NCBI GenBank assembly: GCA_963664395.2
Contig: OY761159.2
Span: forward strand, 640,001 to 704,000
DNA length: 64,000 nt
Direction: 5' to 3'
From: Candidatus Binatia bacterium
Lineage (GTDB): Bacteria; Desulfobacterota; Binatia; Bin18
Within the stretch, counting starts at the first letter, position 1; each line of letters begins with the position of its first letter. The position numbers and the translations under genes were made by a program. Below, piece by piece: positions 1 through 64,000 of this stretch. The notes under the pieces are model-generated. The model was not told where the DNA came from, searched no databases, and was given only the letters and a program-made list of their open reading frames with translations.

Positions 1-673
1 GAATAAAATGCTTCTCCGCAAAAGGATAGGGCTCGCTCGGAAGGATGACGATGTGAGGGTCGGCAGCAGCCGCTTCATCCAGGGAGAGCGAGAAATATCG
101 TTCGTCCTTTGTACGCAGGATGTTCTCTCCGCCGCAACACCACAGCATGTTATCGCTATAGGTCTCGTGGTTAAAAGACATCCAGGGCTTGCGCCAGATG
201 GGACAAAACACGCGCAACCGTTCTCCCTCTTTCGGTCCGGTCGTCACCTCTTCATAGTGCTGCCACAGAGACATAGCCAGCGTCTGGGCCTGCTCTTGGC
301 AGCCTATGAGCGGGCCGAGCTGTTCCACCAGCCGAATTCCATCCGCTACCGTACGCGGAGCGGTGACATAGATAGGCAAACCCCGTTTGTCCAGCGCCTG
401 GAAATCCTCTTGTCTATTTTCTTCCTCGTTGACAATAATGAGGTCGGGCTCCAGGCGCTCAATCGTGTCGAGGTCGGGGTCTTTTGTACCGCCAACGTGC
501 GTCACCCCCGCCACAGCGTCAGGCGGATGCGTACAATAGGAGGTCACCCCAACCACTCGCTCACCAGCTCCAAGGGCAAACACGGTCTCGGTAATACTCG
601 GGACGAGCGAAATAATACGCCGCGGCCTTTGAGGAAGAGAAAGAGAGCGTTTATGGGCGTCCAGAAATTCCAT
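1..673 (-). CDS. Helical-backbone metal/cobalamin-binding ABC substrate-binding protein (BtuF-like), runs off the window
   Basis: Not in the ORF track. Minus strand from ATG at 673 reads [50 protein letters not shown] and later ILPSEPYPF, typical of this family. Confidence 0.8.
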   Translation of the reverse strand, partial: [224 protein letters not shown]

Positions 674-709
674 CGTTTGGTGTCAAGGCGGGCTCTGTTT
701 TGTCTTCAA

Positions 710-1006
710 TTACTGCTGCAGAATCGCTTCCAACTGCCGCCGTTCCTCTTGGGTGACTTCTTCGACAGCATTGGCCTGGCCATTTTCAGCGGTCGGGTCA
801 GGAATGGTCTGGCTGAGCGCCGCACCCTTCCCTTCCTCAGGACCGAACAGGCCAATACGCCGCAATTCTTCTTCCATGATAAAAATTGCACCAATAAAGA
901 GCACCAGCCCGACACACGCCATGAGGAGCATGAGTTTCGGGAGCCAAAGCCAGCGTCTTTTTTTCTGCGCCTGTACTGCTGGGCTATTCTTTCTTTGCCG
1001 TGCCAC
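710..1006 (-). CDS. Small single-pass membrane hypothetical protein
   Basis: Basic N-terminus, one hydrophobic helix (LMLLMACVGLVLFIGAIFIM), AGGAGG RBS upstream, operonic spacing. Confidence 0.65.
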   Translation of the reverse strand: MARQRKNSPAVQAQKKRRWLWLPKLMLLMACVGLVLFIGAIFIMEEELRRIGLFGPEEGKGAALSQTIPDPTAENGQANAVEEVTQEERRQLEAILQQ

Positions 1007-1018
1007 GAGACCTCCTCC

Positions 1019-2236
1019 TTACGGCTGCCGCGAATGTCGCAGCTGTCGCTTGACAACCGCTCGGACGGCATCCCAGCCACTCCGCCGGTGCCAGCCATCC
1101 ACCCCGTTATACCACTTCAAACCGATGGATTGGAGTCGCCTACTCCGAGCAGCAAGCGCAAACCAAACGCGGGCCGTCGATCCATAGAAAAGCGTGGTGG
1201 CAAAAGCCAGCCGGGCCAGCTTCTTGCCTGACCAGGACCGCGCGACAGTCTGCGTGTACGTGTCAAACGTAAAATCCTGAGTCTTTAACGCCTCGATTGC
1301 GGCTTGAGCAGCACATGCCCCGTATTCAAACGCAAAAGAGATGCCTTCTCCCATAAGGGGTTCAGCTCCCGCTGCATCGCCAGCGAGAACAACGTGCGGA
1401 GCGGCAAGCGGCTGCTCGGAGGCGTACCCATAGATCGGAAAAGCGCGCAGCCGTCGGGGGACGCTCGTTCCCCCAGAGACACCGGAGACGCTCAAATGGC
1501 CGATTTCCTCAGTAAGGCAGTCCTGTAGCTCCGCATTGGAGAAAGAAGCCTCGCCTAGCGAATAAATACCAACATTCATATGCGGGACCCGATCAATCAG
1601 GCATGGGAAGGCCCATAAATATCCACGTAATCCAGTCGGCACAGGCAGAAAATTGAAATCGTAACGCTGCTGGGAGAAACCATCCCAGTCCGTTTCTGAG
1701 ACCGGCACATCGGCCATGATGGCTTTACCAACTGCTCGGTGGGTCTGCCCGATCAACTGTCGTCGCACCCGGCTGCCGGACCCGTCAGCCCCGACCACAA
1801 TACGTGCAAGATAGGTCGCCTTGTCTGTCTCCACACGAATGCCGCTCGGCTCTCGGATAAACTGTATAACTTTTTCACCTTGCCGGATTTCCGCTCCTCG
1901 CTCCTGGGCAGTCCGCACGAGTAAAAAATCAAACTCGTTCCGTCGGATGATGGAGCACATGCCCCCTTCCTCACACACAACCTCCTGTCCGGGCGGGACT
2001 TGGACAAACGCACGGTTGACCTGGACATGCGGAACAGTCAGGGGAATATCTAAAGCGTTAAGACACTCAAGCGTGTGAGGAATGAGTCCGCCAGCGCAGA
2101 CCTTCTCCCGCGGATGAACCGCTTTGTCGAGAAGGAGGATAGTGCCAGCCAACGCAGGGTCGCCTCTCAACAGATTGAGAGCGGTTGCGGTCCCGGCCGG
2201 GCCAGAGCCGATGATGATAACGTCAAAGCACTCCAC
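1019..2236 (-). CDS. FAD-dependent oxidoreductase, geranylgeranyl reductase family
   Basis: DVIIIGSGPAG FAD motif, REKVCAGG, GADGSGS, GDAAG..PLMGEGISFA. Confidence 0.85.
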   Translation of the reverse strand: MECFDVIIIGSGPAGTATALNLLRGDPALAGTILLLDKAVHPREKVCAGGLIPHTLECLNALDIPLTVPHVQVNRAFVQVPPGQEVVCEEGGMCSIIRRNEFDFLLVRTAQERGAEIRQGEKVIQFIREPSGIRVETDKATYLARIVVGADGSGSRVRRQLIGQTHRAVGKAIMADVPVSETDWDGFSQQRYDFNFLPVPTGLRGYLWAFPCLIDRVPHMNVGIYSLGEASFSNAELQDCLTEEIGHLSVSGVSGGTSVPRRLRAFPIYGYASEQPLAAPHVVLAGDAAGAEPLMGEGISFAFEYGACAAQAAIEALKTQDFTFDTYTQTVARSWSGKKLARLAFATTLFYGSTARVWFALAARSRRLQSIGLKWYNGVDGWHRRSGWDAVRAVVKRQLRHSRQP

Positions 2237-2265
2237 AGCAGTGGGAGCCGTCCGAAGGCGAATGA

Positions 2266-2610
2266 TTAGCCTTCAATCATGGGGGCTTCTTCAGTCACGA
2301 ACCAGACTAAGTTGGGGTGATCTGTGAATTTCAGTTCATCCGGTCGCACGTGGGCCAGGTAGTCCGAGTCAGCCAAAAAGGCATCCACAGCAGCGTAATC
2401 ATCAAACCACAGTTCGGCAATACCATCGAATGGCGCGGCATTACTCTCGTATGCCTGCGGGGTCGTATGGCTCTGTACGTATTTCCGAATATACTTCCGC
2501 AGCCCTGGGATGCCTTTAATCAAATTCCCATGTTGAGTCCGCCAGTATGCGTGGAACTCGTCCACGCCCATCCCAGGCTTTCGTTTTACACAGACGACAA
2601 GTTTGACCAT
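2266..2610 (-). CDS. EthD family protein
   Basis: KRKPGM..EF..YW...H and FDGIAELWFD motifs. Confidence 0.85.
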   Translation of the reverse strand: MVKLVVCVKRKPGMGVDEFHAYWRTQHGNLIKGIPGLRKYIRKYVQSHTTPQAYESNAAPFDGIAELWFDDYAAVDAFLADSDYLAHVRPDELKFTDHPNLVWFVTEEAPMIEG

Positions 2611-2642
2611 AATACCCTTACGAACAGGACCGGACCCCCTGC

Positions 2643-3068
2643 TTAGAGGGCAGAACGCGGCCCAACGTTGTCCCGAATCCAGTCCACAATTTCCTGGGTA
2701 CTGGCTCCAGGGGTAAACACCTTTTTGACTCCGATTTCCGTCAGGCCGAGCATATCATCTTCCGGGACGATGCCCCCACCAAAAACAGCCACATCATCCG
2801 CCCCACGCTCTTTGAGCGCATCCAGAATGGCAGGGAATAAAGTCATATGGGCACCCGAAAGAATGCTTAAACCAACGGCGTCTACGTCCTCCTGCACGGC
2901 GGCCTCAGCGATCATTTCCGGTGTCTGGTGTAAGCCGGTGTAGATGACCTCAAAACCGGCGTCTCTGAGTGCGCGGGCAATAATCTTTGCGCCTCGGTCA
3001 TGACCATCGAGCCCAGCTTTTGCAACCAGGATGCGGAGTACTGTTTCTTCGGACACACCAACCTCCAA
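2643..3068 (-). CDS. icmB: Cobalamin-binding small subunit of acyl-CoA mutase (IcmB-like)
   Basis: GLDGHDRGA (DxHxxG) and SILSGAH B12-binding motifs; adjacent to the large subunit. Confidence 0.85.
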
Positions 3069-3098
3069 AAGAAGGGACTAGGAATTGTTCCTTTTTCG

Positions 3099-4730
3099 TT
3101 ACAGCCATGCAGGGTCTTGATATACTCCAAACACCTCACGGTACACATCGGAGATTTCACCAATCGTACAGTAGGCTTTGACGGCATCGATCAAGACTGG
3201 CATTAAGTTCTGCCCGTTGCGTGCCGCCGCGTGCACTCGACCCAGGTTTTCCGCTACTAAGGCACTATCACGCTCTTGTTTGACCTGCTTGACCTGGGCA
3301 ACCTGGCTACGCTCAACCTCCGGATTAATCTTGAGGGTTTCCATCGGTCGTCCTGCTTCGACCACGTGCGAATTTACCCCAACGATAACCTTTTCTTTGG
3401 CATCCAGCTGTTGCTGATAGCGATAGGCCGCATCTGCGATTTCCTTTTGTGGAAAGCCGATATTGATCGCTCGGATAATACCGCCGAGTTCGTCAATCCG
3501 GTCGATATAGGCGAACGCCTCTTTTTCCATACGGTCCGTCAGGGCTTCGATGGCCCAACTGCCGCCCAGCGGATCAACGAAGTTGGTGACTCCGCTCTCT
3601 TCCGCAATAATTTGCTGGGTCCGCAGCGCGACCGTGACTGATTCTTCAGTTGGGAGGGCCAGGGTCTCGTCCATGGAATTGGTATGCAGCGACTGGGTGC
3701 CACCCAGGACGCCCGCCAGGGCCTGAATGGCCACCCGCACGACGTTGTTGACCGGTTGCTGGGCAGTCAGGCTGACACCGGCCGTCTGACAATGCGTCCG
3801 CAACAGCAGCGAACGGGGATTCTTTGCACCAAAGCGCTCCTTCATGATCTTGGCCCACATCCGGCGGGCCGCTCGCAGTTTGGCAATTTCTTCAAAAAAG
3901 TCATTATGGATATCAAAGAAAAAGGATAACCGCGGGGCAAACTCGTCAACATCGAGCCCGCGTTCTATCCCGGCTTGGACATAGCCAATGCCGTCGGCCA
4001 AGGTGAAGGCCAATTCCTGTATCGCAGTCGAGCCGGCTTCGCGGATGTGATAGCCCGAAATTGAGACGGCGTGCCAACGCGGTACCTCCTTGGCACAAAA
4101 TTCAATCATGTCGGTGACAATACGGACGGCTGGTTCGGGCGGGCAAATCCACTCTTTCTGGGCGATATACTCCTTGAGCATATCGTTCTGGATCGTCCCG
4201 CTGATCTGACTGCGTGGGATGCCCTGTTTATCGGCAACCGCAATATACATGGCGAGTAAAATACTGGCCGTGCAGTTCACGGTCATCGAGGTGGAGACTT
4301 CATCGAGCGGAATATCCTGGAACAAGCGCTCTATGTCTTGTATGGTCGAGACCGACACACCTTCACGACCAACCTCGCCCAGCGAGCGCGCATGGTCGGC
4401 GTCATAGCCCATCAGCACCGGCATATCAAAGGCGGTTGACAGGCCGGTTTGGCCCTCGGACAGCAGCAGCTTAAAGCGTTTATTCGTATCCTCGGGCGTC
4501 CCAAACCCGGCGAACTGACGCATGGTCCAGTAGCGACCCCGATACATACTCGGGTAGACCCCACGGGTGTAAGGGTATTCCCCCGGATAGCCTATCCCTT
4601 CGAGGTTGGAGCCGTTGAGATCGTCCGGCGTATAGACGGGCTCAATCTCCATATCGGATATGGTAGAAAATCGCTGCGAACGTTCCTCCTGTTGAGGATA
4701 TTTCTCATTCAACCACTCTTGCTTATTCAT
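3099..4730 (-). CDS. icmA: Acyl-CoA mutase large subunit, isobutyryl-CoA mutase type
   Basis: [49 protein letters not shown]. Start placed at MNKQ (4730), which has a GGAGG RBS. Confidence 0.85.
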
Positions 4731-4854
4731 GCTTCCTCCGAAAGAACCAACTGTCTCTCCAGCGTATTCGCTGTACGTCCCAAGTCCTTTTGGGAGCAAC
4801 AAATTTTACGTTACATAGCACGACCAACACACCCGGAATAGGGGCATGTCCGTC

Positions 4855-5637
4855 TTATTTTCCAGCAAACTTCGCCGCTCGTTTTTCAAGAAACGCGGCC
4901 ATCCCTTCGGCCTTGTCCTGCGTCGCAAATGTCAACCCAAAAGCCTCGGTTTCAAAACGACAGCCATTGACAATATCCATATCAATCCCGGCATTAATGG
5001 CGGTCTTTGCCTGCTGAATGGCAATGGGTGGTTTTGTCGCCAGCTTATGGGCGAGGGCTGTGGCCGCATTCAAACACTCGGCCACAGGAACGACTCGATT
5101 GGCCAAGCCATAGCGAACCGCCGCTTGTGCATCAATCATATCGCCAGAGTAGATCAGTTCCCGGGCCAGCGGCAGCCCGATACGACGCGCTAAGCGCTGT
5201 GTGCCGCCAAAGCCGGGGATGACACCCAGATTAATTTCAGGCTGACCGAACTTGGCGGTATCCGCGGCAATAATCATGTCACAGGCCAAGGCGAGTTCTA
5301 GGCCGCCACCCAGAGCAAAGCCATTGACTGCGGCAATCACGGGAATGGGCATTTCCTCAAGCGTCCGGGCCACCCGGAGCCCCAGTGAAGCAAAGGCTTT
5401 TCCCTCCAGGGGGGACATCGACACCATCGCTGATATATCTGCTCCTGCAACAAAAGCTCGATCGCCCGCGCCGGTAATGACAAGACAGCGCAGCGTGGCA
5501 TCCTGCTTTACCGCGTCCAAGCAGCCGGCAATCTCACCCAGGGTTACTGGGTTGAGCGCATTCAGGCTCTTGGGACGGTTCACCCTCAGGATGCCAATCG
5601 CATCTTCTTTTTCAAACACAATGTTTTCATATGCCAT
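4855..5637 (-). CDS. Enoyl-CoA hydratase (crotonase)
   Basis: AFVAGADI, GFALGGGLELA, FGQPEINLGVIPGFGGTQRL; both catalytic Glu present. Confidence 0.92.
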   Translation of the reverse strand: MAYENIVFEKEDAIGILRVNRPKSLNALNPVTLGEIAGCLDAVKQDATLRCLVITGAGDRAFVAGADISAMVSMSPLEGKAFASLGLRVARTLEEMPIPVIAAVNGFALGGGLELALACDMIIAADTAKFGQPEINLGVIPGFGGTQRLARRIGLPLARELIYSGDMIDAQAAVRYGLANRVVPVAECLNAATALAHKLATKPPIAIQQAKTAINAGIDMDIVNGCRFETEAFGLTFATQDKAEGMAAFLEKRAAKFAGK

Positions 5638-5638
5638 A

Positions 5639-6595
5639 TCAGTACTCCGGTTGCTCCTCAAAGTGGTGAAAGGTGTTGAGAAAGCGAATGGTCCGGCTCT
5701 TTGAGCGCATCACAACCGAATGCGACTCGCCTCCCCCGGGAAAAAACCGGACCCCACGGAGATAGCTCCCGGTTGTCACCCCGGTTGCGGCAAAGACGAC
5801 ACTGCCTTGGGCGAGTTCTTCGGTCGTATATTTTTTATGGATATCCTCCACTCCGCTCTCCCGTAGCTGGTCAATTTCTCCCGCGCTCCCCGGCTGGAAG
5901 CGGGCCTGAATCTCTCCGCCCAAACACCGCAGGGCCGCTGCGGCTAAAATACCTTGCGCGGCGCGTCCCGTGCCAACCAAAAGATCGAGTCCGGACTCCT
6001 CCCGCGTGGTGGCTAAGGCCGCAGACAGGTCGCCATCACTAATCAGGGTGACATGCACGTTAATGTCACGCAGTTCGCGCAGCAACTTGGCATGCCGGGG
6101 CCGGTCGAGCATGACCACGCGCAGGTTTTGCGGTTTGACCCCTTTCACTGCTGCGAGAGCGGCAAGATTGTCGACCATCGGCTTATCCAGATCAATCACC
6201 CCACGGCCCCACGGCCCCACCGCAATCTTCTCCATGTACACATCAGCGGGACAGCGGAGAAAACCACCCTCTTCAGCAACAGCAATGGCTACGATCGCAT
6301 TCGGCGCGCCCAGGGCGCAGGTGGTTGCCCCTTCAAGCGCATCGACAACCACCTCAAGGACGGGCCCCCGCCCGGTCCCGAGGCCTTCGTCGACATACAG
6401 CATGGGAACCGAGCCTTCATCTCCTTCGCCTAAGACGAGGTGGCCGCTGAACTCGATATGAGGGAACAGCCGGTGCATGGCCTCCACAGCCGCGGCGTCG
6501 GCCACCGCTTCATCTCCCCGCCCCATGTGGGAGGCTGCGGCTAAAGCGGCCGCGTCCGTCACACGAACGAATTCAAGCGCCAAGTTCCTATCCAT
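5639..6595 (-). CDS. glpX: Class II fructose-1,6-bisphosphatase homolog with divergent active-site motifs
   Basis: MDRNLALEFVRVT, YMEKIAVG, DRPRH, SDGD, ATGVT.G..LRGV, HSVVMRSKS. Confidence 0.85.
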   Translation of the reverse strand: MDRNLALEFVRVTDAAALAAASHMGRGDEAVADAAAVEAMHRLFPHIEFSGHLVLGEGDEGSVPMLYVDEGLGTGRGPVLEVVVDALEGATTCALGAPNAIVAIAVAEEGGFLRCPADVYMEKIAVGPWGRGVIDLDKPMVDNLAALAAVKGVKPQNLRVVMLDRPRHAKLLRELRDINVHVTLISDGDLSAALATTREESGLDLLVGTGRAAQGILAAAALRCLGGEIQARFQPGSAGEIDQLRESGVEDIHKKYTTEELAQGSVVFAATGVTTGSYLRGVRFFPGGGESHSVVMRSKSRTIRFLNTFHHFEEQPEY

Positions 6596-6622
6596 GCCAA
6601 ATCTCTTTGCTTCTCCCGATTC

Positions 6623-7852
6623 CTACACTAAGGCCTGCACCTCTCCGCGAATCACGTGCTCCATCAAACGCCACGCCTCAGCAACAAACACGTTCGTCGC
6701 TTTGGCACACGGTTCGTTATATCCTACAGGAGACTCTTCCGTACCGTCATGAGACGAGAGAACCGCGAAAGGCACAGGGTCGGACGAATGCGTCTTAATC
6801 GCGACGGGCGTGGCATGGTCAGGCATCAGTAAGATGGTCCACTCCGGGAAGGCGTCCAGACCATTCAGAATAGTCCCGACAACTTTCTCATCAAAATCCT
6901 CAAGCGCTTGGACCTTTTTATCGGCCGCCCCCATATGGCCGGCTTCGTCCGTTGCCTCAACATGCAGGAAGAGGAAATCCTTGTCACGCAGGGCGGCCAA
7001 ACCATATTCGGCTTTGCCGAGATAATTCGTGTCAAGAAAGCCGGTCGCTCCGGGCACATTGATCACCTCGAGCCCGGCGAGTATGCCAAGACCCCGCACC
7101 AGATCAACCGCGGAAATGACCGAACCGCTCAGACCAAAGCGTTCGGCGATCGTCGGGACGGCAGGACGGCGGCCTTGTCCCCACAGCCAGATCGAGGAGA
7201 CCGGCTTATGCCCCGCAGCCTGACGCCTGGCGTTGACCGGATGCCGGACGCATATCTCCTGGGCGCGCCGCATCAGCGAACATAGTTGGTCGCCACCATC
7301 TCCCTGGGGCCAGTAGCCCTGTACGGACCGGCCAGTAATATCGTGGGGTGGCGTGGTGTCCATTTTTTCCTTGCCCCCGTGCCAGACCAGCAGGTGCCGA
7401 TAGCTCACGCCAGGATAAAAGGAAAACTCACCGCCGCCCAACTCGCTCTGCATCGTCCCAATCAACTCCGCCGCGTCTGCGCTGGGGATGTGGCCGGCCG
7501 CAAAGTCGAGCATGGTTTCGGTTCCATCCGCGGCGCGACCCAAGGTCACCAGATTGCACCGAAACGCAATATCCGCCGGTCCCAGCTCCACGCCCATACT
7601 GGCCGCTTCAATGGGCGAACGTCCGGTATGGTATTGACGTGGGTCATAGCCCAGCAGACTCATGGTTCCGACATCGCTGCCTGAGGGATAGCCCTCGGGA
7701 ATCGTCTGGGTGAGGCCAAAGATACCGCGGGACGCAAGGCGGTCCATATGCGGCGTATGCGCGTACTCAAGAGGCGTTTTCCCGCCGAGTTCATCGACCG
7801 GCCAGTCCGCCATGCCATCACCTTGGAGAATGATATATTTCATACGTCTCAC
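6623..7852 (-). CDS. apgM: Cofactor-independent phosphoglycerate mutase, ApgM type (proposed homoserine-kinase-like clade)
   Basis: [45 protein letters not shown]. Confidence 0.88.
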
Positions 7853-9264
7853 CCATCTGAAAATTCGTGCACGCGGGGTGCCTGCTTTTGCTCCAGCACA
7901 CCAAAAATCGCATCGCGTGCGCTTTGATAATCGGCCGGCGATTCAATCGGCTTGTTTGCGGAATGCGCTGCCACCCCACGCAAACGCCCCTCATGGTAGC
8001 GACGTTTGAAGTCGATAAACTTGAGCCCATGTGCGGTGGATATCACAACGACACGTTCCTGTGATTGGATCTGCCCGGCGCGCACGAGTTTCCGCAGGAC
8101 GGCCAGAGCAACCCCAGTGTGCGGACAATTGAACAGCCCGGTCAAATCTGCCAATGCAGACGCTTCGGCCAACTCGGCTTCGCTGGCCTGCTCTACTATA
8201 CTATCGAACATCTGCAGGACCCGAATGGCTTTATGCACACTGACCGGGTCACCGATCTGAATGGCTGATGCCAAGGTCTTTTTGGCTTTGACCGGACGGT
8301 ATTTTTCAAAGCCTGTGGCAAAACTCTTGTACAAAGGATTTGCGCGTTCTGCCTGGGCACAGACGAGACGGGGCAGGCGGTCAATCAGACCAAGCTCCTG
8401 CATCAGCAGGAATCCACGCCCGATAGCCGTCACGTTGCCGAGATTTCCTCCGGGGACGATCACGACATCGGGGACTTCCCAATCAAACTGCTGAACAATT
8501 TCAATCGAGATCGTCTTTTGCCCCTCAAGCCGGAGACTGTTCATCGAGTTGGCCAGATAGATATTTTCCTTCGTACACAGCTCTCGGACGACCCGCATAC
8601 AGCCGTCAAAGTCGGTATCGAGCGACAGGGTCAGCGCCCCATTTGCCATGGGCTGAATGAGTTGGGCCGTAGACACCCGATTGCGGGGCAGAATCACAAT
8701 GGCGGGGATACCGGCCGCGGCGCAGTAAGCGGCGAGTGCGGCTGACGTATCGCCGGTTGAGGCGCACGCCACTGCGGGAATTGACACGCCATCCGCAATC
8801 ATTTGCTTTACCATAGAGACGAGCACAGTCATGCCCAGGTCCTTAAATGACCCGGTGTGGGAGTTTCCGCACTGTTTGACCCACAGCTCGTCAATACCGA
8901 TGTGTCGTCCGAGCCGCTCCGCCCAAAAAAGATTAGTCCCCCCCTCATACGTGGAAACAATATTCTCGTCATCAATGGCCGGACAAACCATTTCCTTCTT
9001 GCCCCACACACCGCTGCCATACGGGTAGAGCGTTCGTCGGTAGCGCTCGTCAAACAAATGCCGCCACTCCTGGGGCGAACGCATTTTGAGCGCGGTAACA
9101 TCGTGATACACATCCAGCAGCCCTCCACACGTCGGGCAATAGTACAGGATCTCGTTAAGCGGATGTTCACCTGGGCAGCCGGACGCACAGCCAAACCAGG
9201 CCCGAAACGGGGAAGGGGTCGGGGCCGTCAGAGGAAGAGAGTCTCCCAGCGCAGCGTGTGTCAT
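7849..9264 (-). CDS. thrC: Threonine synthase (plant-like form)
   Basis: [14 protein letters not shown] lysine, [25 protein letters not shown]; start placed at MTHAA. Confidence 0.92.
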
Positions 9265-9304
9265 AGTTGTCTCTGACCGGTTCTTTCCATTCTTGTACGT
9301 TTCG

Positions 9305-10621
9305 CTAGCCAAGGCTCTCTTCAATGCGGATGTACACCGATTTCCCGTGAACGATAGGTAATTGGTCAACCAACGTCATAGCCGCCTTCAAATTCCGTTC
9401 AGGTGCGGCATGCGTCCGCATGACCAAAGGTACGGTATTATCGCCTTCACTCCGGCCGCGCTGAATGACCGAGGCAATACTAATGTCCTGGTCGCCTAAA
9501 ATACCGCTAATCTGTGTGAGCACGCCAGGACGGTCAACAGCCATGAAGCGCAGATAATACTCACTGACCAGCTCATCCATGGGCCGGACAGCCGCCGGCT
9601 TCAGCTCTGTCCAGGCACACCCAAGCGGGGGCGGGGGCTGCTGATGCTTCGTCTGCGCCCGCGCACTGTCAACAACGTCAGACAGAACTGCCGCCGCGGT
9701 AGGCAAACTCCCCGCTCCTTGTCCAAATTGGAGGGAAGAGCCCAGAGCGTCCCCTTGCGTAAAGATGGCATTATACGCGCCGCCCACACCCGCCAAAAGA
9801 CTGCCCTGCGGAATCATGGTCGGATGGACGCGGGCTTCAAGCACGTCACCTTCTTCCTTGGCAATCGCCAGGAGCTTGATCACATAGCCGAACTCGCGCG
9901 CAAATGCGATGTCGATCTGGTCGAGCTGCCGAATCCCTTCGGTGTACACGGCATCGACCGGCACCCGTACGCCAAAGGCGAGCATGATGAGTAGCGTCAG
10001 CTTCTGAGCAGCGTCAATGCCATCAACATCCATACGGGGATCAGCTTCCGCCAAGCCCAGCTCTTGGGCTCTGTGTAAGACAGAGGCAAAATCGGCGCCG
10101 TCCTCACGCATCGTTGACAGGATGTAATTACACGTCCCATTCACAATCCCGAACAGTGCCTTGTTGCGGTCCGCGACAAAGCCTTCCCGCAGCGTCCGAA
10201 TAATAGGGATGCCGCCAGCCACGCTGGCTTCAAACCCCAAGCGTACCCCATGCGCTTCCGCTGCGGAAAAAATCTCATCGCCATGCAGAGCCAGCAGAGC
10301 TTTGTTTGCCGTCACAACGGCTTTGCCCCGTGCCATAGCTTCTAAAACGAGCGACCGGGCGGGGTCGGTTCCGCCAATGAGTTCCAGAACAATATCAACC
10401 TCACCATCATTCACGACGCTCCAAGGGTCAGCCGATAAACGGACACCAGAGAGAGGCGGGTGCGGTTTTGTGTCGATGCTCCGACTCGCAACGTGCACGA
10501 GTTGCAGGGGAACACCTATTTTTCGAGCAAACGAATCGCGCTGCCGGTCCAGGAGTTGGACAACCCCGGAACCAACCGTCCCCAACCCAATGAGACCAAG
10601 TTTTACACCCTCCCTCGCCAT
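9305..10621 (-). CDS. hom: Homoserine dehydrogenase with C-terminal ACT domain
   Basis: [51 protein letters not shown]. Confidence 0.95.
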
Positions 10622-11859
10622 TATACCGCTCGAAGCTTTTTCCCCGCCGGCTCGGCCTGTCCTGAGCCAGGTCGAAGGGCCGGAACACTTACGCCACCAA
10701 AGGCTTTTCGGATGCCGCGGACCGCCTGCCGGGTCCGATGCTCATTCTCAATCAACGCGAAGCGGACGTAGTCTTCTCCATATGGCCCAAAACCAATTCC
10801 TGGGGACACCGCGACTTTGGCTTCCGTCAGGAGAAATTCGGCAAAGGCCATGGAGCCCATGGCCCGCAGTGGCTCTGGGATTTGCGCCCAGACAAACATC
10901 GTGCCTTTGGGTTTGGGGATATGCCAGCCCACCCGCTCCAGGCCGTCAATCAGGACATCGCGGCGGAGACGATAGCGCTGGCGCATGTCTTCCACGCAGT
11001 CCTGGGGGCCGTTCAAGGCCTGAATCGCGGCGATTTGAATGGGCTGAAAAATACCGTAGTCGAAATAGCTTTTGAGCCGGCCCAATGCCATGATCGCTTC
11101 GGGATTGCCGCACGCAAAGCCCACCCGCCAGCCCGGCATGTCATACGATTTCGACAAGGTAAAGAACTCAACACCTATCTCTTTTGCGCCGGGCACCTGC
11201 AGGAAGCTCGGCGGCGTATAGCCGTCAAAAAAGAGGTCGGCATAGGCAAAATCGTGAATGACAAACAACTTATGCTCACGGGCGAATTCCACCACCCGCG
11301 TAAAAAATTCGAGATCCACAACGGCCGTCGTCGGATTATGCGGGAAGCACAGCAGCAATACCTTTGGCCGCGGCCAACACTGCCGAACCGTTTCTTGAAG
11401 GGAGGCAAAGAAATCTTCCCCTGGTCGGAGCGGGACGACCCGTAAATCGGCATTGGCCATGACAATCGAATACTGGTGGATGGGATAGGTCGGACTCGGG
11501 CAGATGGCCACATCACCGGGGCCGAGAATCGACAGCGCCAAGTGGGACAGACCCTCTTTCGACCCGATTGTCACAATGGATTCGGACTCGGGATCAAGCT
11601 CCACCTCAAAGAGGCGTTTATACCAGTCGCAAATCGCCAGGCGTAGCTTGTATAGGCCACGTGAAGTTGAATAGCGATGATTCTGGGGCTTTGCCGCAGC
11701 CTCAACGAGCTTGTCCACCACGTGTTGCGGAGACGGGTGGTCGGGATTGCCCATCCCGAAATCGACAATATCCTCACCCGCCCAGCGTGCCTCCATTTTC
11801 ATCTTGTCCAGGGTGGCAAACAGATAGGGCGGAAGCCGTTTAATACGTGGAAATTCCAT
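10621..11859 (-). CDS. alaC: PLP-dependent aminotransferase class I/II (AlaC-like)
   Basis: [55 protein letters not shown]. Confidence 0.88.
10655..10679. repeat. REP-like short element inside the alaC 3' end
   Basis: GCCTGTCCTGAGCCAGGTCGAAGGG resembles the widespread CCTGAGC-N-GTCGAAGG intergenic repeat. Confidence 0.5.
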
Positions 11860-12017
11860 GTTGTCTCACCTCTGGGGAGACAGGCCGTTCAGCCCTTCTC
11901 CGGCAGGACCTCCATTGCTGCTAAGGATATAGGGGATTTACCGAAACCGGTCAAACCGCTGGGAGTGCAGTTTCGGCCTCGACAGCCCACAGGCGGCGGG
12001 CAGGAATCCCCTCGAAT

Positions 12018-12182
12018 TTATTTCTTTCCGGCGGTACCTTGATTCGGCGGGTTGGTGGGTGGTTTTTTTGGAGACTGCTCGGTCGCCACAGGTTGGTAGC
12101 CGCGAGAGAAATCGACCCGAAGGTCGTTTTTCCTCTGTTTGTTGGACGGACGCGGAGCCGCAGATGTGTTATTCTTGCGCAT
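12018..12182 (-). CDS. Unannotated 54-aa Pro/Lys-rich micropeptide
   Basis: AGGAGG-aaatca-ATG; MRKNNTSAAPRPSNKQRKNDLRVDFSRGYQPVATEQSPKKPPTNPPNQGTAGKK*; overlaps the upstream gene's stop by 14 nt. Confidence 0.65.
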   Translation of the reverse strand: MRKNNTSAAPRPSNKQRKNDLRVDFSRGYQPVATEQSPKKPPTNPPNQGTAGKK

Positions 12183-12786
12183 TGATTTCCTCCTGAGGGT
12201 GGTAAGGCCAAAACTCTATTGTTCTGATTTCTTCGGCAGCAATGAGCACACCTCTCTCACTTTTCGGCGGCGTCCACGTACCATCTTCAGCAATATCATA
12301 AATCCATTGGATGAACATATCGCGCTCATCTGAATTAGAAGAAACGAAAGATTGTACACCGTAGAAGCCTGCAAAACGGGTCCCATCTTTCAGTGTCACA
12401 AGAACCCACTGTTCTGCCATACCGTTGAACTTCCAGTCCCAGGCGGTCGGTATGGCGTGGGCAGGATAGAGACCAAACCGATTAAGGAAACGGCGAACAA
12501 GGTCTTTCTGGATATTGATCCCCAAAAGTAGGCCGAGAAAAATAGGGCCAACAAAAACAACGCCGAACCAAACCAGTCTTGAATCCTGTATCAACGCGGG
12601 ATCAACGACAGGGAGAACCAGAGCGCCATAGATGACTGAGATGGTGAGATAGGAGAGAAGCGAAGCCTTATTCTCGGACGGAATTCTTCCGGTTATGAAC
12701 TGCGAGCGTACTGATAACGCGATAAAGCCAGGGACAATGAAAACCAGAATAAGGTAGAGACTATTAACTGACAGTAATTTAGTCAC
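12169..12786 (-). CDS. DUF6338-like membrane protein
   Basis: Three hydrophobic helices starting with FIVPGFI, then TAWDWKF..WVLVTLKDGTRFAG..S..ERDMFI..GVLI..EIRTIEF; visibly more AT-rich than neighbours; AAGGAG RBS. Confidence 0.75.
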   Translation of the reverse strand: MTKLLSVNSLYLILVFIVPGFIALSVRSQFITGRIPSENKASLLSYLTISVIYGALVLPVVDPALIQDSRLVWFGVVFVGPIFLGLLLGINIQKDLVRRFLNRFGLYPAHAIPTAWDWKFNGMAEQWVLVTLKDGTRFAGFYGVQSFVSSNSDERDMFIQWIYDIAEDGTWTPPKSERGVLIAAEEIRTIEFWPYHPQEEINAQE

Positions 12787-12890
12787 GGCTCAACCTCTCC
12801 TTACCTGCCAGACAGTACGGCTACGAAGCTGATCGCTTTCTGACCATCAGCTATGCCCGCTTGTCGTGTCAAGATTCTACTGCTCACTCG

Positions 12891-15800
12891 TCACCCCTCC
12901 ACTCCCGCGTCCGGCTCGCCCGCCCCCAACGCATTCATCCACGCCAAACACAAGTCACGCGAGCGGTAGCGACCATACGTCGCCATTTCCTGACGTTCGA
13001 CAATCGGGAAAGTAGAATAGATGTAGCGCACGTCATCACGGTCAGTGACGCCGTACAGATGAAAAAACACCGCGTCGAGTTTGGCGCGCAGGTGCAACCG
13101 CCGTTCCTCGTCCCACACGAACGGCGGCTTGACGTTGCCCAACTCATCCACATGGCCCAGGTCGCGGGCGAAGGGGGCCATGTCGTGGGCCGTATAGGTG
13201 AGTTCCAGTACGGCCTCACGGACGATCTCACCGGCGGTCTTGGGGCCGAAACCCACGCTCTCGAAAGTTGCTGCCGGCACGACAGGCATTTGCTCCAGAA
13301 CGTACCATGTAAAATGCGTTGCCGGCACTTTTTGCCGAGCCACGAAGTCGAACACCACGGCGTTCAGGTTCGCAACGAGCAGGCTCGCAAGCACAGACCG
13401 CCGGGAGCTGTCAGCGTCTATCAGGAATACGGGCAACGTATTTCCCGCGCCGGCGCGTGGGATGAGCGCTGAGATCATGGTGCGCATGTTGGTGGCGGCG
13501 GTAATGTCCTTGAAGGCGATGGCCCACTCGTCAACCCACTTCCATGTCCCGGAATCTTCTTTCACATAGTAGCGCGACTTTGGAGAACGCTCGGGGTCTC
13601 GCTTCTCCGAATCAGGAATGGATTCCTGCTGACCGGGCCGAAAAAGATTCTCCTCATTGATGGTGATATCAGCCGCTCGGTGGTCAAATCTCTGCACCAT
13701 CTTGCCCTCGTACAGCGGCAACCATTCCCCGCTCGGACTGTCGAAGCGGTTGCCGCCAATGGGCCACGCGCCCTCCCCTTCTTCCAACTCTTCGCGCGTG
13801 CGGAACAGATAAGAATCATTCGTCATGTGGAACATCGTGGCGTACTTCACCGGCCACGCCTTGACTTCCTCGTCGCCGGAACGACCCACCAACACCGGCA
13901 GGCGTTCGTAGATCGCGGTCGTCAGCTTGGCGTCACGGCTTGTGCGGAAGATGGGCGCGGTGCCGGTGTTCGGGTTGACACGGACGAAGTCCTCGGCGGT
14001 CAGCGGGAAACATCGCTCCGGGTCGTTGAGTTCGGAGACATCCTGCAAAAAGAACGCGCATTGGGCAGGCTCGCCGAACGACGTCGGGCTGGCCACAATC
14101 GCACAGAACTTGAAGCGGCTGTCCACGTCCGGGAAGAACGGCGGGGCATTGAACTTGGTCCTGCGGTTCTCGAAGTCATACAACGCTCGCAACCGACCTT
14201 CCGTTGCCACGCCCTGAAAAAACGGCGCCGCGGTCTTGTCCGATGCAATGCCGGACGGCACCAGCAACCCGACCATGCCCGTCGGCTTGACCAGCGTCAT
14301 GGCCCGCTCGACAAACAGTGAGTACAGATTCACGTCGCCATGCGACAACAAAGGATAGTCGCCACAGGCGCGCGCCATGCGCGTAGCGTTGGCGGCCCGT
14401 TCGCTCGCCTTGGCAAAATCGTGGCCGAGCGGGTCGCCGTCCGTCTCTAACGCGGCGATCAGGCGCTTGCGATCCGTAGCGCGTTGGGCCAGGGCAATCT
14501 CGGGGCGGCGGGCGGCGAACCATTCGACCTGTTGCAGCTTAATGCGATCCCAGGGCGGGTTACCGATGACCGCGTCAAAGCCGCCGTCCGGCTCCGTATT
14601 TTTCAGATTCGTCCATACGCCGGGAAACGCAGCCTGCCAGTTCAGAAAGCGCTCTTCGGCAATGAGACTGCGCGCCCGTTTCAGCAGTTCGGCGAACCGT
14701 TCGCCATCGGGTGTAGCAGTCGAGACGGCGCACCGCCCCTGAGCAATATTGAGCGGATCGCCCAAGCGGCTCTCGAAAAAAGCGTGCAGCGCAGCCGTGT
14801 CATCACGGTCTTGGATGTCCAGCCAGTCCAGGGCGTGCAGCAGCGACAGAAACGCGTCGAGCGGCGCGGTCATGGCCTCCACCTCGGCGAAGGTTTGCGC
14901 GGACTGCCGCGCCTCGGCAATCTCGGCGTCCGTCAGGTGCTCAACGACCTGCATGGCGTTGGCCGCGTCCGCGGCGCGGTTCACCGGCTCGTGGATGAAC
15001 AGCCCATGGCCACCGGCACTCATCTTCTCTATGCCCTGACGCGCCCAGCAGCCGAACAGACTGTTACCGCAACGCAAGTGGTGGTCCAGAAAGCTCAGCG
15101 GCGCACCCACGGTGAAAGTGTGCAGCCACAGCGACACCTTGGCCAGTTCGACGGCCATCGGGTTTTTGTCCACGCCGTAGACGCAGCGCTTGAGCACCAT
15201 GCGGCGAATGACGTGACGGTCGTCAAGCTGTTCCGCGTCGATGGTCCAGCCGCGCTCGGCGGCATTATTCAGGATGGTGGTCCGAATGGCGTCAATCCGC
15301 TTGGTCAACGGCGAAACATAGTCCTCGACCGTGGCCTGAGCCTCGGCAATCGCGGCAATCACGCTGTCGGCCAGATAGTCCACCAGGCTGACCAGAAAAT
15401 GCCCGGAGCCCATGGCCGGGTCGCAGATTTTCAGTTCCAGGAGCCGCTCAGCAGGATCGAGCCGCTGCAGCTCACCCTGTGTGAGGCCGGCGTCCGAACG
15501 GCGCTTATCACGCTTTGCCGCCCGTTCGGAAAATGCTGTCAGGCGCGCCCGGACCAGCGGGCCGACCGTCTCCTTGAGAATCACGTTCACAAGATCGTCC
15601 GGGGTGTAATAGCTGCCCGAGCCCTTGCGGGCAAACACGTTGGGCCGCACACCGATTGTGTCACCGTCGCGGACGACTTCGTATTCGAGCAGGCGTTCAT
15701 AGATTGAGCCGAGCTGCTGCACGCTCAGGTCGCGGTAGTTGATATAGCGCCGACCTTCTGGTGTCTGCTCAAACGATAGCGCGTCAATCACGTCAGCCAT

Positions 15801-16985
15801 GACCTGATCACCCAGTCGGATGCGGGTCAGCAAGGGCGTGCGCGCCCGGTCAAACAGACCGCCGTTATAGGGCGGCAGGCCGATACTGGCGTCGCCTTGG
15901 TCAACCGCGCGGCACAGATCGTCAACCGTAGACCAATAGCGGCTGGCGTTTTCGGAAAACGTGTCGTTACCGTCCTTACGCCGCCCGACATCACCCCGTA
16001 CTTTTTCGCGCAAACCGTAATCGTCATAGCGGTCGTCCCGCACCGGCAGCAGGTCGCGGTCCTCGGCATACAGGATAAACAGCAGCCGGTAGAGCAGAAT
16101 CAAGGCCGAGTCGCGCACCTCGGACAACAGGGCGTCCGGCGCAGCCGCGGCAATGGCACGGGCCAGGCTGGGAAAGACCTGCTTGAAGACCAGTTCGGAC
16201 AGGTCGGCGGCTACCCGCTCTTCATAGAATCGGCCTTGGGCAAGCGCACGCTGATGCAGGCTGCGCGAGTCCGCGGTGTCCGGGTCGGGCAGAAAGGCAG
16301 CACGGCGAAAAAAGAGCACGAACAGCTTGAGCCAGTGCCGGCGGTCGGCCTCGGACAGCGCGAACAGGCCGTCGTTATGGCCGGACAGACCCAGGGCCGT
16401 CGCCAGGTCGATCTCGAAGAACTGTTCCGACACGGACCGCGCGCCGGCATAGGACAGCCGCCACTTGGCACCGTTGGTGAGAATGCCCCAGCGCAGCGTC
16501 CCGTTCGTCAGGTCATCCACCCGCCGCAGGTAGCGCAGCATCTGGGTTGAGGGCGCGGTCTCCTCGCCCCGCCGGTCGGAGCGCCGGTCGAGCGGGCGTT
16601 GCCAACGCTTGGACTCGACCACGGCCAGGCCGAATGCGTACCGCTTCCATTCCTGCCGGCATCGGTTGGCGCGGGCTTTGGCCTCGTCATCGGCAAATAG
16701 CAGGCCGTCGGGCACATCGTCCCGGCCCTGGGCAGTGAGGTTCTGCTGCCGCAGGCTGGCCGTCCAGCCGAGAGCCCCGAGTACCGGCCAAATCAGATCG
16801 TCCTCGGTCTGGCTCTCGTTGGGGGTGAGGGCCGTCGGGAAGCGCTCGAAGACGGTCCGCAGCGCGCGTTCACATCCGTCCAGCGCTGCGTCGTCAAAAG
16901 CCTGCCAGTCGATCAATTGAGCAACAGATTCCGTCAGAAAATCGTGGGCAAACAGGCTGCCCTGGACGATATCGTTCATATTCAC
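12891..16985 (-). CDS. Type IIG restriction-modification fusion (nuclease + N6-adenine MTase + target recognition domain, Eco57I-like)
   Basis: N-terminal VPDGLLF...VESKRW (PD-D/ExK), LGSIYERLL, GSYYTP, DPAMGSGHFL (motif I), IGNPPW (motif IV). Confidence 0.9.
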   Translation of the reverse strand: MNMNDIVQGSLFAHDFLTESVAQLIDWQAFDDAALDGCERALRTVFERFPTALTPNESQTEDDLIWPVLGALGWTASLRQQNLTAQGRDDVPDGLLFADDEAKARANRCRQEWKRYAFGLAVVESKRWQRPLDRRSDRRGEETAPSTQMLRYLRRVDDLTNGTLRWGILTNGAKWRLSYAGARSVSEQFFEIDLATALGLSGHNDGLFALSEADRRHWLKLFVLFFRRAAFLPDPDTADSRSLHQRALAQGRFYEERVAADLSELVFKQVFPSLARAIAAAAPDALLSEVRDSALILLYRLLFILYAEDRDLLPVRDDRYDDYGLREKVRGDVGRRKDGNDTFSENASRYWSTVDDLCRAVDQGDASIGLPPYNGGLFDRARTPLLTRIRLGDQVMADVIDALSFEQTPEGRRYINYRDLSVQQLGSIYERLLEYEVVRDGDTIGVRPNVFARKGSGSYYTPDDLVNVILKETVGPLVRARLTAFSERAAKRDKRRSDAGLTQGELQRLDPAERLLELKICDPAMGSGHFLVSLVDYLADSVIAAIAEAQATVEDYVSPLTKRIDAIRTTILNNAAERGWTIDAEQLDDRHVIRRMVLKRCVYGVDKNPMAVELAKVSLWLHTFTVGAPLSFLDHHLRCGNSLFGCWARQGIEKMSAGGHGLFIHEPVNRAADAANAMQVVEHLTDAEIAEARQSAQTFAEVEAMTAPLDAFLSLLHALDWLDIQDRDDTAALHAFFESRLGDPLNIAQGRCAVSTATPDGERFAELLKRARSLIAEERFLNWQAAFPGVWTNLKNTEPDGGFDAVIGNPPWDRIKLQQVEWFAARRPEIALAQRATDRKRLIAALETDGDPLGHDFAKASERAANATRMARACGDYPLLSHGDVNLYSLFVERAMTLVKPTGMVGLLVPSGIASDKTAAPFFQGVATEGRLRALYDFENRRTKFNAPPFFPDVDSRFKFCAIVASPTSFGEPAQCAFFLQDVSELNDPERCFPLTAEDFVRVNPNTGTAPIFRTSRDAKLTTAIYERLPVLVGRSGDEEVKAWPVKYATMFHMTNDSYLFRTREELEEGEGAWPIGGNRFDSPSGEWLPLYEGKMVQRFDHRAADITINEENLFRPGQQESIPDSEKRDPERSPKSRYYVKEDSGTWKWVDEWAIAFKDITAATNMRTMISALIPRAGAGNTLPVFLIDADSSRRSVLASLLVANLNAVVFDFVARQKVPATHFTWYVLEQMPVVPAATFESVGFGPKTAGEIVREAVLELTYTAHDMAPFARDLGHVDELGNVKPPFVWDEERRLHLRAKLDAVFFHLYGVTDRDDVRYIYSTFPIVERQEMATYGRYRSRDLCLAWMNALGAGEPDAGVEG

Positions 16986-17047
16986 GCGCCCACGGTCTTT
17001 GTTTCGTTGCGGATTGTGCTTCTGCCCGACAAATTCATTGAGATAAT

Positions 17048-17283
17048 ATGAAAACTATTACTATCACTATTGACGAAACCACGCTGCGGTTCCTTGCTGA
17101 ACTCGCCGTTTCTTTTGCCCGTCGTCAGAGTCGCTCCGCGCTCGTGCGGACACAATTCATGGCTTTGCCGAGCAGCAGCGCCGACGCAAGACCGAGGCGG
17201 ACGAAGACCACCTATTTCACACCAGTCGGAAACGTCTGGCCAGAGAAGCCAAGGCGTTGGTCGCCGAGCAAGCCCGGCCATGA
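17048..17283 (+). pseudogene. Frameshifted ribbon-helix-helix (CopG-like) antitoxin
   Basis: MKTITITIDETTL...SRSALVRT, then after a 1-nt loss near 17152 IHGFAEQQRRRKTEADEDHLFHTSRKRLAREAKALVAEQARP*; ends in an ATGA overlap with an MKRG start. Confidence 0.65.
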
Positions 17284-17329
17284 AGCGTGGCTGTGGGAAA
17301 TGTACGAAAACCGAGCCTCGGCTTCAGGC

Positions 17330-19579
17330 TCAGCCCACCCGAGCCAGCTCAAGCCGCCCGGCCCAGCGGTCTTCGAGTACGGCCCGCAGTCGGCGGGATT
17401 CGGGTGTGGTCAGGTTGGGGTCGCGGGCGAGCCAGGCCAGGGCTTCGTCCCGCGCGGTTTCCAGAATCTTGCTGTCGCGCACGATATTGGCCACGCGGAA
17501 GTCGGGCATCCCGGACTGACGCGTGCCCAGAAATTCACCCGGCCCACGAAACGCCAGGTCGGCTTCGGCAATTTTGAAGCCATCCTCGGTTTCCACCATG
17601 ATCTGAAGACGCCGCCTGGACTCGTCCCCCGGCGCGTACTGTGCCAGCAGCAAACACAATGAGGCGGCTTGCCCGCGTCCGACGCGACCGCGCAACTGAT
17701 GCAACTGCGCCAACCCGAATCGTTCGGCATGTTCAATCACAATGACCGTGGCGTTCGGCACATCAATCCCAACCTCAATGACGGTTGTCGAAACGAGCAA
17801 CTGATGCGCGCCGGTCTTGAAACGCTGCATGGCCGCCTCTTTTTCATCGCCCTTCATGCGGCCATGGACGAGGCCGACCGAATAATCGGCAAAGAAGGTT
17901 TGCGACAACTCTTTAGCCATAGAGGTCGCGGCCTTCAGGTCTAACTTCTCGGATTCCTCAACCAGCGGATAGACCACATAGGCTTGATGGCCCTGATCGA
18001 TCTGTTCCTTGACGAGTCGGTAGGCTTTTTTGCGTTCGCCTTCATGGAACACCCGAGTCGTGATCGGCTTGCGACCGGGCGGGCGTTCATCAAGAGCCAG
18101 GACATCCAGGTCGCCATACATGGTCAGGGCCAGGGTACGTGGGATGGGGGTTGCGGTCAGGAGCAGAATATCGGGATTCACCCCTCGTTTGCGCAAGGCC
18201 ACACGCTGCATCACCCCAAAGCGATGCTGCTCATCAACGATGGCCAAGCCCAAATGCTGAAAGCGCACACCGTCCTGGATCAGGGCATGCGTCCCCACCG
18301 CAATCTCGACCTCGCCGCGTTCCAGGAGACCATAGATCTCCTGTTTCCGTTTCATGCGGGTTTCTCCGGTCAGCAGGGCCATGGAGATGCCGAGCTGCTC
18401 GGCCAGCGGCGTCAGCGTCCGGTAGTGCTGCTCGGCCAGGAGTTCCGTCGGAGCCATGAACGCTACCTGATAGCCGCTGTCGAGCGCGGCCAGGGCCGCA
18501 AAGAAGGCGACAATGGTCTTGCCCGAGCCGACATCCCCCTGCACCAGTCGATTCATGGGGTGAGGCGCGGCCATATCTCGAAAAATCGTCTCAGTCACAC
18601 GCTCTTGGGCCGCGGTCAACCGAAACGGCAAAATGCCATACACCTGCCGGACCAAGGGGCCCGGCACAATGGACAGCCCCTCTTCGCGGACGATGTTGCG
18701 CCGGCGCAGGGCCATGCCGAGTTGCAAATAAAACAGTTCGTCGAACACCACGGCCCGATGCGCCGGAGAGATAGCCTCATTGAGTGCGGCAATCTCAATA
18801 TCGAGCGGGGGAAAATGCAGCTGCCGCAGGGCTTGATTGAGCGGCATCAGGTGCAGGCGCTCACAAATTTCCTGCGGCACGCCGTTGGGGACCTGATCGA
18901 CATGCAGGCTAACGGCACCATGCACGACCCGCCGCATGGCAGCCACCGTCATTTCCGTGGTCTTGTTATAAATGGGCAGGACGCGGGCGGTCTCATCCTC
19001 TTCTTCCATCGGCTCCATGTCCGGGTGGATCATCCACTTGCCGCCCTTCATGCCCTTCTCGACCTTCCCGTACAGGAGGACACGCTGACCAAGTTGATAG
19101 CGTTGCTGAAAATAGCGATGCTGGTGATACCACAGCAGAAAGAGGAAGCCGGTTTCGTCGCGCACAACCGCTTCCAGCACCCAACGACGCCGGCGGGCCA
19201 GAAAGCGACGGCCCATACGGGCGATCTGTCCGGTTATCGCGGTCTCATCTCCAATCTGAAGATCACGGATTTGCTTGATCTCGCGCCGGTCCTGATAGCG
19301 AAACGGAATATGGTACAGCAGGTCTTCGACCGTCTCGATACCCAGCCGGGCCAATTGCTCCGCGCGACGCGGGCCTACGCCTTTGACATACTGCACCGAT
19401 TTTTTGAGCGGTGGCTGGGAGGCGCGAAACGAGCGCGCCGACGAGGAAGGGGGGGCAGCATCCCCTCTCTCTCCCCCCTTGATAAGGGCGGCTGGGGGGG
19501 AGGCCTGGTCAAAGAGCTGGGGAGTTCCCTCTGACGTGCGACTTTTCGACCCTCTGACGTGCGACTTTTCGACAGCCAT
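17330..19579 (-). CDS. recG: ATP-dependent DNA helicase RecG
   Basis: VKGVGP, QGDVGSGKT, MAPTELLAEQH, DEQHRFG, TATPIPRT, QLHQLRGRVGRG, RGPGEFLGTRQSG; start uncertain. Confidence 0.95.
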   Translation of the reverse strand: MAVEKSHVRGSKSRTSEGTPQLFDQASPPAALIKGGERGDAAPPSSSARSFRASQPPLKKSVQYVKGVGPRRAEQLARLGIETVEDLLYHIPFRYQDRREIKQIRDLQIGDETAITGQIARMGRRFLARRRRWVLEAVVRDETGFLFLLWYHQHRYFQQRYQLGQRVLLYGKVEKGMKGGKWMIHPDMEPMEEEDETARVLPIYNKTTEMTVAAMRRVVHGAVSLHVDQVPNGVPQEICERLHLMPLNQALRQLHFPPLDIEIAALNEAISPAHRAVVFDELFYLQLGMALRRRNIVREEGLSIVPGPLVRQVYGILPFRLTAAQERVTETIFRDMAAPHPMNRLVQGDVGSGKTIVAFFAALAALDSGYQVAFMAPTELLAEQHYRTLTPLAEQLGISMALLTGETRMKRKQEIYGLLERGEVEIAVGTHALIQDGVRFQHLGLAIVDEQHRFGVMQRVALRKRGVNPDILLLTATPIPRTLALTMYGDLDVLALDERPPGRKPITTRVFHEGERKKAYRLVKEQIDQGHQAYVVYPLVEESEKLDLKAATSMAKELSQTFFADYSVGLVHGRMKGDEKEAAMQRFKTGAHQLLVSTTVIEVGIDVPNATVIVIEHAERFGLAQLHQLRGRVGRGQAASLCLLLAQYAPGDESRRRLQIMVETEDGFKIAEADLAFRGPGEFLGTRQSGMPDFRVANIVRDSKILETARDEALAWLARDPNLTTPESRRLRAVLEDRWAGRLELARVG
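19461..19501. repeat. REP-like palindrome in the recG 5' region
   Basis: TCCCCTCTCTCTCCCCCTTTGATAAGGGCGGCTGGGGGGGA, CCCCCTT-GAT-AAGGG type hairpin. Confidence 0.45.
19528..19573. repeat. Perfect tandem repeat, 2 x 23 bp
   Basis: CCTCTGACGTGCGACTTTTCGAC twice. Confidence 0.9.
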
Positions 19580-19580
19580 C

Positions 19581-22850
<3,270 letters not shown>

Positions 22851-22873
22851 GGTTTATATCTGTCGGTCAGAAA

Positions 22874-24013
22874 TCAGCCTCGAAACTGCTCCATCAAAGT
22901 AGTAAAGCGCTGGAACAAATAGGCCGCATCATGCGGGCCGGGAGAAGACTCCGGATGATACTGCACGGAAAAGAGTGGCTCCTGCGTATGCCGCAAGCCT
23001 TCCACCGTCCGGTCGTTCAGGTTGAGATGGGTGACTTCCGCCCGCTCGCACAACGAGTCGACGTCAACACAAAAACTGTGATTCTGAGCTGTAATTTCAA
23101 CCTTCCGGGTGGTGAGGTCCATCACCGGCTGGTTTCCACCGTGATGTCCGAATTTGAGCTTATAGGTCTGTCCACCCAGCGCCAGGCCCATAAGCTGGTG
23201 CCCGAGACAGATGCCGAACAGGGGGACTTGCCCCACCAGGGCGGCAATACTCTCTCTGGCATAGGACACGGCATCCGGGTCGCCCGGCCCATTCGACAAA
23301 AAAACGCCATCCGGCTTGAGACCCAGGACCTCCGCCGCAGGGGTGTGAGCCGGCACAACCCGCACCCGACAGCCAGCCTCAACCAGATGGCGCAGGATGT
23401 TGAACTTCACTCCAAAATCGTAGGCGACCACAGAGAAGCGCGGCTCGGGTGCATGCCCTGTCCCTTGCTGGCGATAGCCGCCCTCCAACTCCCAGTGGCC
23501 TTGGGACCAGTCATACGGCTCGCGACAGGTGACTTCTTTCACCAGGTCACGTCCAACTAAACTTGGCGCGGCTTGCGCTTTTTCCACCAAATGTTTTGGA
23601 TCAACATCGCGGGTTGAGATCACGCCTTGCTGGGCGCCGCCATCACGGATGCGGCGGACGAGTGAACGGGTATCAATACCCTGAATGCCCACAATGTCAT
23701 GCTCACGCATATAGGCGGCCAAACTCTTTTGGGCCCGCCAGTTACTTGGCCGTTCCCAGTATTCCTTGACCACGAAGCCTTCAACAAATGGCCGGCGGGA
23801 TTCGACATCTTCGGCATTGACCCCGACATTGCCAATCTCGGGATAGGTCATGGTGACGATCTGACCTGTATAGGAGGGATCGGTGAGAATCTCCTGATAG
23901 CCGGTCAGCGAGGTGTTGAAGACGACCTCGCCGACCGCTTCCCCCTGAGCGCCAAAGGCGCTGCCCTCAAAAACCGTCCCATCGGCAAGGGCTAAGAGTG
24001 CTGTGGGTCTCAC
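22874..24013 (-). CDS. carA: Carbamoyl-phosphate synthase small subunit
   Basis: [43 protein letters not shown]. Confidence 0.98.
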
Positions 24014-25311
24014 GCCGGTTTGCCCTCCTGCTCACAGTCATCGTACACAATCCGCCCCTCAACCATGGTCAGCAACACCTTGCCGGTCAGCTCCCAGCCG
24101 GCAAAAGGCGTATTCTGACTGCGCGACCGAGAGGCGAGTGGTTCCACCTGCCAGGTCGCTTGGGTGTCAAAAAGTGTCAGGTCCGCCGGCCTCCCCACCG
24201 CAAGCGTGCCGTAGGGCAGACCCAGAATACGAGCCGGGTTCACACTCAGTTTCCGTATGGCTTCGGAGAGAGAGAACACCCCGTCTTGGACTAATTTCAG
24301 CGTCAACGCCAGGGCCGTCTCCAAGCCGGTCACACCGTGGGCGGCTTGGTCAAATTCAACCTCTTTCTCGTCCCGGTGATGGGGGGCATGGTCGGTCGCA
24401 ATGGCGTCGATTGTCCCATCTCGCAGGCCGGCCTTCATTGCTGCGACATCCTCAATCAGTCGGAGCGGTGGACTCATTTTCGCGTTGGTATTATAGCCCT
24501 CAACCGCCTCTTCGGTCAGCGTAAAATGATGCGGAGCCACTTCGGCCGTGACCGCCAGGCCCTCGGCTTTTGCCTGGCGCACCAATCCCACCGCGCGCAG
24601 GGTACTGATATGCGCGATATGCACCCGTCCGCCGGTAAGACGCGCCAGGGCAATATCGCGAGCGACCATCACCTCTTCCGCTACACTCGGTACGCCGCGA
24701 ATACCCAGCCGCACCGAGGTCGGCCCTTCATTCATATGGCCACCAGCCGAGAGGTGGACATCTTCTTCATGCACACTGATCGGCACGTCAAACATTGAGC
24801 AGTATTCCAGCGCGCGGCGCATGAGGTTGGCATCCATAACAGGCCGACCGTCGTCTGATATGGCGACAGCGCCGGCATCGATCATTTCACCGATTTCGGC
24901 TAACTCTTCTCCCTGGAGTCCCTTTGAAAGCGCTCCAATCGGGAACACCCGAGCCAGCCCGGCGCTGCGCGCCTGCTCAACGATAAAGCGGGTGACCGCC
25001 CCATTATCATTGACCGGATTGGTATTGGCCATACAGGCCACCGTAGTGAATCCGCCGGCCACCGCGGCTTGGGTTCCGGTCAGGAGTGTCTCTTTATATT
25101 CGTAGCCCGGCTCGCGCAGGTGCACGTGCATATCAATCAGTCCGGGGGCGACGACGCAGCCGGAGGCGTCAATCCGCTGCGCTTCGACCGAGGCAAAGCT
25201 GCCGGGCCGGCCCAGCTCACGAATCACGCCCGCTTCGATGACGAGATCGAGTTCCGCTTCCAGCCCATTGGCCGGGTCAATAACCGTTCCGTTCTGCACG
25301 ACTATGCGCAT
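24010..25311 (-). CDS. pyrC: Dihydroorotase
   Basis: [40 protein letters not shown]. Confidence 0.96.
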
Positions 25312-25314
25312 GGT

Positions 25315-26358
25315 TTATTGCCCCACCGCCCGTTTCGGTAAAGAGCCTTCATCCCACGCACCGGGCTCTGTCTGCACATCGACCTTCTCCCGTCCGACAG
25401 CCTGCCCATTGGTCACAGATTGGTTCTGGGTCGCCAGCTTCTCCTGGGTCGTGAGCAGATAGAGGACGGCCATGCGGACCGCAACGCCGTTAGTCACCTG
25501 TTCGAGAATCACCGAATAGGGACCGTCCGCAACCCGCGAGTCGATCTCAACGCCGCGATTCATCGGACCGGGGTGGAGAATAATGACGTTCGGCTTGGCC
25601 TCTCTGAGCGCCTCGACGGTTAGGCAAAAGCGCCGCGCATATTCGTCCAGGCTGGGAAAGAAATTCCGCGTTTGTCGCTCACGCTGCAAGCGCAGCATCA
25701 TAATCGCATCAACATCAGCTAGGCCGGCTCGTAAATCCGTATACCGTTCGACACCCCAGCCGCTGAATTCCGGCGGCAGCAGGCTTGGTGGGCCGATCAG
25801 TCGGACTTGGGCACCCAAAGTGGTGAGGGCTAGGATATTGGACCGCGCTACACGGCTGTGGAGAATGTCGCCCACAATGGCAATGGTTTTTCCGTGAATG
25901 TCGCCGAGATGTTGACGAATGGTCATGACATCCAGAAGCGCCTGGGTCGGATGCTCATGGGTACCATCACCGGCATTGATGACCGGGCACTGGTTCAACC
26001 GGGCCAGCAGGTGCGGCGCACCGGACGCCGGATGACGAATCACCAGGGCTGCCGGACGCATGGCGCACAGGTTGCGAGCCGTATCAATCAGGGTTTCGCC
26101 TTTGTTCACACTACTCGTGGAGGCAGAGATATTAATCGCGTCAGCGGACAGGCGTTTGGCCGCGATCTCAAAGGAAGAACGCGTCCGGGTGCTGGACTCG
26201 TAGAACAGGTTAATAATGGTTTTCCCACGCAGCGTCGGCACTTTTTTCACTTCTCGTTCAGAAATCTCTCGAAAGGATTCAGCCGTGTTGAGCACAAACA
26301 GTAATTCGTCCCGAGACATGCCTTCGATTCCGAGGAAATGGCGCTGGGTAAACGTCAT
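25315..26358 (-). CDS. pyrB: Aspartate carbamoyltransferase catalytic subunit
   Basis: [43 protein letters not shown]. Confidence 0.97.
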
Positions 26359-26367
26359 GGCGACCTC

Positions 26368-27028
<661 letters not shown>

Positions 27029-27095
27029 CTTTGTGTACCCCCGTTCCTCTTGACTGTCAAGGGATTGCCCATCCGACAGAGAAGAGCCCTCCCCC

Positions 27096-27138
27096 ATCCC
27101 CTCTTGGGAGGGGTGGCCCGAAGGGCCGGGGTGGGTTT
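27096..27138. repeat. 43-bp REP-like double hairpin, copy 1
   Basis: ATCCCCTCTTGGGAGGGGTGGCCCGAAGGGCCGGGGTGGGTTT; second copy at 45113. Confidence 0.8.
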
Positions 27139-27199
27139 TGCATGCTTGCCTCCTTCTGACAGATACCACTTGCGCCCCTACGCTAGTACTGATAAATCC

Positions 27200-27214
27200 T
27201 TACCTATCAGGTAA
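27200..27214. promoter_or_regulatory. Candidate HigA operator
   Basis: Perfect inverted repeat TTACCT-ATC-AGGTAA in the AT-rich stretch 18 nt upstream of higB. Confidence 0.5.
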
Positions 27215-27232
27215 ATTAAATGAGATTCAACA

Positions 27233-27565
27233 GTGGAAATTGTCTTTCGGACCAGGAAACTCGCCAGAATCTTCAACTCTATCGATGCGCTCCGCAAACA
27301 GTACGGCGACCGCATGGCACGCACAATCATGACGCGCCTCGCAGTGCTCCGAGAGGCCCCGCCACTATCAATGGTGCCAACCCTTCCACCGAATCGGCGT
27401 CATCAACTTCACGGGGACCGTGCTGGACAGTACGCCGTTGATCTCACTCACCCGTATCGGCTGATTTTTGAACCGAGCGACACGTCCATGCAGGAAGCCG
27501 GCGGTGACATTAACACCGATGAAGTGATCGCAATCACGATCATCGAGGTCACTGATTACCATTGA
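27233..27565 (+). CDS. higB: HigB-like (RelE/ParE fold) toxin
   Basis: MEIVFRTRKL, RHQLHGDRAGQYAVDL.HPYRLIF, IIEVTDYH; toxin-first gene order. Confidence 0.85.
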   Translation: MEIVFRTRKLARIFNSIDALRKQYGDRMARTIMTRLAVLREAPPLSMVPTLPPNRRHQLHGDRAGQYAVDLTHPYRLIFEPSDTSMQEAGGDINTDEVIAITIIEVTDYH

Positions 27566-27579
27566 AGGAGGCGAACACT

Positions 27580-28674
27580 ATGGACGCCACATATCCCTAC
27601 CAGCCCGACTACGCGGTCCCGCCCGGCTGGGTTGTAGAGGAACATTTGCAGAGTCAAAATCTCTCCCCGGCTGAGCTTGCCCGGCGGTGTGGCCGTTCCG
27701 CAAAGCTCATCAGCGAGATCATTACCGGCAAGGCTCCGATTGAACCCAAGACCGCCCTCCAATTCGAGAAAGTGCTCGGTCTTGATGCGAGCATTTGGTT
27801 GGGCATAGAGGCCCGCTATCAGCTTCACCGGGCGCGAGAGGTCGAGGCGCGAGAGGCCGAAGGGGCTATTTCCTGGGCGAAGGCGCTGCCTCTTAAAGAA
27901 TTGGTGAGACGAGGAAAAATCGACAAGCCCGCCTCTGATTTCGATGCGGTGTCAAAACTGCTCTCGTTCTTCGGAGTTGCCTCGGTCGAGGCTTGGCACA
28001 CGAAGTACGAACGGCTGAGTGTCGCGTACCGGCACTCGCCGAGTTTTGAGAGCGATAAGATGGCACTGGCAACCTGGCTGCGGCTCGGAGAGCTAGAGGC
28101 GGAACAGCAAGAGTGTGCCGATTATAATGAGGCGCAATTCAGGCGGGCGTTGAGAGAGATGCGGGGGCTCACGCAAGCACCTCTAAGAGACGCCTTGGAA
28201 AAGGTCCGGCAGCTCGGTAACGAATCCGGTGTTGCCCTGGCCCTGGTCAAACCTCTCCCAAAAACCGCGCTCAGCGGCGCGGCCTGGTGGCTCACGCCTC
28301 GCAAGGCCGTCATTCAGCTCAGCGCGCGCCACAAGACCGATGACCACTTGTGGTTCAGCCTGTTCCACGAGGCCGCTCACATTCTGCTACATAGCAAGAA
28401 GCGCGTCTTTATCGACGGAACAAAAGCGGATGAGGAGCCCACCGACATTGAGACGGAAGCCAATCAATGCGCTGCAAATTTTCTCATACCGCCGAACGAT
28501 TGGGAGCAGTTTGTCGCAACGTCTCTCTATGACGAAAGCGCTATTCGTCAATTCGCTGAGGAACAGGGTATCGCCCCAGGTGTAGTCGTGGGGCGGCTCC
28601 AACATGAAAGACAGCTCCCGTGGAGTCAATTGAATACACTGAAAGTACGTCTGAAGTGGGAGGCAACAGCATGA
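27580..28674 (+). CDS. higA: HigA antitoxin HTH fused to an ImmA/IrrE metallopeptidase domain
   Basis: AVPPG..EEHL..LSPAELARR..ISEII.GKAPI HTH; WFSLFHEAAHILLH (HExxH) and E.EAN.A; GAAGGAGG RBS. Confidence 0.88.
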   Translation: MDATYPYQPDYAVPPGWVVEEHLQSQNLSPAELARRCGRSAKLISEIITGKAPIEPKTALQFEKVLGLDASIWLGIEARYQLHRAREVEAREAEGAISWAKALPLKELVRRGKIDKPASDFDAVSKLLSFFGVASVEAWHTKYERLSVAYRHSPSFESDKMALATWLRLGELEAEQQECADYNEAQFRRALREMRGLTQAPLRDALEKVRQLGNESGVALALVKPLPKTALSGAAWWLTPRKAVIQLSARHKTDDHLWFSLFHEAAHILLHSKKRVFIDGTKADEEPTDIETEANQCAANFLIPPNDWEQFVATSLYDESAIRQFAEEQGIAPGVVVGRLQHERQLPWSQLNTLKVRLKWEATA

Positions 28675-31600
28675 GCGATGGACCATATTCGCCCCCGGCT
28701 TCCTCGGAAAAATTCGACCGGCTGAAGGACATTCTGCGAACGATGTTCCAGCTTGACCGGGGAGACCTCGATTTCGGCCTGTATCGCATCATGAACCTGA
28801 AGGCGGAGGAAATCACGAATTTTCTCGACAATGACTTGTTGCCCCAGGTACAGACGGCCCTGGCGGGGAACACCGCCAACCAGCAAGCTGAATTGGAAAA
28901 GGAACTAGCTGAGGCCCGTGCAACGGCCTCAGGCTTAGGTGTCGATCCCGACACAACACCGAAGGTCGCTAAACTGAGACAACAACTGGCCGAGGCCAAG
29001 GCTGACACAGCAGCGGAAACCGATGTCTACAATCACCTCGCTAACTTCTTCGCCCGGTATTACGACGAGGGCGATTTCATGTCGCTACGCCGCTATTCGG
29101 GCGGTGGCCAGTCGAGCTATCTCATTCCCTACGACGGCGAGGAAGTAAAACTGCATTGGGCCAACGCGGATCAGTACTACATCAAGTCAACCGAAAATTA
29201 CGCTTCCTACGTCTTTACTGTGGGCGCGGAAAAACGGCGGGTACGATTTGAGATAGCCAAGGCGGATAACGAAAGGGACAACATCAAGGAAACGAGCGGC
29301 AAGCAGCGCCGTTTCCTATTGACTGAGAGCCAGAATACAAAGGCGGTTGAAATAGACAACGGCGAACTGGTCGTTCGATTTGAGCACCGGCCGCTAACGG
29401 AAAACGAAAAGATAACCTTCCCTGGCAACAACAGTCGGCAGCAGGACAGGATTAACGAGGCGACCGCAAAACGAATCCTCGAAGCTTTGGCTTTGGAACC
29501 GGACCAGCTGGCGTTACTCGCCACGCTCGCCCCCACGGAAAGCAACCCGGACCGCACCGTGCTGGACAAGCACCTTGCCACCTACACGGCCAAGAACAGC
29601 TTCGACTATTTCATTCACAAGGACTTAGGCGGCTTTCTGCGCCGTGAGTTGGACTTATACCTGAAAAACGACGTGCTGAACGTAGACGACCTGGAGGCCG
29701 GCGACACGGCCCGGCTGCACCGAGCGCTGGCACGTATGCGGGCAACCCGCCATGTGGCCGACAAGATCATTACCTTTCTGGCCCAGATTGAGGACTTTCA
29801 GAGACAACTTTGGCTCAAGAAAAAGTTCGTGCTGGAAACGCAATACTGCGTCACGCTCGACCGCGTGCCGGAAGCGCTCTATGCCGAGATAGTTACCAAC
29901 GAGGCGCAGCATGACGAATGGGTGAAACTGTTTGCCATTGACGAGATTGAGGGCGACCTAACCTGCTCGGGCTACACTCATCCGCTGACCGTAGAATTTC
30001 TCAAGACCAATCCATATCTGGTGCTGGACACTCGGCATTTCGACCGGGACTTCACGGACAGGCTACTAGAAGCGCTATCCGAAGCCGGACCGCTGCACGA
30101 GCAAATGGACGGGCTGTTGGTACATGGCGAGAATTTTCAGGCGTTGAACCTGCTGCAAGCTCGCTATCAAGAGCAAGTAAAATGTATCTATATCGACCCG
30201 CCGTACAACACGGGAGATGACGAGTTTCTGTACAAGGACGGCTACCAGTCGTCTAGCTGGGCAGCCATGATTTCGGACCGAGCATATTTTGCTCGATACC
30301 TCATGAAACAGGACGGACTTTTCTTTATGCAGATAGGAGATGAGGAACGCGCTCGAAGTCACCTCTTGTTGGACTCAATCTTCCTGGATCGTAAGAATAC
30401 CGTAGTTGTAAGACGCGGTATAAAAAATGTCCAAGCGCAGTTTAATGATATCGCTCGTTTATCGGCCGGGCACGATATCATACACATCTACGCCAAGACG
30501 CCTGAGCTTCGGGTTCCACATTTGCGACAGTTACACCAAGTGGAGAAGTTGGGGAAATGGGATACCTTTTGGCGCGGGACCGATCGCCATACGATGCGGT
30601 ACAATCTTTTCAATCGGTTCCCCGAGTCAGGCCAGTGGCGATGGGAAGAACAGCGGGCTCTCAGTGCCGTCCGGAACTATGAGGATTATCTGGCGCACGA
30701 GTCGTCCCGAAAAACATTGGATGAGTGGTATGTAGAAAATCTTCAGGCGGGTGTCGATCTCGATTTCGTCAGATGCAACGAAGACAACGTTGTTCAATAC
30801 TACGTTCCTCCCCAATCCCATAGACTGCTCAGTGACAACTGGCTCGACATACCCACAGCAGGCGCATTCGCCGGATTCCTGACCGAAAAGCACTTAGCGC
30901 TGCTTCAGAGAGTAATAACCTGGAATACATCGGTAGGTGAGATAGTTCTTGATTATTTCGCAGGTTCCGGCACGACCGGCCATGCGGTCATCAATCTCAA
31001 CCAACAAGACAATGGACATAGAAAGTACGTTCTTGTGGAGGTTGGCGACCACTTCAACACTGTGCTGCTGCCACGCATAAAAAAGGTCGTCTATTCCCCG
31101 GACTGGAAGGGCGGCAAACCGGTTTCACGTAGCGGTTCCACTCAACTCTTCAAGTACATCCGTCTCGAATCCTACGAAGACACACTGGACAGCCTGGAAG
31201 TGAAGCAACGGTCGAGTGAGCAACAGGGATTATTGGCCCAGAACCCTATCCTGGCAGAGGATTACCGGCTGCGGTATGCGCTTGGCGAGGAAACTTCGGG
31301 TAGCGCGTGCCTGTTGGGCAAACATTTCACCGATCCTTTTTCCTACACTCTGTCCGTGGTGCGTGACGGTGTTCGCCAGGAAGTGCCGGTCGATCTATCC
31401 GAAACGTTTAACTTCCTCATCGGACTGCGCGTCGAATCGCGCCAACGAATAGACGGCGTGCTTGCCATTATCGGTACGGATGCCGAGGGCAAGCGCACCC
31501 TGATTCTGTGGCGCGACCTGAACGAGATGGATAACGCTATGCTGGAAGCGTGGTTTGTTCGCCACCGTTCCAAGTTCGGACCGCTCGACCTCATCTACGT

Positions 31601-31706
31601 CAACGGCGACCACACCTTGAATGCCCTGAGAGGCAAGGCGGAGCATTGGACTGCTAAAGCCACAGAACCGATATTGTGGGAGTTGATGTTTGAGGAGAAT
31701 AAATGA
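28671..31706 (+). CDS. mod: Type III restriction-modification methyltransferase Mod (large form)
   Basis: DLDFGLYRIM, CIYIDPPYNTG, LDYFAGSGTTGHA, FKYIRLESYEDTL; ATGA overlap with higA. Confidence 0.9.
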   Translation: MSDGPYSPPASSEKFDRLKDILRTMFQLDRGDLDFGLYRIMNLKAEEITNFLDNDLLPQVQTALAGNTANQQAELEKELAEARATASGLGVDPDTTPKVAKLRQQLAEAKADTAAETDVYNHLANFFARYYDEGDFMSLRRYSGGGQSSYLIPYDGEEVKLHWANADQYYIKSTENYASYVFTVGAEKRRVRFEIAKADNERDNIKETSGKQRRFLLTESQNTKAVEIDNGELVVRFEHRPLTENEKITFPGNNSRQQDRINEATAKRILEALALEPDQLALLATLAPTESNPDRTVLDKHLATYTAKNSFDYFIHKDLGGFLRRELDLYLKNDVLNVDDLEAGDTARLHRALARMRATRHVADKIITFLAQIEDFQRQLWLKKKFVLETQYCVTLDRVPEALYAEIVTNEAQHDEWVKLFAIDEIEGDLTCSGYTHPLTVEFLKTNPYLVLDTRHFDRDFTDRLLEALSEAGPLHEQMDGLLVHGENFQALNLLQARYQEQVKCIYIDPPYNTGDDEFLYKDGYQSSSWAAMISDRAYFARYLMKQDGLFFMQIGDEERARSHLLLDSIFLDRKNTVVVRRGIKNVQAQFNDIARLSAGHDIIHIYAKTPELRVPHLRQLHQVEKLGKWDTFWRGTDRHTMRYNLFNRFPESGQWRWEEQRALSAVRNYEDYLAHESSRKTLDEWYVENLQAGVDLDFVRCNEDNVVQYYVPPQSHRLLSDNWLDIPTAGAFAGFLTEKHLALLQRVITWNTSVGEIVLDYFAGSGTTGHAVINLNQQDNGHRKYVLVEVGDHFNTVLLPRIKKVVYSPDWKGGKPVSRSGSTQLFKYIRLESYEDTLDSLEVKQRSSEQQGLLAQNPILAEDYRLRYALGEETSGSACLLGKHFTDPFSYTLSVVRDGVRQEVPVDLSETFNFLIGLRVESRQRIDGVLAIIGTDAEGKRTLILWRDLNEMDNAMLEAWFVRHRSKFGPLDLIYVNGDHTLNALRGKAEHWTAKATEPILWELMFEENK

Positions 31707-34700
31707 CGCCTCTCCAAAACCGTCTCGCCCTGTACCGCTTCATCTGCCGGGAGTTCGGCCACGACGATATGCAGATGATGCTGGAGCGGCTGGGTAGCGC
31801 GCCAGCCGGTTTTGGCGGTGATGGCGAGAGTAAATACGCCCGCGCGCTGTATCTGAATCCGACTCTCAGCACCGTCACGCCCGACCAATTCTCCACATAC
31901 GACGCCAACATCGCCGCGCATAGCCACAAGCTACACATGACCGGCGAGCACGGACGGGAATGGAAGCCCTATCAGTATCTTGCCCTACTGTTCACCGAAC
32001 ATTACCTGAACCGTTATTTCGCTGACCCCGAAGTGCTGTGCGCCGACCTGAACGCGGCCAAGACTCAAGACCGACAGACTGCGACCATGCCGGACTTTGA
32101 ACCGGACGACCTACGTACCCTCGCCTTTCAGAGCGCCACCGGCTCGGGCAAAACGCTCCTCATGCACGCCCATATCCTGCAATTCCAACACTACCTGGAC
32201 CGGTCCGGCGGGCGGCTGAATAACATCGTCCTGCTGACGCCCAACGAACAGATGTCGGCCCAGCACGAGCGCGAGTTGCAGACCAGCGGTCTGCGGGCGC
32301 GGTTGTTTTCTGCCGAGGCCGGGGCCGACCTGTTCTCGCATATTGAGATCATTGACCTGAACAAGCTGGCCGAGAAGAAAGGCGTCAAGCGTGTGGCCGT
32401 GCAGGACTTTGGCGACAACAATCTGGTGTTGGTCGATGAAGGCCATTTGGGCGCGTCCGGCAAAGTGTGGCGCGAGCGTCGTAAAGAATTGTCGCGCGGC
32501 GGCTTCACCTTCGAGTATTCGGCCACCTTCAATCAAGTGGTCGGCAAAGATACGGAACTGTTGAACGCCTACGCCAAATGCCTGTTGTTCGACTACGCCT
32601 ACCACCAGTTTCACGACGACGGTTACGGCAAAGACTACGCCATCTCCAACCTGCCGAGCGGAATAAAAGACGCGAGCAGCCATATGTATCTGCTGGGCTG
32701 CCTGCTGACCTTCTACCAGCAGTGTCGCATCTGGTGGGACAAGGGCGCGCAGTGGGCGGAATTCAACCTGACCAAGCCGCTCTGGGTATTTCTGGGCAAA
32801 ACCGTCACCGGCTCCGGCAAGGCCGACACGGAAACGAAGTCCGACGTTATCCTCATTCTCGATTTCCTGGGCTGGGTGCTGGCGAACGCCGATGTAGTAC
32901 GGCCTATGATCGCCAGCCTGCTTGCTGGTCAATCCGGCCTGCCCGATGAGACGGGCAACGACTACTTCGCCGGGCGGTTCGGCTATCTCAACCGGCACTC
33001 GCAAGACGATCTCTACGCCGATATGTGTGACGCTCTGTTTCATGGACAGGGGAAACTTCACGTCGTCTATCTGACCGCAGGAGAAGGTGAGCTGCACCTG
33101 CGCAGCGCGGATAACCCTGTCTTCGGTGTGGTCAATATCGGCGATTCGACGGCCCTCCATAAGCTGCTGGTGGAGAAAGCCAGCCCCGATATCTCCATCG
33201 ACCGGGAGGCCGGGTTCGCGGAACGACTGTTCGCCGATGTGGACAGACCGGACTCGACTGTGAACATCGTTATCGGTGCGCGGCGGTTCATTGCCGGCTG
33301 GAACTCCTGGAGGGTGAGCACCATGGGACTGATGCACGTCGGGGTAGGCGAAGGCCCGGAAATCATTCAGATGTTCGGACGGGGGGTCCGCCTGAAAGGG
33401 TGGAATACGAGCCTGAAACGTCACCGCAAAAGTGGGGCGGAACTACCGAGCGACAGTGTCGATCTCGGAGAACTGGAAACCTTGTATATCTTCGGGTTGC
33501 GCGCCAATTACATGCAAACCTTCCGAAACCTGCTGGAAAAGGAAGGCATGCGTGTTGAACAGGAGACAATCGAATTGCCCGTGACCTGGAACTTCGGGCA
33601 ACAACCGAACCTGAAATTGATCCGCCTCAAAGACGACCAGAAGTATGAACGCTCCGAGGTACGCGTGACTGTCCCGAACCCCGGCGATGCTGATGCTCCC
33701 ATCATAACGCTCGATTTGTACTCGCAGTTGCAATCCGTGGCGTCCGGCGAAGTATCTTCCGCTTCCTCCATGCAAAAAACGCCAGTCAAACTTGAGCCAC
33801 GCCATACCAGCTTTTTCAACCGAGCCCGTCTGTATGACACCCTGCTGAGACGCAAGCAGCAGAACGGCTGGCACAATCTGACGATCAGACCGGAAACGGT
33901 CGAGTGTCTTTTGCAGAATGAAGACTGGTATGACCTGTATATGCCCTCGGAGCGGCTGAATGTGGCCGATTTTCGGAGTGTGCGGGAGTTGGAGGATATC
34001 GCCCTTGATCTCATGACCGAATATGCCGACCAATTCTGGCGCAAACAACGACGGCGCTGGGAGAGCGACAACATCGAAGTGGTGACGCTGGACGAAAGCG
34101 ACCCCAACAACGTGAGGTCTTACGAGTTGTCGGTGGACGTGACGCAGAGTCAGTTGATCGGCGATATACAGAACTTGAAGGCGAATATTGAACGCCACTA
34201 TTTCGATAGCCTGAAACTCGGTGTCATCATGACCGGCGCTCACGCCTATCAGCCGCTTCTTTACGCCGGCAAGGATTGCAGCGTCACGGTCCGACCGGTT
34301 GCCCTGGACGAGAACGAAAAAAAGGTGGTTGAGAGACTCGCGGAATTGGCCGAAAGTCGTGACCAGTGTTTACAAGGCCAGGAATTATACCTGATCCGCA
34401 ATCTGACGCGCGGTCGAGGTATGTCGTTTTTTGACGATTTCGGTTATTACCCCGACTTCATTGTCTGGTTGAACGGCACCGACTGTCAGCACGTCATTTT
34501 TCTTGATCCTAAAGGGTTGAGCCGGTTCGGGCGCAGAGAGCGCCAGAAGGTCAAGTTGTACCAAAACATCAAGACCATTGAAGAACGGATTCGGGAGACT
34601 GACCCGAACCTGCGCCTGCACGCCTATGTTCTGTCAGTCACACCGCCACACAAGATTGACGATGGCAGTCGTTCTTCAAACGACTGGAAAAATGACGGCG

Positions 34701-34765
34701 TGTATTTCCTGAATACGCCGGATTGCCTGCAACAGGTCATCGAAGACGTGTTGAACTCTGTGTAG
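31703..34765 (+). CDS. res: Type III restriction endonuclease Res (SF2 helicase + PD-(D/E)xK nuclease)
   Basis: SATGSGKT, VDEGH, EYSATF, QMFGRGVRL, YPDFIVW...FLDPKG; ATGA overlap with mod. Confidence 0.9.
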   Translation: MTPLQNRLALYRFICREFGHDDMQMMLERLGSAPAGFGGDGESKYARALYLNPTLSTVTPDQFSTYDANIAAHSHKLHMTGEHGREWKPYQYLALLFTEHYLNRYFADPEVLCADLNAAKTQDRQTATMPDFEPDDLRTLAFQSATGSGKTLLMHAHILQFQHYLDRSGGRLNNIVLLTPNEQMSAQHERELQTSGLRARLFSAEAGADLFSHIEIIDLNKLAEKKGVKRVAVQDFGDNNLVLVDEGHLGASGKVWRERRKELSRGGFTFEYSATFNQVVGKDTELLNAYAKCLLFDYAYHQFHDDGYGKDYAISNLPSGIKDASSHMYLLGCLLTFYQQCRIWWDKGAQWAEFNLTKPLWVFLGKTVTGSGKADTETKSDVILILDFLGWVLANADVVRPMIASLLAGQSGLPDETGNDYFAGRFGYLNRHSQDDLYADMCDALFHGQGKLHVVYLTAGEGELHLRSADNPVFGVVNIGDSTALHKLLVEKASPDISIDREAGFAERLFADVDRPDSTVNIVIGARRFIAGWNSWRVSTMGLMHVGVGEGPEIIQMFGRGVRLKGWNTSLKRHRKSGAELPSDSVDLGELETLYIFGLRANYMQTFRNLLEKEGMRVEQETIELPVTWNFGQQPNLKLIRLKDDQKYERSEVRVTVPNPGDADAPIITLDLYSQLQSVASGEVSSASSMQKTPVKLEPRHTSFFNRARLYDTLLRRKQQNGWHNLTIRPETVECLLQNEDWYDLYMPSERLNVADFRSVRELEDIALDLMTEYADQFWRKQRRRWESDNIEVVTLDESDPNNVRSYELSVDVTQSQLIGDIQNLKANIERHYFDSLKLGVIMTGAHAYQPLLYAGKDCSVTVRPVALDENEKKVVERLAELAESRDQCLQGQELYLIRNLTRGRGMSFFDDFGYYPDFIVWLNGTDCQHVIFLDPKGLSRFGRRERQKVKLYQNIKTIEERIRETDPNLRLHAYVLSVTPPHKIDDGSRSSNDWKNDGVYFLNTPDCLQQVIEDVLNSV

Positions 34766-34789
34766 CCCCGTAGCTCGCACCTTACCCCT

Positions 34790-34819
34790 GTCGGATTACG
34801 CTGCGCTAATTCGACCTAC
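34790..34819 (-). repeat. GTAG-type REP element
   Basis: Minus strand GTAGGTCGAATTAGCGCAGCGTAATCCGAC, GTAG head plus imperfect hairpin, between convergent genes. Confidence 0.75.
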
Positions 34820-34856
34820 GGACACCATACGAATAGGCCACGGGTAGGCTGCCAGC

Positions 34857-35513
34857 TTATATCGGCCAGTCTTGCATTCGGTAGGCCATCTCCCAGAAGA
34901 GATATTCATAGCGGGAGCTGGCTTGAAAAATCTGGGTGAGCTGCTTTTCATCCGCGCTTGGCGCCAGGCGGTCAAGCACGTCCCGTAACCAGGTCGAGAG
35001 TACGGCAAACTCCGGGTCGGCGTACATATCAATCCATTTACCGTAAAATACCGGAGCGCTCGGCTTGCCCTGTCGTGCCAGAGCCTGGCCGATTTCACTA
35101 TAGCCCCACTGGCAGGGCAGGACCGCGCTGACTATGGCAGCCAGGTCTCCGAGCGCCGCCACGCGTACTAAATGATTCGTATATGCCTGCGTGGTTGGTG
35201 CAGCCTGAGTTGCCGCCAGCGTCTCCGCACTGATGCCACACTCCGCGGCAAACGTACGGTGGAGCGCCATTTCCTGATTGAGGGTAGCCTCAAGGAGCCG
35301 GGCAAAACGCCCCATGGTGTCCAGGTCGGGAGCCTTTGCCGTCGCCAGGGCCAGGACGCGGCTGTACTCAATCAGGAATACATAGTCCTGACACATATAA
35401 AACTGGAATTTTTCCAAAGGCAGGCTGCCGTCTCCAAGGCCGACCACAAAGGGGTGTGTGAGCGTCTTTTGCCAGGTCGGCGTGGCTGCATGTAATTTTT
35501 GGCTCAATGACAT
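34857..35513 (-). CDS. tenA: Thiaminase II (TenA)
   Basis: HPFV..L.DGSL, YMCQDY.FL, LPCQWGY catalytic Cys, WIDMY, YEYLFWEMAY. Confidence 0.92.
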   Translation of the reverse strand: MSLSQKLHAATPTWQKTLTHPFVVGLGDGSLPLEKFQFYMCQDYVFLIEYSRVLALATAKAPDLDTMGRFARLLEATLNQEMALHRTFAAECGISAETLAATQAAPTTQAYTNHLVRVAALGDLAAIVSAVLPCQWGYSEIGQALARQGKPSAPVFYGKWIDMYADPEFAVLSTWLRDVLDRLAPSADEKQLTQIFQASSRYEYLFWEMAYRMQDWPI

Positions 35514-35567
35514 AGCTACCTCACAGGCTTCTGCACGGGGGACGATGCGGGTCAGATAGAACCGACC

Positions 35568-36308
35568 TCAGCGCTTCTGCACATACAGAAGAAATTCTTT
35601 ATTACCTTTTGGCCCTCGCAGGGGAGACTCCGTCACCCCTCGGACTTCAAGCTGCCACTGATTCGCACGCGCCTGCAAGTCTGCCAGCACTTCCGCGTGG
35701 AGGGCCGGATCACGGACCACACCGCCTTTACCAACCCGCCCTTTCCCCACTTCAAATTGAGGTTTGACTAAGGCGACAATCTCTCCCTTGGCGGCGATCA
35801 AGCCGATGACATGTGGAATAATCAAAGTGAGCGAAATAAACGAGGCGTCTATCACCGCCAAGCTCGGGGTCGGGATCAATTCGTCAAGAGCAAGGCTGCG
35901 GATATTACGCCGTTCCAGGTTCACGACACGCGGGTCTTGGCGGAGAGACCAGGCCAGTTGTCCGTAGCCGACGTCAACGGCAAAAATCTTGGCTGCGCCA
36001 TGCTGCAAAAGACAGTTCGTAAACCCGCCGGTTGAAGCCCCAACATCCAGGGCAATGACTCCGGTCACGTCCAAACCAAATGCCTCCAGCCCACCCGCCA
36101 GTTTGTGACCACCCCGACTGACATACGGAGACTGAGCGCCTGCCTTGAGCCGCACGGTACTAGCAGGATCAATCAGCGTGCCAGGCTTGTCCACCCGCTG
36201 CTCGCCGGCAACGACGGCGCCGGCCATGATCAGCCGCCGGGCTTGTTCCCGGCTGGAAACCAGACCACGTTCGACCAGGAGCAGATCAAGACGTTTGCGT
36301 TGGCCCAC
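35568..36308 (-). CDS. tlyA: TlyA family rRNA (cytidine-2'-O)-methyltransferase
   Basis: S4 domain RLDLLLV, YVSRGG.KL, DVGASTGGFT, LVKPQFE, GPKGN.EFL. Confidence 0.94.
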   Translation of the reverse strand: MGQRKRLDLLLVERGLVSSREQARRLIMAGAVVAGEQRVDKPGTLIDPASTVRLKAGAQSPYVSRGGHKLAGGLEAFGLDVTGVIALDVGASTGGFTNCLLQHGAAKIFAVDVGYGQLAWSLRQDPRVVNLERRNIRSLALDELIPTPSLAVIDASFISLTLIIPHVIGLIAAKGEIVALVKPQFEVGKGRVGKGGVVRDPALHAEVLADLQARANQWQLEVRGVTESPLRGPKGNKEFLLYVQKR

Positions 36309-36311
36309 GTT

Positions 36312-37217
36312 TCAGCACGATTCGGACGGGACGGCTCGTTCCATCACAAAAAGGGCGATCTGACGCAGGGGCTCGGCTTTCGGGCCAAATGATTGGAGGG
36401 CGGTGAGGGCAGCACCAAGGAGTTCCCGTGCATACTGCTTGGTTTTTTTCATCCCCAGGGCAGCCGGATAGGTGGCTTTGTTGAGCTCGGCATCGCGTCC
36501 AACCCGTTTGCCCGTTTTTGCCGTGCCGCCTTCAATGTCCATAATGTCGTCTGTCACCTGAAAGGCCAGCCCAACGGCCGTCCCATATTGGTCAAGGCGG
36601 GCGTATTGTTTCGCGCTCGCGCCACCAACCCGGGCGCCAACGCGGACCGATGCCCGCAGCAGTGCCCCGGTCTTCCGGGTGTGAATATATTCAACCCGTT
36701 TGCGAGTCGGCTTTTGGTGTTCGGCTTCGATATCTGCCACCTGTCCACCAACCATGCCGGCTATACCGGCTCCGGCCGCCACTTCCCATATGGCCTGGAG
36801 GGCCGCGGTGCGGTCCTGGCCGCGTTTGAGCGCGGCCTGGACCATAATCCGAAAGGCTTCGGTCAGCAGCCCGTCGCCAGCCAAAATGGCCATGGCTTCA
36901 CCAAACACAACATGATTGGTCGGCTTACCGCGTCGCAGGTCATCATCGTCCATGGCCGGCAGATCGTCGTGCACCAAGGAGTAGGAGTGGATCATTTCCA
37001 GCGCGCAGGCAAAGGGCAGGATGCGCTGCGGGCGAGCGCCTACGGCCTCCCCGCTGGCAAGGGCCAGGATGGGCCGAATCCGTTTCCCCCCGGAAAACAG
37101 GCTATAGTGCATGGCCTTCCCCAAGTTCTTGGGCGGGGCCTCATGGTCGGTCAGCAGTTGCTTGAGCGTCCGGTCAATCAGCGTGCAGCGCTGCTGTAAG
37201 TACTGTTCGAGTTTCAC
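36312..37217 (-). CDS. ispA: Farnesyl/geranylgeranyl diphosphate synthase
   Basis: GGKRIRP, HDDLPAMDDDDLRRG, KTGAL, FQVTDDIMD. Confidence 0.95.
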   Translation of the reverse strand: MKLEQYLQQRCTLIDRTLKQLLTDHEAPPKNLGKAMHYSLFSGGKRIRPILALASGEAVGARPQRILPFACALEMIHSYSLVHDDLPAMDDDDLRRGKPTNHVVFGEAMAILAGDGLLTEAFRIMVQAALKRGQDRTAALQAIWEVAAGAGIAGMVGGQVADIEAEHQKPTRKRVEYIHTRKTGALLRASVRVGARVGGASAKQYARLDQYGTAVGLAFQVTDDIMDIEGGTAKTGKRVGRDAELNKATYPAALGMKKTKQYARELLGAALTALQSFGPKAEPLRQIALFVMERAVPSESC

Positions 37218-37462
37218 ACGTCCTCTTCTTCGTCAGTCTCGAGACGCTGGGTCTGAAAGAGACCACTATTATCCCGGGTTAAGACCTCGACCCGTTTTTC
37301 TACCTCAGTCAGTTTCCCTTCCAGGAAGCGCACCAGCGATACCCCATCTTCAAAGGCTTGGAGGGATGCTTCGAGCGACAGGTCTCCGGCATCGAGTTTC
37401 TCAACTAACCCTTCCAAGTCCTGCAGGGCGTCTTCAAATTTTTTATCTGCCGAAATTTCCAT
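37214..37462 (-). CDS. xseB: Exodeoxyribonuclease VII small subunit
   Basis: FEDAL..LE..V..L..GDLSLE.SL..FE.G; lies between xseA and ispA. Confidence 0.92.
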   Translation of the reverse strand: MEISADKKFEDALQDLEGLVEKLDAGDLSLEASLQAFEDGVSLVRFLEGKLTEVEKRVEVLTRDNSGLFQTQRLETDEEEDV

Positions 37463-37473
37463 CTGCTCTCCAT

Positions 37474-38700
37474 CTACTTTGTGACCTCTTCAACCCGGGC
37501 CTGTGCCTCTCCTTGAGCAAAGGTTAAACGCACGCTCTCTCCAGGACGAAGCGCTGCCGCATCCCTCACCAGATTATTCTCAGGTATGGTCCGCGTGAGA
37601 CTATACCCCCGACCTAAAACGGCAAGGGGACTCAAACTGTTGAGGGTAGCCGCGACGTCTTCCAGCCGTGCGCGCCCACTCTCGTTCTTGCGCTGAAATG
37701 CCGAGCGGAGTCGTGTCATGGCTACCCGAATCTGCTCGCGCAGCGTGTCAATCTGATGCTGTGGATCACGAATACGCTCCTCACGGCGCCCAACCTGCAT
37801 TCGGCAATCCGAGACATAGCGCTGCATGGCTGTGGTAAGAGCTCGGGCGCTGCCGGCGACTTGATTGGACAAGTCAAGCCACAAGGGCACAACCATTTCT
37901 GCCGCAGCAGTCGGTGTCGGGGCACGGGAATCCGCCACCAGATCGGCAATACTCAGGTCAATCTCATGGCCGACAGCAGCCACAACAGGTACGTCAGAGC
38001 TTGCGATTGCGCGGGCCACCACCTCGTCATTGAAGGCATACAAATCCTCGCGCGAGCCCCCACCACGCCCGACAATAATCACTTCGGCCTGCCCGTGTTC
38101 GTTCAAGTCATTGATACCCGCGGCAATTTCAATGCCCGCCCCAGCGCCTTGGACCTTGGTTGGCCGAACGATCACCTGCGTATACGGACAGCGTCCGTGT
38201 AAAATTGTCAGAATATCCTGAATAGCCGCCCCCCCGAGTGCGGTGACTACCCCGATATAGCGTGGAAAGAATGGGAGGGGACGCTTGCGTTCCGGCGCGA
38301 AGAGGCCCTCGGCTGCAAGTTTGGTTTTGAGCTGCTCTAACGCTAATTGCTGCTCGCCCAGCCCGCGCGGCTCCATGCTGGCCGCATAGACCTGCAAATC
38401 TCCGCGTGCGGAATAAATGCTGACCCGGCCCTTGATAAGGACCTCAAGACCATCCTCGGGCTGAAAGCGGAGCAGCCGGGCATAGCCGCGAAACATCACT
38501 CCACGCAACTGGCTGGTGTCATCCTTGAGCGTGAAATACACATGCCCGGAGGCCGGGGCGCGCAGGCCGGATATCTCGCCAACAACCCAGACATCACCAA
38601 AGTCAGCCTCAAGCCGCCCTTGGATCAGGCTGGCCAAATCGGTGACAGACAGGGCGCGGCCGGGCTTAAAGGCAGCGGTCGTCATATGAGCGGGGGTCAC
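37474..38700 (-). CDS. xseA: Exodeoxyribonuclease VII large subunit
   Basis: VWVVGEIS, SGHVYFTLKD, GRGGGS.EDL..FN, VGHEID, APTPTAAAE. Confidence 0.95.
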   Translation of the reverse strand: MTPAHMTTAAFKPGRALSVTDLASLIQGRLEADFGDVWVVGEISGLRAPASGHVYFTLKDDTSQLRGVMFRGYARLLRFQPEDGLEVLIKGRVSIYSARGDLQVYAASMEPRGLGEQQLALEQLKTKLAAEGLFAPERKRPLPFFPRYIGVVTALGGAAIQDILTILHGRCPYTQVIVRPTKVQGAGAGIEIAAGINDLNEHGQAEVIIVGRGGGSREDLYAFNDEVVARAIASSDVPVVAAVGHEIDLSIADLVADSRAPTPTAAAEMVVPLWLDLSNQVAGSARALTTAMQRYVSDCRMQVGRREERIRDPQHQIDTLREQIRVAMTRLRSAFQRKNESGRARLEDVAATLNSLSPLAVLGRGYSLTRTIPENNLVRDAAALRPGESVRLTFAQGEAQARVEEVTK

Positions 38701-38733
38701 TACAGCAAACAGGCCGAATGAACCGGACTCGCC

Positions 38734-40095
38734 TCACTGGCCTTGTGCCTCAGCGACCGTTGTCTGAAAGACCTTCCACGACTTGAGCAATTCAAGCGCC
38801 CGGTCAAGCTGAGGATCTTTACCCATCTCGCCTTCTTTAATAGCAACCTCAGGCAGGGCTTGGGACTCAGCCGCAGCATCGGCAGGACCGTCGTCCGATT
38901 TGCCTTGCGGAGTGTGTTCGCTGATATTGTCAAAGTGTCCGCGCAAATTCTCTTCCCGCACTCCGTGCCGGCGACTGGCTGCGGCATAGGCTTCGGGTAC
39001 GTTTTCAAGTTCAATATCAGGGGCAATGCCAGTCACCTGGATCGACCGTCCATTCGGCGTGAAATACATGGCCGTGGTCAGACGGAGAGCCGCACCACCC
39101 TCGACGGGTAAAATCGTCTGCACCGAGCCTTTGCCAAAGGTCTTTGTTCCAAGCAGCACCGCGCGGCCGTGATCCTGTACCGCACCGGCAACGATCTCGG
39201 AGGCACTCGCACTACCGCCATTGACCAGGACAACGAGCGGGATGTCTGTATATCCTCCGGGATGGGCAAAATATTTTTGTTTCTGGCTTTCGAGCCGGCC
39301 CTCGGTATACACGATCATGCCGGAACTCAAAAAGAGATCGGAGACTTTAACCGCCTGACTGAGCAGTCCGCCGGGATTATTCCGCAGGTCCAGTACCATG
39401 CCTTGGAGTTGGCCATTTTCCTGGTTGAGCTTTTTCAGTACCGCGTCCAGGTCGCTACTGGTCCGATCTTGAAACTGGGTGACACGAATGTAGGCATAGC
39501 CCTTTTCCAAGGTTTTCGATTTTACACTGCGAATCTTGATCACTTCACGAATAAGGGAGATATCAATCAGGCGTGGAACATCTTCACGACGGACCGAGAT
39601 AGTAATCTGTGTCCCCTGCTTGCCACGCATCTTTTTCACAGCCTGGATGAGCGACATGTCTTTTGTCAGCTCGCCGTTGATCTTGATGATCTGGTCCCCG
39701 GCCTGGACCCCGGCACGATAGGCAGGCGTATCCTCAATAGGCGAAACAATCGTCAGAATGTCATCTCGAGTCGTGATCTCAATACCCAGGCCGCCGAAAC
39801 TGCCCTCTGTATCAACCTGGAGTTCCTGATAGGAATCAGGTGTCAGATAGGCACTGTGCGGGTCCAACGCCCTGAGCATGCCATTAATCGCCCCTTCAAT
39901 GAGGGCTTGGGTCTCTGTTTCCTCAACGTAGTTCTTTTGCACAATGGCCAGGACGTTGGTAAACGCCTCAAGGTCTTCATAGGTGCTGCGATCAACGGCT
40001 GAAACAAGATTGAGCCCATGTCCGCCGAACAGAACCAGCCCAATGCCACCAGCAACCAATCCCACAATGATTCGCTGCCGTTTTCCGTGCATCAT
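38734..40095 (-). CDS. ctpA: S41 carboxyl-terminal processing protease
   Basis: LDPHS, FGGLGIEI PDZ, DLRNNPGG, SASASEIVAGA, TFGKGSVQ, DPQL..A. Confidence 0.93.
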   Translation of the reverse strand: MMHGKRQRIIVGLVAGGIGLVLFGGHGLNLVSAVDRSTYEDLEAFTNVLAIVQKNYVEETETQALIEGAINGMLRALDPHSAYLTPDSYQELQVDTEGSFGGLGIEITTRDDILTIVSPIEDTPAYRAGVQAGDQIIKINGELTKDMSLIQAVKKMRGKQGTQITISVRREDVPRLIDISLIREVIKIRSVKSKTLEKGYAYIRVTQFQDRTSSDLDAVLKKLNQENGQLQGMVLDLRNNPGGLLSQAVKVSDLFLSSGMIVYTEGRLESQKQKYFAHPGGYTDIPLVVLVNGGSASASEIVAGAVQDHGRAVLLGTKTFGKGSVQTILPVEGGAALRLTTAMYFTPNGRSIQVTGIAPDIELENVPEAYAAASRRHGVREENLRGHFDNISEHTPQGKSDDGPADAAAESQALPEVAIKEGEMGKDPQLDRALELLKSWKVFQTTVAEAQGQ

Positions 40096-40232
40096 TTTGC
40101 CCCTCTGCTATCCGCCATGCGCTCGACTTTGTGTGGCATGACCGACTTTTTATATAGCATAATTCAAGCCCCTCGATATGGGGCGTGCACTCTCTGCTTA
40201 TCTTCCCTGCTCGGCGGGGGAATGAAGCCCGG

Positions 40233-40805
40233 CTATCCTGCTGGAGCGAAAGGAATATGGGCGCCGGGCATCTCCGTATCTACACGCCACTCCCCCTGTT
40301 GGATTAAACGCCGGAGGGCTTCCTCTACCTGAGGCTGGGCCCAGTTATTATAACCAATATGGTGATAGACGACTTGCCCCTGACGATCAATGACAAACGT
40401 CTCGGGATAACCGGTGACACCATATTTCTTGCCTACCTCTCCGTGGGTATCGAGCAGCACAGGGAAGGTATATCCCCCTTCTTGCAGATAGGGTTTCACG
40501 GTGGCGGCCCCATCAACATCCTGACTCGCCGCCAACAGCACGAAGTCTTCGCCGCTGAGTTTGTGCGCCAGGGTTTCCATAGTCGGCATCTCTTGCCGAC
40601 ACGGCCCGCACCAGGTAGCCCAGACATTCAGCAAAACAACTTTCCCCTTGAGCTGAGAGAGGCGGACAGCCTGACCGCTCACATCGGGCAGCAGGAAATC
40701 CGGGGCAGGCCGGGGCAGTGTAGTCCGAGAGGGCGTTGTGATCAGCAGCACCACACCCAGCAGAACAAGCATACCCACGCCCCCGAGGATCAACCAGGGT
40801 CTCAC
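40233..40805 (-). CDS. TlpA/ResA family thiol-disulfide oxidoreductase
   Basis: N-terminal membrane anchor, APDF, WATWCGPC, GYPETFVID. Confidence 0.9.
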   Translation of the reverse strand: MRPWLILGGVGMLVLLGVVLLITTPSRTTLPRPAPDFLLPDVSGQAVRLSQLKGKVVLLNVWATWCGPCRQEMPTMETLAHKLSGEDFVLLAASQDVDGAATVKPYLQEGGYTFPVLLDTHGEVGKKYGVTGYPETFVIDRQGQVVYHHIGYNNWAQPQVEEALRRLIQQGEWRVDTEMPGAHIPFAPAG

Positions 40806-41593
40806 CGCGATTTCTCCATTTTATTATGAACGGCTGGGAGGCGTTGCGCCTTCCTTGTGAATAAGAAACTCGTCCCGACCAGCATCAGGCCGATGCTGAG
40901 CACCTGGGCTTGGGAGAATTCTCCTAAAAGTGGAGGATTGACACGCACGAATTCCAGGAAAAACCGGGCAATCCCGGCTAATAGCAAATACCCCCAGAAC
41001 AGGGAGCCAGGGCGATGCAGAGACGTCCGGCGGTTCCATAACACGGCGGCAACCGCAAAATACGCGGCCATCTCGTAGAGCGGCGTCGGATGGACGAACA
41101 CATCCGGCGGATAGTCCCAGCCGACAATGGCATCCGGGTAGGCCATCCCCCAGGGCAAGGCGGTGGGCGGCCCCCAGTCCCCATCCCCAGCTAGCTGGCA
41201 GCCAATGCGTCCGGTCCCATGACCCAGGGCGATCGCCGGGGCAATCGCGTCCATGGTCTCCAGCCAGGGCAGCTTATAGTGCCGGATACACACACTGGCG
41301 CCGACGATACCGCCGATTAAGCCACCGTGCCAGACAAAGCCGGCACCGGTAAAAAGCAAGGCCCACGGATCAGCCAGAAACGCGGACCAATTATCCAGAA
41401 TGAAGAGCAGCCGGGCACCGAGCAGCCCACCAACGGCGGCCCACAGGACCAAGGTCGAAGCGAGGTCGGGGTTCCGGCCTTGATAGGCTAAACCTTTGCC
41501 CAGCAACCAGGCGGCGGCCACAAAGCCCAGCGCCATCATGACCCCATAGCTGTATACCGTGAAGGGGCCGAATTCGAGCAGGACAGGATACAT
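40802..41593 (-). CDS. lgt: Prolipoprotein diacylglyceryl transferase
   Basis: MYPVL..YSYG, GARL, WHGGLIGG, GRIGC, HPTPLYE, RFFLEFVR. Confidence 0.92.
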   Translation of the reverse strand: MYPVLLEFGPFTVYSYGVMMALGFVAAAWLLGKGLAYQGRNPDLASTLVLWAAVGGLLGARLLFILDNWSAFLADPWALLFTGAGFVWHGGLIGGIVGASVCIRHYKLPWLETMDAIAPAIALGHGTGRIGCQLAGDGDWGPPTALPWGMAYPDAIVGWDYPPDVFVHPTPLYEMAAYFAVAAVLWNRRTSLHRPGSLFWGYLLLAGIARFFLEFVRVNPPLLGEFSQAQVLSIGLMLVGTSFLFTRKAQRLPAVHNKMEKSR

Positions 41594-41687
41594 GCCGCGA
41601 TCATAGCTGAGGGCCTTGCCTGATACCAGATCAATATATACCGCACCGTCCTTCAGCTTGTATGAACCGGATGACTCAGCTAACTAT

Positions 41688-41737
41688 CGCCATGGAACGA
41701 GCGCCATGGAACGAGCGCCATGGAACGAGCGCCATGG
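41688..41737. repeat. Tandem repeat, about 3.6 x 14 bp
   Basis: (CGCCATGGAACGAG)3 plus CGCCATGG in the lgt/dtd divergent intergenic region. Confidence 0.9.
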
Positions 41738-41786
41738 GACTACGGGGAACTCGCGCAGAGAACACTACGAGAGAAGAAGCAACGCT

Positions 41787-42251
41787 ATGCGGGCCGTCAT
41801 CCAGCGAGTGAGTGAGGCGCACGTCTCGGTTGAAGGGAGAATCGTCGGACAGATTCAACACGGACTGGTTGTCCTGCTCGGCGTGACAACCGGTGACACC
41901 GAAGCACAGGCGGACTTTCTGAGCGAAAAAATTATGGGGCTGCGGATTTTCTCAGACGATGCGGGGAAATTCGCCTACTCCGTCCAAGACGTGGGCGGAG
42001 CACTCTTGGTTGTGTCGCAATTCACGCTGTACGGCGATACGCGCAAAGGCCGCCGCCCATCGTTTACCGCCGCGGCAGGGACGGCCACCGCCAAGCCGTT
42101 GTATGAATATTTTGTCGCCTGCTGTCAGCGCCGCCAGATCCCTGTTGCCACGGGTCACTTCCAGGCTCACATGGCCGTCCAACTGGTAAATGACGGTCCG
42201 GTGACGCTACTTATAGACACTGCGGAACGCGGGCCACGTCAGAAGGGCTGA
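41787..42251 (+). CDS. dtd: D-aminoacyl-tRNA deacylase
   Basis: [27 protein letters not shown]. Confidence 0.95.
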
Positions 42252-42257
42252 ACAGCT

Positions 42258-42728
42258 ATGCCACAAGCCGGTTTCTGGGCCATTGACCCCACCCGTAGGA
42301 TACACTTTGGAAAAGATGGCTGGTGGTATGCCAACGATGAGCGTATCCAAAATCAGCGCATCAACAAGCTCTTTAGCCAACGTCTCCAAAAGAATGCGCG
42401 CGGAGAGTATGAAATCGTGCTTGGGCGCGATCGTGCTTTCGTTGAAATTGAAGACACACCCTATGTTGTGACCCAAGTGGCTGGAGATCCGGATCGGGGG
42501 TTTACCCTGCGCTTAAACGACGAGAGCGAAGAGAAACTTTCTCCCCCCACGCTTGCCATTGGCGCCAACGACGTCCTGTACTGCAAAGTCAAAGGGCAAG
42601 AACACGCGGCCCGCTTTCTTCGACCGGCCTACTATCAACTCACGCAGTATGTGCAGGAGGATACAATGGGATTCGTTTTACGAATAGGTGAGCGCACGTA
42701 TCCGATTCGGGTCACAGGACCGGGCTAG
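42258..42728 (+). CDS. DUF1285-like hypothetical protein
   Basis: DG.WY....I, VEIEDTPYVV, LYCKVK, ARF.RPAYYQL. Confidence 0.6.
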   Translation: MPQAGFWAIDPTRRIHFGKDGWWYANDERIQNQRINKLFSQRLQKNARGEYEIVLGRDRAFVEIEDTPYVVTQVAGDPDRGFTLRLNDESEEKLSPPTLAIGANDVLYCKVKGQEHAARFLRPAYYQLTQYVQEDTMGFVLRIGERTYPIRVTGPG

Positions 42729-42741
42729 TCTCTGTTCCCCC

Positions 42742-43194
42742 ATGCACATCGTCTTTGTTGAACCAGAGATTCCACCCAACACTGGGACGACCGCCCGGCT
42801 GTGCGCTGCCACGCAGAGTACCTTTCACCTCGTTGGTCCATTGGGTTTCTCGCTTGAGGATCGCTATCTCAAGCGAGCCGGCCTCGATTACTGGCCCTAT
42901 GTCGACGTTCAGGTGTATGAGTCGTGGAGCGCTTTCCTCGACCGGCGTCCTCCCGGCCGTCTGATTGCCTTTTCCGCCCGTGCCCAGCAGTCCTACACCA
43001 CGGTTCGCTATCGGCCCGACGACCTGCTCGTCTTTGGCAGCGAGACGCAAGGCTTGTCAGAGGCAATCCGCACGGAATATGCCGAGAGCCTGTACACCAT
43101 CCCGATGCCGGGAGCGCAGGTGCGCAGTCTGAACTTGTCCAATGCCGCGGCGATTGTGTTGTATGAGGCCCTGCGCCAATTGGGGCGGGTCTAG
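42742..43194 (+). CDS. trmL: tRNA (cytidine/uridine34-2'-O)-methyltransferase
   Basis: PEIPPNTG, LKRAGLDYW, FGSETQGL, RSLNLSN..AIVLYEA. Confidence 0.94.
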   Translation: MHIVFVEPEIPPNTGTTARLCAATQSTFHLVGPLGFSLEDRYLKRAGLDYWPYVDVQVYESWSAFLDRRPPGRLIAFSARAQQSYTTVRYRPDDLLVFGSETQGLSEAIRTEYAESLYTIPMPGAQVRSLNLSNAAAIVLYEALRQLGRV

Positions 43195-43215
43195 CGAGAA
43201 GCATCTCCGGGAACC

Positions 43216-43602
43216 TTACTTTTCTGGAAACAGCCACTTACTGAAAAACTGCCGATTCCGCGCGACGATCCAATAGCCCAGTTCAACACCCCACACAAAG
43301 GGCGGCAGACGGCCCACCCAGGCCAGACGCGAGAACCCTACCTTCCCGAGCACATACAGGCTCGCCCGGCCGGCGGACAAAACCTGCCCTTCCGGCGTAA
43401 CGACCTGGACCGAGCGCTCACACTGCCGGGCCAGGCTGTCCGTCATCGGGGGTCGGGGCGCATCCTGGTAGGGGACGGCCTGAATCTGATTCGTCACGTC
43501 GTGGTGTTTGACCCAGGCAATGGCCCGCTGACACAAGCCGCAGGCTCCGTCCCAGAACAGCCAGATGGGTTGGGCTCCGGCCGGTTCCCCAGCAGGTTCC
43601 AT
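43216..43602 (-). CDS. DCC1-like (DUF393) thiol-disulfide oxidoreductase
   Basis: WDGACGLC (DxxCxxC) and Y.IVARNR. Confidence 0.85.
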   Translation of the reverse strand: MEPAGEPAGAQPIWLFWDGACGLCQRAIAWVKHHDVTNQIQAVPYQDAPRPPMTDSLARQCERSVQVVTPEGQVLSAGRASLYVLGKVGFSRLAWVGRLPPFVWGVELGYWIVARNRQFFSKWLFPEK

Positions 43603-43608
43603 GGCTCC

Positions 43609-44082
43609 TTACCCAATCCCCATGTGTCTCAGTTCTTCTACTATGCGGTCGCGGTGGGTTGCGCCCCAATAGACTCGATGACACTGCCGGCAATGGAAAA
43701 AGGTTGATTGCGTTTGCCACACATACGCAGGCACGCGGGCTTGAACCTGCGCTCGGTCTACTGTTTCCAATTCCCGGTTACACGCGCTACACCGCCTGAG
43801 CAAAGAGGATGAGACCTTGAGCTGCAAGTCGGTACAGACTTGTTTGAGCTGCTCACGAAAGCGATCAGCTCGAAGAAAAACAAACGGCGGAACATCTTTC
43901 TGGTTCAGAAAACAGGTCCGGCGGGTCAACAGGATACGGCCCTGGCGGTGCGCTTCACGTTTCACGCTTATGGGCGAGACCTCGGGCATATAGACGGTAT
44001 CATAGCCAAGAATACGCAGCCACTTTACCAATTTGCCGACCATGCGGTCGGCTAAAAAACGAGGCTGCGGCTCAGCATTCAT
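43609..44082 (-). CDS. Mut7-C RNase domain protein
   Basis: FLAD.M.GKL.KWLRILGYDT, RILLTR, RC..CN, F..C..C.RVYW..H. Confidence 0.9.
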   Translation of the reverse strand: MNAEPQPRFLADRMVGKLVKWLRILGYDTVYMPEVSPISVKREAHRQGRILLTRRTCFLNQKDVPPFVFLRADRFREQLKQVCTDLQLKVSSSLLRRCSACNRELETVDRAQVQARVPAYVWQTQSTFFHCRQCHRVYWGATHRDRIVEELRHMGIG

Positions 44083-44225
44083 CCAGGAGTCCTTAACCGA
44101 GTCCTTACCGGGAGTCTTTATGTGTTGACGGCCTCAGAGCGTGGCCCGTGGCCCGCTTGCAGCGTAAAGTACGAAGAGCGGGAAGACAAGGGTTGGACAC
44201 GGACGGCAACGCAGTCGGAAGCTCG

Positions 44226-44344
44226 TACCCCATACCCCATACCCCATACCCCATACCCCATACCCCATACCCCATACCCCATACCCCATACCCCATACCC
44301 CATACCCCATACCCCATACCCCATACCCCATACCCCATACCCCA
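44226..44344. repeat. Perfect heptanucleotide tandem repeat (TACCCCA)17
   Basis: 119 bp of uninterrupted TACCCCA units in a divergent intergenic region. Confidence 0.95.
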
Positions 44345-44442
44345 TGATGCTCGCCGGTTCTTTTCGATCTCTTGTCAGTCCTTGCGCCCCAGAGCCCAAA
44401 AGGCTAAACCGCTGTATATTACACCCCACGAAGGAGGCTCTT

Positions 44443-45093
44443 ATGAGAATGTATAATTCACTCGGTCCAAATCCACGCTGTGTCCGCATATTCATGACTG
44501 AAAAGGGCATCACGCTTGATACGATCGAAGTAGATATTCTGGGTGCGGAAAACCGGCAGGGGCCGTATACCGACAAGAACCCCGGCGGCCAAATGCCTTC
44601 GATTGAGCTGGATAACGGCAGCATCCTGGCAGAAACGACCGCCATTTGCGAATACCTTGAAGACACCCATCCCAGCCCGGCTCTCATTGGCTCAACCCCG
44701 GAAGAAAAAGCCGAAACCCGCATGTGGCAGCGGCGCATTGAACTCCAGATCACGGAGAACCTGTATAACGGCTTCCGCTATTCCGAAGGGCTGGACATGT
44801 TTAAGGACCGTATGCACTGTCTGCCCGAAGCCGCAGCCGGCCTCAAGGAAATTGTGCAGGAAAAGCTCGCCTGGCTGGATGGCCTGATGGAGGGCAAACA
44901 GTTCATCGTGGGCGAGCGTTTTACGCTGGCCGATATTATTCTGTACTGTGCCTTTGATTTCGGGGCCGGCGTCGGCCAGAAGATCAGCCCGGACCTGAAA
45001 AACCTGACGGCCTGGTTTGCGCGGGTCGGTGGTCGCGCCAGCGCGGCCTCCAGTATCCACGAAAAGGCCAGGGCCGCAGGCATGAAGGCGTAA
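44443..45093 (+). CDS. Glutathione S-transferase family protein
   Basis: GPNPR.VRIF..EKG, NPGGQMP, LAETTAICEYLE, FTLADI; GAAGGAGG RBS before ATG 44443. Confidence 0.92.
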   Translation: MRMYNSLGPNPRCVRIFMTEKGITLDTIEVDILGAENRQGPYTDKNPGGQMPSIELDNGSILAETTAICEYLEDTHPSPALIGSTPEEKAETRMWQRRIELQITENLYNGFRYSEGLDMFKDRMHCLPEAAAGLKEIVQEKLAWLDGLMEGKQFIVGERFTLADIILYCAFDFGAGVGQKISPDLKNLTAWFARVGGRASAASSIHEKARAAGMKA

Positions 45094-45112
45094 GGTTTTC
45101 ATCGCCTTAAAT

Positions 45113-45155
45113 ATCCCCTCTTGGGAGGGGTGCCGCGTAGCGGCGGGGTGGGTTT
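45113..45155. repeat. 43-bp REP-like double hairpin, copy 2
   Basis: ATCCCCTCTTGGGAGGGGTGCCGCGTAGCGGCGGGGTGGGTTT. Confidence 0.8.
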
Positions 45156-45311
45156 CTGCCGATGGCGAGTATGCCGTGCACCGGTTGGGAACCTACCCTA
45201 GCCTGTGGCCGCCTCTCTATGATGATTTTTACAGCTCCTCACTTCATCCGTCGCTCTGTGTTTCGCCTCTTGTTCCCAACACAGGTACGGTTGCGTAATC
45301 TGACTGGGTTT

Positions 45312-47660
45312 ATGGCCACTAAGCTCATATCTCCGCAAGATATCTGTCAAAGAAACAACTCAAAATTCACCTTCGACCGGCTTGGGCAAGCTCGGCGTCT
45401 CCTGCTGGCGCTCGCGTGCACCGTCCTGCTGGGGCTACTGATTCTGGGCTTCAAACTCCGCACAGGCCCGGTGAGGCTACCTGCGGAAATGCCGCCTCTG
45501 GAGGCCAGCGGGCCCAAAGCATAACATGTACTGAGACCAGTGCGGCTGTGGCGGGGAATCGGGGTCCCGGCTTGAACTGGGCCGAGGACGTACCACCCTG
45601 AGGGTCTAAGGATGCGCTGAGCCGGCACCTGCGATCCTAAAGGATACTCCAATATGGACCGTGGGCGAGACGGCGATCCGCAATCGGGGACACCAGCGCG
45701 GGTGACCGAGGCTGGGGAAACCGGCTACCAATGACCGGGACCATCCCCTGTCTCACCTGGAGGCGGGGGCACCCAGGACCAACACGGCAACACCCCAGCA
45801 CAAGCAACCCCACTCACTCGGCATTTCTTTACCTCGCTGGGGACACCGCGCCGGGTCCCGTGATTGTCCCATTCCCTCACAACGAGACCGTCTTTTCGAC
45901 GGGGTCCATGCCGGGTTTACCTGGCCTCCTTCCCCCCGGCCAACCAACTGCCGGCATATCCTCCGTTGCACTTGGAGATCTCGAAGCGGCAAAGAAGAAC
46001 CGTGTCAAAGAAATTGGGAACCTGGCAACCTGGAATACCTGGTGCAGTACGCCCTGCTGGGTCTCTAGCCTCGACAGACCGCTCTGCTGAATTGGGAGCA
46101 ACTTGAGACACTACCAGTGCCGGCCGTCATTCCATCCCTGCTGCAACAAGTTTGGGCTGTTGCTGGAACCGCCTGCAAACTGGCGCCCTCCAACCGGCGA
46201 CGTTGGGCAAGCCCTCCGCCTCCCTCGCGTGCACCACCTGGGGATCCCCACGACTGATTCTGGGCAGGCCCGGTTCTACGATAGCCCAAAGCATAACATG
46301 TACTGAGACCAGTGCGGCTGTGGAGAATAGGGGTCCCGGCTTGGCTGAGGACTGTACCACCCTGCTGGGTCTTAAGGATGCGCTGAGGGGCACGGCGATC
46401 CTAAATTGGGCGGATACTCTCAATATGGACTCGTGGGACGGCATCACGGTATCGGGGACACCAGCGCGGGTGACCGAGTTGTCCCTTTCCGGCTACCAAC
46501 TGACCGGGACCATCCCCTCTGCATTGGGTGACCTGAGCAACCTGGAGTACCTCGCCTTGACTACAACCAACTGACCGGGTCCATCCCCCCTGCGTTAGGC
46601 AACCTGAGCAACTTGGAGCAGCTCTCCTTCTCCAACAATCAACTGACCGGCGCCATCCCCACTCAACTGGGCGACCTCACCAACCTGACGTCTCTCGACC
46701 TCAGTAGGAACCAACTAACCGGCTCCATCCCCACCACGTTGGGCAGCCTGACCAACCTGACGTCTCTCGACCTCCACAGTAACCAACTGACCGGCACTAT
46801 CCCCACCACGTTGGGCAACCTCACCAACCTGACGTGGCTCTACCTCTCCGCCAACCAACTGACCGGCACCATCCCCACCACGTTGGGCAACCTCACCAAC
46901 CTGACGTGGCTCAACCTCGGTCACAACCAACTGACCGGCCCCATCACGACATTGGGCACCCTCACCAACCTGACGCATCTCCACCTCTCCGGCAACCAAC
47001 TGACCGGACCATCCCCTCACGACATTGGGCACCCTCACCAACCTGAGGTATCTCTCCCTCTACGACAACCAACTGACCGGAACCATCCCCTCTGAGTTGG
47101 GCAACCTCACCAACCTGGAGAGTCTCAACCTCGACGGCAACCAACTGACCGGCGCCATCCCCGTCTGAGTTGGGTGACCCTCAGCCACTTGGGCACTCAA
47201 CCTCGGTAACAACCAACTGACCGGCTCCATCCCCTCGGCGTTGGGTGACCTCACCAACCTGACGTATCTCTACCTCTCCAACAACCAACTGACCGGCGCC
47301 ATCCCCGACATTGGGCAACCTCACCAACCTGGTATCTCTACCTCGCCAACCTCCCCGCTGAATTGGGCACCAACTTGCGGGAACTCACCCTCTCCGACAA
47401 CCAACTGACCGGCACCATCCCCGTTGAGTTGGGCGACCTCACCAACCTATCGAGGCTCGGCCTCGGCGGTAACCAATTGACCGGGTCTATCCCTGTGGCG
47501 TTGGGCAACCTGAGCAACTTGAGAGCACTCAACCTCGGCGGCAACCAATTGACCGGCACCATCCCTGTGGCGTTGGGCAACCTGCAGCAACCTGTGGCGG
47601 CTCGACTCTCTTCAACAATCAACTGGAGGGCACCCTTCCGTCCGCATTGCGCAGAGTGAA
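45312..47660 (+). pseudogene. Disrupted 5' half of a large secreted LRR protein (signal peptide, Cys cap, about 16 plant-type 24-aa LRRs)
   Basis: Signal-like RRLLLALACTVLLGLLILG; cap DCTTLLGLKD..LNW..SWDGITV; repeats LxxLxLxxNQLTGxIPxxLGxLTN broken by many indels. Confidence 0.8.
46480..47645 (+). repeat. Tandem about 72-bp LRR-coding repeat array
   Basis: AACCAACTGACCGG-like anchor recurs about every 69-73 bp, about 16 times. Confidence 0.9.
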
Positions 47661-50600
47661 AGTGCTGCGGCTTGGAGGGAACCTGAGTACCTTCGGGTTA
47701 CCGCTCTCCCTCACTATCACCACCACCGCAGATACCCTCACCCCCGAGTTTGCGACCTTTGATGCCGAGACCGACCCGTGTGGCACCGTCGTAGACCTTG
47801 CCCAATTCCCGGCCAATCCGACCCTGCGCGAAGCCTTGATCTATGCCAACGACCCCTCCGTCTCGAAACCCATCACCATTACCTTTGCGCCGTACTTACG
47901 CGGCCAGACCATCTCGCTCACCGACTCGTTGCCGTCTCTGTGTGGCGGTGACATTACTCTGGACGGGAATCTGTATTCCGCCTCGAACATCGTGAGTTTC
48001 TTCTGGCGCTATGTCGGGCCAAATGCGCATGTCACGCTCGACAGCACCGGAGTGCCTGCCGACCTTGAGGTGCTGACCATCAGGTCTGCCGATAACACCA
48101 TTAAGAGTCTCTCAGGCTCACCAATGTTCCTGACCGGAATCCTCGTCTGGCACACGGAGTCCTTTGGGGAGACGGTGACCGGCAACGAAGTTTTCGGCAA
48201 TACGATTATCGGCGGACAGCACGGCATTCTTGTTCAGGCCGGCTCCACGGACGAAGCCGGGACACTCTCTAACACGCGCATACACCGCAATTTCGTCTCA
48301 GAAACTACCGCTGCCGGTATCGGCGTCTTTACTATGTCTGCGGACTCCAGGATTACCGACACTATCGTGGAGTGGAATCGTGTCTTCGAGAACAGCGGGT
48401 CTGGCATTACGGCTTATTCGTCTGCCGCCAACACCACGCTCGTAGACAGCATCACCAAGCTCAAGATTCAGGACAACACCATCCGAGACCATGAGTTCGG
48501 CAGTGGGATCAGCATTGCGAGCGGGACCTGCGAGGGCAGCTACAACCGGATGCAGGCCGAGATCACAAACAATACTCTGGACCGCAATGGCCAGGAGAAT
48601 CCTCTCTTCCCGGCCATTGCCGCCGGCGGTGGGACTGTTCCTCTCTCTTGCTCGGTGGGTGCGACCGCTACGCATAATCACCTGGACGTGACCATTACCG
48701 ACAACAGCGTGGAGGATACGGACTCTATCGGTATCTCGGTCTACGGGGGCTTTCAGAACAGCGACCACAATACGGTCACTGCCAGGGTGGAGCGGAATGC
48801 GGTCTGGCGGAGCAGGGTAGCCGGTATCGGCGTGAGCGGCGGCGCGACGGATTCCGACCACAACACCGTGACCGCCACCCTGAATGACAATCTCATCGCC
48901 AGGAAGGAAGCACCTGCCTCCGGGACAGCCGAACATGGGCTGGCGCTTGTCGCCGCGTCCGCCATCCCATCCGGGTCAACCTCAAGCAATAATACAGTGA
49001 CGGTCAGCGGCCGGGGCAACGCGATCGCTATCAAGCGGAACGCCTCGGACACCATGTACGATCTTTTCCGGCAAGAGGGCAATGACACTACCGCCGGGCG
49101 GACGGGCAACATGCTGATGGATGATGCCCTGACGGGTACGAGCTTCGCGAGCCAGGGCGGCGATGCCTTCACCGTGAAGCCGAAGCCGGAGCCACCCGCC
49201 CCGGTCACCATCCCCGATACCCACCCTGAAGTCACCGACTTCACCGTCACTCCGGTGTCTGAAGAGGAACAGCCCTCGACCACGCAGTCTACCGCGGGCA
49301 ACACGGTCTTCGACGTCACGGTGGAGGATGAGGATGGTGAGCCTGTCGAAGGCCCCCTCACCGAGCCTGTGCAGGTGTGTCTGCCCATCCCCCAAGGTGT
49401 GAGTTCTAGTCAAGCCTATATCTTCCGTTACAACGAGGACACCGAAACGTGGTCACGGCAGACGGCTGGAAGGGTCATCACAGACGGTTTTGTTTGCGTC
49501 AATGTGTCGCAGTTCTCACTCTTTACGGTCGGGAGCTATCGCCGTTCCTCCGGCGGCGGCGGTGGAGGGGGCGGTGGTGGGGGTGGTGGCAGCCGTGACC
49601 AGCACGGCAACACCCCGGCACAAGCAACCCCAGTCTCACTCGGCGCGGTCGCGCCCTGGATGGCATCCACCGCCGGACAGATCAACTCGGCGGACGATAT
49701 CGATTATTTCCAGATCACCGTGCCCCATGCCGGGGTGTTGGTGGTCGAGACCACCGGACGAACCGATACCATGGGCACGGTCTGGCAGGACGGCGAGGAA
49801 CTGGCCACCGCGGACAGCGGGGGTGAGCGGCAGAACTTTCTGCTCAGCGTCCAGGTGGAGGCCGGGCCGCTGGTGGTAGCCGTGGAGGGGCGACGCACCG
49901 GGGCGTACTCCCTGGAGACGCACCTACTGGTCGGGTTCTTGGGGAACCCCGAGACCGGGTCCTTTCAGAGTGGCATCAATGTGCTCTCGGGCTGGCTCTG
50001 CGATGCCGATATAGTGGAGATTGTGTTGGATGATCGTCCCGCGCAGGTGGCGGCGTATGGGACGGAACGACTTGATACGGAAGAAATCTGTGGGGACAGT
50101 GACAATGGGTTTGGGCTGCTGTTCAACTGGAACCTGCTGGAGGATGGAGAACACACGGCACGGGCCTTGGCCGATGGGGTCGAGTTTGGACAGGCGATCT
50201 TTACGGTCACGACCTTGGGTGAGGAGTTTGTCCGGGGCGTGGAAGGTGAGACGATGGTCCAGGACTTTCCGAGTCCGGGGAAGGCAGTGCGGCTAGTGTG
50301 GCAGCAGGGCTTGCAGAACTTTATGCTCGCCCCGCTGGACGGCAGCCCCGCCGAGAGTCCGGCCGGCCCCGAGGATGGTCCCATGGGCGTGTTGGAGAAC
50401 CCTGGGCCGAGGTCGTGGCAGAGCGGCATTGGCGTGCTGTCGGGCTGGGTGTGTGAGGCCGATATGGTAGAAGTCGTGCTAGATGATCGACCCGCGCAAC
50501 TCGCCGCCTATGGAACGGAGCGGGCGGACACCGAAGCGGTGTGTGGGGACACAGACAATGGCTTCGGGTTGTTGTTCAACTGGAACCTGCTAGACGATGG

Positions 50601-50796
50601 GGTACATACGGTACGGGCGTTGGCGGACGGGGAGGAGTTTGGACGAGCGACGTTTACTGTGACCACGTTAGATGAGGAGTTTCTCCGGGGTGCGGAAGGG
50701 GAGGTGACGGCGCAGGACTTTCCGAGTCCGGGCGAGACGGTGCGGCTGCGTTGGCAGGAGTCAAATCAGAACTTCGTGATTACGAATTGGGAATGA
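47647..50796 (+). CDS. 3' part of the large surface protein: parallel beta-helix region, Pro/Thr linker, poly-Gly, PPC-like domain, twin C-terminal domain
   Basis: TLREALIYAN, repeated N.....GI beta-helix turns, G13 linker, DIDYF.I PPC-like motif, two copies of NP...QSGI.VLSGW.C...FGLLFNWNLL. No credible own start; likely continues the LRR frame. Confidence 0.75.
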   Translation: MRRVKVLRLGGNLSTFGLPLSLTITTTADTLTPEFATFDAETDPCGTVVDLAQFPANPTLREALIYANDPSVSKPITITFAPYLRGQTISLTDSLPSLCGGDITLDGNLYSASNIVSFFWRYVGPNAHVTLDSTGVPADLEVLTIRSADNTIKSLSGSPMFLTGILVWHTESFGETVTGNEVFGNTIIGGQHGILVQAGSTDEAGTLSNTRIHRNFVSETTAAGIGVFTMSADSRITDTIVEWNRVFENSGSGITAYSSAANTTLVDSITKLKIQDNTIRDHEFGSGISIASGTCEGSYNRMQAEITNNTLDRNGQENPLFPAIAAGGGTVPLSCSVGATATHNHLDVTITDNSVEDTDSIGISVYGGFQNSDHNTVTARVERNAVWRSRVAGIGVSGGATDSDHNTVTATLNDNLIARKEAPASGTAEHGLALVAASAIPSGSTSSNNTVTVSGRGNAIAIKRNASDTMYDLFRQEGNDTTAGRTGNMLMDDALTGTSFASQGGDAFTVKPKPEPPAPVTIPDTHPEVTDFTVTPVSEEEQPSTTQSTAGNTVFDVTVEDEDGEPVEGPLTEPVQVCLPIPQGVSSSQAYIFRYNEDTETWSRQTAGRVITDGFVCVNVSQFSLFTVGSYRRSSGGGGGGGGGGGGGSRDQHGNTPAQATPVSLGAVAPWMASTAGQINSADDIDYFQITVPHAGVLVVETTGRTDTMGTVWQDGEELATADSGGERQNFLLSVQVEAGPLVVAVEGRRTGAYSLETHLLVGFLGNPETGSFQSGINVLSGWLCDADIVEIVLDDRPAQVAAYGTERLDTEEICGDSDNGFGLLFNWNLLEDGEHTARALADGVEFGQAIFTVTTLGEEFVRGVEGETMVQDFPSPGKAVRLVWQQGLQNFMLAPLDGSPAESPAGPEDGPMGVLENPGPRSWQSGIGVLSGWVCEADMVEVVLDDRPAQLAAYGTERADTEAVCGDTDNGFGLLFNWNLLDDGVHTVRALADGEEFGRATFTVTTLDEEFLRGAEGEVTAQDFPSPGETVRLRWQESNQNFVITNWE

Positions 50797-50850
50797 AGGG
50801 TTTCCGAAAGGGGTACTTCCTTATTCAGCAGCAGGTGAGTGGGCCCATGC

Positions 50851-51795
50851 TTACGGCCCCTCACTTTTCTTCTCCTGCTCTGTGCCTTTGTCCCCTTCCT
50901 GTGTGTAATAGCTAATCGTCCGATAGACCGCCTCGGCGGGTTCGAGGTAACCCCCGTCAGCGTTCGGAATCCACTCCGCAGTGACCTGTTTTACCCAATT
51001 CCCGTGGGCATCATACTCGTAGGTATAGACTTCTTTTTTCTGAACAGCGCCCTCCGTGTCAGACGCTACCCATTCCCGTTCGTTCCCGTGCTCGTCATAG
51101 GCGTATGCCCAGCGGGACGTCAGCGCCCCGCTTCGTCCGTGGGTGATTACGGTTTGTATTCTCCCATCGGCGTCATACACATAGGTATTGCTTGAGATCG
51201 GAGAGCCATCGGCGTCGGACAATGCCCGTTCGGCGACCCGGCCTTCCCCATCGTAGATAAAGCTGGCTCGATGTAAAAAGGTCCCGTCCGGGTCGTGGTG
51301 ATCGATGTGCGCCGGCTGCCCGTCTTCGGTGTACGTATAGACATCTCGAAACCAGAGATCGCCATCCACGTCAGTACTCACCGCCTGTGTCAGACGGCCC
51401 ACCTCATCATAGGTATGGCTGGTCTGCCGCCAGAGCGCCCCCTGGGAGTTATACAGATGTTCGGCGCTCAGCCTGTTCGCCCGGTTATAACTGCGGACGG
51501 CGCGGACCATCACTGCTCCGTCAGGCACGTACTCTATCCTTTCGGTGAGTGCTCCGTTCGTCCCATAACTGGCGATTGCCGTGAGTACGCGTTCGTCCTC
51601 AATCCACGTGTCCGGCTCCCCAGGCGGGTTCACAAACAACGTCTTTTCTGTCTTCACGCTGTGGACAGCTCCAACCAGCGTACCGCCTGCCCGGTTTTCC
51701 TTTGCCCCCATAGCCGCAATGATATCGGCTCGTGCGGGGGGGAGAGAGAGACAGACAGACAGGAAGAGAACGAGGTAGCGCACGTTCGGCATCAT
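50851..51795 (-). CDS. Secreted YD/RHS-repeat protein without toxin domain
   Basis: Signal peptide ending PARA-D; repeats YDEVGR, YDGEGR, YDADGR, YDEHGN, YEYDAHGNWVK; ends RTISYY. Confidence 0.75.
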   Translation of the reverse strand: MMPNVRYLVLFLSVCLSLPPARADIIAAMGAKENRAGGTLVGAVHSVKTEKTLFVNPPGEPDTWIEDERVLTAIASYGTNGALTERIEYVPDGAVMVRAVRSYNRANRLSAEHLYNSQGALWRQTSHTYDEVGRLTQAVSTDVDGDLWFRDVYTYTEDGQPAHIDHHDPDGTFLHRASFIYDGEGRVAERALSDADGSPISSNTYVYDADGRIQTVITHGRSGALTSRWAYAYDEHGNEREWVASDTEGAVQKKEVYTYEYDAHGNWVKQVTAEWIPNADGGYLEPAEAVYRTISYYTQEGDKGTEQEKKSEGP

Positions 51796-51862
51796 AGCCC
51801 TTCTTATTGTTCCTTGACACGTCCTGCTACGCAGAATAATCCCCTTACAGGAGGAGAATACT

Positions 51863-52651
51863 ATGCGAGACAATGCACTCAAAAAATCACTCAAGGCCGG
51901 GGACTTTGCGCTGGGGACGCTGGTGTGGGATATCAAAAGCCGTGGGGCGATCCATACGCTGGCTCAGGCCGGTATGGACTATATCATGATCTGCACGGAG
52001 CATTCGGCCTACAATCTTGAAACGGTCGTTGATCTCTGCACCTATGCCCATGCGGCCGGTATGACCCCGGTGGTCCGCATCCCTGACCTTGCCTATGAGC
52101 ACGTAACGCGCCTGCTCGATAGCGGTTGTCAGAGTCTGATTGTGCCGCATGTCAAAACCGGGGCCGAGGTGCAACGCTTCATCGAGCTGGCCAAATACCA
52201 TCCCCAAGGAAAACGGGGGACGGCCATCTATCTGGGAGCGAATACCGAATATGAAGACGTTGAGACACACACGGCAATGAGTCATGCCAATGCCAACACC
52301 TTGCTCGGCGTAATCATCGAAACCAGAGAAGCCGTGGAGAACATGGACGAGATTCTGATTCCCGGCATCGACCTCTGCCTGGTCGGCTATCAGGACCTGG
52401 CCCAGAGTCTCGGCACGCCGGGCCAATTCAACAATCCTGAGCTGCTCGAAGCGACCGCCCAGGTGAATGCGTTGTGTAAAGAGCGTGGCATCGCCACGGC
52501 GGCGGCAGTGACCCAACTCGATAATGTTCAGGCTATTGTTGACAGCGGTGCGCAATATCTGTTGTACGGCACCGACCTGATCCTGCTGCGGCGAGAGGCG
52601 CAGCGCGCCGCCGAGGCCCTTGCCCCATTTCGGAAAGGCCGGGCACACTAG
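51863..52651 (+). CDS. HpcH/HpaI aldolase/citrate lyase family protein
   Basis: EHS, VVRIP, LLDSG...IVPHV, KYHPQGKRG, IIET.EAVEN, DLAQSLG. Confidence 0.88.
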   Translation: MRDNALKKSLKAGDFALGTLVWDIKSRGAIHTLAQAGMDYIMICTEHSAYNLETVVDLCTYAHAAGMTPVVRIPDLAYEHVTRLLDSGCQSLIVPHVKTGAEVQRFIELAKYHPQGKRGTAIYLGANTEYEDVETHTAMSHANANTLLGVIIETREAVENMDEILIPGIDLCLVGYQDLAQSLGTPGQFNNPELLEATAQVNALCKERGIATAAAVTQLDNVQAIVDSGAQYLLYGTDLILLRREAQRAAEALAPFRKGRAH

Positions 52652-52652
52652 A

Positions 52653-52677
52653 CGGGTTTCCTCTTTACGGAAACCCG
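52653..52677. terminator. Hairpin after the aldolase gene
   Basis: CGGGTTTCC/GGAAACCCG 9-bp stem; no clear U-tract. Confidence 0.4.
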
Positions 52678-52747
52678 GAATGTAGGATACACACGACAGG
52701 AAGTTGAGAGGCGTTCCGTCGTTCGTCAGCGTCAAAAGGAGGTCAGC

Positions 52748-53188
52748 ATGAAGTTCGGTATTTTTTATGAGCTATCCGTTCCCCGGCCCTGGGACGCAGA
52801 GGCCGAGCGCAGCGTCTATATGAATGCGCTGGAGCAAGTCCGCCTGGCCGACGAACTCGGCTTTGAACAGGTCTGGGCGGTGGAGCATCACTTCCTGGAA
52901 GAATACTCCCACTGTTCGTCCCCCGAACTTTTTCTGACCGCGTGCGCCATGCAGACCAAGCAGATCAATGTCGGCCACAGCATCGTCATTTGTGTGCCGG
53001 AATTCAACCACCCGATTCGGATTGCCGAACGCGCCGCGGTGTTGGATATTTTATCCGGCGGACGGCTGCATTACACAACCCCGATTGTTGCGACCATGAC
53101 AAAGTGTGATACCGACCTGCCCCAACTCCGCTTCGCGCTTGATCCCTCCGTACCCGCCGCCCAAGGCAGCCGGAGACTCGCGGCCTAA
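52748..53188 (+). pseudogene. Truncated LLM-class flavin-dependent oxidoreductase
   Basis: MKFGIFYE..ADELGF..VWAVEHHF.EEYSH..HPIRIAERAAVLDILSGGR, then an unrelated tail; about a third of the usual length. Confidence 0.8.
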
Positions 53189-53200
53189 AGGAGGCGCTTC

Positions 53201-53677
53201 ATGTCTGATGTCATATTCAAGGTCTCGGGACAGTCGGAATCACCCGCTCGCCTGGCAGTTCAGGTCAGAGGGTTCGAGTTGATCGTTGATGAGCCGCCGG
53301 GTCTCGGCGGGGATGACGAAGGACCGAATCCGGTTGAGTATATCCTGGCCGGGTTGGCCGGCTGCCTCAATGTGATGGGGCATATTATTGCCAAAGAAAT
53401 GGGCTTTACTATTCGGTCCCTGACCATCGAGGCGTCCGGTCCGCTGAACCCAGGGAAATTACTCGGCAAACAGACCGATGACCGGGCTGGATACAAAAAT
53501 ATTGACGTCACGCTCAATGTTGATGCCGATGTGGACCAAGCTACCCTGGACCAATGGCTGGCGACCATAGAGACGCGCTGTCCGGTCTCGGACAATCTGA
53601 TGAACCTCACCCCGGTGGCGCTCCGGGCGCAGTCAGCCGTGCAGTCGGAACATGGCACGCAAGCCCCCTCACCCTAG
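53201..53677 (+). CDS. OsmC family protein
   Basis: DEPP.LGG.D.GPNPVE..L..LAGC and RCPVSD; AAGGAGG RBS. Confidence 0.9.
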   Translation: MSDVIFKVSGQSESPARLAVQVRGFELIVDEPPGLGGDDEGPNPVEYILAGLAGCLNVMGHIIAKEMGFTIRSLTIEASGPLNPGKLLGKQTDDRAGYKNIDVTLNVDADVDQATLDQWLATIETRCPVSDNLMNLTPVALRAQSAVQSEHGTQAPSP

Positions 53678-53702
53678 CCCTCTCCCGCCAGGGGAGAGGG
53701 AA
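53664..53702. repeat. REP-like palindrome (CCCTCACCC..CCCTCTCCC..GGGAGAGGG family), copy 1
   Basis: Stem CCCTCTCCC/GGGAGAGGG; supplies the osmC stop codon; related copy at 61105. Confidence 0.75.
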
Positions 53703-53714
53703 CACAAGTGGGGC

Positions 53715-53742
53715 CGGACAGCCACAGGGGGCTTGCCCCTAC
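53715..53742 (-). repeat. GTAG-type REP element
   Basis: Minus strand GTAGGGGCAAGCCCCCTGTGGCTGTCCG; the TAG of GTAG is the sppA stop. Confidence 0.65.
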
Positions 53743-55505
53743 CAGGTTGTTTCCCAGTGTGGCGTCGTCAACACGCCCGGCTCGGACCATAGACCGAGGC
53801 GCTGGCCCATCTGGATAACGGGTCGGACGGCTTGCATGACTTGGCGCAGAGCCGCTGCCGTCGGACTGGCTGCGGCGTCCTCCCGACCCTGGAGGTGAGA
53901 CAGGACCGTCTCAACCAGTGTTTTTTGCGCGGGAAAGAGTTTGAGCTGCACCGGCGTATCTGCCTCAATCCCCGCCGCTTGTTTTGCTAGACTCAGCGCC
54001 AGCGGGAAGCCGCCGAGTTCGTCGACCAGGCCGATACCTTTGGCATCTTCACCCGTCCAGATCCGGCCCTTTGCCACGGCGTGCACCTGTTCCTGAGTGA
54101 GGCCCCTTCCTTGGGCAACTTTCTGCGTAAAATCCTCGTACACACGATCAAGCCAGACCGTGATCCGTTGCCATTGCTGAGGCGTATAATCGAGCGAGCT
54201 GGACCACATGGTGGCATTGGTGCTGGTATGCACCTCGTCCGATGAGATCCCGATTTTTTCCATGAGCTCGGCAGTTATCATCTTGCCACCAAGCACCCCG
54301 ATGGAACCGGTGATCGTGCCGGGCTGGGCCACGATTTTGTCCGCGGCCGCCGCCACAAAATAGCCACCCGAGCCAGCCACGTTGCCCATGGAGACAATGA
54401 CCGGTTTCCCCGCGTCCCTGGCTCGTACCGTCTCACGCCAAATCGTATCTGAGGCAACATAGGAGCCACCCGGACTGTCCACCCGAAAAAGAATGGCCTT
54501 CACCGTGTCGTCTTGCACGGCAGAGCGAAACGCCGCTGACACCGAGTCGGCTCCCATCGTCGGCCCACTAAATGCGGCACTGTATTCACTCTTCCCCCGC
54601 TGCACCCCACCGACCCCGTAAATGAGTGCAATCGCTTCCCCCTCGTTGTGCGGGCGACCCATCTGGCGGAGATAGGTAAACAGGCCAACTCGTTCTGCAT
54701 CCTCACCAATGGTATCTTCGATTACGGTCTGGACCTCATCCCGATAGGCCAGCCCATCAACCAGTTTTTCCGTCAAGGCTTGCGCGCCGAGAAACGGCCC
54801 ACGGTCAATCAGGGTCCGGACGGCGCCAGCTTCCAAGCCGCGGCCAGCGGCGATGCCCTGCACGATCTGGCCGAACTGGGATTCAATAATTTTCAGGATC
54901 GCCTCACGATGGGGCTGGGTATATTTTTTTTCGGTGAACATGTTCAGCGCGTTTTTGTACTCATAGCGGTGGTCCATACGGGGCGAGAGCCCCAGCTTTT
55001 CCAGTGTCCCGCTGACGAATGCCGATTCTGCCATCAAGCCGGTGAGACCAATGTCCCCGGACGGTTGGAGATAAATGCGATCAAAGGCGGTAGCCAGATA
55101 ATACGCGCCATTGCCAGGCCCGAATTCGCCAAAGGTCTCGGCATAGGCAATGGTCGGCTTGCCACTCTCGCGGAAGGCAATGACGGCATCCCGAACCTCC
55201 TGGATTTCCGCCAGGCCCATCCGCGGCGTGCCCGCACGCGCAACCAGCGCCAGGACGCGCTCATCATTGGCAGCCTGTTGCAGCGCATCGACAATATCCC
55301 GCACTGACGCTGTCCGTTCCATGAGTACACTCGCCAGTGGATCGTCCGGAACATACTCAGCAAACTCGCGCTCGAAGTCGATCTCAAGCACGATGTGCTC
55401 TGGCAGACTTTCTTGACTCATCAGGGTGGTGATAACGCCGACAATGGCCATGACGACGACCCACGCTCCAATCAGCATGAGCGTCCGTCCCAGAAATTTT
55501 TTCAT
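53739..55505 (-). CDS. sppA: Signal peptide peptidase SppA (long form)
   Basis: YYLATA.D.I, YKNA, RVDSPGGS, SMGNVAGSGGY, TGSIGV, GRIWTG.DA..GLVDELGG. Confidence 0.93.
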   Translation of the reverse strand: MKKFLGRTLMLIGAWVVVMAIVGVITTLMSQESLPEHIVLEIDFEREFAEYVPDDPLASVLMERTASVRDIVDALQQAANDERVLALVARAGTPRMGLAEIQEVRDAVIAFRESGKPTIAYAETFGEFGPGNGAYYLATAFDRIYLQPSGDIGLTGLMAESAFVSGTLEKLGLSPRMDHRYEYKNALNMFTEKKYTQPHREAILKIIESQFGQIVQGIAAGRGLEAGAVRTLIDRGPFLGAQALTEKLVDGLAYRDEVQTVIEDTIGEDAERVGLFTYLRQMGRPHNEGEAIALIYGVGGVQRGKSEYSAAFSGPTMGADSVSAAFRSAVQDDTVKAILFRVDSPGGSYVASDTIWRETVRARDAGKPVIVSMGNVAGSGGYFVAAAADKIVAQPGTITGSIGVLGGKMITAELMEKIGISSDEVHTSTNATMWSSSLDYTPQQWQRITVWLDRVYEDFTQKVAQGRGLTQEQVHAVAKGRIWTGEDAKGIGLVDELGGFPLALSLAKQAAGIEADTPVQLKLFPAQKTLVETVLSHLQGREDAAASPTAAALRQVMQAVRPVIQMGQRLGLWSEPGVLTTPHWETTW

Positions 55506-55628
55506 ATTATCTTCCCTCGCTTGATCTTTTTGTCAGAGTAGCAGAGAATTCGGCCTTGCCATATCCGGCCTGATCGTAGCAATCTGCATCTCCGGAGCCT
55601 TTTCTTTCGTATAATCGCTTTGCTTCTT

Positions 55629-57608
55629 ATGGCACGAATTCAAGTTGCCGTTACAAAAGAACAGACCCACCGTTTGAATGCCCTTGTGTTGGTTGGCGTT
55701 CTGTTGGCTTTCGCGTCGGTCGTCCATGCCGAGAGAACGAACACGTCCGAGGAACGTAACTTCGGCATAGCCCTGCCAGGGGAAAAATGCAGAATCCTTC
55801 CGCTGCCCAAATGGACCGAGCCCGAAAAGTGGGCGTGGACACAAATCTGTGAAGGAAAAGAAGCGAATTTCAACGAACGCTTGAAAGAGAAACTCGATCC
55901 GAGAAATCCAGCTCATGCTGGCGAGTGGTCGGATGAGCGAAAACTGAGCTCGATTTTCCTGGAAACGATCCTCCTGCACGAGCCCTTCCGTAGCGCCATC
56001 CCGCGCCGGGGCGTTCGTATCATCGGGGCTTACTTTCCGAATTTCATCAATTTGATCGACGCATCGATCGAGCAGCTATTGCTACTCTACAAATCTCGCT
56101 TCAAGTCGCAGGTTGACATGAACCGTCTGAGGACACCGACATCTATTTCTCTCGAAGGCTCGAAGTTTGACGGCGATCTCAACATGGATTCCATCTCGGT
56201 CGGCGACAGCCTGCTCATGAGGGAGGCGGAATTCGGCAAGGTGGTCTTAAGAGGAGCGAAGATCGGCGGCCAACTGAGTATGAGCGGAGCGACCTTCAAG
56301 GGGAAGCTGAACATGAATGCCGTCTCAGTCGGTAGCAGCCTGTTCATGGGGAATGCGGAATTCGGCAAGGTGGATCTGACAGGAGCAAAGATCGGCGGCC
56401 AACTGAGTATGAGCGGAGCGACCTTCAAGGGGAAGCTGAACATGGATTCCATCTCGGTTGGTAGAAACCTACTCATAAGGGAAGAGGAATCCGACGAGGG
56501 AGTCTTGAGAGGAGCGGAACTCGGCGAGGTGGTCTTAAGAGGAGCGAAGATCGGCGACCAGCTGAATATAGAGGGGGCTACCTTCAAGGGGAAGCTGAAC
56601 ATGAGTACCATCTCGGTCGGTAGCGATCTGTTCATGAGAAATGAGGCGGAATTCGATGAGGTAGACCTGATAGGAGCGAAGATCGGCGGCCAGCTGTCTA
56701 TGGTCGAGACTACCTTCAAGGGCAAGCTGGACATGTATAATGCCTCGGTCGGTAGCAGCCTGCTCATGAGAAATACAGAATTTGACAAGCCAGCTTATCT
56801 AATATTTCTCAGCGTCGGCTCCAATCTTGACGTACGAGGTGCCACGCTGAGACGTCTAGACCTTACGGGTTCCCGAGTCGAGGGCGAGATTCAACTTGGA
56901 TCGTCCGATGAAGAGAAAACTAATTGGAAGGAATGCAAAGACGAGAATAAGGATTGCCACGCCCCCAAGTTGATCCTACGAAACACCAGCGTCGACGCGC
57001 TCCAGGACACCAAAGGTGTTTGGCCCGATCATCTGGAACGAGAGTTCGAGGGCTTCACGTATGATCGCCTCGGCGGATTCGACACGAGTGAACAAGACAA
57101 GCCTTATGAGCGAGGAAGCTCCTGGTTTATCGAGTGGCTTGCGAAGGACGAGTCCTATTCGCCTCAACCCTACCGGCACTTAGCCGGTGTTTTCCGTGCC
57201 GCTGGGCACGAAGACATGGCGGACGACATTCTCGTCGCCAACCGCGACCGCGAGCGTAGAGAAACTGATTGGTGGCCACCCAAATGGTTATGGCTATGGA
57301 TGCTCAAGCTCTTCATCGGCTACGGCTATGGCTTGCGGTACTTCTACGCGCTGATCTGGGTCGCTGGATTGGCCTTAGTCGGAACCTTCATCCTGCATAG
57401 GGCAAAGGAGGAAGACAAAGGCGGTATAAAGCTGGGCTTCTGGTACAGCCTCGACATGCTACTGCCCATCATCCATCTGCGTGAGCGGCACTACACTGAT
57501 GTGGACCTCAACACGTGGGCTAAATACTATTTTTATTTCCACAAAATTATGGGCTATGTGCTGATATCCTTCGTGCTCGCTGGACTATCGGGCCTTACGG
57601 AGAAATAG
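55629..57608 (+). CDS. Membrane protein with 43-aa beta-solenoid-like repeats and C-terminal TM region
   Basis: N-terminal hydrophobic signal; about 4-5 repeats like AEFGKVxLxGAKIGGQLSMSGATFKGKLNMxxxSVGxSLxM (129 bp); QPY..LA..FR..G, GYGYG, FWYSLDMLLPII, final TM. Confidence 0.75.
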   Translation: MARIQVAVTKEQTHRLNALVLVGVLLAFASVVHAERTNTSEERNFGIALPGEKCRILPLPKWTEPEKWAWTQICEGKEANFNERLKEKLDPRNPAHAGEWSDERKLSSIFLETILLHEPFRSAIPRRGVRIIGAYFPNFINLIDASIEQLLLLYKSRFKSQVDMNRLRTPTSISLEGSKFDGDLNMDSISVGDSLLMREAEFGKVVLRGAKIGGQLSMSGATFKGKLNMNAVSVGSSLFMGNAEFGKVDLTGAKIGGQLSMSGATFKGKLNMDSISVGRNLLIREEESDEGVLRGAELGEVVLRGAKIGDQLNIEGATFKGKLNMSTISVGSDLFMRNEAEFDEVDLIGAKIGGQLSMVETTFKGKLDMYNASVGSSLLMRNTEFDKPAYLIFLSVGSNLDVRGATLRRLDLTGSRVEGEIQLGSSDEEKTNWKECKDENKDCHAPKLILRNTSVDALQDTKGVWPDHLEREFEGFTYDRLGGFDTSEQDKPYERGSSWFIEWLAKDESYSPQPYRHLAGVFRAAGHEDMADDILVANRDRERRETDWWPPKWLWLWMLKLFIGYGYGLRYFYALIWVAGLALVGTFILHRAKEEDKGGIKLGFWYSLDMLLPIIHLRERHYTDVDLNTWAKYYFYFHKIMGYVLISFVLAGLSGLTEK

Positions 57609-57633
57609 GGCAGAGAAATTTACGATAAACGCT

Positions 57634-58050
57634 CTAACTCGCCTCGGGCGGAGTCGGCTCAAGCGTGCCCGACGTTTCTCCGTAGGGCCAGGGCAACCGA
57701 ATCGGCTCGCCGGCACGATTGAAAATTTCGACCGGGGTTTCCAAGACAGCAATCGCCTGCATCTCTTCGTCACCGGTTGTGCAGATTTTGTGCGGGGTGT
57801 AGGCGGGGACGGTAAGGACGCTGTTGGGACCGAAATCGATCTGCTTCCCATCCACCTGGCACCAGCCGGTTCCCTTGAGAACAATAAGAATCTCTTCGCC
57901 TGAATGATAATGCGTTGGGGTCGGCTTGCCTGGCTGTGAGGTCTGCATCCAGATTTCAACGTTTCGGGACTCTTTCTTCACCAGGGTCTGGTGGATAACC
58001 GCAGGGTGAATAAATTTTTCGATGCCGGTAATTTTCCGAACGGAATACAT
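57634..58050 (-). CDS. Cupin domain protein
   Basis: PTHYHSGEEILIVLKG and VP..TPH. Confidence 0.88.
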   Translation of the reverse strand: MYSVRKITGIEKFIHPAVIHQTLVKKESRNVEIWMQTSQPGKPTPTHYHSGEEILIVLKGTGWCQVDGKQIDFGPNSVLTVPAYTPHKICTTGDEEMQAIAVLETPVEIFNRAGEPIRLPWPYGETSGTLEPTPPEAS

Positions 58051-58113
58051 GGGTGCGCCCTCCCTCTACTTGCGTTGTAAAAGGAACGTAGCAAAGAAGC
58101 AGGGACAGGCCAA

Positions 58114-59029
58114 TCAGAACTCAATCTGAAAGCCCTGACGCTCCTGACTCTGTACCTCCGTCAGATAACCCTGCACGCCCAGATACTCCCCCGCCGGATA
58201 ATACAAATACCCGTGCGTGGCGACCTGCGCCGCGAGCACCTGACTGACCATGGGTGGCGGGAGACTGGCAGCATCTTTTTCCGCTAAGGCACAGACTGTG
58301 CCCCCTCCGGCCGAGAGGAGGTGGACCTGCTCCGTATCGAACACATAGGTCTGTTGGGTCCGATTGGCGACCTCTACGGCAACAATAAAAATGTCCGGCG
58401 GGTAGACGCCGAAGAGCAACTCGGCCTCCATCGGCGGCAGGGGCCGGATATGCACATACACCTGGCCTTCGGGTCCGTAGCGTTTTACGTTATCAGCCAG
58501 CCCATTAAACAAGGAATAAAACGCGCGCCGAAAGTATGTGGTCGGTGGCGGGCGGTTCTTGGTAAGACGCGGGGCCTCTCGCTCGTGATAATCCGTCACC
58601 AGTGGGTGCGGAGTATCAGAGGCAACGTCCAGTGTGCTGAGCGAGGCAGCATCGACAAGCACGCCCTGTGGCTGACACTGAACCGTCACCTGGACCAGCG
58701 CCGTCTGGCCCGACCGTCTTTGTTGCGCCTGTATCGTTCCGATTTTTCCTGGCGTGGCCCGGGTCGCTACTCGTTACGCGATACCCCATCCGCTCGACTG
58801 TCCGGTAGGCGAGTTGCTGAGCTTGTTCGCACGATAAGTCCGTATCAGTGATCTCGTACAATTCGGCCAGCGGCTCGGCCTGTGCGGCGGCCCGGTTCGC
58901 TTCCATGCTCGCGAGGACGGCTGCGGAGGAGGCCCTAGCAACTACGCGCGCGGCGGGCTGAGAACGTGGCGCGCAACCAATGAGGGCCGCCAGCATGAGG
59001 AGTCCGACCAAGGCCGGGAGACCCTTCAT
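58114..59029 (-). pseudogene. Hypothetical lipoprotein split by one frameshift
   Basis: Lipobox LIGC after MKGLPALVGLLMLAA; removing one G near 58760 joins ..SSDP to ATPGKIGTIQAQQRRSGQTALVQVTVQCQPQG, continuous with ORF 58114..58689. Confidence 0.65.
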
Positions 59030-59054
59030 GGCTTGCCCCGGCAGGAGTGTCATT

Positions 59055-60134
59055 TTAACTCAACTGAGGAACAACCAACTCGGCAAAGCGCTGGAGCATC
59101 TCCTGTTCCTGCTTGTACGGAAACACCATCTGGAAATTCTGAAAACCAAGCGCCCGCAACTCCCGCAGGGTTTCGGCCAGGCGCTCCGGCGTTCCCGCCG
59201 TTCCCAGCTCTCGTGAGGCCCACAATCCACGCCCGCCCAATGCCTGGGCTGACTCGGCCTCTCGCCGCTTGAGTTCTTTTTCATCTTCAGCCAGCACCAC
59301 CGCCAGGAACAGCGACTTCTCAATCGCAGAGAAATCCCGCTTCAGCGCGTCACAGTGCCGGCGCAGGATATCGGTCTTTCTTTGCACGGTTGCGAATGAG
59401 GACCCCAGCAGGATGTTCCAGCCATCGGCGTACTGGGCAACGATGCGCAGCATGACCTTCTCTCCGCCGCCGGCAATCCAGATTCGGGCCGGTTGCTGCA
59501 CGGGCTTGGGAGCGCACAGCGCCTCCTGCAACTGGTAGTGCCTGCCAGCAAAAGACGCCCGCTCCTGCGTCCACAACAGCCGTACAACCTGTACCGCCTC
59601 TTCGAGCTGAGCGAGTCGCGTTCCAATCGAGGGAAAGGGAATCCCGTAGGCCCGATACTCAAGCTCCTTCCAACCGGCTCCGATGCCAAACTCCATTCTG
59701 CCGTTGCTGAGATGATCGAAGCTGGCCGCGATCTTCGCCAAGATGCTGGGCGGACGGTACGAATTACACGTGACTAGCGTTCCCAGCCGCAATCGAGTCG
59801 TCACCGGAGCCAGCGCGGTCAGCAGGGTCCACGCCTCCAAGCAGTTGCGCCGCTCGGACCTGGCATCCCAAAAAAGATGGTCCGAGACCCACAATCCGTA
59901 AAAACCGAGCCGTTCCGCTTCCTTTGCGATCTGAGCGACTTCGCCGTAGCTAAAGCCAAATTGTGGCTCGATTTGGATACCGAAGCGCCACCCCCGCGCT
60001 GGGCTTTCCTGAGCTGTCTGGCCGACCGGCGTCGCTGCTTCAGACGGCGTTGCGGAACCCGCCTGTAAGCCTGCCACCCCGGCGACAACCGTACTCGCGT
60101 CCTGCAGAAACTTCCGGCGGCTGATGTCGCGCAT
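59055..60134 (-). CDS. LLM-class (probably F420-dependent) oxidoreductase with twin-arginine signal peptide
   Basis: ISRRKFLQ..SEA signal; GF..LWVSDH, EAWTLL.ALA, RLGTLVTCNSYRPP..LAK, GIGAGW..EY.AYG, GGGEK. Confidence 0.85.
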   Translation of the reverse strand: MRDISRRKFLQDASTVVAGVAGLQAGSATPSEAATPVGQTAQESPARGWRFGIQIEPQFGFSYGEVAQIAKEAERLGFYGLWVSDHLFWDARSERRNCLEAWTLLTALAPVTTRLRLGTLVTCNSYRPPSILAKIAASFDHLSNGRMEFGIGAGWKELEYRAYGIPFPSIGTRLAQLEEAVQVVRLLWTQERASFAGRHYQLQEALCAPKPVQQPARIWIAGGGEKVMLRIVAQYADGWNILLGSSFATVQRKTDILRRHCDALKRDFSAIEKSLFLAVVLAEDEKELKRREAESAQALGGRGLWASRELGTAGTPERLAETLRELRALGFQNFQMVFPYKQEQEMLQRFAELVVPQLS

Positions 60135-60160
60135 ACCGGCGAGCCTCCTTTCGAGAGCGC

Positions 60161-60994
60161 CTACGCCCCGGCCTGCTGCTCTATGACGCCCAAAGCGGTC
60201 CGGGCCGATGTCAGGGCGGCTGCGAAGGACACGCTTGCAGGCGCCGGCGGTGGCCCCGCATCCCCCGGTGTTTTATAGCCGCCATAAATGGCGTGCCCGG
60301 ATTGGAGCCAAAAGCAGTCCGCCACCGCAAAGCCGGCCTGCTTGAACCACGTCAACTGCTCGAACAGCGGCGAGGGTTTGTCGTAGGGATCGGGGGTATG
60401 GAAATAATTCCACTTTTCCTGGGTAAATTTTTCAAAGAGCCGGGTGGAGCCGGTCTTTTCGACTGAGAGAGCCTGCGTGATCCGATCCCAACCTTCGCCA
60501 AAGGATGCCCAGGCTTCCGACCGTTGCGGTTTGACGATATCGGCAAGCAGGGCCGCGCCGCGGTCTGAAATCCGTTTGCCCATTTCCGTAAACAGCCATT
60601 GCTTTTCCGGCCCGCTCAGATGGTGCACGCACAGGGAGGAGACGACGCAATCGGCAGCATCCAGCGAACCGAGCCAGTCTGGCGAGGCCATGTCAAAGGC
60701 GGCGATACGACAGCGCTCTCCAAAGCGTCCGAGGTGGCGGCCTGCCTGCTCGCGCATGCTTTCTGACCCATCCAGGGCCAGCACCGTGGCGTTCGGAAAG
60801 CAATCCAGCAGGGCGAAGGACAAGACCCCTTCCCCGCAGCCAAGCTCAACCGCGCGGAACGCGTCCTGCTGCTGAAAGGGCAGCAGACTCAAAAGAGTCG
60901 CAACCTGCTCATCCCGCGCCGGCACGGCAATCGCCGCCAGCTCGCGGTAGAGTTGGGAATCATCCTCTGTCCATTCCGTGCGCTCTTCAGCCAT
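60161..60994 (-). CDS. Class I SAM-dependent methyltransferase
   Basis: VELGCGEG, LDGSESM, VVSSLCVHHL, DKPS.L.EQL.W...AGF. Confidence 0.88.
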   Translation of the reverse strand: MAEERTEWTEDDSQLYRELAAIAVPARDEQVATLLSLLPFQQQDAFRAVELGCGEGVLSFALLDCFPNATVLALDGSESMREQAGRHLGRFGERCRIAAFDMASPDWLGSLDAADCVVSSLCVHHLSGPEKQWLFTEMGKRISDRGAALLADIVKPQRSEAWASFGEGWDRITQALSVEKTGSTRLFEKFTQEKWNYFHTPDPYDKPSPLFEQLTWFKQAGFAVADCFWLQSGHAIYGGYKTPGDAGPPPAPASVSFAAALTSARTALGVIEQQAGA

Positions 60995-61104
60995 ACGCAG
61001 CCCTCCTTAATGTCTCGCCCATCTCCGGGTGGTTCCCAGAGGGGGGACGACAAATGGTAGCACGGCTGCGGGAGATTACGAGCGGTTTGAACTCGAAGAG
61101 GGGA

Positions 61105-61139
61105 CCCTCACCCTGGCCCTCTCCCAGCGGGAGAGAGAA
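61105..61139. repeat. REP-like palindrome, copy 2 of the 53664 family
   Basis: CCCTCACCCTGGCCCTCTCCCAGCGGGAGAGAGAA. Confidence 0.7.
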
Positions 61140-61155
61140 ACAGAGCGGGTATTTC

Positions 61156-62868
61156 TTACTGACTGGCTAACGGACCGCGTAACAACTGCCCCGGCAGGGC
61201 GCCGGTGTGTTCGTTGTTCCGCAGGACGACTTCGCCATTCACGATGGTCGCCAGAAAGCCATTGGCTTTTTGCTTGAGCCGTCGGGCGCCACCCGGGAGA
61301 TCATAGGTCAGCTCGGGCACTTGCGGCTCAACCGTTTGAGGATCAAAGATCACTACGTCGGCGTTCCAGCCTTCGCGCAGCAGGCCGCGGCCGGCCAGCT
61401 TCCAATGGGAGGCCGGAACGAAGCTCAGTTGGTGCACCGCGTCTTCCAGAGTCAGGGCTTCTTTCTCACGCACCCAGTGGCTCAACAGATGGGTTTGCAG
61501 GGAAGAATCCATGATCTGTGAAACATGGGCACCCGAGTCCGAGAAGGTAATCACCGAGCGGGGGTGCTGCATCATCTCCAAGGTGCTGGGCTCATGGGTG
61601 TTGGTCAGCGGCTGCATGAAGAAACGCTTCAGCCCATTTTCCAGGGCGAGATCGATATAGGTCTCCACCGGGTCCTGGTTGCGTTCGGCGGCAATCTCGG
61701 CAACCGACCGATACGGCGGTACGGCCCTGTCCATGATGGGGAACAGCCATTTGAAATTCGCCACGCGGGCTTCAGCACCAACCGCCCGCGTCCCCTCTTG
61801 TGGCGGATGATTGGCAGACTGCACCAGCTTGTGGCGTATTTCAGGATTGCGTAAGGCCACTTCCTGTTCTGCCAGGGGCAGTTTTCGAATGTCGCGCCAG
61901 ACCGGCAGCTTGTCAAACGAGGTAACCGACTCGAACGACTGCAATACGCTGATGGGACGGCTGTGGACCTGAATAAACATGCGCCCGCCGGCTTCAGCGG
62001 TCTCGTCAGCTAACGCAAAAAACGGGCGCCAATAGTCCGGGGCCTTGGGCGCGCTGAACATGCCAAACGTGACCGGCACGCCCGTATCGACAGCCAGGGC
62101 TTTGAGCCGATTACAATAGTCCTGAATCCGTTCCGGGTTGAGTCCGGTGTCTTCACCGGCGATTTCAAACACCCCCGAGTTCAGCTCGCCGAGCACGCCG
62201 ACCAACTGACGGACCTCGTCCCAGGTGGCGAGCCGACTCGCAACCGGTTGGCCGTCAGGCGTCTGGTGGTTGCGCGTGCGCGAGGTGGTAAAGCCGGCGG
62301 CGCCCGCTTGTATGGCGCTACGGACTTCTCGCTTCATAGCTTCGAGATCGTCCGGGGTCGCTTCTTCGCTAAAGGCCCGCTCACCCATGACATAGGTCCG
62401 CAGCGCGGAATGACCGATATAGGCCGAATAATTGATGCCTTTGGGCAGGCGTTCAACCGCATCCAGGTATTCCGGATAGGTGGTCCAACTCCACTTGATG
62501 CCTGCTTCCATGGCTTCCGGCGAAATGTCTTCGGCCCGCTCCAGATTGCGCATTACCATCAGCTTGTCCTCCTCGCTGCACGGCGCGAGCGAGAAGCCGC
62601 AGTTACCCATGACCACGCTGGTAATGCCATGCCAGCACGAGCATGTACCCAGCGGGTCCCAAAACACCTGGGCGTCCATATGCGTATGGCCGTCAACAAA
62701 GCCGGGGGAAACGACATGCCCCTCGGCATCGATGACTTCCCTGGCGTTCTCACGAATTTTGCCAATGGCGACAATTTTGCCCTCAGCGATTCCGACATCG
62801 GCCTGAAAGCGGGGCAGCCCGGAGCCATCAACCACCGTACCGTTTTTAATGAGGAGATCGTATCGCAT
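61156..62868 (-). CDS. N-acyl-D-amino-acid deacylase family amidohydrolase
   Basis: VVDGSG, PGFVDGHTHMD, VMGNCGF, SDSGAH, ADVVIFDP, DLPGG..RL. Confidence 0.88.
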   Translation of the reverse strand: MRYDLLIKNGTVVDGSGLPRFQADVGIAEGKIVAIGKIRENAREVIDAEGHVVSPGFVDGHTHMDAQVFWDPLGTCSCWHGITSVVMGNCGFSLAPCSEEDKLMVMRNLERAEDISPEAMEAGIKWSWTTYPEYLDAVERLPKGINYSAYIGHSALRTYVMGERAFSEEATPDDLEAMKREVRSAIQAGAAGFTTSRTRNHQTPDGQPVASRLATWDEVRQLVGVLGELNSGVFEIAGEDTGLNPERIQDYCNRLKALAVDTGVPVTFGMFSAPKAPDYWRPFFALADETAEAGGRMFIQVHSRPISVLQSFESVTSFDKLPVWRDIRKLPLAEQEVALRNPEIRHKLVQSANHPPQEGTRAVGAEARVANFKWLFPIMDRAVPPYRSVAEIAAERNQDPVETYIDLALENGLKRFFMQPLTNTHEPSTLEMMQHPRSVITFSDSGAHVSQIMDSSLQTHLLSHWVREKEALTLEDAVHQLSFVPASHWKLAGRGLLREGWNADVVIFDPQTVEPQVPELTYDLPGGARRLKQKANGFLATIVNGEVVLRNNEHTGALPGQLLRGPLASQ

Positions 62869-62924
62869 GCTGCTTCATATAGACTATGCCGGCGTGAGAA
62901 GGCAAGCCAGGACAGGCGGACAAC

Positions 62925-63710
62925 TCAGCGATAGCGAAACTTGGGCTTGCGCTTCTCCAGGAACGCAGCTCGCCCTTCCCTGTAATCAGGACCTTCAAAA
63001 GCCGCAGCGCGGAGGCGGCGGCTGACCACATTGTCATTCGTCTCCCCTGCGATAATTTCGTTCACGGTGGTTTTCACCGCGCGGATGGTAAATTGGGAGA
63101 GGTTGCAAAGCTGCTGGGCAAAGGCGAACGTTTCCCGTTCCAGGTCCTCGGCTTTGAACAGCCGTGTCACAATGCCGCAGGCCAGCGCTTCATCTGCGTC
63201 AATGACCTGGGCACCCATGAGCATCTCTTTGGCTTTCGATGGACCAACAAGATCAACCAGCCGTTTTGTTTCGCGGAGCGTGTAGGCCACGCCCAACTTC
63301 GCAGGCGGAATGCAGAATCTGGCCGTGCGGTCCGCATAGCGCATGTCACACGCCAGGGCGAGGGCACAGCCACCGCCGAAGCAATAGCCTGCCACCAGGG
63401 CGATAACTGGCTTGGAGAGATTGGTTACGGCGTCAAAGGCAGCCCGGGTCGTCTCCTCGGACTGCTTCACCGTTTCCGGCGTGGCGTGGATATTGGGAAA
63501 CTCGCTGATATCCGCACCGGCTGAGAATGCCTGTGAGGTCACGCCACGAATGATCAGCACTTTAATATCAGGATTCTCCGCCACCTCATCGGCATATTTC
63601 TTTATTCCCGCCCAGACCGCTCCGTTCAGAGCATTTAACTTGTCCGGTCGATTCAGTACGAGCACCGCGACTTCGGCGTGGGTTTCAAGGTAAACAGGCT
63701 TGTCATTCAT
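62925..63710 (-). CDS. Enoyl-CoA hydratase/isomerase family protein
   Basis: LNRPDKLNAL, AFSAGADISEF, GYCFGGG, DYREG..AFLEKR; catalytic Glu positions replaced (GGGCALA, IPPAKLG). Confidence 0.88.
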   Translation of the reverse strand: MNDKPVYLETHAEVAVLVLNRPDKLNALNGAVWAGIKKYADEVAENPDIKVLIIRGVTSQAFSAGADISEFPNIHATPETVKQSEETTRAAFDAVTNLSKPVIALVAGYCFGGGCALALACDMRYADRTARFCIPPAKLGVAYTLRETKRLVDLVGPSKAKEMLMGAQVIDADEALACGIVTRLFKAEDLERETFAFAQQLCNLSQFTIRAVKTTVNEIIAGETNDNVVSRRLRAAAFEGPDYREGRAAFLEKRKPKFRYR

Positions 63711-63807
63711 TCCAGTCCCTCCCAATGATCCAAGGTATTGTCCAACTCACGTTTACTCCTTCAGGTCCACAAAGGCTACTCTCAAGGCTACGCTATTGAT
63801 TCTCTAC

Positions 63808-64000
63808 AATCATGCCTGCCTCAACCGGCATTTGCCTCTTGACCACCGTTATGCGGCAGACAACGCCATGTGGTCTTCGGACTATCCTCACACGGCCGCC
63901 ATCTGGCCTCGTTCGCAGGAGTTTATCAAAGATACCTTTAGCGAGCTGTCCGAGACCGACCGCCGGAAGCTCATCCACGACACCGCCGCCCGCGTGTATC
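63808..64000 (+). pseudogene. C-terminal fragment of an amidohydrolase_2 family gene
   Basis: Frame reads ..YAADNAMWSSDYPHTAAIWPRSQEFIKDTFSELSETDRRKLIHDTAARVY; no room for the N-terminal part upstream. Confidence 0.65.

Follow-up and report, generated by a model that had tools for sequence, protein, structure and literature searches.

A DUF6338 membrane protein and an overlapping GYQP-motif peptide gene form a conserved two-gene cassette that may act as a peptide-restrained membrane effector

Directly downstream of a type IIG restriction-modification (R-M) gene in a Candidatus Binatia genome lies a gene for a small membrane protein, the 3′ end of which is overlapped by a 54-codon open reading frame. 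This arrangement raises the question of whether so short a frame is a gene at all and, if so, what a membrane protein and a Pro-rich micropeptide might do together. A reading made from the DNA letters (the sequence-only reading) had suggested an undescribed membrane effector with a peptide regulator. We analysed the pair within the whole 64,000-nucleotide stretch in which it was noticed (the window) and in related loci. The features of the locus are these:

12891..16985, minus strand: type IIG R-M gene, 1364 aa, 104 nt upstream of DUF6338 on the same strand
12169..12786, minus strand: DUF6338 gene, 205 aa, GTG start 3′ of AAGGAGAGG
12505..12768, minus strand: three predicted transmembrane (TM) helices, residues 7-28, 39-57 and 63-94 (AF2 model)
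12196..12456, minus strand: predicted Sm/LSm-like beta-barrel, strongly acidic, residues ~111-197 (fold searches)
12189..12194, minus strand: AGGAGG ribosome-binding site, inside the last codons of DUF6338
12018..12182, minus strand: small gene, 54 aa, ATG start, one GYQP motif, PPTNPPNQGTAGKK end
11986..12017, no strand: edge of the variable islet on its low-coordinate side; upstream of the aminotransferase gene, conserved core sequence ends at ~11985

Both open reading frames were found where the sequence-only reading had placed them, and the strong ribosome-binding site and 3′ overlap that it described are visible in the minus-strand sequence: AGGAGG at 12194-12189 stands 6 nt ahead of the ATG at 12182-12180, and the DUF6338 TAA lies at 12171-12169, giving a 14-nt overlap of the two frames. 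The start/stop overlap and the internal ribosome-binding site suggest that the second gene is translationally coupled to the first. Contigs from RNA libraries bridge the junction in 4/4 runs, but such contigs show presence rather than level or transcript ends, and since DNA can be present in these libraries, the bridging is weak support for co-transcription. A promoter and terminator scan of positions 11700-13100 gave counts not above those of shuffled sequence, and the one hairpin in this region lies inside the peptide ORF. We also considered the small ORF as part of a conserved region upstream of the aminotransferase gene, and rejected this possibility, since conservation within the genus stops near 11985.

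The translation of the small ORF terminates ...RGYQPVATEQSPKKPPTNPPNQGTAGKK. Its product would be basic, Pro-rich, disordered and of low complexity, without a hydrophobic segment; it has no family in Pfam or NCBIfam, and the best score in an ESM Atlas search (0.76) is below a useful level. However short, the ORF belongs to a recognizable family. A profile built from other loci matches it with an E-value of 2.3e-11, and a profile of the peptide matches it alone among the 115,113 open frames of the whole genome. In 53/56 genome loci, from seven phyla, a same-strand peptide ORF adjoins or overlaps the 3′ end of the DUF6338 gene (HMM E<=1e-3); in the remaining three, the peptide lies 845 nt downstream, is matched at E 0.003, or is absent beside a truncated DUF6338. 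The sequence-only reading had looked to a small ORF with the pattern GYQP..PP.G beside DUF6338 homologues, and this is what is seen across phyla. Peptides also occur at 4/4 plasmid loci and at the one phage-plasmid locus inspected, and AT-rich Acinetobacter and Klebsiella replicons carry them as well. Members have ~50-65 aa, 1-3 G-(Y/H)-(Q/R/K/T/S)-P motifs and an end of the PPxNPPNQGxxGKK type; the window ORF shares with them its strand, its place at the DUF6338 3′ end, a G-(Y/H)-x-P motif and a tail that is rich in Pro and ends in Lys. The profile matches 143 database clusters, none of which is named. The locus is a two-gene cassette that is conserved across seven phyla, plasmids and a phage-plasmid.

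The peptide is conserved at the protein level at loci where the DNA no longer matches. In 11/14 close pairs dN/dS is 0.06-0.33, with one pair (L034/L035) at 1.48 on 16 changes, and a Shine-Dalgarno core precedes 37/41 homologous starts, as against 11% of random positions. From these comparisons, the small ORF is in all likelihood a true gene, conserved, under purifying selection and with its ribosome-binding site kept. We rejected a programmed frameshift or read-through fusion in place of a separate gene, since start offsets vary from -86 to +10 nt in different frames, the peptide genes of three loci (L026, L043 and L083) do not overlap DUF6338, and most peptide genes have their own Shine-Dalgarno sites. 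Four longer forms in the database (P0104, P0257, P0281 and P0347) carry ‘EGLPA’, which is RGYQP in another frame, and are therefore taken to be gene-caller run-ons. An apparent natural in-frame fusion (P0355) has a tail with RRGYQ...NPPKGG; its model renders the tail as one long helix (residues 210-245), which is uninformative on docking.

DUF6338 is present in 8/24 other genomes of the genus and in 0/16 other genera searched in the class; the distribution is patchy and takes in plasmids, and the cassette moves by horizontal transfer. Tandem peptide genes are present at four loci (L014, L051, L066 and L068). In two genomes of the same genus the peptide gene has outlasted its partner: in G004, DUF6338 has been replaced, leaving a 95-nt remnant beside an intact peptide gene that differs from that of the window by 6 synonymous and 2 non-synonymous changes, and in G012 a pentapeptide-repeat membrane protein occupies the place of DUF6338. 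Such retention resembles that of an antitoxin, although an independent function of the peptide would explain its orphan copies equally well.

Translated peptides of this kind have a precedent. Directly behind the DUF6338 gene of Pseudomonas stutzeri, mass spectrometry found three Pro-rich, KK-ended small proteins, SEP1, SEP5 and SEP2, with translation shown by a digest-free method (Anal Chem 2023, PMC10433244). They are likewise same-strand and basic (36-47 aa) with PPPPKK-type tails, but these three tandem peptides lack the GYQP motif. The authors describe them as not conserved beyond the species and as possible de novo genes (PMC10433244), whereas we find a pairing that is family-wide, the two peptide sets being likened by composition and position.

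The larger protein matches PF19865 over essentially its full length (Pfam; profile positions 3-201 of 205) at E 6.9e-35, with 120.9 bits where 26.5 is the cut-off, so that the DUF6338 identity suggested in the sequence-only reading holds; a profile search of the whole genome, which also returned this match, finds DUF6338 in single copy, and a control search gave a match in the archaeon Haloferax volcanii. The three TM helices claimed earlier are present in the AF2 model. The third is Gly-rich, with G80, P81, G85, G89, N91 and Q93 conserved in the homologue alignment columns, and the structure model of a distant homologue has the same architecture (pLDDT 86). To judge from positively charged loops, the N-terminus would be outside and the C-terminal domain cytoplasmic. 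PADLOC gave only Csx27/tm_4 for this protein, a match confined to the first TM helix (E 0.017-0.035) that we treat as chance. A literature search found one paper on DUF6338, none on PF19865 and none on Sm-like transmembrane anti-phage small proteins.

The Sm/Hfq-like barrel that had been proposed for the soluble tail is borne out by Foldseek and VIA-align in two independent models (m85ba5ffe8414, pLDDT 71, and md5e3e256c039, pLDDT 86), in which an N-terminal helix precedes five antiparallel strands that are strongly bent. Every one of the top rows in Foldseek is Sm/LSm (E 3e-3 to 2e-2). VIA-align has Sm-like entries in 48 of its best 50 rows (Z 8.1-5.6), the best at Z 8.1 (rmsd 2.6 over 71 residues) and Hfq at Z 7.4; as a Z under 8 can mean a common arrangement, we take the Sm match as fold likeness only. 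A PDB sequence-profile search with DUF6338 returned nothing significant (best match Spindle-E, E 0.2), and no sequence-level match to any solved Sm protein. While the helix and the five-stranded bent sheet are as in Sm, LSm and Hfq proteins, the DUF6338 domain differs from these in being fused to three TM helices, in having a conserved SF.SS.P.ERD loop insert, and in being acidic rather than basic as for RNA binding. Its net charge is -9 in the window protein and has a median of -9 in 73 homologues; the range of -14 to -3 argues against RNA binding. On these models, the first gene probably encodes a small inner-membrane protein in which three TM helices precede a strongly acidic Sm/LSm-like barrel. 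The peptide has a net charge of about +8 (median +8, n=37, against the domain median of -9, n=73), and the charges of the two are complementary. A complex prediction with domain residues 95-205 and the peptide gave scores of 0.12 and 0.20, under the mark of 0.32, and speaks neither for nor against binding.

The gene upstream is indeed a type IIG R-M gene, as the sequence-only reading had it (Pfam Eco57I, 2.2e-20; PADLOC REase_MTase_IIG, 2.2e-64). The remark that the pair is AT-richer than its flanks stands for the DUF6338 gene (GC 0.468, GC3 0.48, compared with 0.625 in the R-M gene, 0.567 in the aminotransferase gene and 0.578 in the whole window), but only mildly for the small ORF (0.539). 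With GC at 0.47 in DUF6338 and 0.63 in the R-M gene, their adjacency may reflect an island neighbourhood rather than a shared function. In line with the suspected link to defence islands, defence or mobile genes lie within 2 ORFs in 28/56 related loci, a raw count uncorrected for background; the other 28/56 have no recognizable defence or mobile gene at that distance, and related genomes are not independent samples. Where such partners are present, the cassette is found on the 3′ side of a type IIG R-M gene, of a type IV Thoeris-like pair of TIR and caspase-like genes, or of E2/E1/JAB genes. The DUF6338 tree has four separate positions at which the neighbour is a type IIG R-M gene. Genes with PF08937 and PF00656 domains directly precede DUF6338 in 6/56 loci (PADLOC ThsB 2.7e-12, caspase 1e-17), forming a tightly overlapping operon of ThsB-TIR, Peptidase_C14, DUF6338 and peptide; these six loci are one clade that extends across Rhodobacterales, Rhizobiaceae and Planctomycetaceae. 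The window shows no such operon among its listed ORFs of positions 6000-19000, which are the R-M gene, RecG and housekeeping genes. On an Acinetobacter plasmid, Prok-E2, ThiF and Prok-JAB genes stand ahead of DUF6338 and the peptide, and on plasmids the cassette sits among toxin-antitoxin (TA) genes.

Tentatively, we favour a reading in which the membrane protein is an effector and the peptide a labile partner that restrains it. The Sm-like domain would form a 6-7-mer ring, as other Sm barrels do, and with the ring 18-21 TM helices would come together as a channel-like assembly, reminiscent of MscS in its architecture. The basic peptide would bind the acidic ring and keep the assembly inactive, as an antitoxin or plug. 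The labile peptide would be lost in one of two ways: by general proteolysis when infection has brought its synthesis to a halt, or, where the cassette belongs to a TIR-caspase or JAB operon, by a protease encoded upstream and dedicated to this task. The freed membrane protein would then permeabilize or depolarize the cell, an abortive infection that backs up the neighbouring defence enzyme.

Several known systems share parts of this scheme. MscS has three TM helices, the third Gly-rich, then an Sm-like beta domain, and is a heptamer; the same order of parts is seen in DUF6338. Kinship with MscS is not supported by sequence (no Pfam match of DUF6338 to MS_channel, PF00924, at E<=1), and MscS is absent among the best 50 VIA-align fold matches; DUF6338 also has a 30-residue conserved linker (H..PTAWDWKF) and lacks the C-terminal alpha/beta domain. 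Classic type II toxin-antitoxin systems usually have the antitoxin gene in first place and a DNA-binding domain on the antitoxin. The cassette resembles type II TA and abortive-infection pairs as a small, overlapping, patchy and mobile two-gene module with orphan ‘antitoxin-like’ copies, but its genes stand in the opposite order, a DNA-binding domain is missing from the peptide, and an Sm-barrel membrane protein is the candidate toxin. Short multi-TM proteins of uncharacterized family also stand beside a defence enzyme in type V Thoeris (ThsF/DUF2270), type II Thoeris (Macro-TM) and type VI-B CRISPR (Csx27/Csx28), of which Csx28 has pore function. ThsF has 3 TM helices and a predicted circular homo-oligomeric channel (bioRxiv 10.64898/2025.12.03.692087). 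DUF6338 has no homology to these proteins (only the Csx27 match of E 0.017 over the first TM helix) and, unlike them, no recognizable nucleotide-signal-binding domain and a peptide gene of its own.

A further comparison is with bacterial gasdermins, in which a pore is held inactive by a short inhibitory peptide until an operon-encoded caspase-like protease removes it. The peptides of the six TIR-caspase loci keep (E/D)-R-G-Y-Q-P and xRG(S/G)GGKK, and the caspase of type IV Thoeris cleaves after Arg with a preference for small flanking residues (bioRxiv 10.1101/2024.10.24.620036). Since the six loci are one clade, this Arg pattern counts as a single observation. The cassette differs from gasdermins in that the putative inhibitory peptide is a separate gene rather than a C-terminal tail, and in having no gasdermin fold. 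It is conceivable, though doubtful, that DUF6338 and the GYQP peptide are a plug-in killing module, widespread in prokaryotic immunity but so far unrecognized: a membrane Sm-ring pore shut by a separately encoded peptide, disordered and Pro-rich, and opened by its removal (through turnover or a caspase-like or JAB protease), which would be a counterpart in trans of the gasdermin tail, recruited independently by TIR-caspase, E2/E1/JAB and type IIG R-M loci.

Other explanations place the function elsewhere. The pair could be a non-toxic adaptor or regulator. A membrane-anchored Sm ring and its peptide would then tether or tune the neighbouring defence enzyme, be it the type IIG R-M, E2/E1/JAB or the TIR-caspase pair, at the membrane as the site of phage DNA entry; alternatively, they would sense perturbation of the envelope. 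We consider this unlikely, although the cassette always shares the strand of the larger enzymes and lies 3′ of them, and in the TIR-caspase loci the genes overlap. EDC3/Scd6-type LSm domains are peptide-binding adaptors, and entries of this type appear in the fold-match lists. Moreover, type IV Thoeris is a two-gene system in which the caspase already suffices as effector (bioRxiv 10.1101/2024.10.24.620036). Against an adaptor, the cassette stands by itself among housekeeping genes in many loci, DUF6338 is unlike the R-M gene in composition, and the upstream partners are mutually unrelated, which makes a specific adaptor interface hard to picture. Less likely still, the peptide could be the product, a Pro-rich antimicrobial or signal with DUF6338 as its transporter or immunity protein. 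Its composition is like that of Pro-rich antimicrobial peptides, an idea of the P. stutzeri authors, and their peptides are abundant (44-114 PSMs; PMC10433244); tandem peptide genes in several loci are also as in bacteriocin loci. However, the peptides have no signal or leader sequence or hydrophobic stretch (LIVFMWC residues, median 9%), the survey of neighbours in related loci found no conserved modifying or processing enzyme beside the cassette, and no known type of exporter is built as a 3-TM protein with a cytoplasmic Sm barrel. The P. stutzeri peptides, moreover, were detected although the study left out membrane fractions (PMC10433244).

A role in housekeeping RNA biology, with a membrane-tethered Sm/Hfq-like RNA binder and the basic peptide as RNA chaperone, for example in localized translation, seems very improbable. 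The closest fold is that of Sm/LSm/Hfq and the peptide is basic, but the domain is strongly acidic in 73/73 homologues, unfavourable for RNA, and the gene is single-copy, patchy and horizontally transferred, plasmids included, with no conserved RNA-processing neighbours. That the small ORF is no gene, but either a frame left open by chance where GC is high or a 3′ element that does not code, we can hardly credit. The genome is GC-rich and has further open frames across this stretch, and the ORF is below usual annotation cut-offs and outside Pfam and NCBIfam; yet its protein is conserved over seven phyla despite diverged DNA, AT-rich replicons included, with dN/dS well below 1, a conserved ribosome-binding site and no off-target profile matches, and analogous peptides were seen by mass spectrometry (PMC10433244).

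These results provide a first handle on DUF6338, a family of ~2,500 clusters at 50% identity, and define an unnamed micropeptide family that annotation pipelines have mostly missed or left as ‘hypothetical’. The family-wide pairing overturns the published view, in which the P. stutzeri peptides are de novo genes confined to one species. For the Sm fold, anchoring in the membrane would be an unusual use. If the cassette is an effector, defence loci of the type IV Thoeris-like, ubiquitin-like and R-M kinds would gain a module, and peptide-gated membrane killing would have a simple model in two genes.

The 205-aa membrane protein gene and the small frame overlapping its 3′ end form a conserved, mobile and translationally coupled pair, which joins a three-TM, Sm-like membrane protein to a disordered, basic, Pro-rich peptide and has repeatedly been appended to defence modules. 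The larger protein, which a sequence-only reading had likened to DUF6338, is a member of that family, with a full-length match to PF19865 (E 6.9e-35, 120.9 bits versus a cut-off of 26.5), and is single-copy in the whole 5.04-Mb assembly. The overlapping 54-codon ORF, its AGGAGG and the position of the cassette (DUF6338 gene plus peptide gene) directly downstream of a type IIG restriction-modification (R-M) gene were found as that reading described them.

Features of the window locus
12169..12786, minus strand: DUF6338 gene, GTG start, 205 aa
12018..12182, minus strand: small ORF, ATG start, 54 aa, 3′ of the DUF6338 gene
12194-12189, minus strand: AGGAGG, six bases 5′ of the small ORF's ATG
12171-12169, minus strand: DUF6338 stop TAA, inside the small ORF
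104 nt upstream of the DUF6338 gene, minus strand: type IIG R-M gene, 1364 aa (Eco57I 2.2e-20, PADLOC REase_MTase_IIG 2.2e-64)
downstream of the cassette: housekeeping aminotransferase gene

Because the DUF6338 TAA sits within the small ORF, the two frames have 14 nt in common. The proposed AT-richness of the pair is strong for the DUF6338 gene (GC 0.468) but only mild for the small ORF (0.539), compared with the R-M gene (0.625) and the window as a whole (0.578). A further stretch of about 345 bp (window 16986-17329; GC 0.53-0.54, below both flanks), bounded by the start of the R-M gene and the stop of RecG, holds only short ORFs without assignment; the islet may have its other edge here.

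A conserved GYQP..PP.G small ORF does accompany DUF6338 homologues. We aligned 20 homologues and took 56 loci from a one-genome-per-species collection; by record titles and tree labels these loci represent seven phyla (Binatota, Pseudomonadota, Chloroflexota, Thermodesulfobacteriota, Acidobacteriota, Planctomycetota and Rhodothermota). When the ORFs directly around each DUF6338 stop were listed, a peptide ORF was present there almost everywhere. A peptide profile built from 36 seeds, searched against all 9,874 six-frame ORFs from these loci plus the window, detects a same-strand peptide ORF adjoining or overlapping the DUF6338 3′ end in 53 of the 56 loci (E<=1e-3); 36 matches are expected by construction, since they are the seeds, and the remaining ones are independent recoveries. 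One locus (L049) has its peptide ORF 845 nt downstream of DUF6338, another (L063) an adjacent one at E 0.003, and a third (L065), with a truncated DUF6338, none by profile. At E<=1e-3 the profile otherwise matches just a second copy in one locus and two orphan copies; the best unrelated ORF among the 9,874 reaches E 0.024. In the genome that contains the window, a profile search of all 115,113 open frames between 25 and 400 aa long finds the small ORF alone (E 2.2e-12), with no second match at E<=10. The second copy, in an alphaproteobacterial MAG (L032 4666..4974 (+)), lies 1.9 kb upstream of the DUF6338 gene and matches the adjacent peptide almost exactly over its C-terminal half; it may represent a second cassette, in tandem or decayed.

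When 40 relatives were searched at the DNA level, most genomes of the genus matched over no more than the beginning of the aminotransferase gene and some 125 bp 5′ of it, to approximately window 11985, so the small ORF is part of a variable islet. In two genomes (G007 and G001) the DUF6338 gene is present at about 80% DNA identity and the blastn match ends at its stop codon; nevertheless, both have an overlapping ORF (55 aa or 51 aa) at the DUF6338 3′ end in identical layout (MSKN..., GYQP, SP.KPP.NPP..G..GKK). The predicted small-ORF protein is kept, then, where the DNA has diverged. In two other genomes of the genus, the peptide gene survives without an intact DUF6338 gene. In G004, DUF6338 is reduced to a 95-nt 3′ remnant with an unrelated 412-aa ORF upstream, and the peptide ORF differs from that of the window by 6 synonymous and 2 non-synonymous changes. 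In G012 (locus L082), a 480-aa pentapeptide-repeat protein whose C-terminal part is a membrane region is encoded downstream of the R-M gene, in the DUF6338 slot (3302..4744 (+)), and the peptide gene comes after it (4813..4980 (+)). The database protein P0355 (259 aa, tail RRGYQ...NPPKGG) appears to be an in-frame DUF6338-peptide fusion, and P0312 may be another.

Two side observations concern the aminotransferase spot. In G007 (L004 663..905 (-)), a second copy of the aminotransferase gene's first ~26 codons and upstream region lies beside the islet, and additional copies of this start region are also seen in G001, with none seen in the window; these duplications may hint at cassette exchange without a recombinase. 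G007 also has BrnA-antitoxin-like and DUF6364 ORFs between the peptide gene and the aminotransferase (L011 6615..7130 (+) and 7423..7719 (-); L004), so small toxin-antitoxin-type genes accumulate there.

The peptide ORFs evolve as coding sequence in most comparisons: dN/dS is 0.06-0.33 in 11 of 14 close pairs, synonymous sites are saturated in two (pS 0.79-0.80, pN 0.045 and 0.27), and one pair (L034/L035) gives 1.48, from 3 synonymous and 13 non-synonymous changes. Of 41 peptide starts, 37 are preceded by a Shine-Dalgarno core (GGAG, GAGG or AGGA within -18..-4), versus 11% of random positions, although picking these starts by N-terminus alignment could bias the count slightly. In the homologue alignment, the last DUF6338 residues (P-Q/E-E-x-x-N-x-Q-E-stop) are conserved across phyla; since those codons also spell the Shine-Dalgarno sequence and the ATG and N-terminus (M-S/R-K-N) of the peptide, this constraint may stem from the peptide gene. 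That the small ORF is not a gene at all is extremely improbable. The junction is spanned by contigs from four metatranscriptome libraries of two studies (12035-12635, 12044-12340, 11991-12224 and 12038-12263), and three of four contig variants within the small ORF are at third codon positions; because such libraries can contain DNA, the bridging contigs are only a weak sign of co-transcription. In three of the four runs a contig ends at 12035-12044, 17-26 nt before the small ORF stop codon, and the fourth extends to 11991; 11888-11981 is covered in one run only, in its first bin and at low depth. These ends may reflect strain variation or assembly rather than a transcript end.

DUF6338 is patchily distributed, occurring in 8 of 24 other same-genus genomes and in none of the 16 searched genomes of other genera in the class. 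In a quick maximum-likelihood tree of 59 sequences, from which the truncated L065 protein was left out, the Binatia proteins adjoin those of Caldilineaceae (Chloroflexota), which points to horizontal transfer. Neighbours were taken as two greedy ORFs of >=90 aa per side and compared with Pfam, and 25 selected proteins with PADLOC. Of the 56 loci, 9 have a type IIG R-M gene (Eco57I or MmeI type) near the cassette, and in the tree these fall at four distinct points (the Binatia clade, L031, L033 and L057). In six loci (L038, L039, L041, L042, L043 and L045), genes for a ThsB-type TIR protein and a caspase-like Peptidase_C14 lie directly 5′ of DUF6338, with genes abutting or sharing 1 nt. These form one strongly supported clade from Rhodobacterales, Rhizobiaceae and Planctomycetaceae, so the TIR, caspase, DUF6338 and peptide genes travel as four. 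Further defence-type neighbours are an HmaA helicase (E 2.5e-165), HEC-01A ATPases, SIR2, PIN, HNH, BrnA and DNA methyltransferases. As to the suspected defence-island enrichment, defence-type neighbours occur at 23 of 56 loci, or 28 with five that have only transposase or partition genes, but this is a raw count without matched background over related, non-independent genomes, and in the remaining loci the cassette lies among housekeeping genes. Outside these loci, the cassette of the A. ursingii plasmid is preceded by genes for Prok-E2, ThiF and Prok-JAB, the JAB gene overlapping DUF6338.

Type IV Thoeris is described, in the part of the preprint available to us, as a two-gene TIR and caspase system whose protease cuts after Arg with small residues around the site, with no mention there of a membrane gene (bioRxiv 10.1101/2024.10.24.620036). 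All six peptides of the TIR-caspase loci have (E/D)RGYQP and end in xRG(S/G)GGKK, an Arg pattern that is suggestive beside such a protease, though it amounts to one phylogenetic observation.

The idea that the soluble tail is an Sm/Hfq-like barrel agrees with structural models. The AF2 model of the window protein (73-sequence alignment, pLDDT 71, pTM 0.45) has helices at 7-28, 39-57 and 63-94, short ones at 96-103 and 115-120, and strands within 126-194; a second model, of a distant homologue (pLDDT 86, pTM 0.62), has the same architecture. For both models, Foldseek against the PDB returned nothing at E<=1e-3, and the matches listed at the top are all Sm, LSm or Gemin6/7 chains (E 3e-3 to 2e-2, target TM-score <=0.71). 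In a structural search against representatives, Sm/LSm/Hfq proteins make up 48 of the best 50 rows, with Hfq at Z 7.4 and the best at Z 8.1 (71 residues superposed at rmsd 2.6 Å, model residues 114-193); since the tool itself notes Z near 8 as only moderate, we claim likeness of predicted fold and not homology. The Sm-like domain has net charge -9 (across 73 homologues, the median is -9 and the extremes are -14 and -3), and the peptides have median charge +8, 18% Pro and only 9% hydrophobic residues (n=37), with one GYQP-type motif (G-(Y/H)-x-P) in 18, two in 13, three in 5 and none in 1. The invariant acidic residues D117, E154, D156, E186 and E191 could form a partner surface, and the positively charged loops after TM1 and TM3 suggest a cytoplasmic barrel, on the side where a peptide lacking a leader would be expected.

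Our leading, tentative reading, somewhat short of an even chance, is that the Sm-like domains would form a ring gathering the TM helices into a channel-like assembly, and that the basic peptide would bind the acidic ring and keep the assembly inactive. Loss of the peptide, through turnover or an operon protease, would then free a membrane-damaging activity, with an outcome resembling an abortive-infection or toxin-antitoxin module. The protein might instead be a non-toxic membrane adaptor serving the neighbouring enzymes, which we consider unlikely; rather less likely is that the peptide is itself the product, in an export or immunity pair, and a role in membrane RNA biology is improbable. The remaining weight falls on functions beyond these.

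The pairing extends to distant members. All four inspected plasmid loci with DUF6338 at 24-42% identity (Sphingomonas, Fluviibacter, Acinetobacter baumannii and A. ursingii) have one or two peptide ORFs each, some annotated as hypothetical proteins, and in the sole phage match, Klebsiella phage-plasmid pJN2-26, a 43-aa ORF with two GYQP motifs and a PPPKKP end is annotated, with a hairpin after it. In AT-rich replicons the motif is loosened to GY(T/S)P, and the ORFs score weakly against the profile (L068, E 0.13 and 0.35; L069, E 0.0098). Divergent paralogues occur within the genus; of the four inspected (L073 and L075-L077 were left out), L072 and L078 are followed by a 51-aa ORF ending PPPPPPPRPKK, L079 by a Ser/Gly/Pro-rich ORF and L074 by no obvious ORF. 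The DUF6338 profile also matches in the control genome of Haloferax volcanii, so the family extends to archaea.

DUF6338 is catalogued without assigned function (~2,484 clusters at 50% identity, E<=1e-3); for the peptide family, neither Pfam nor NCBIfam has a model, and its 143 database clusters are all unnamed or hypothetical proteins. No account of the pair turned up in a literature search whose scope excluded subscription journals and bioRxiv supplements. The only article in the searched library to mention DUF6338 reports three novel Pro-rich small proteins of P. stutzeri (36, 47 and 41 aa), all with PPPPKK-like tails, which are encoded directly 3′ of a DUF6338 gene; digest-free mass spectrometry detected them with 44-114 PSMs at 98-100% coverage (PMC10433244). 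Its authors regard them as unconserved beyond P. stutzeri and maybe de novo genes. The loci compared here show that the DUF6338-peptide pairing is general, the PPPPKK type being a possible relative of the GYQP type, and this lone published sighting missed the conservation.
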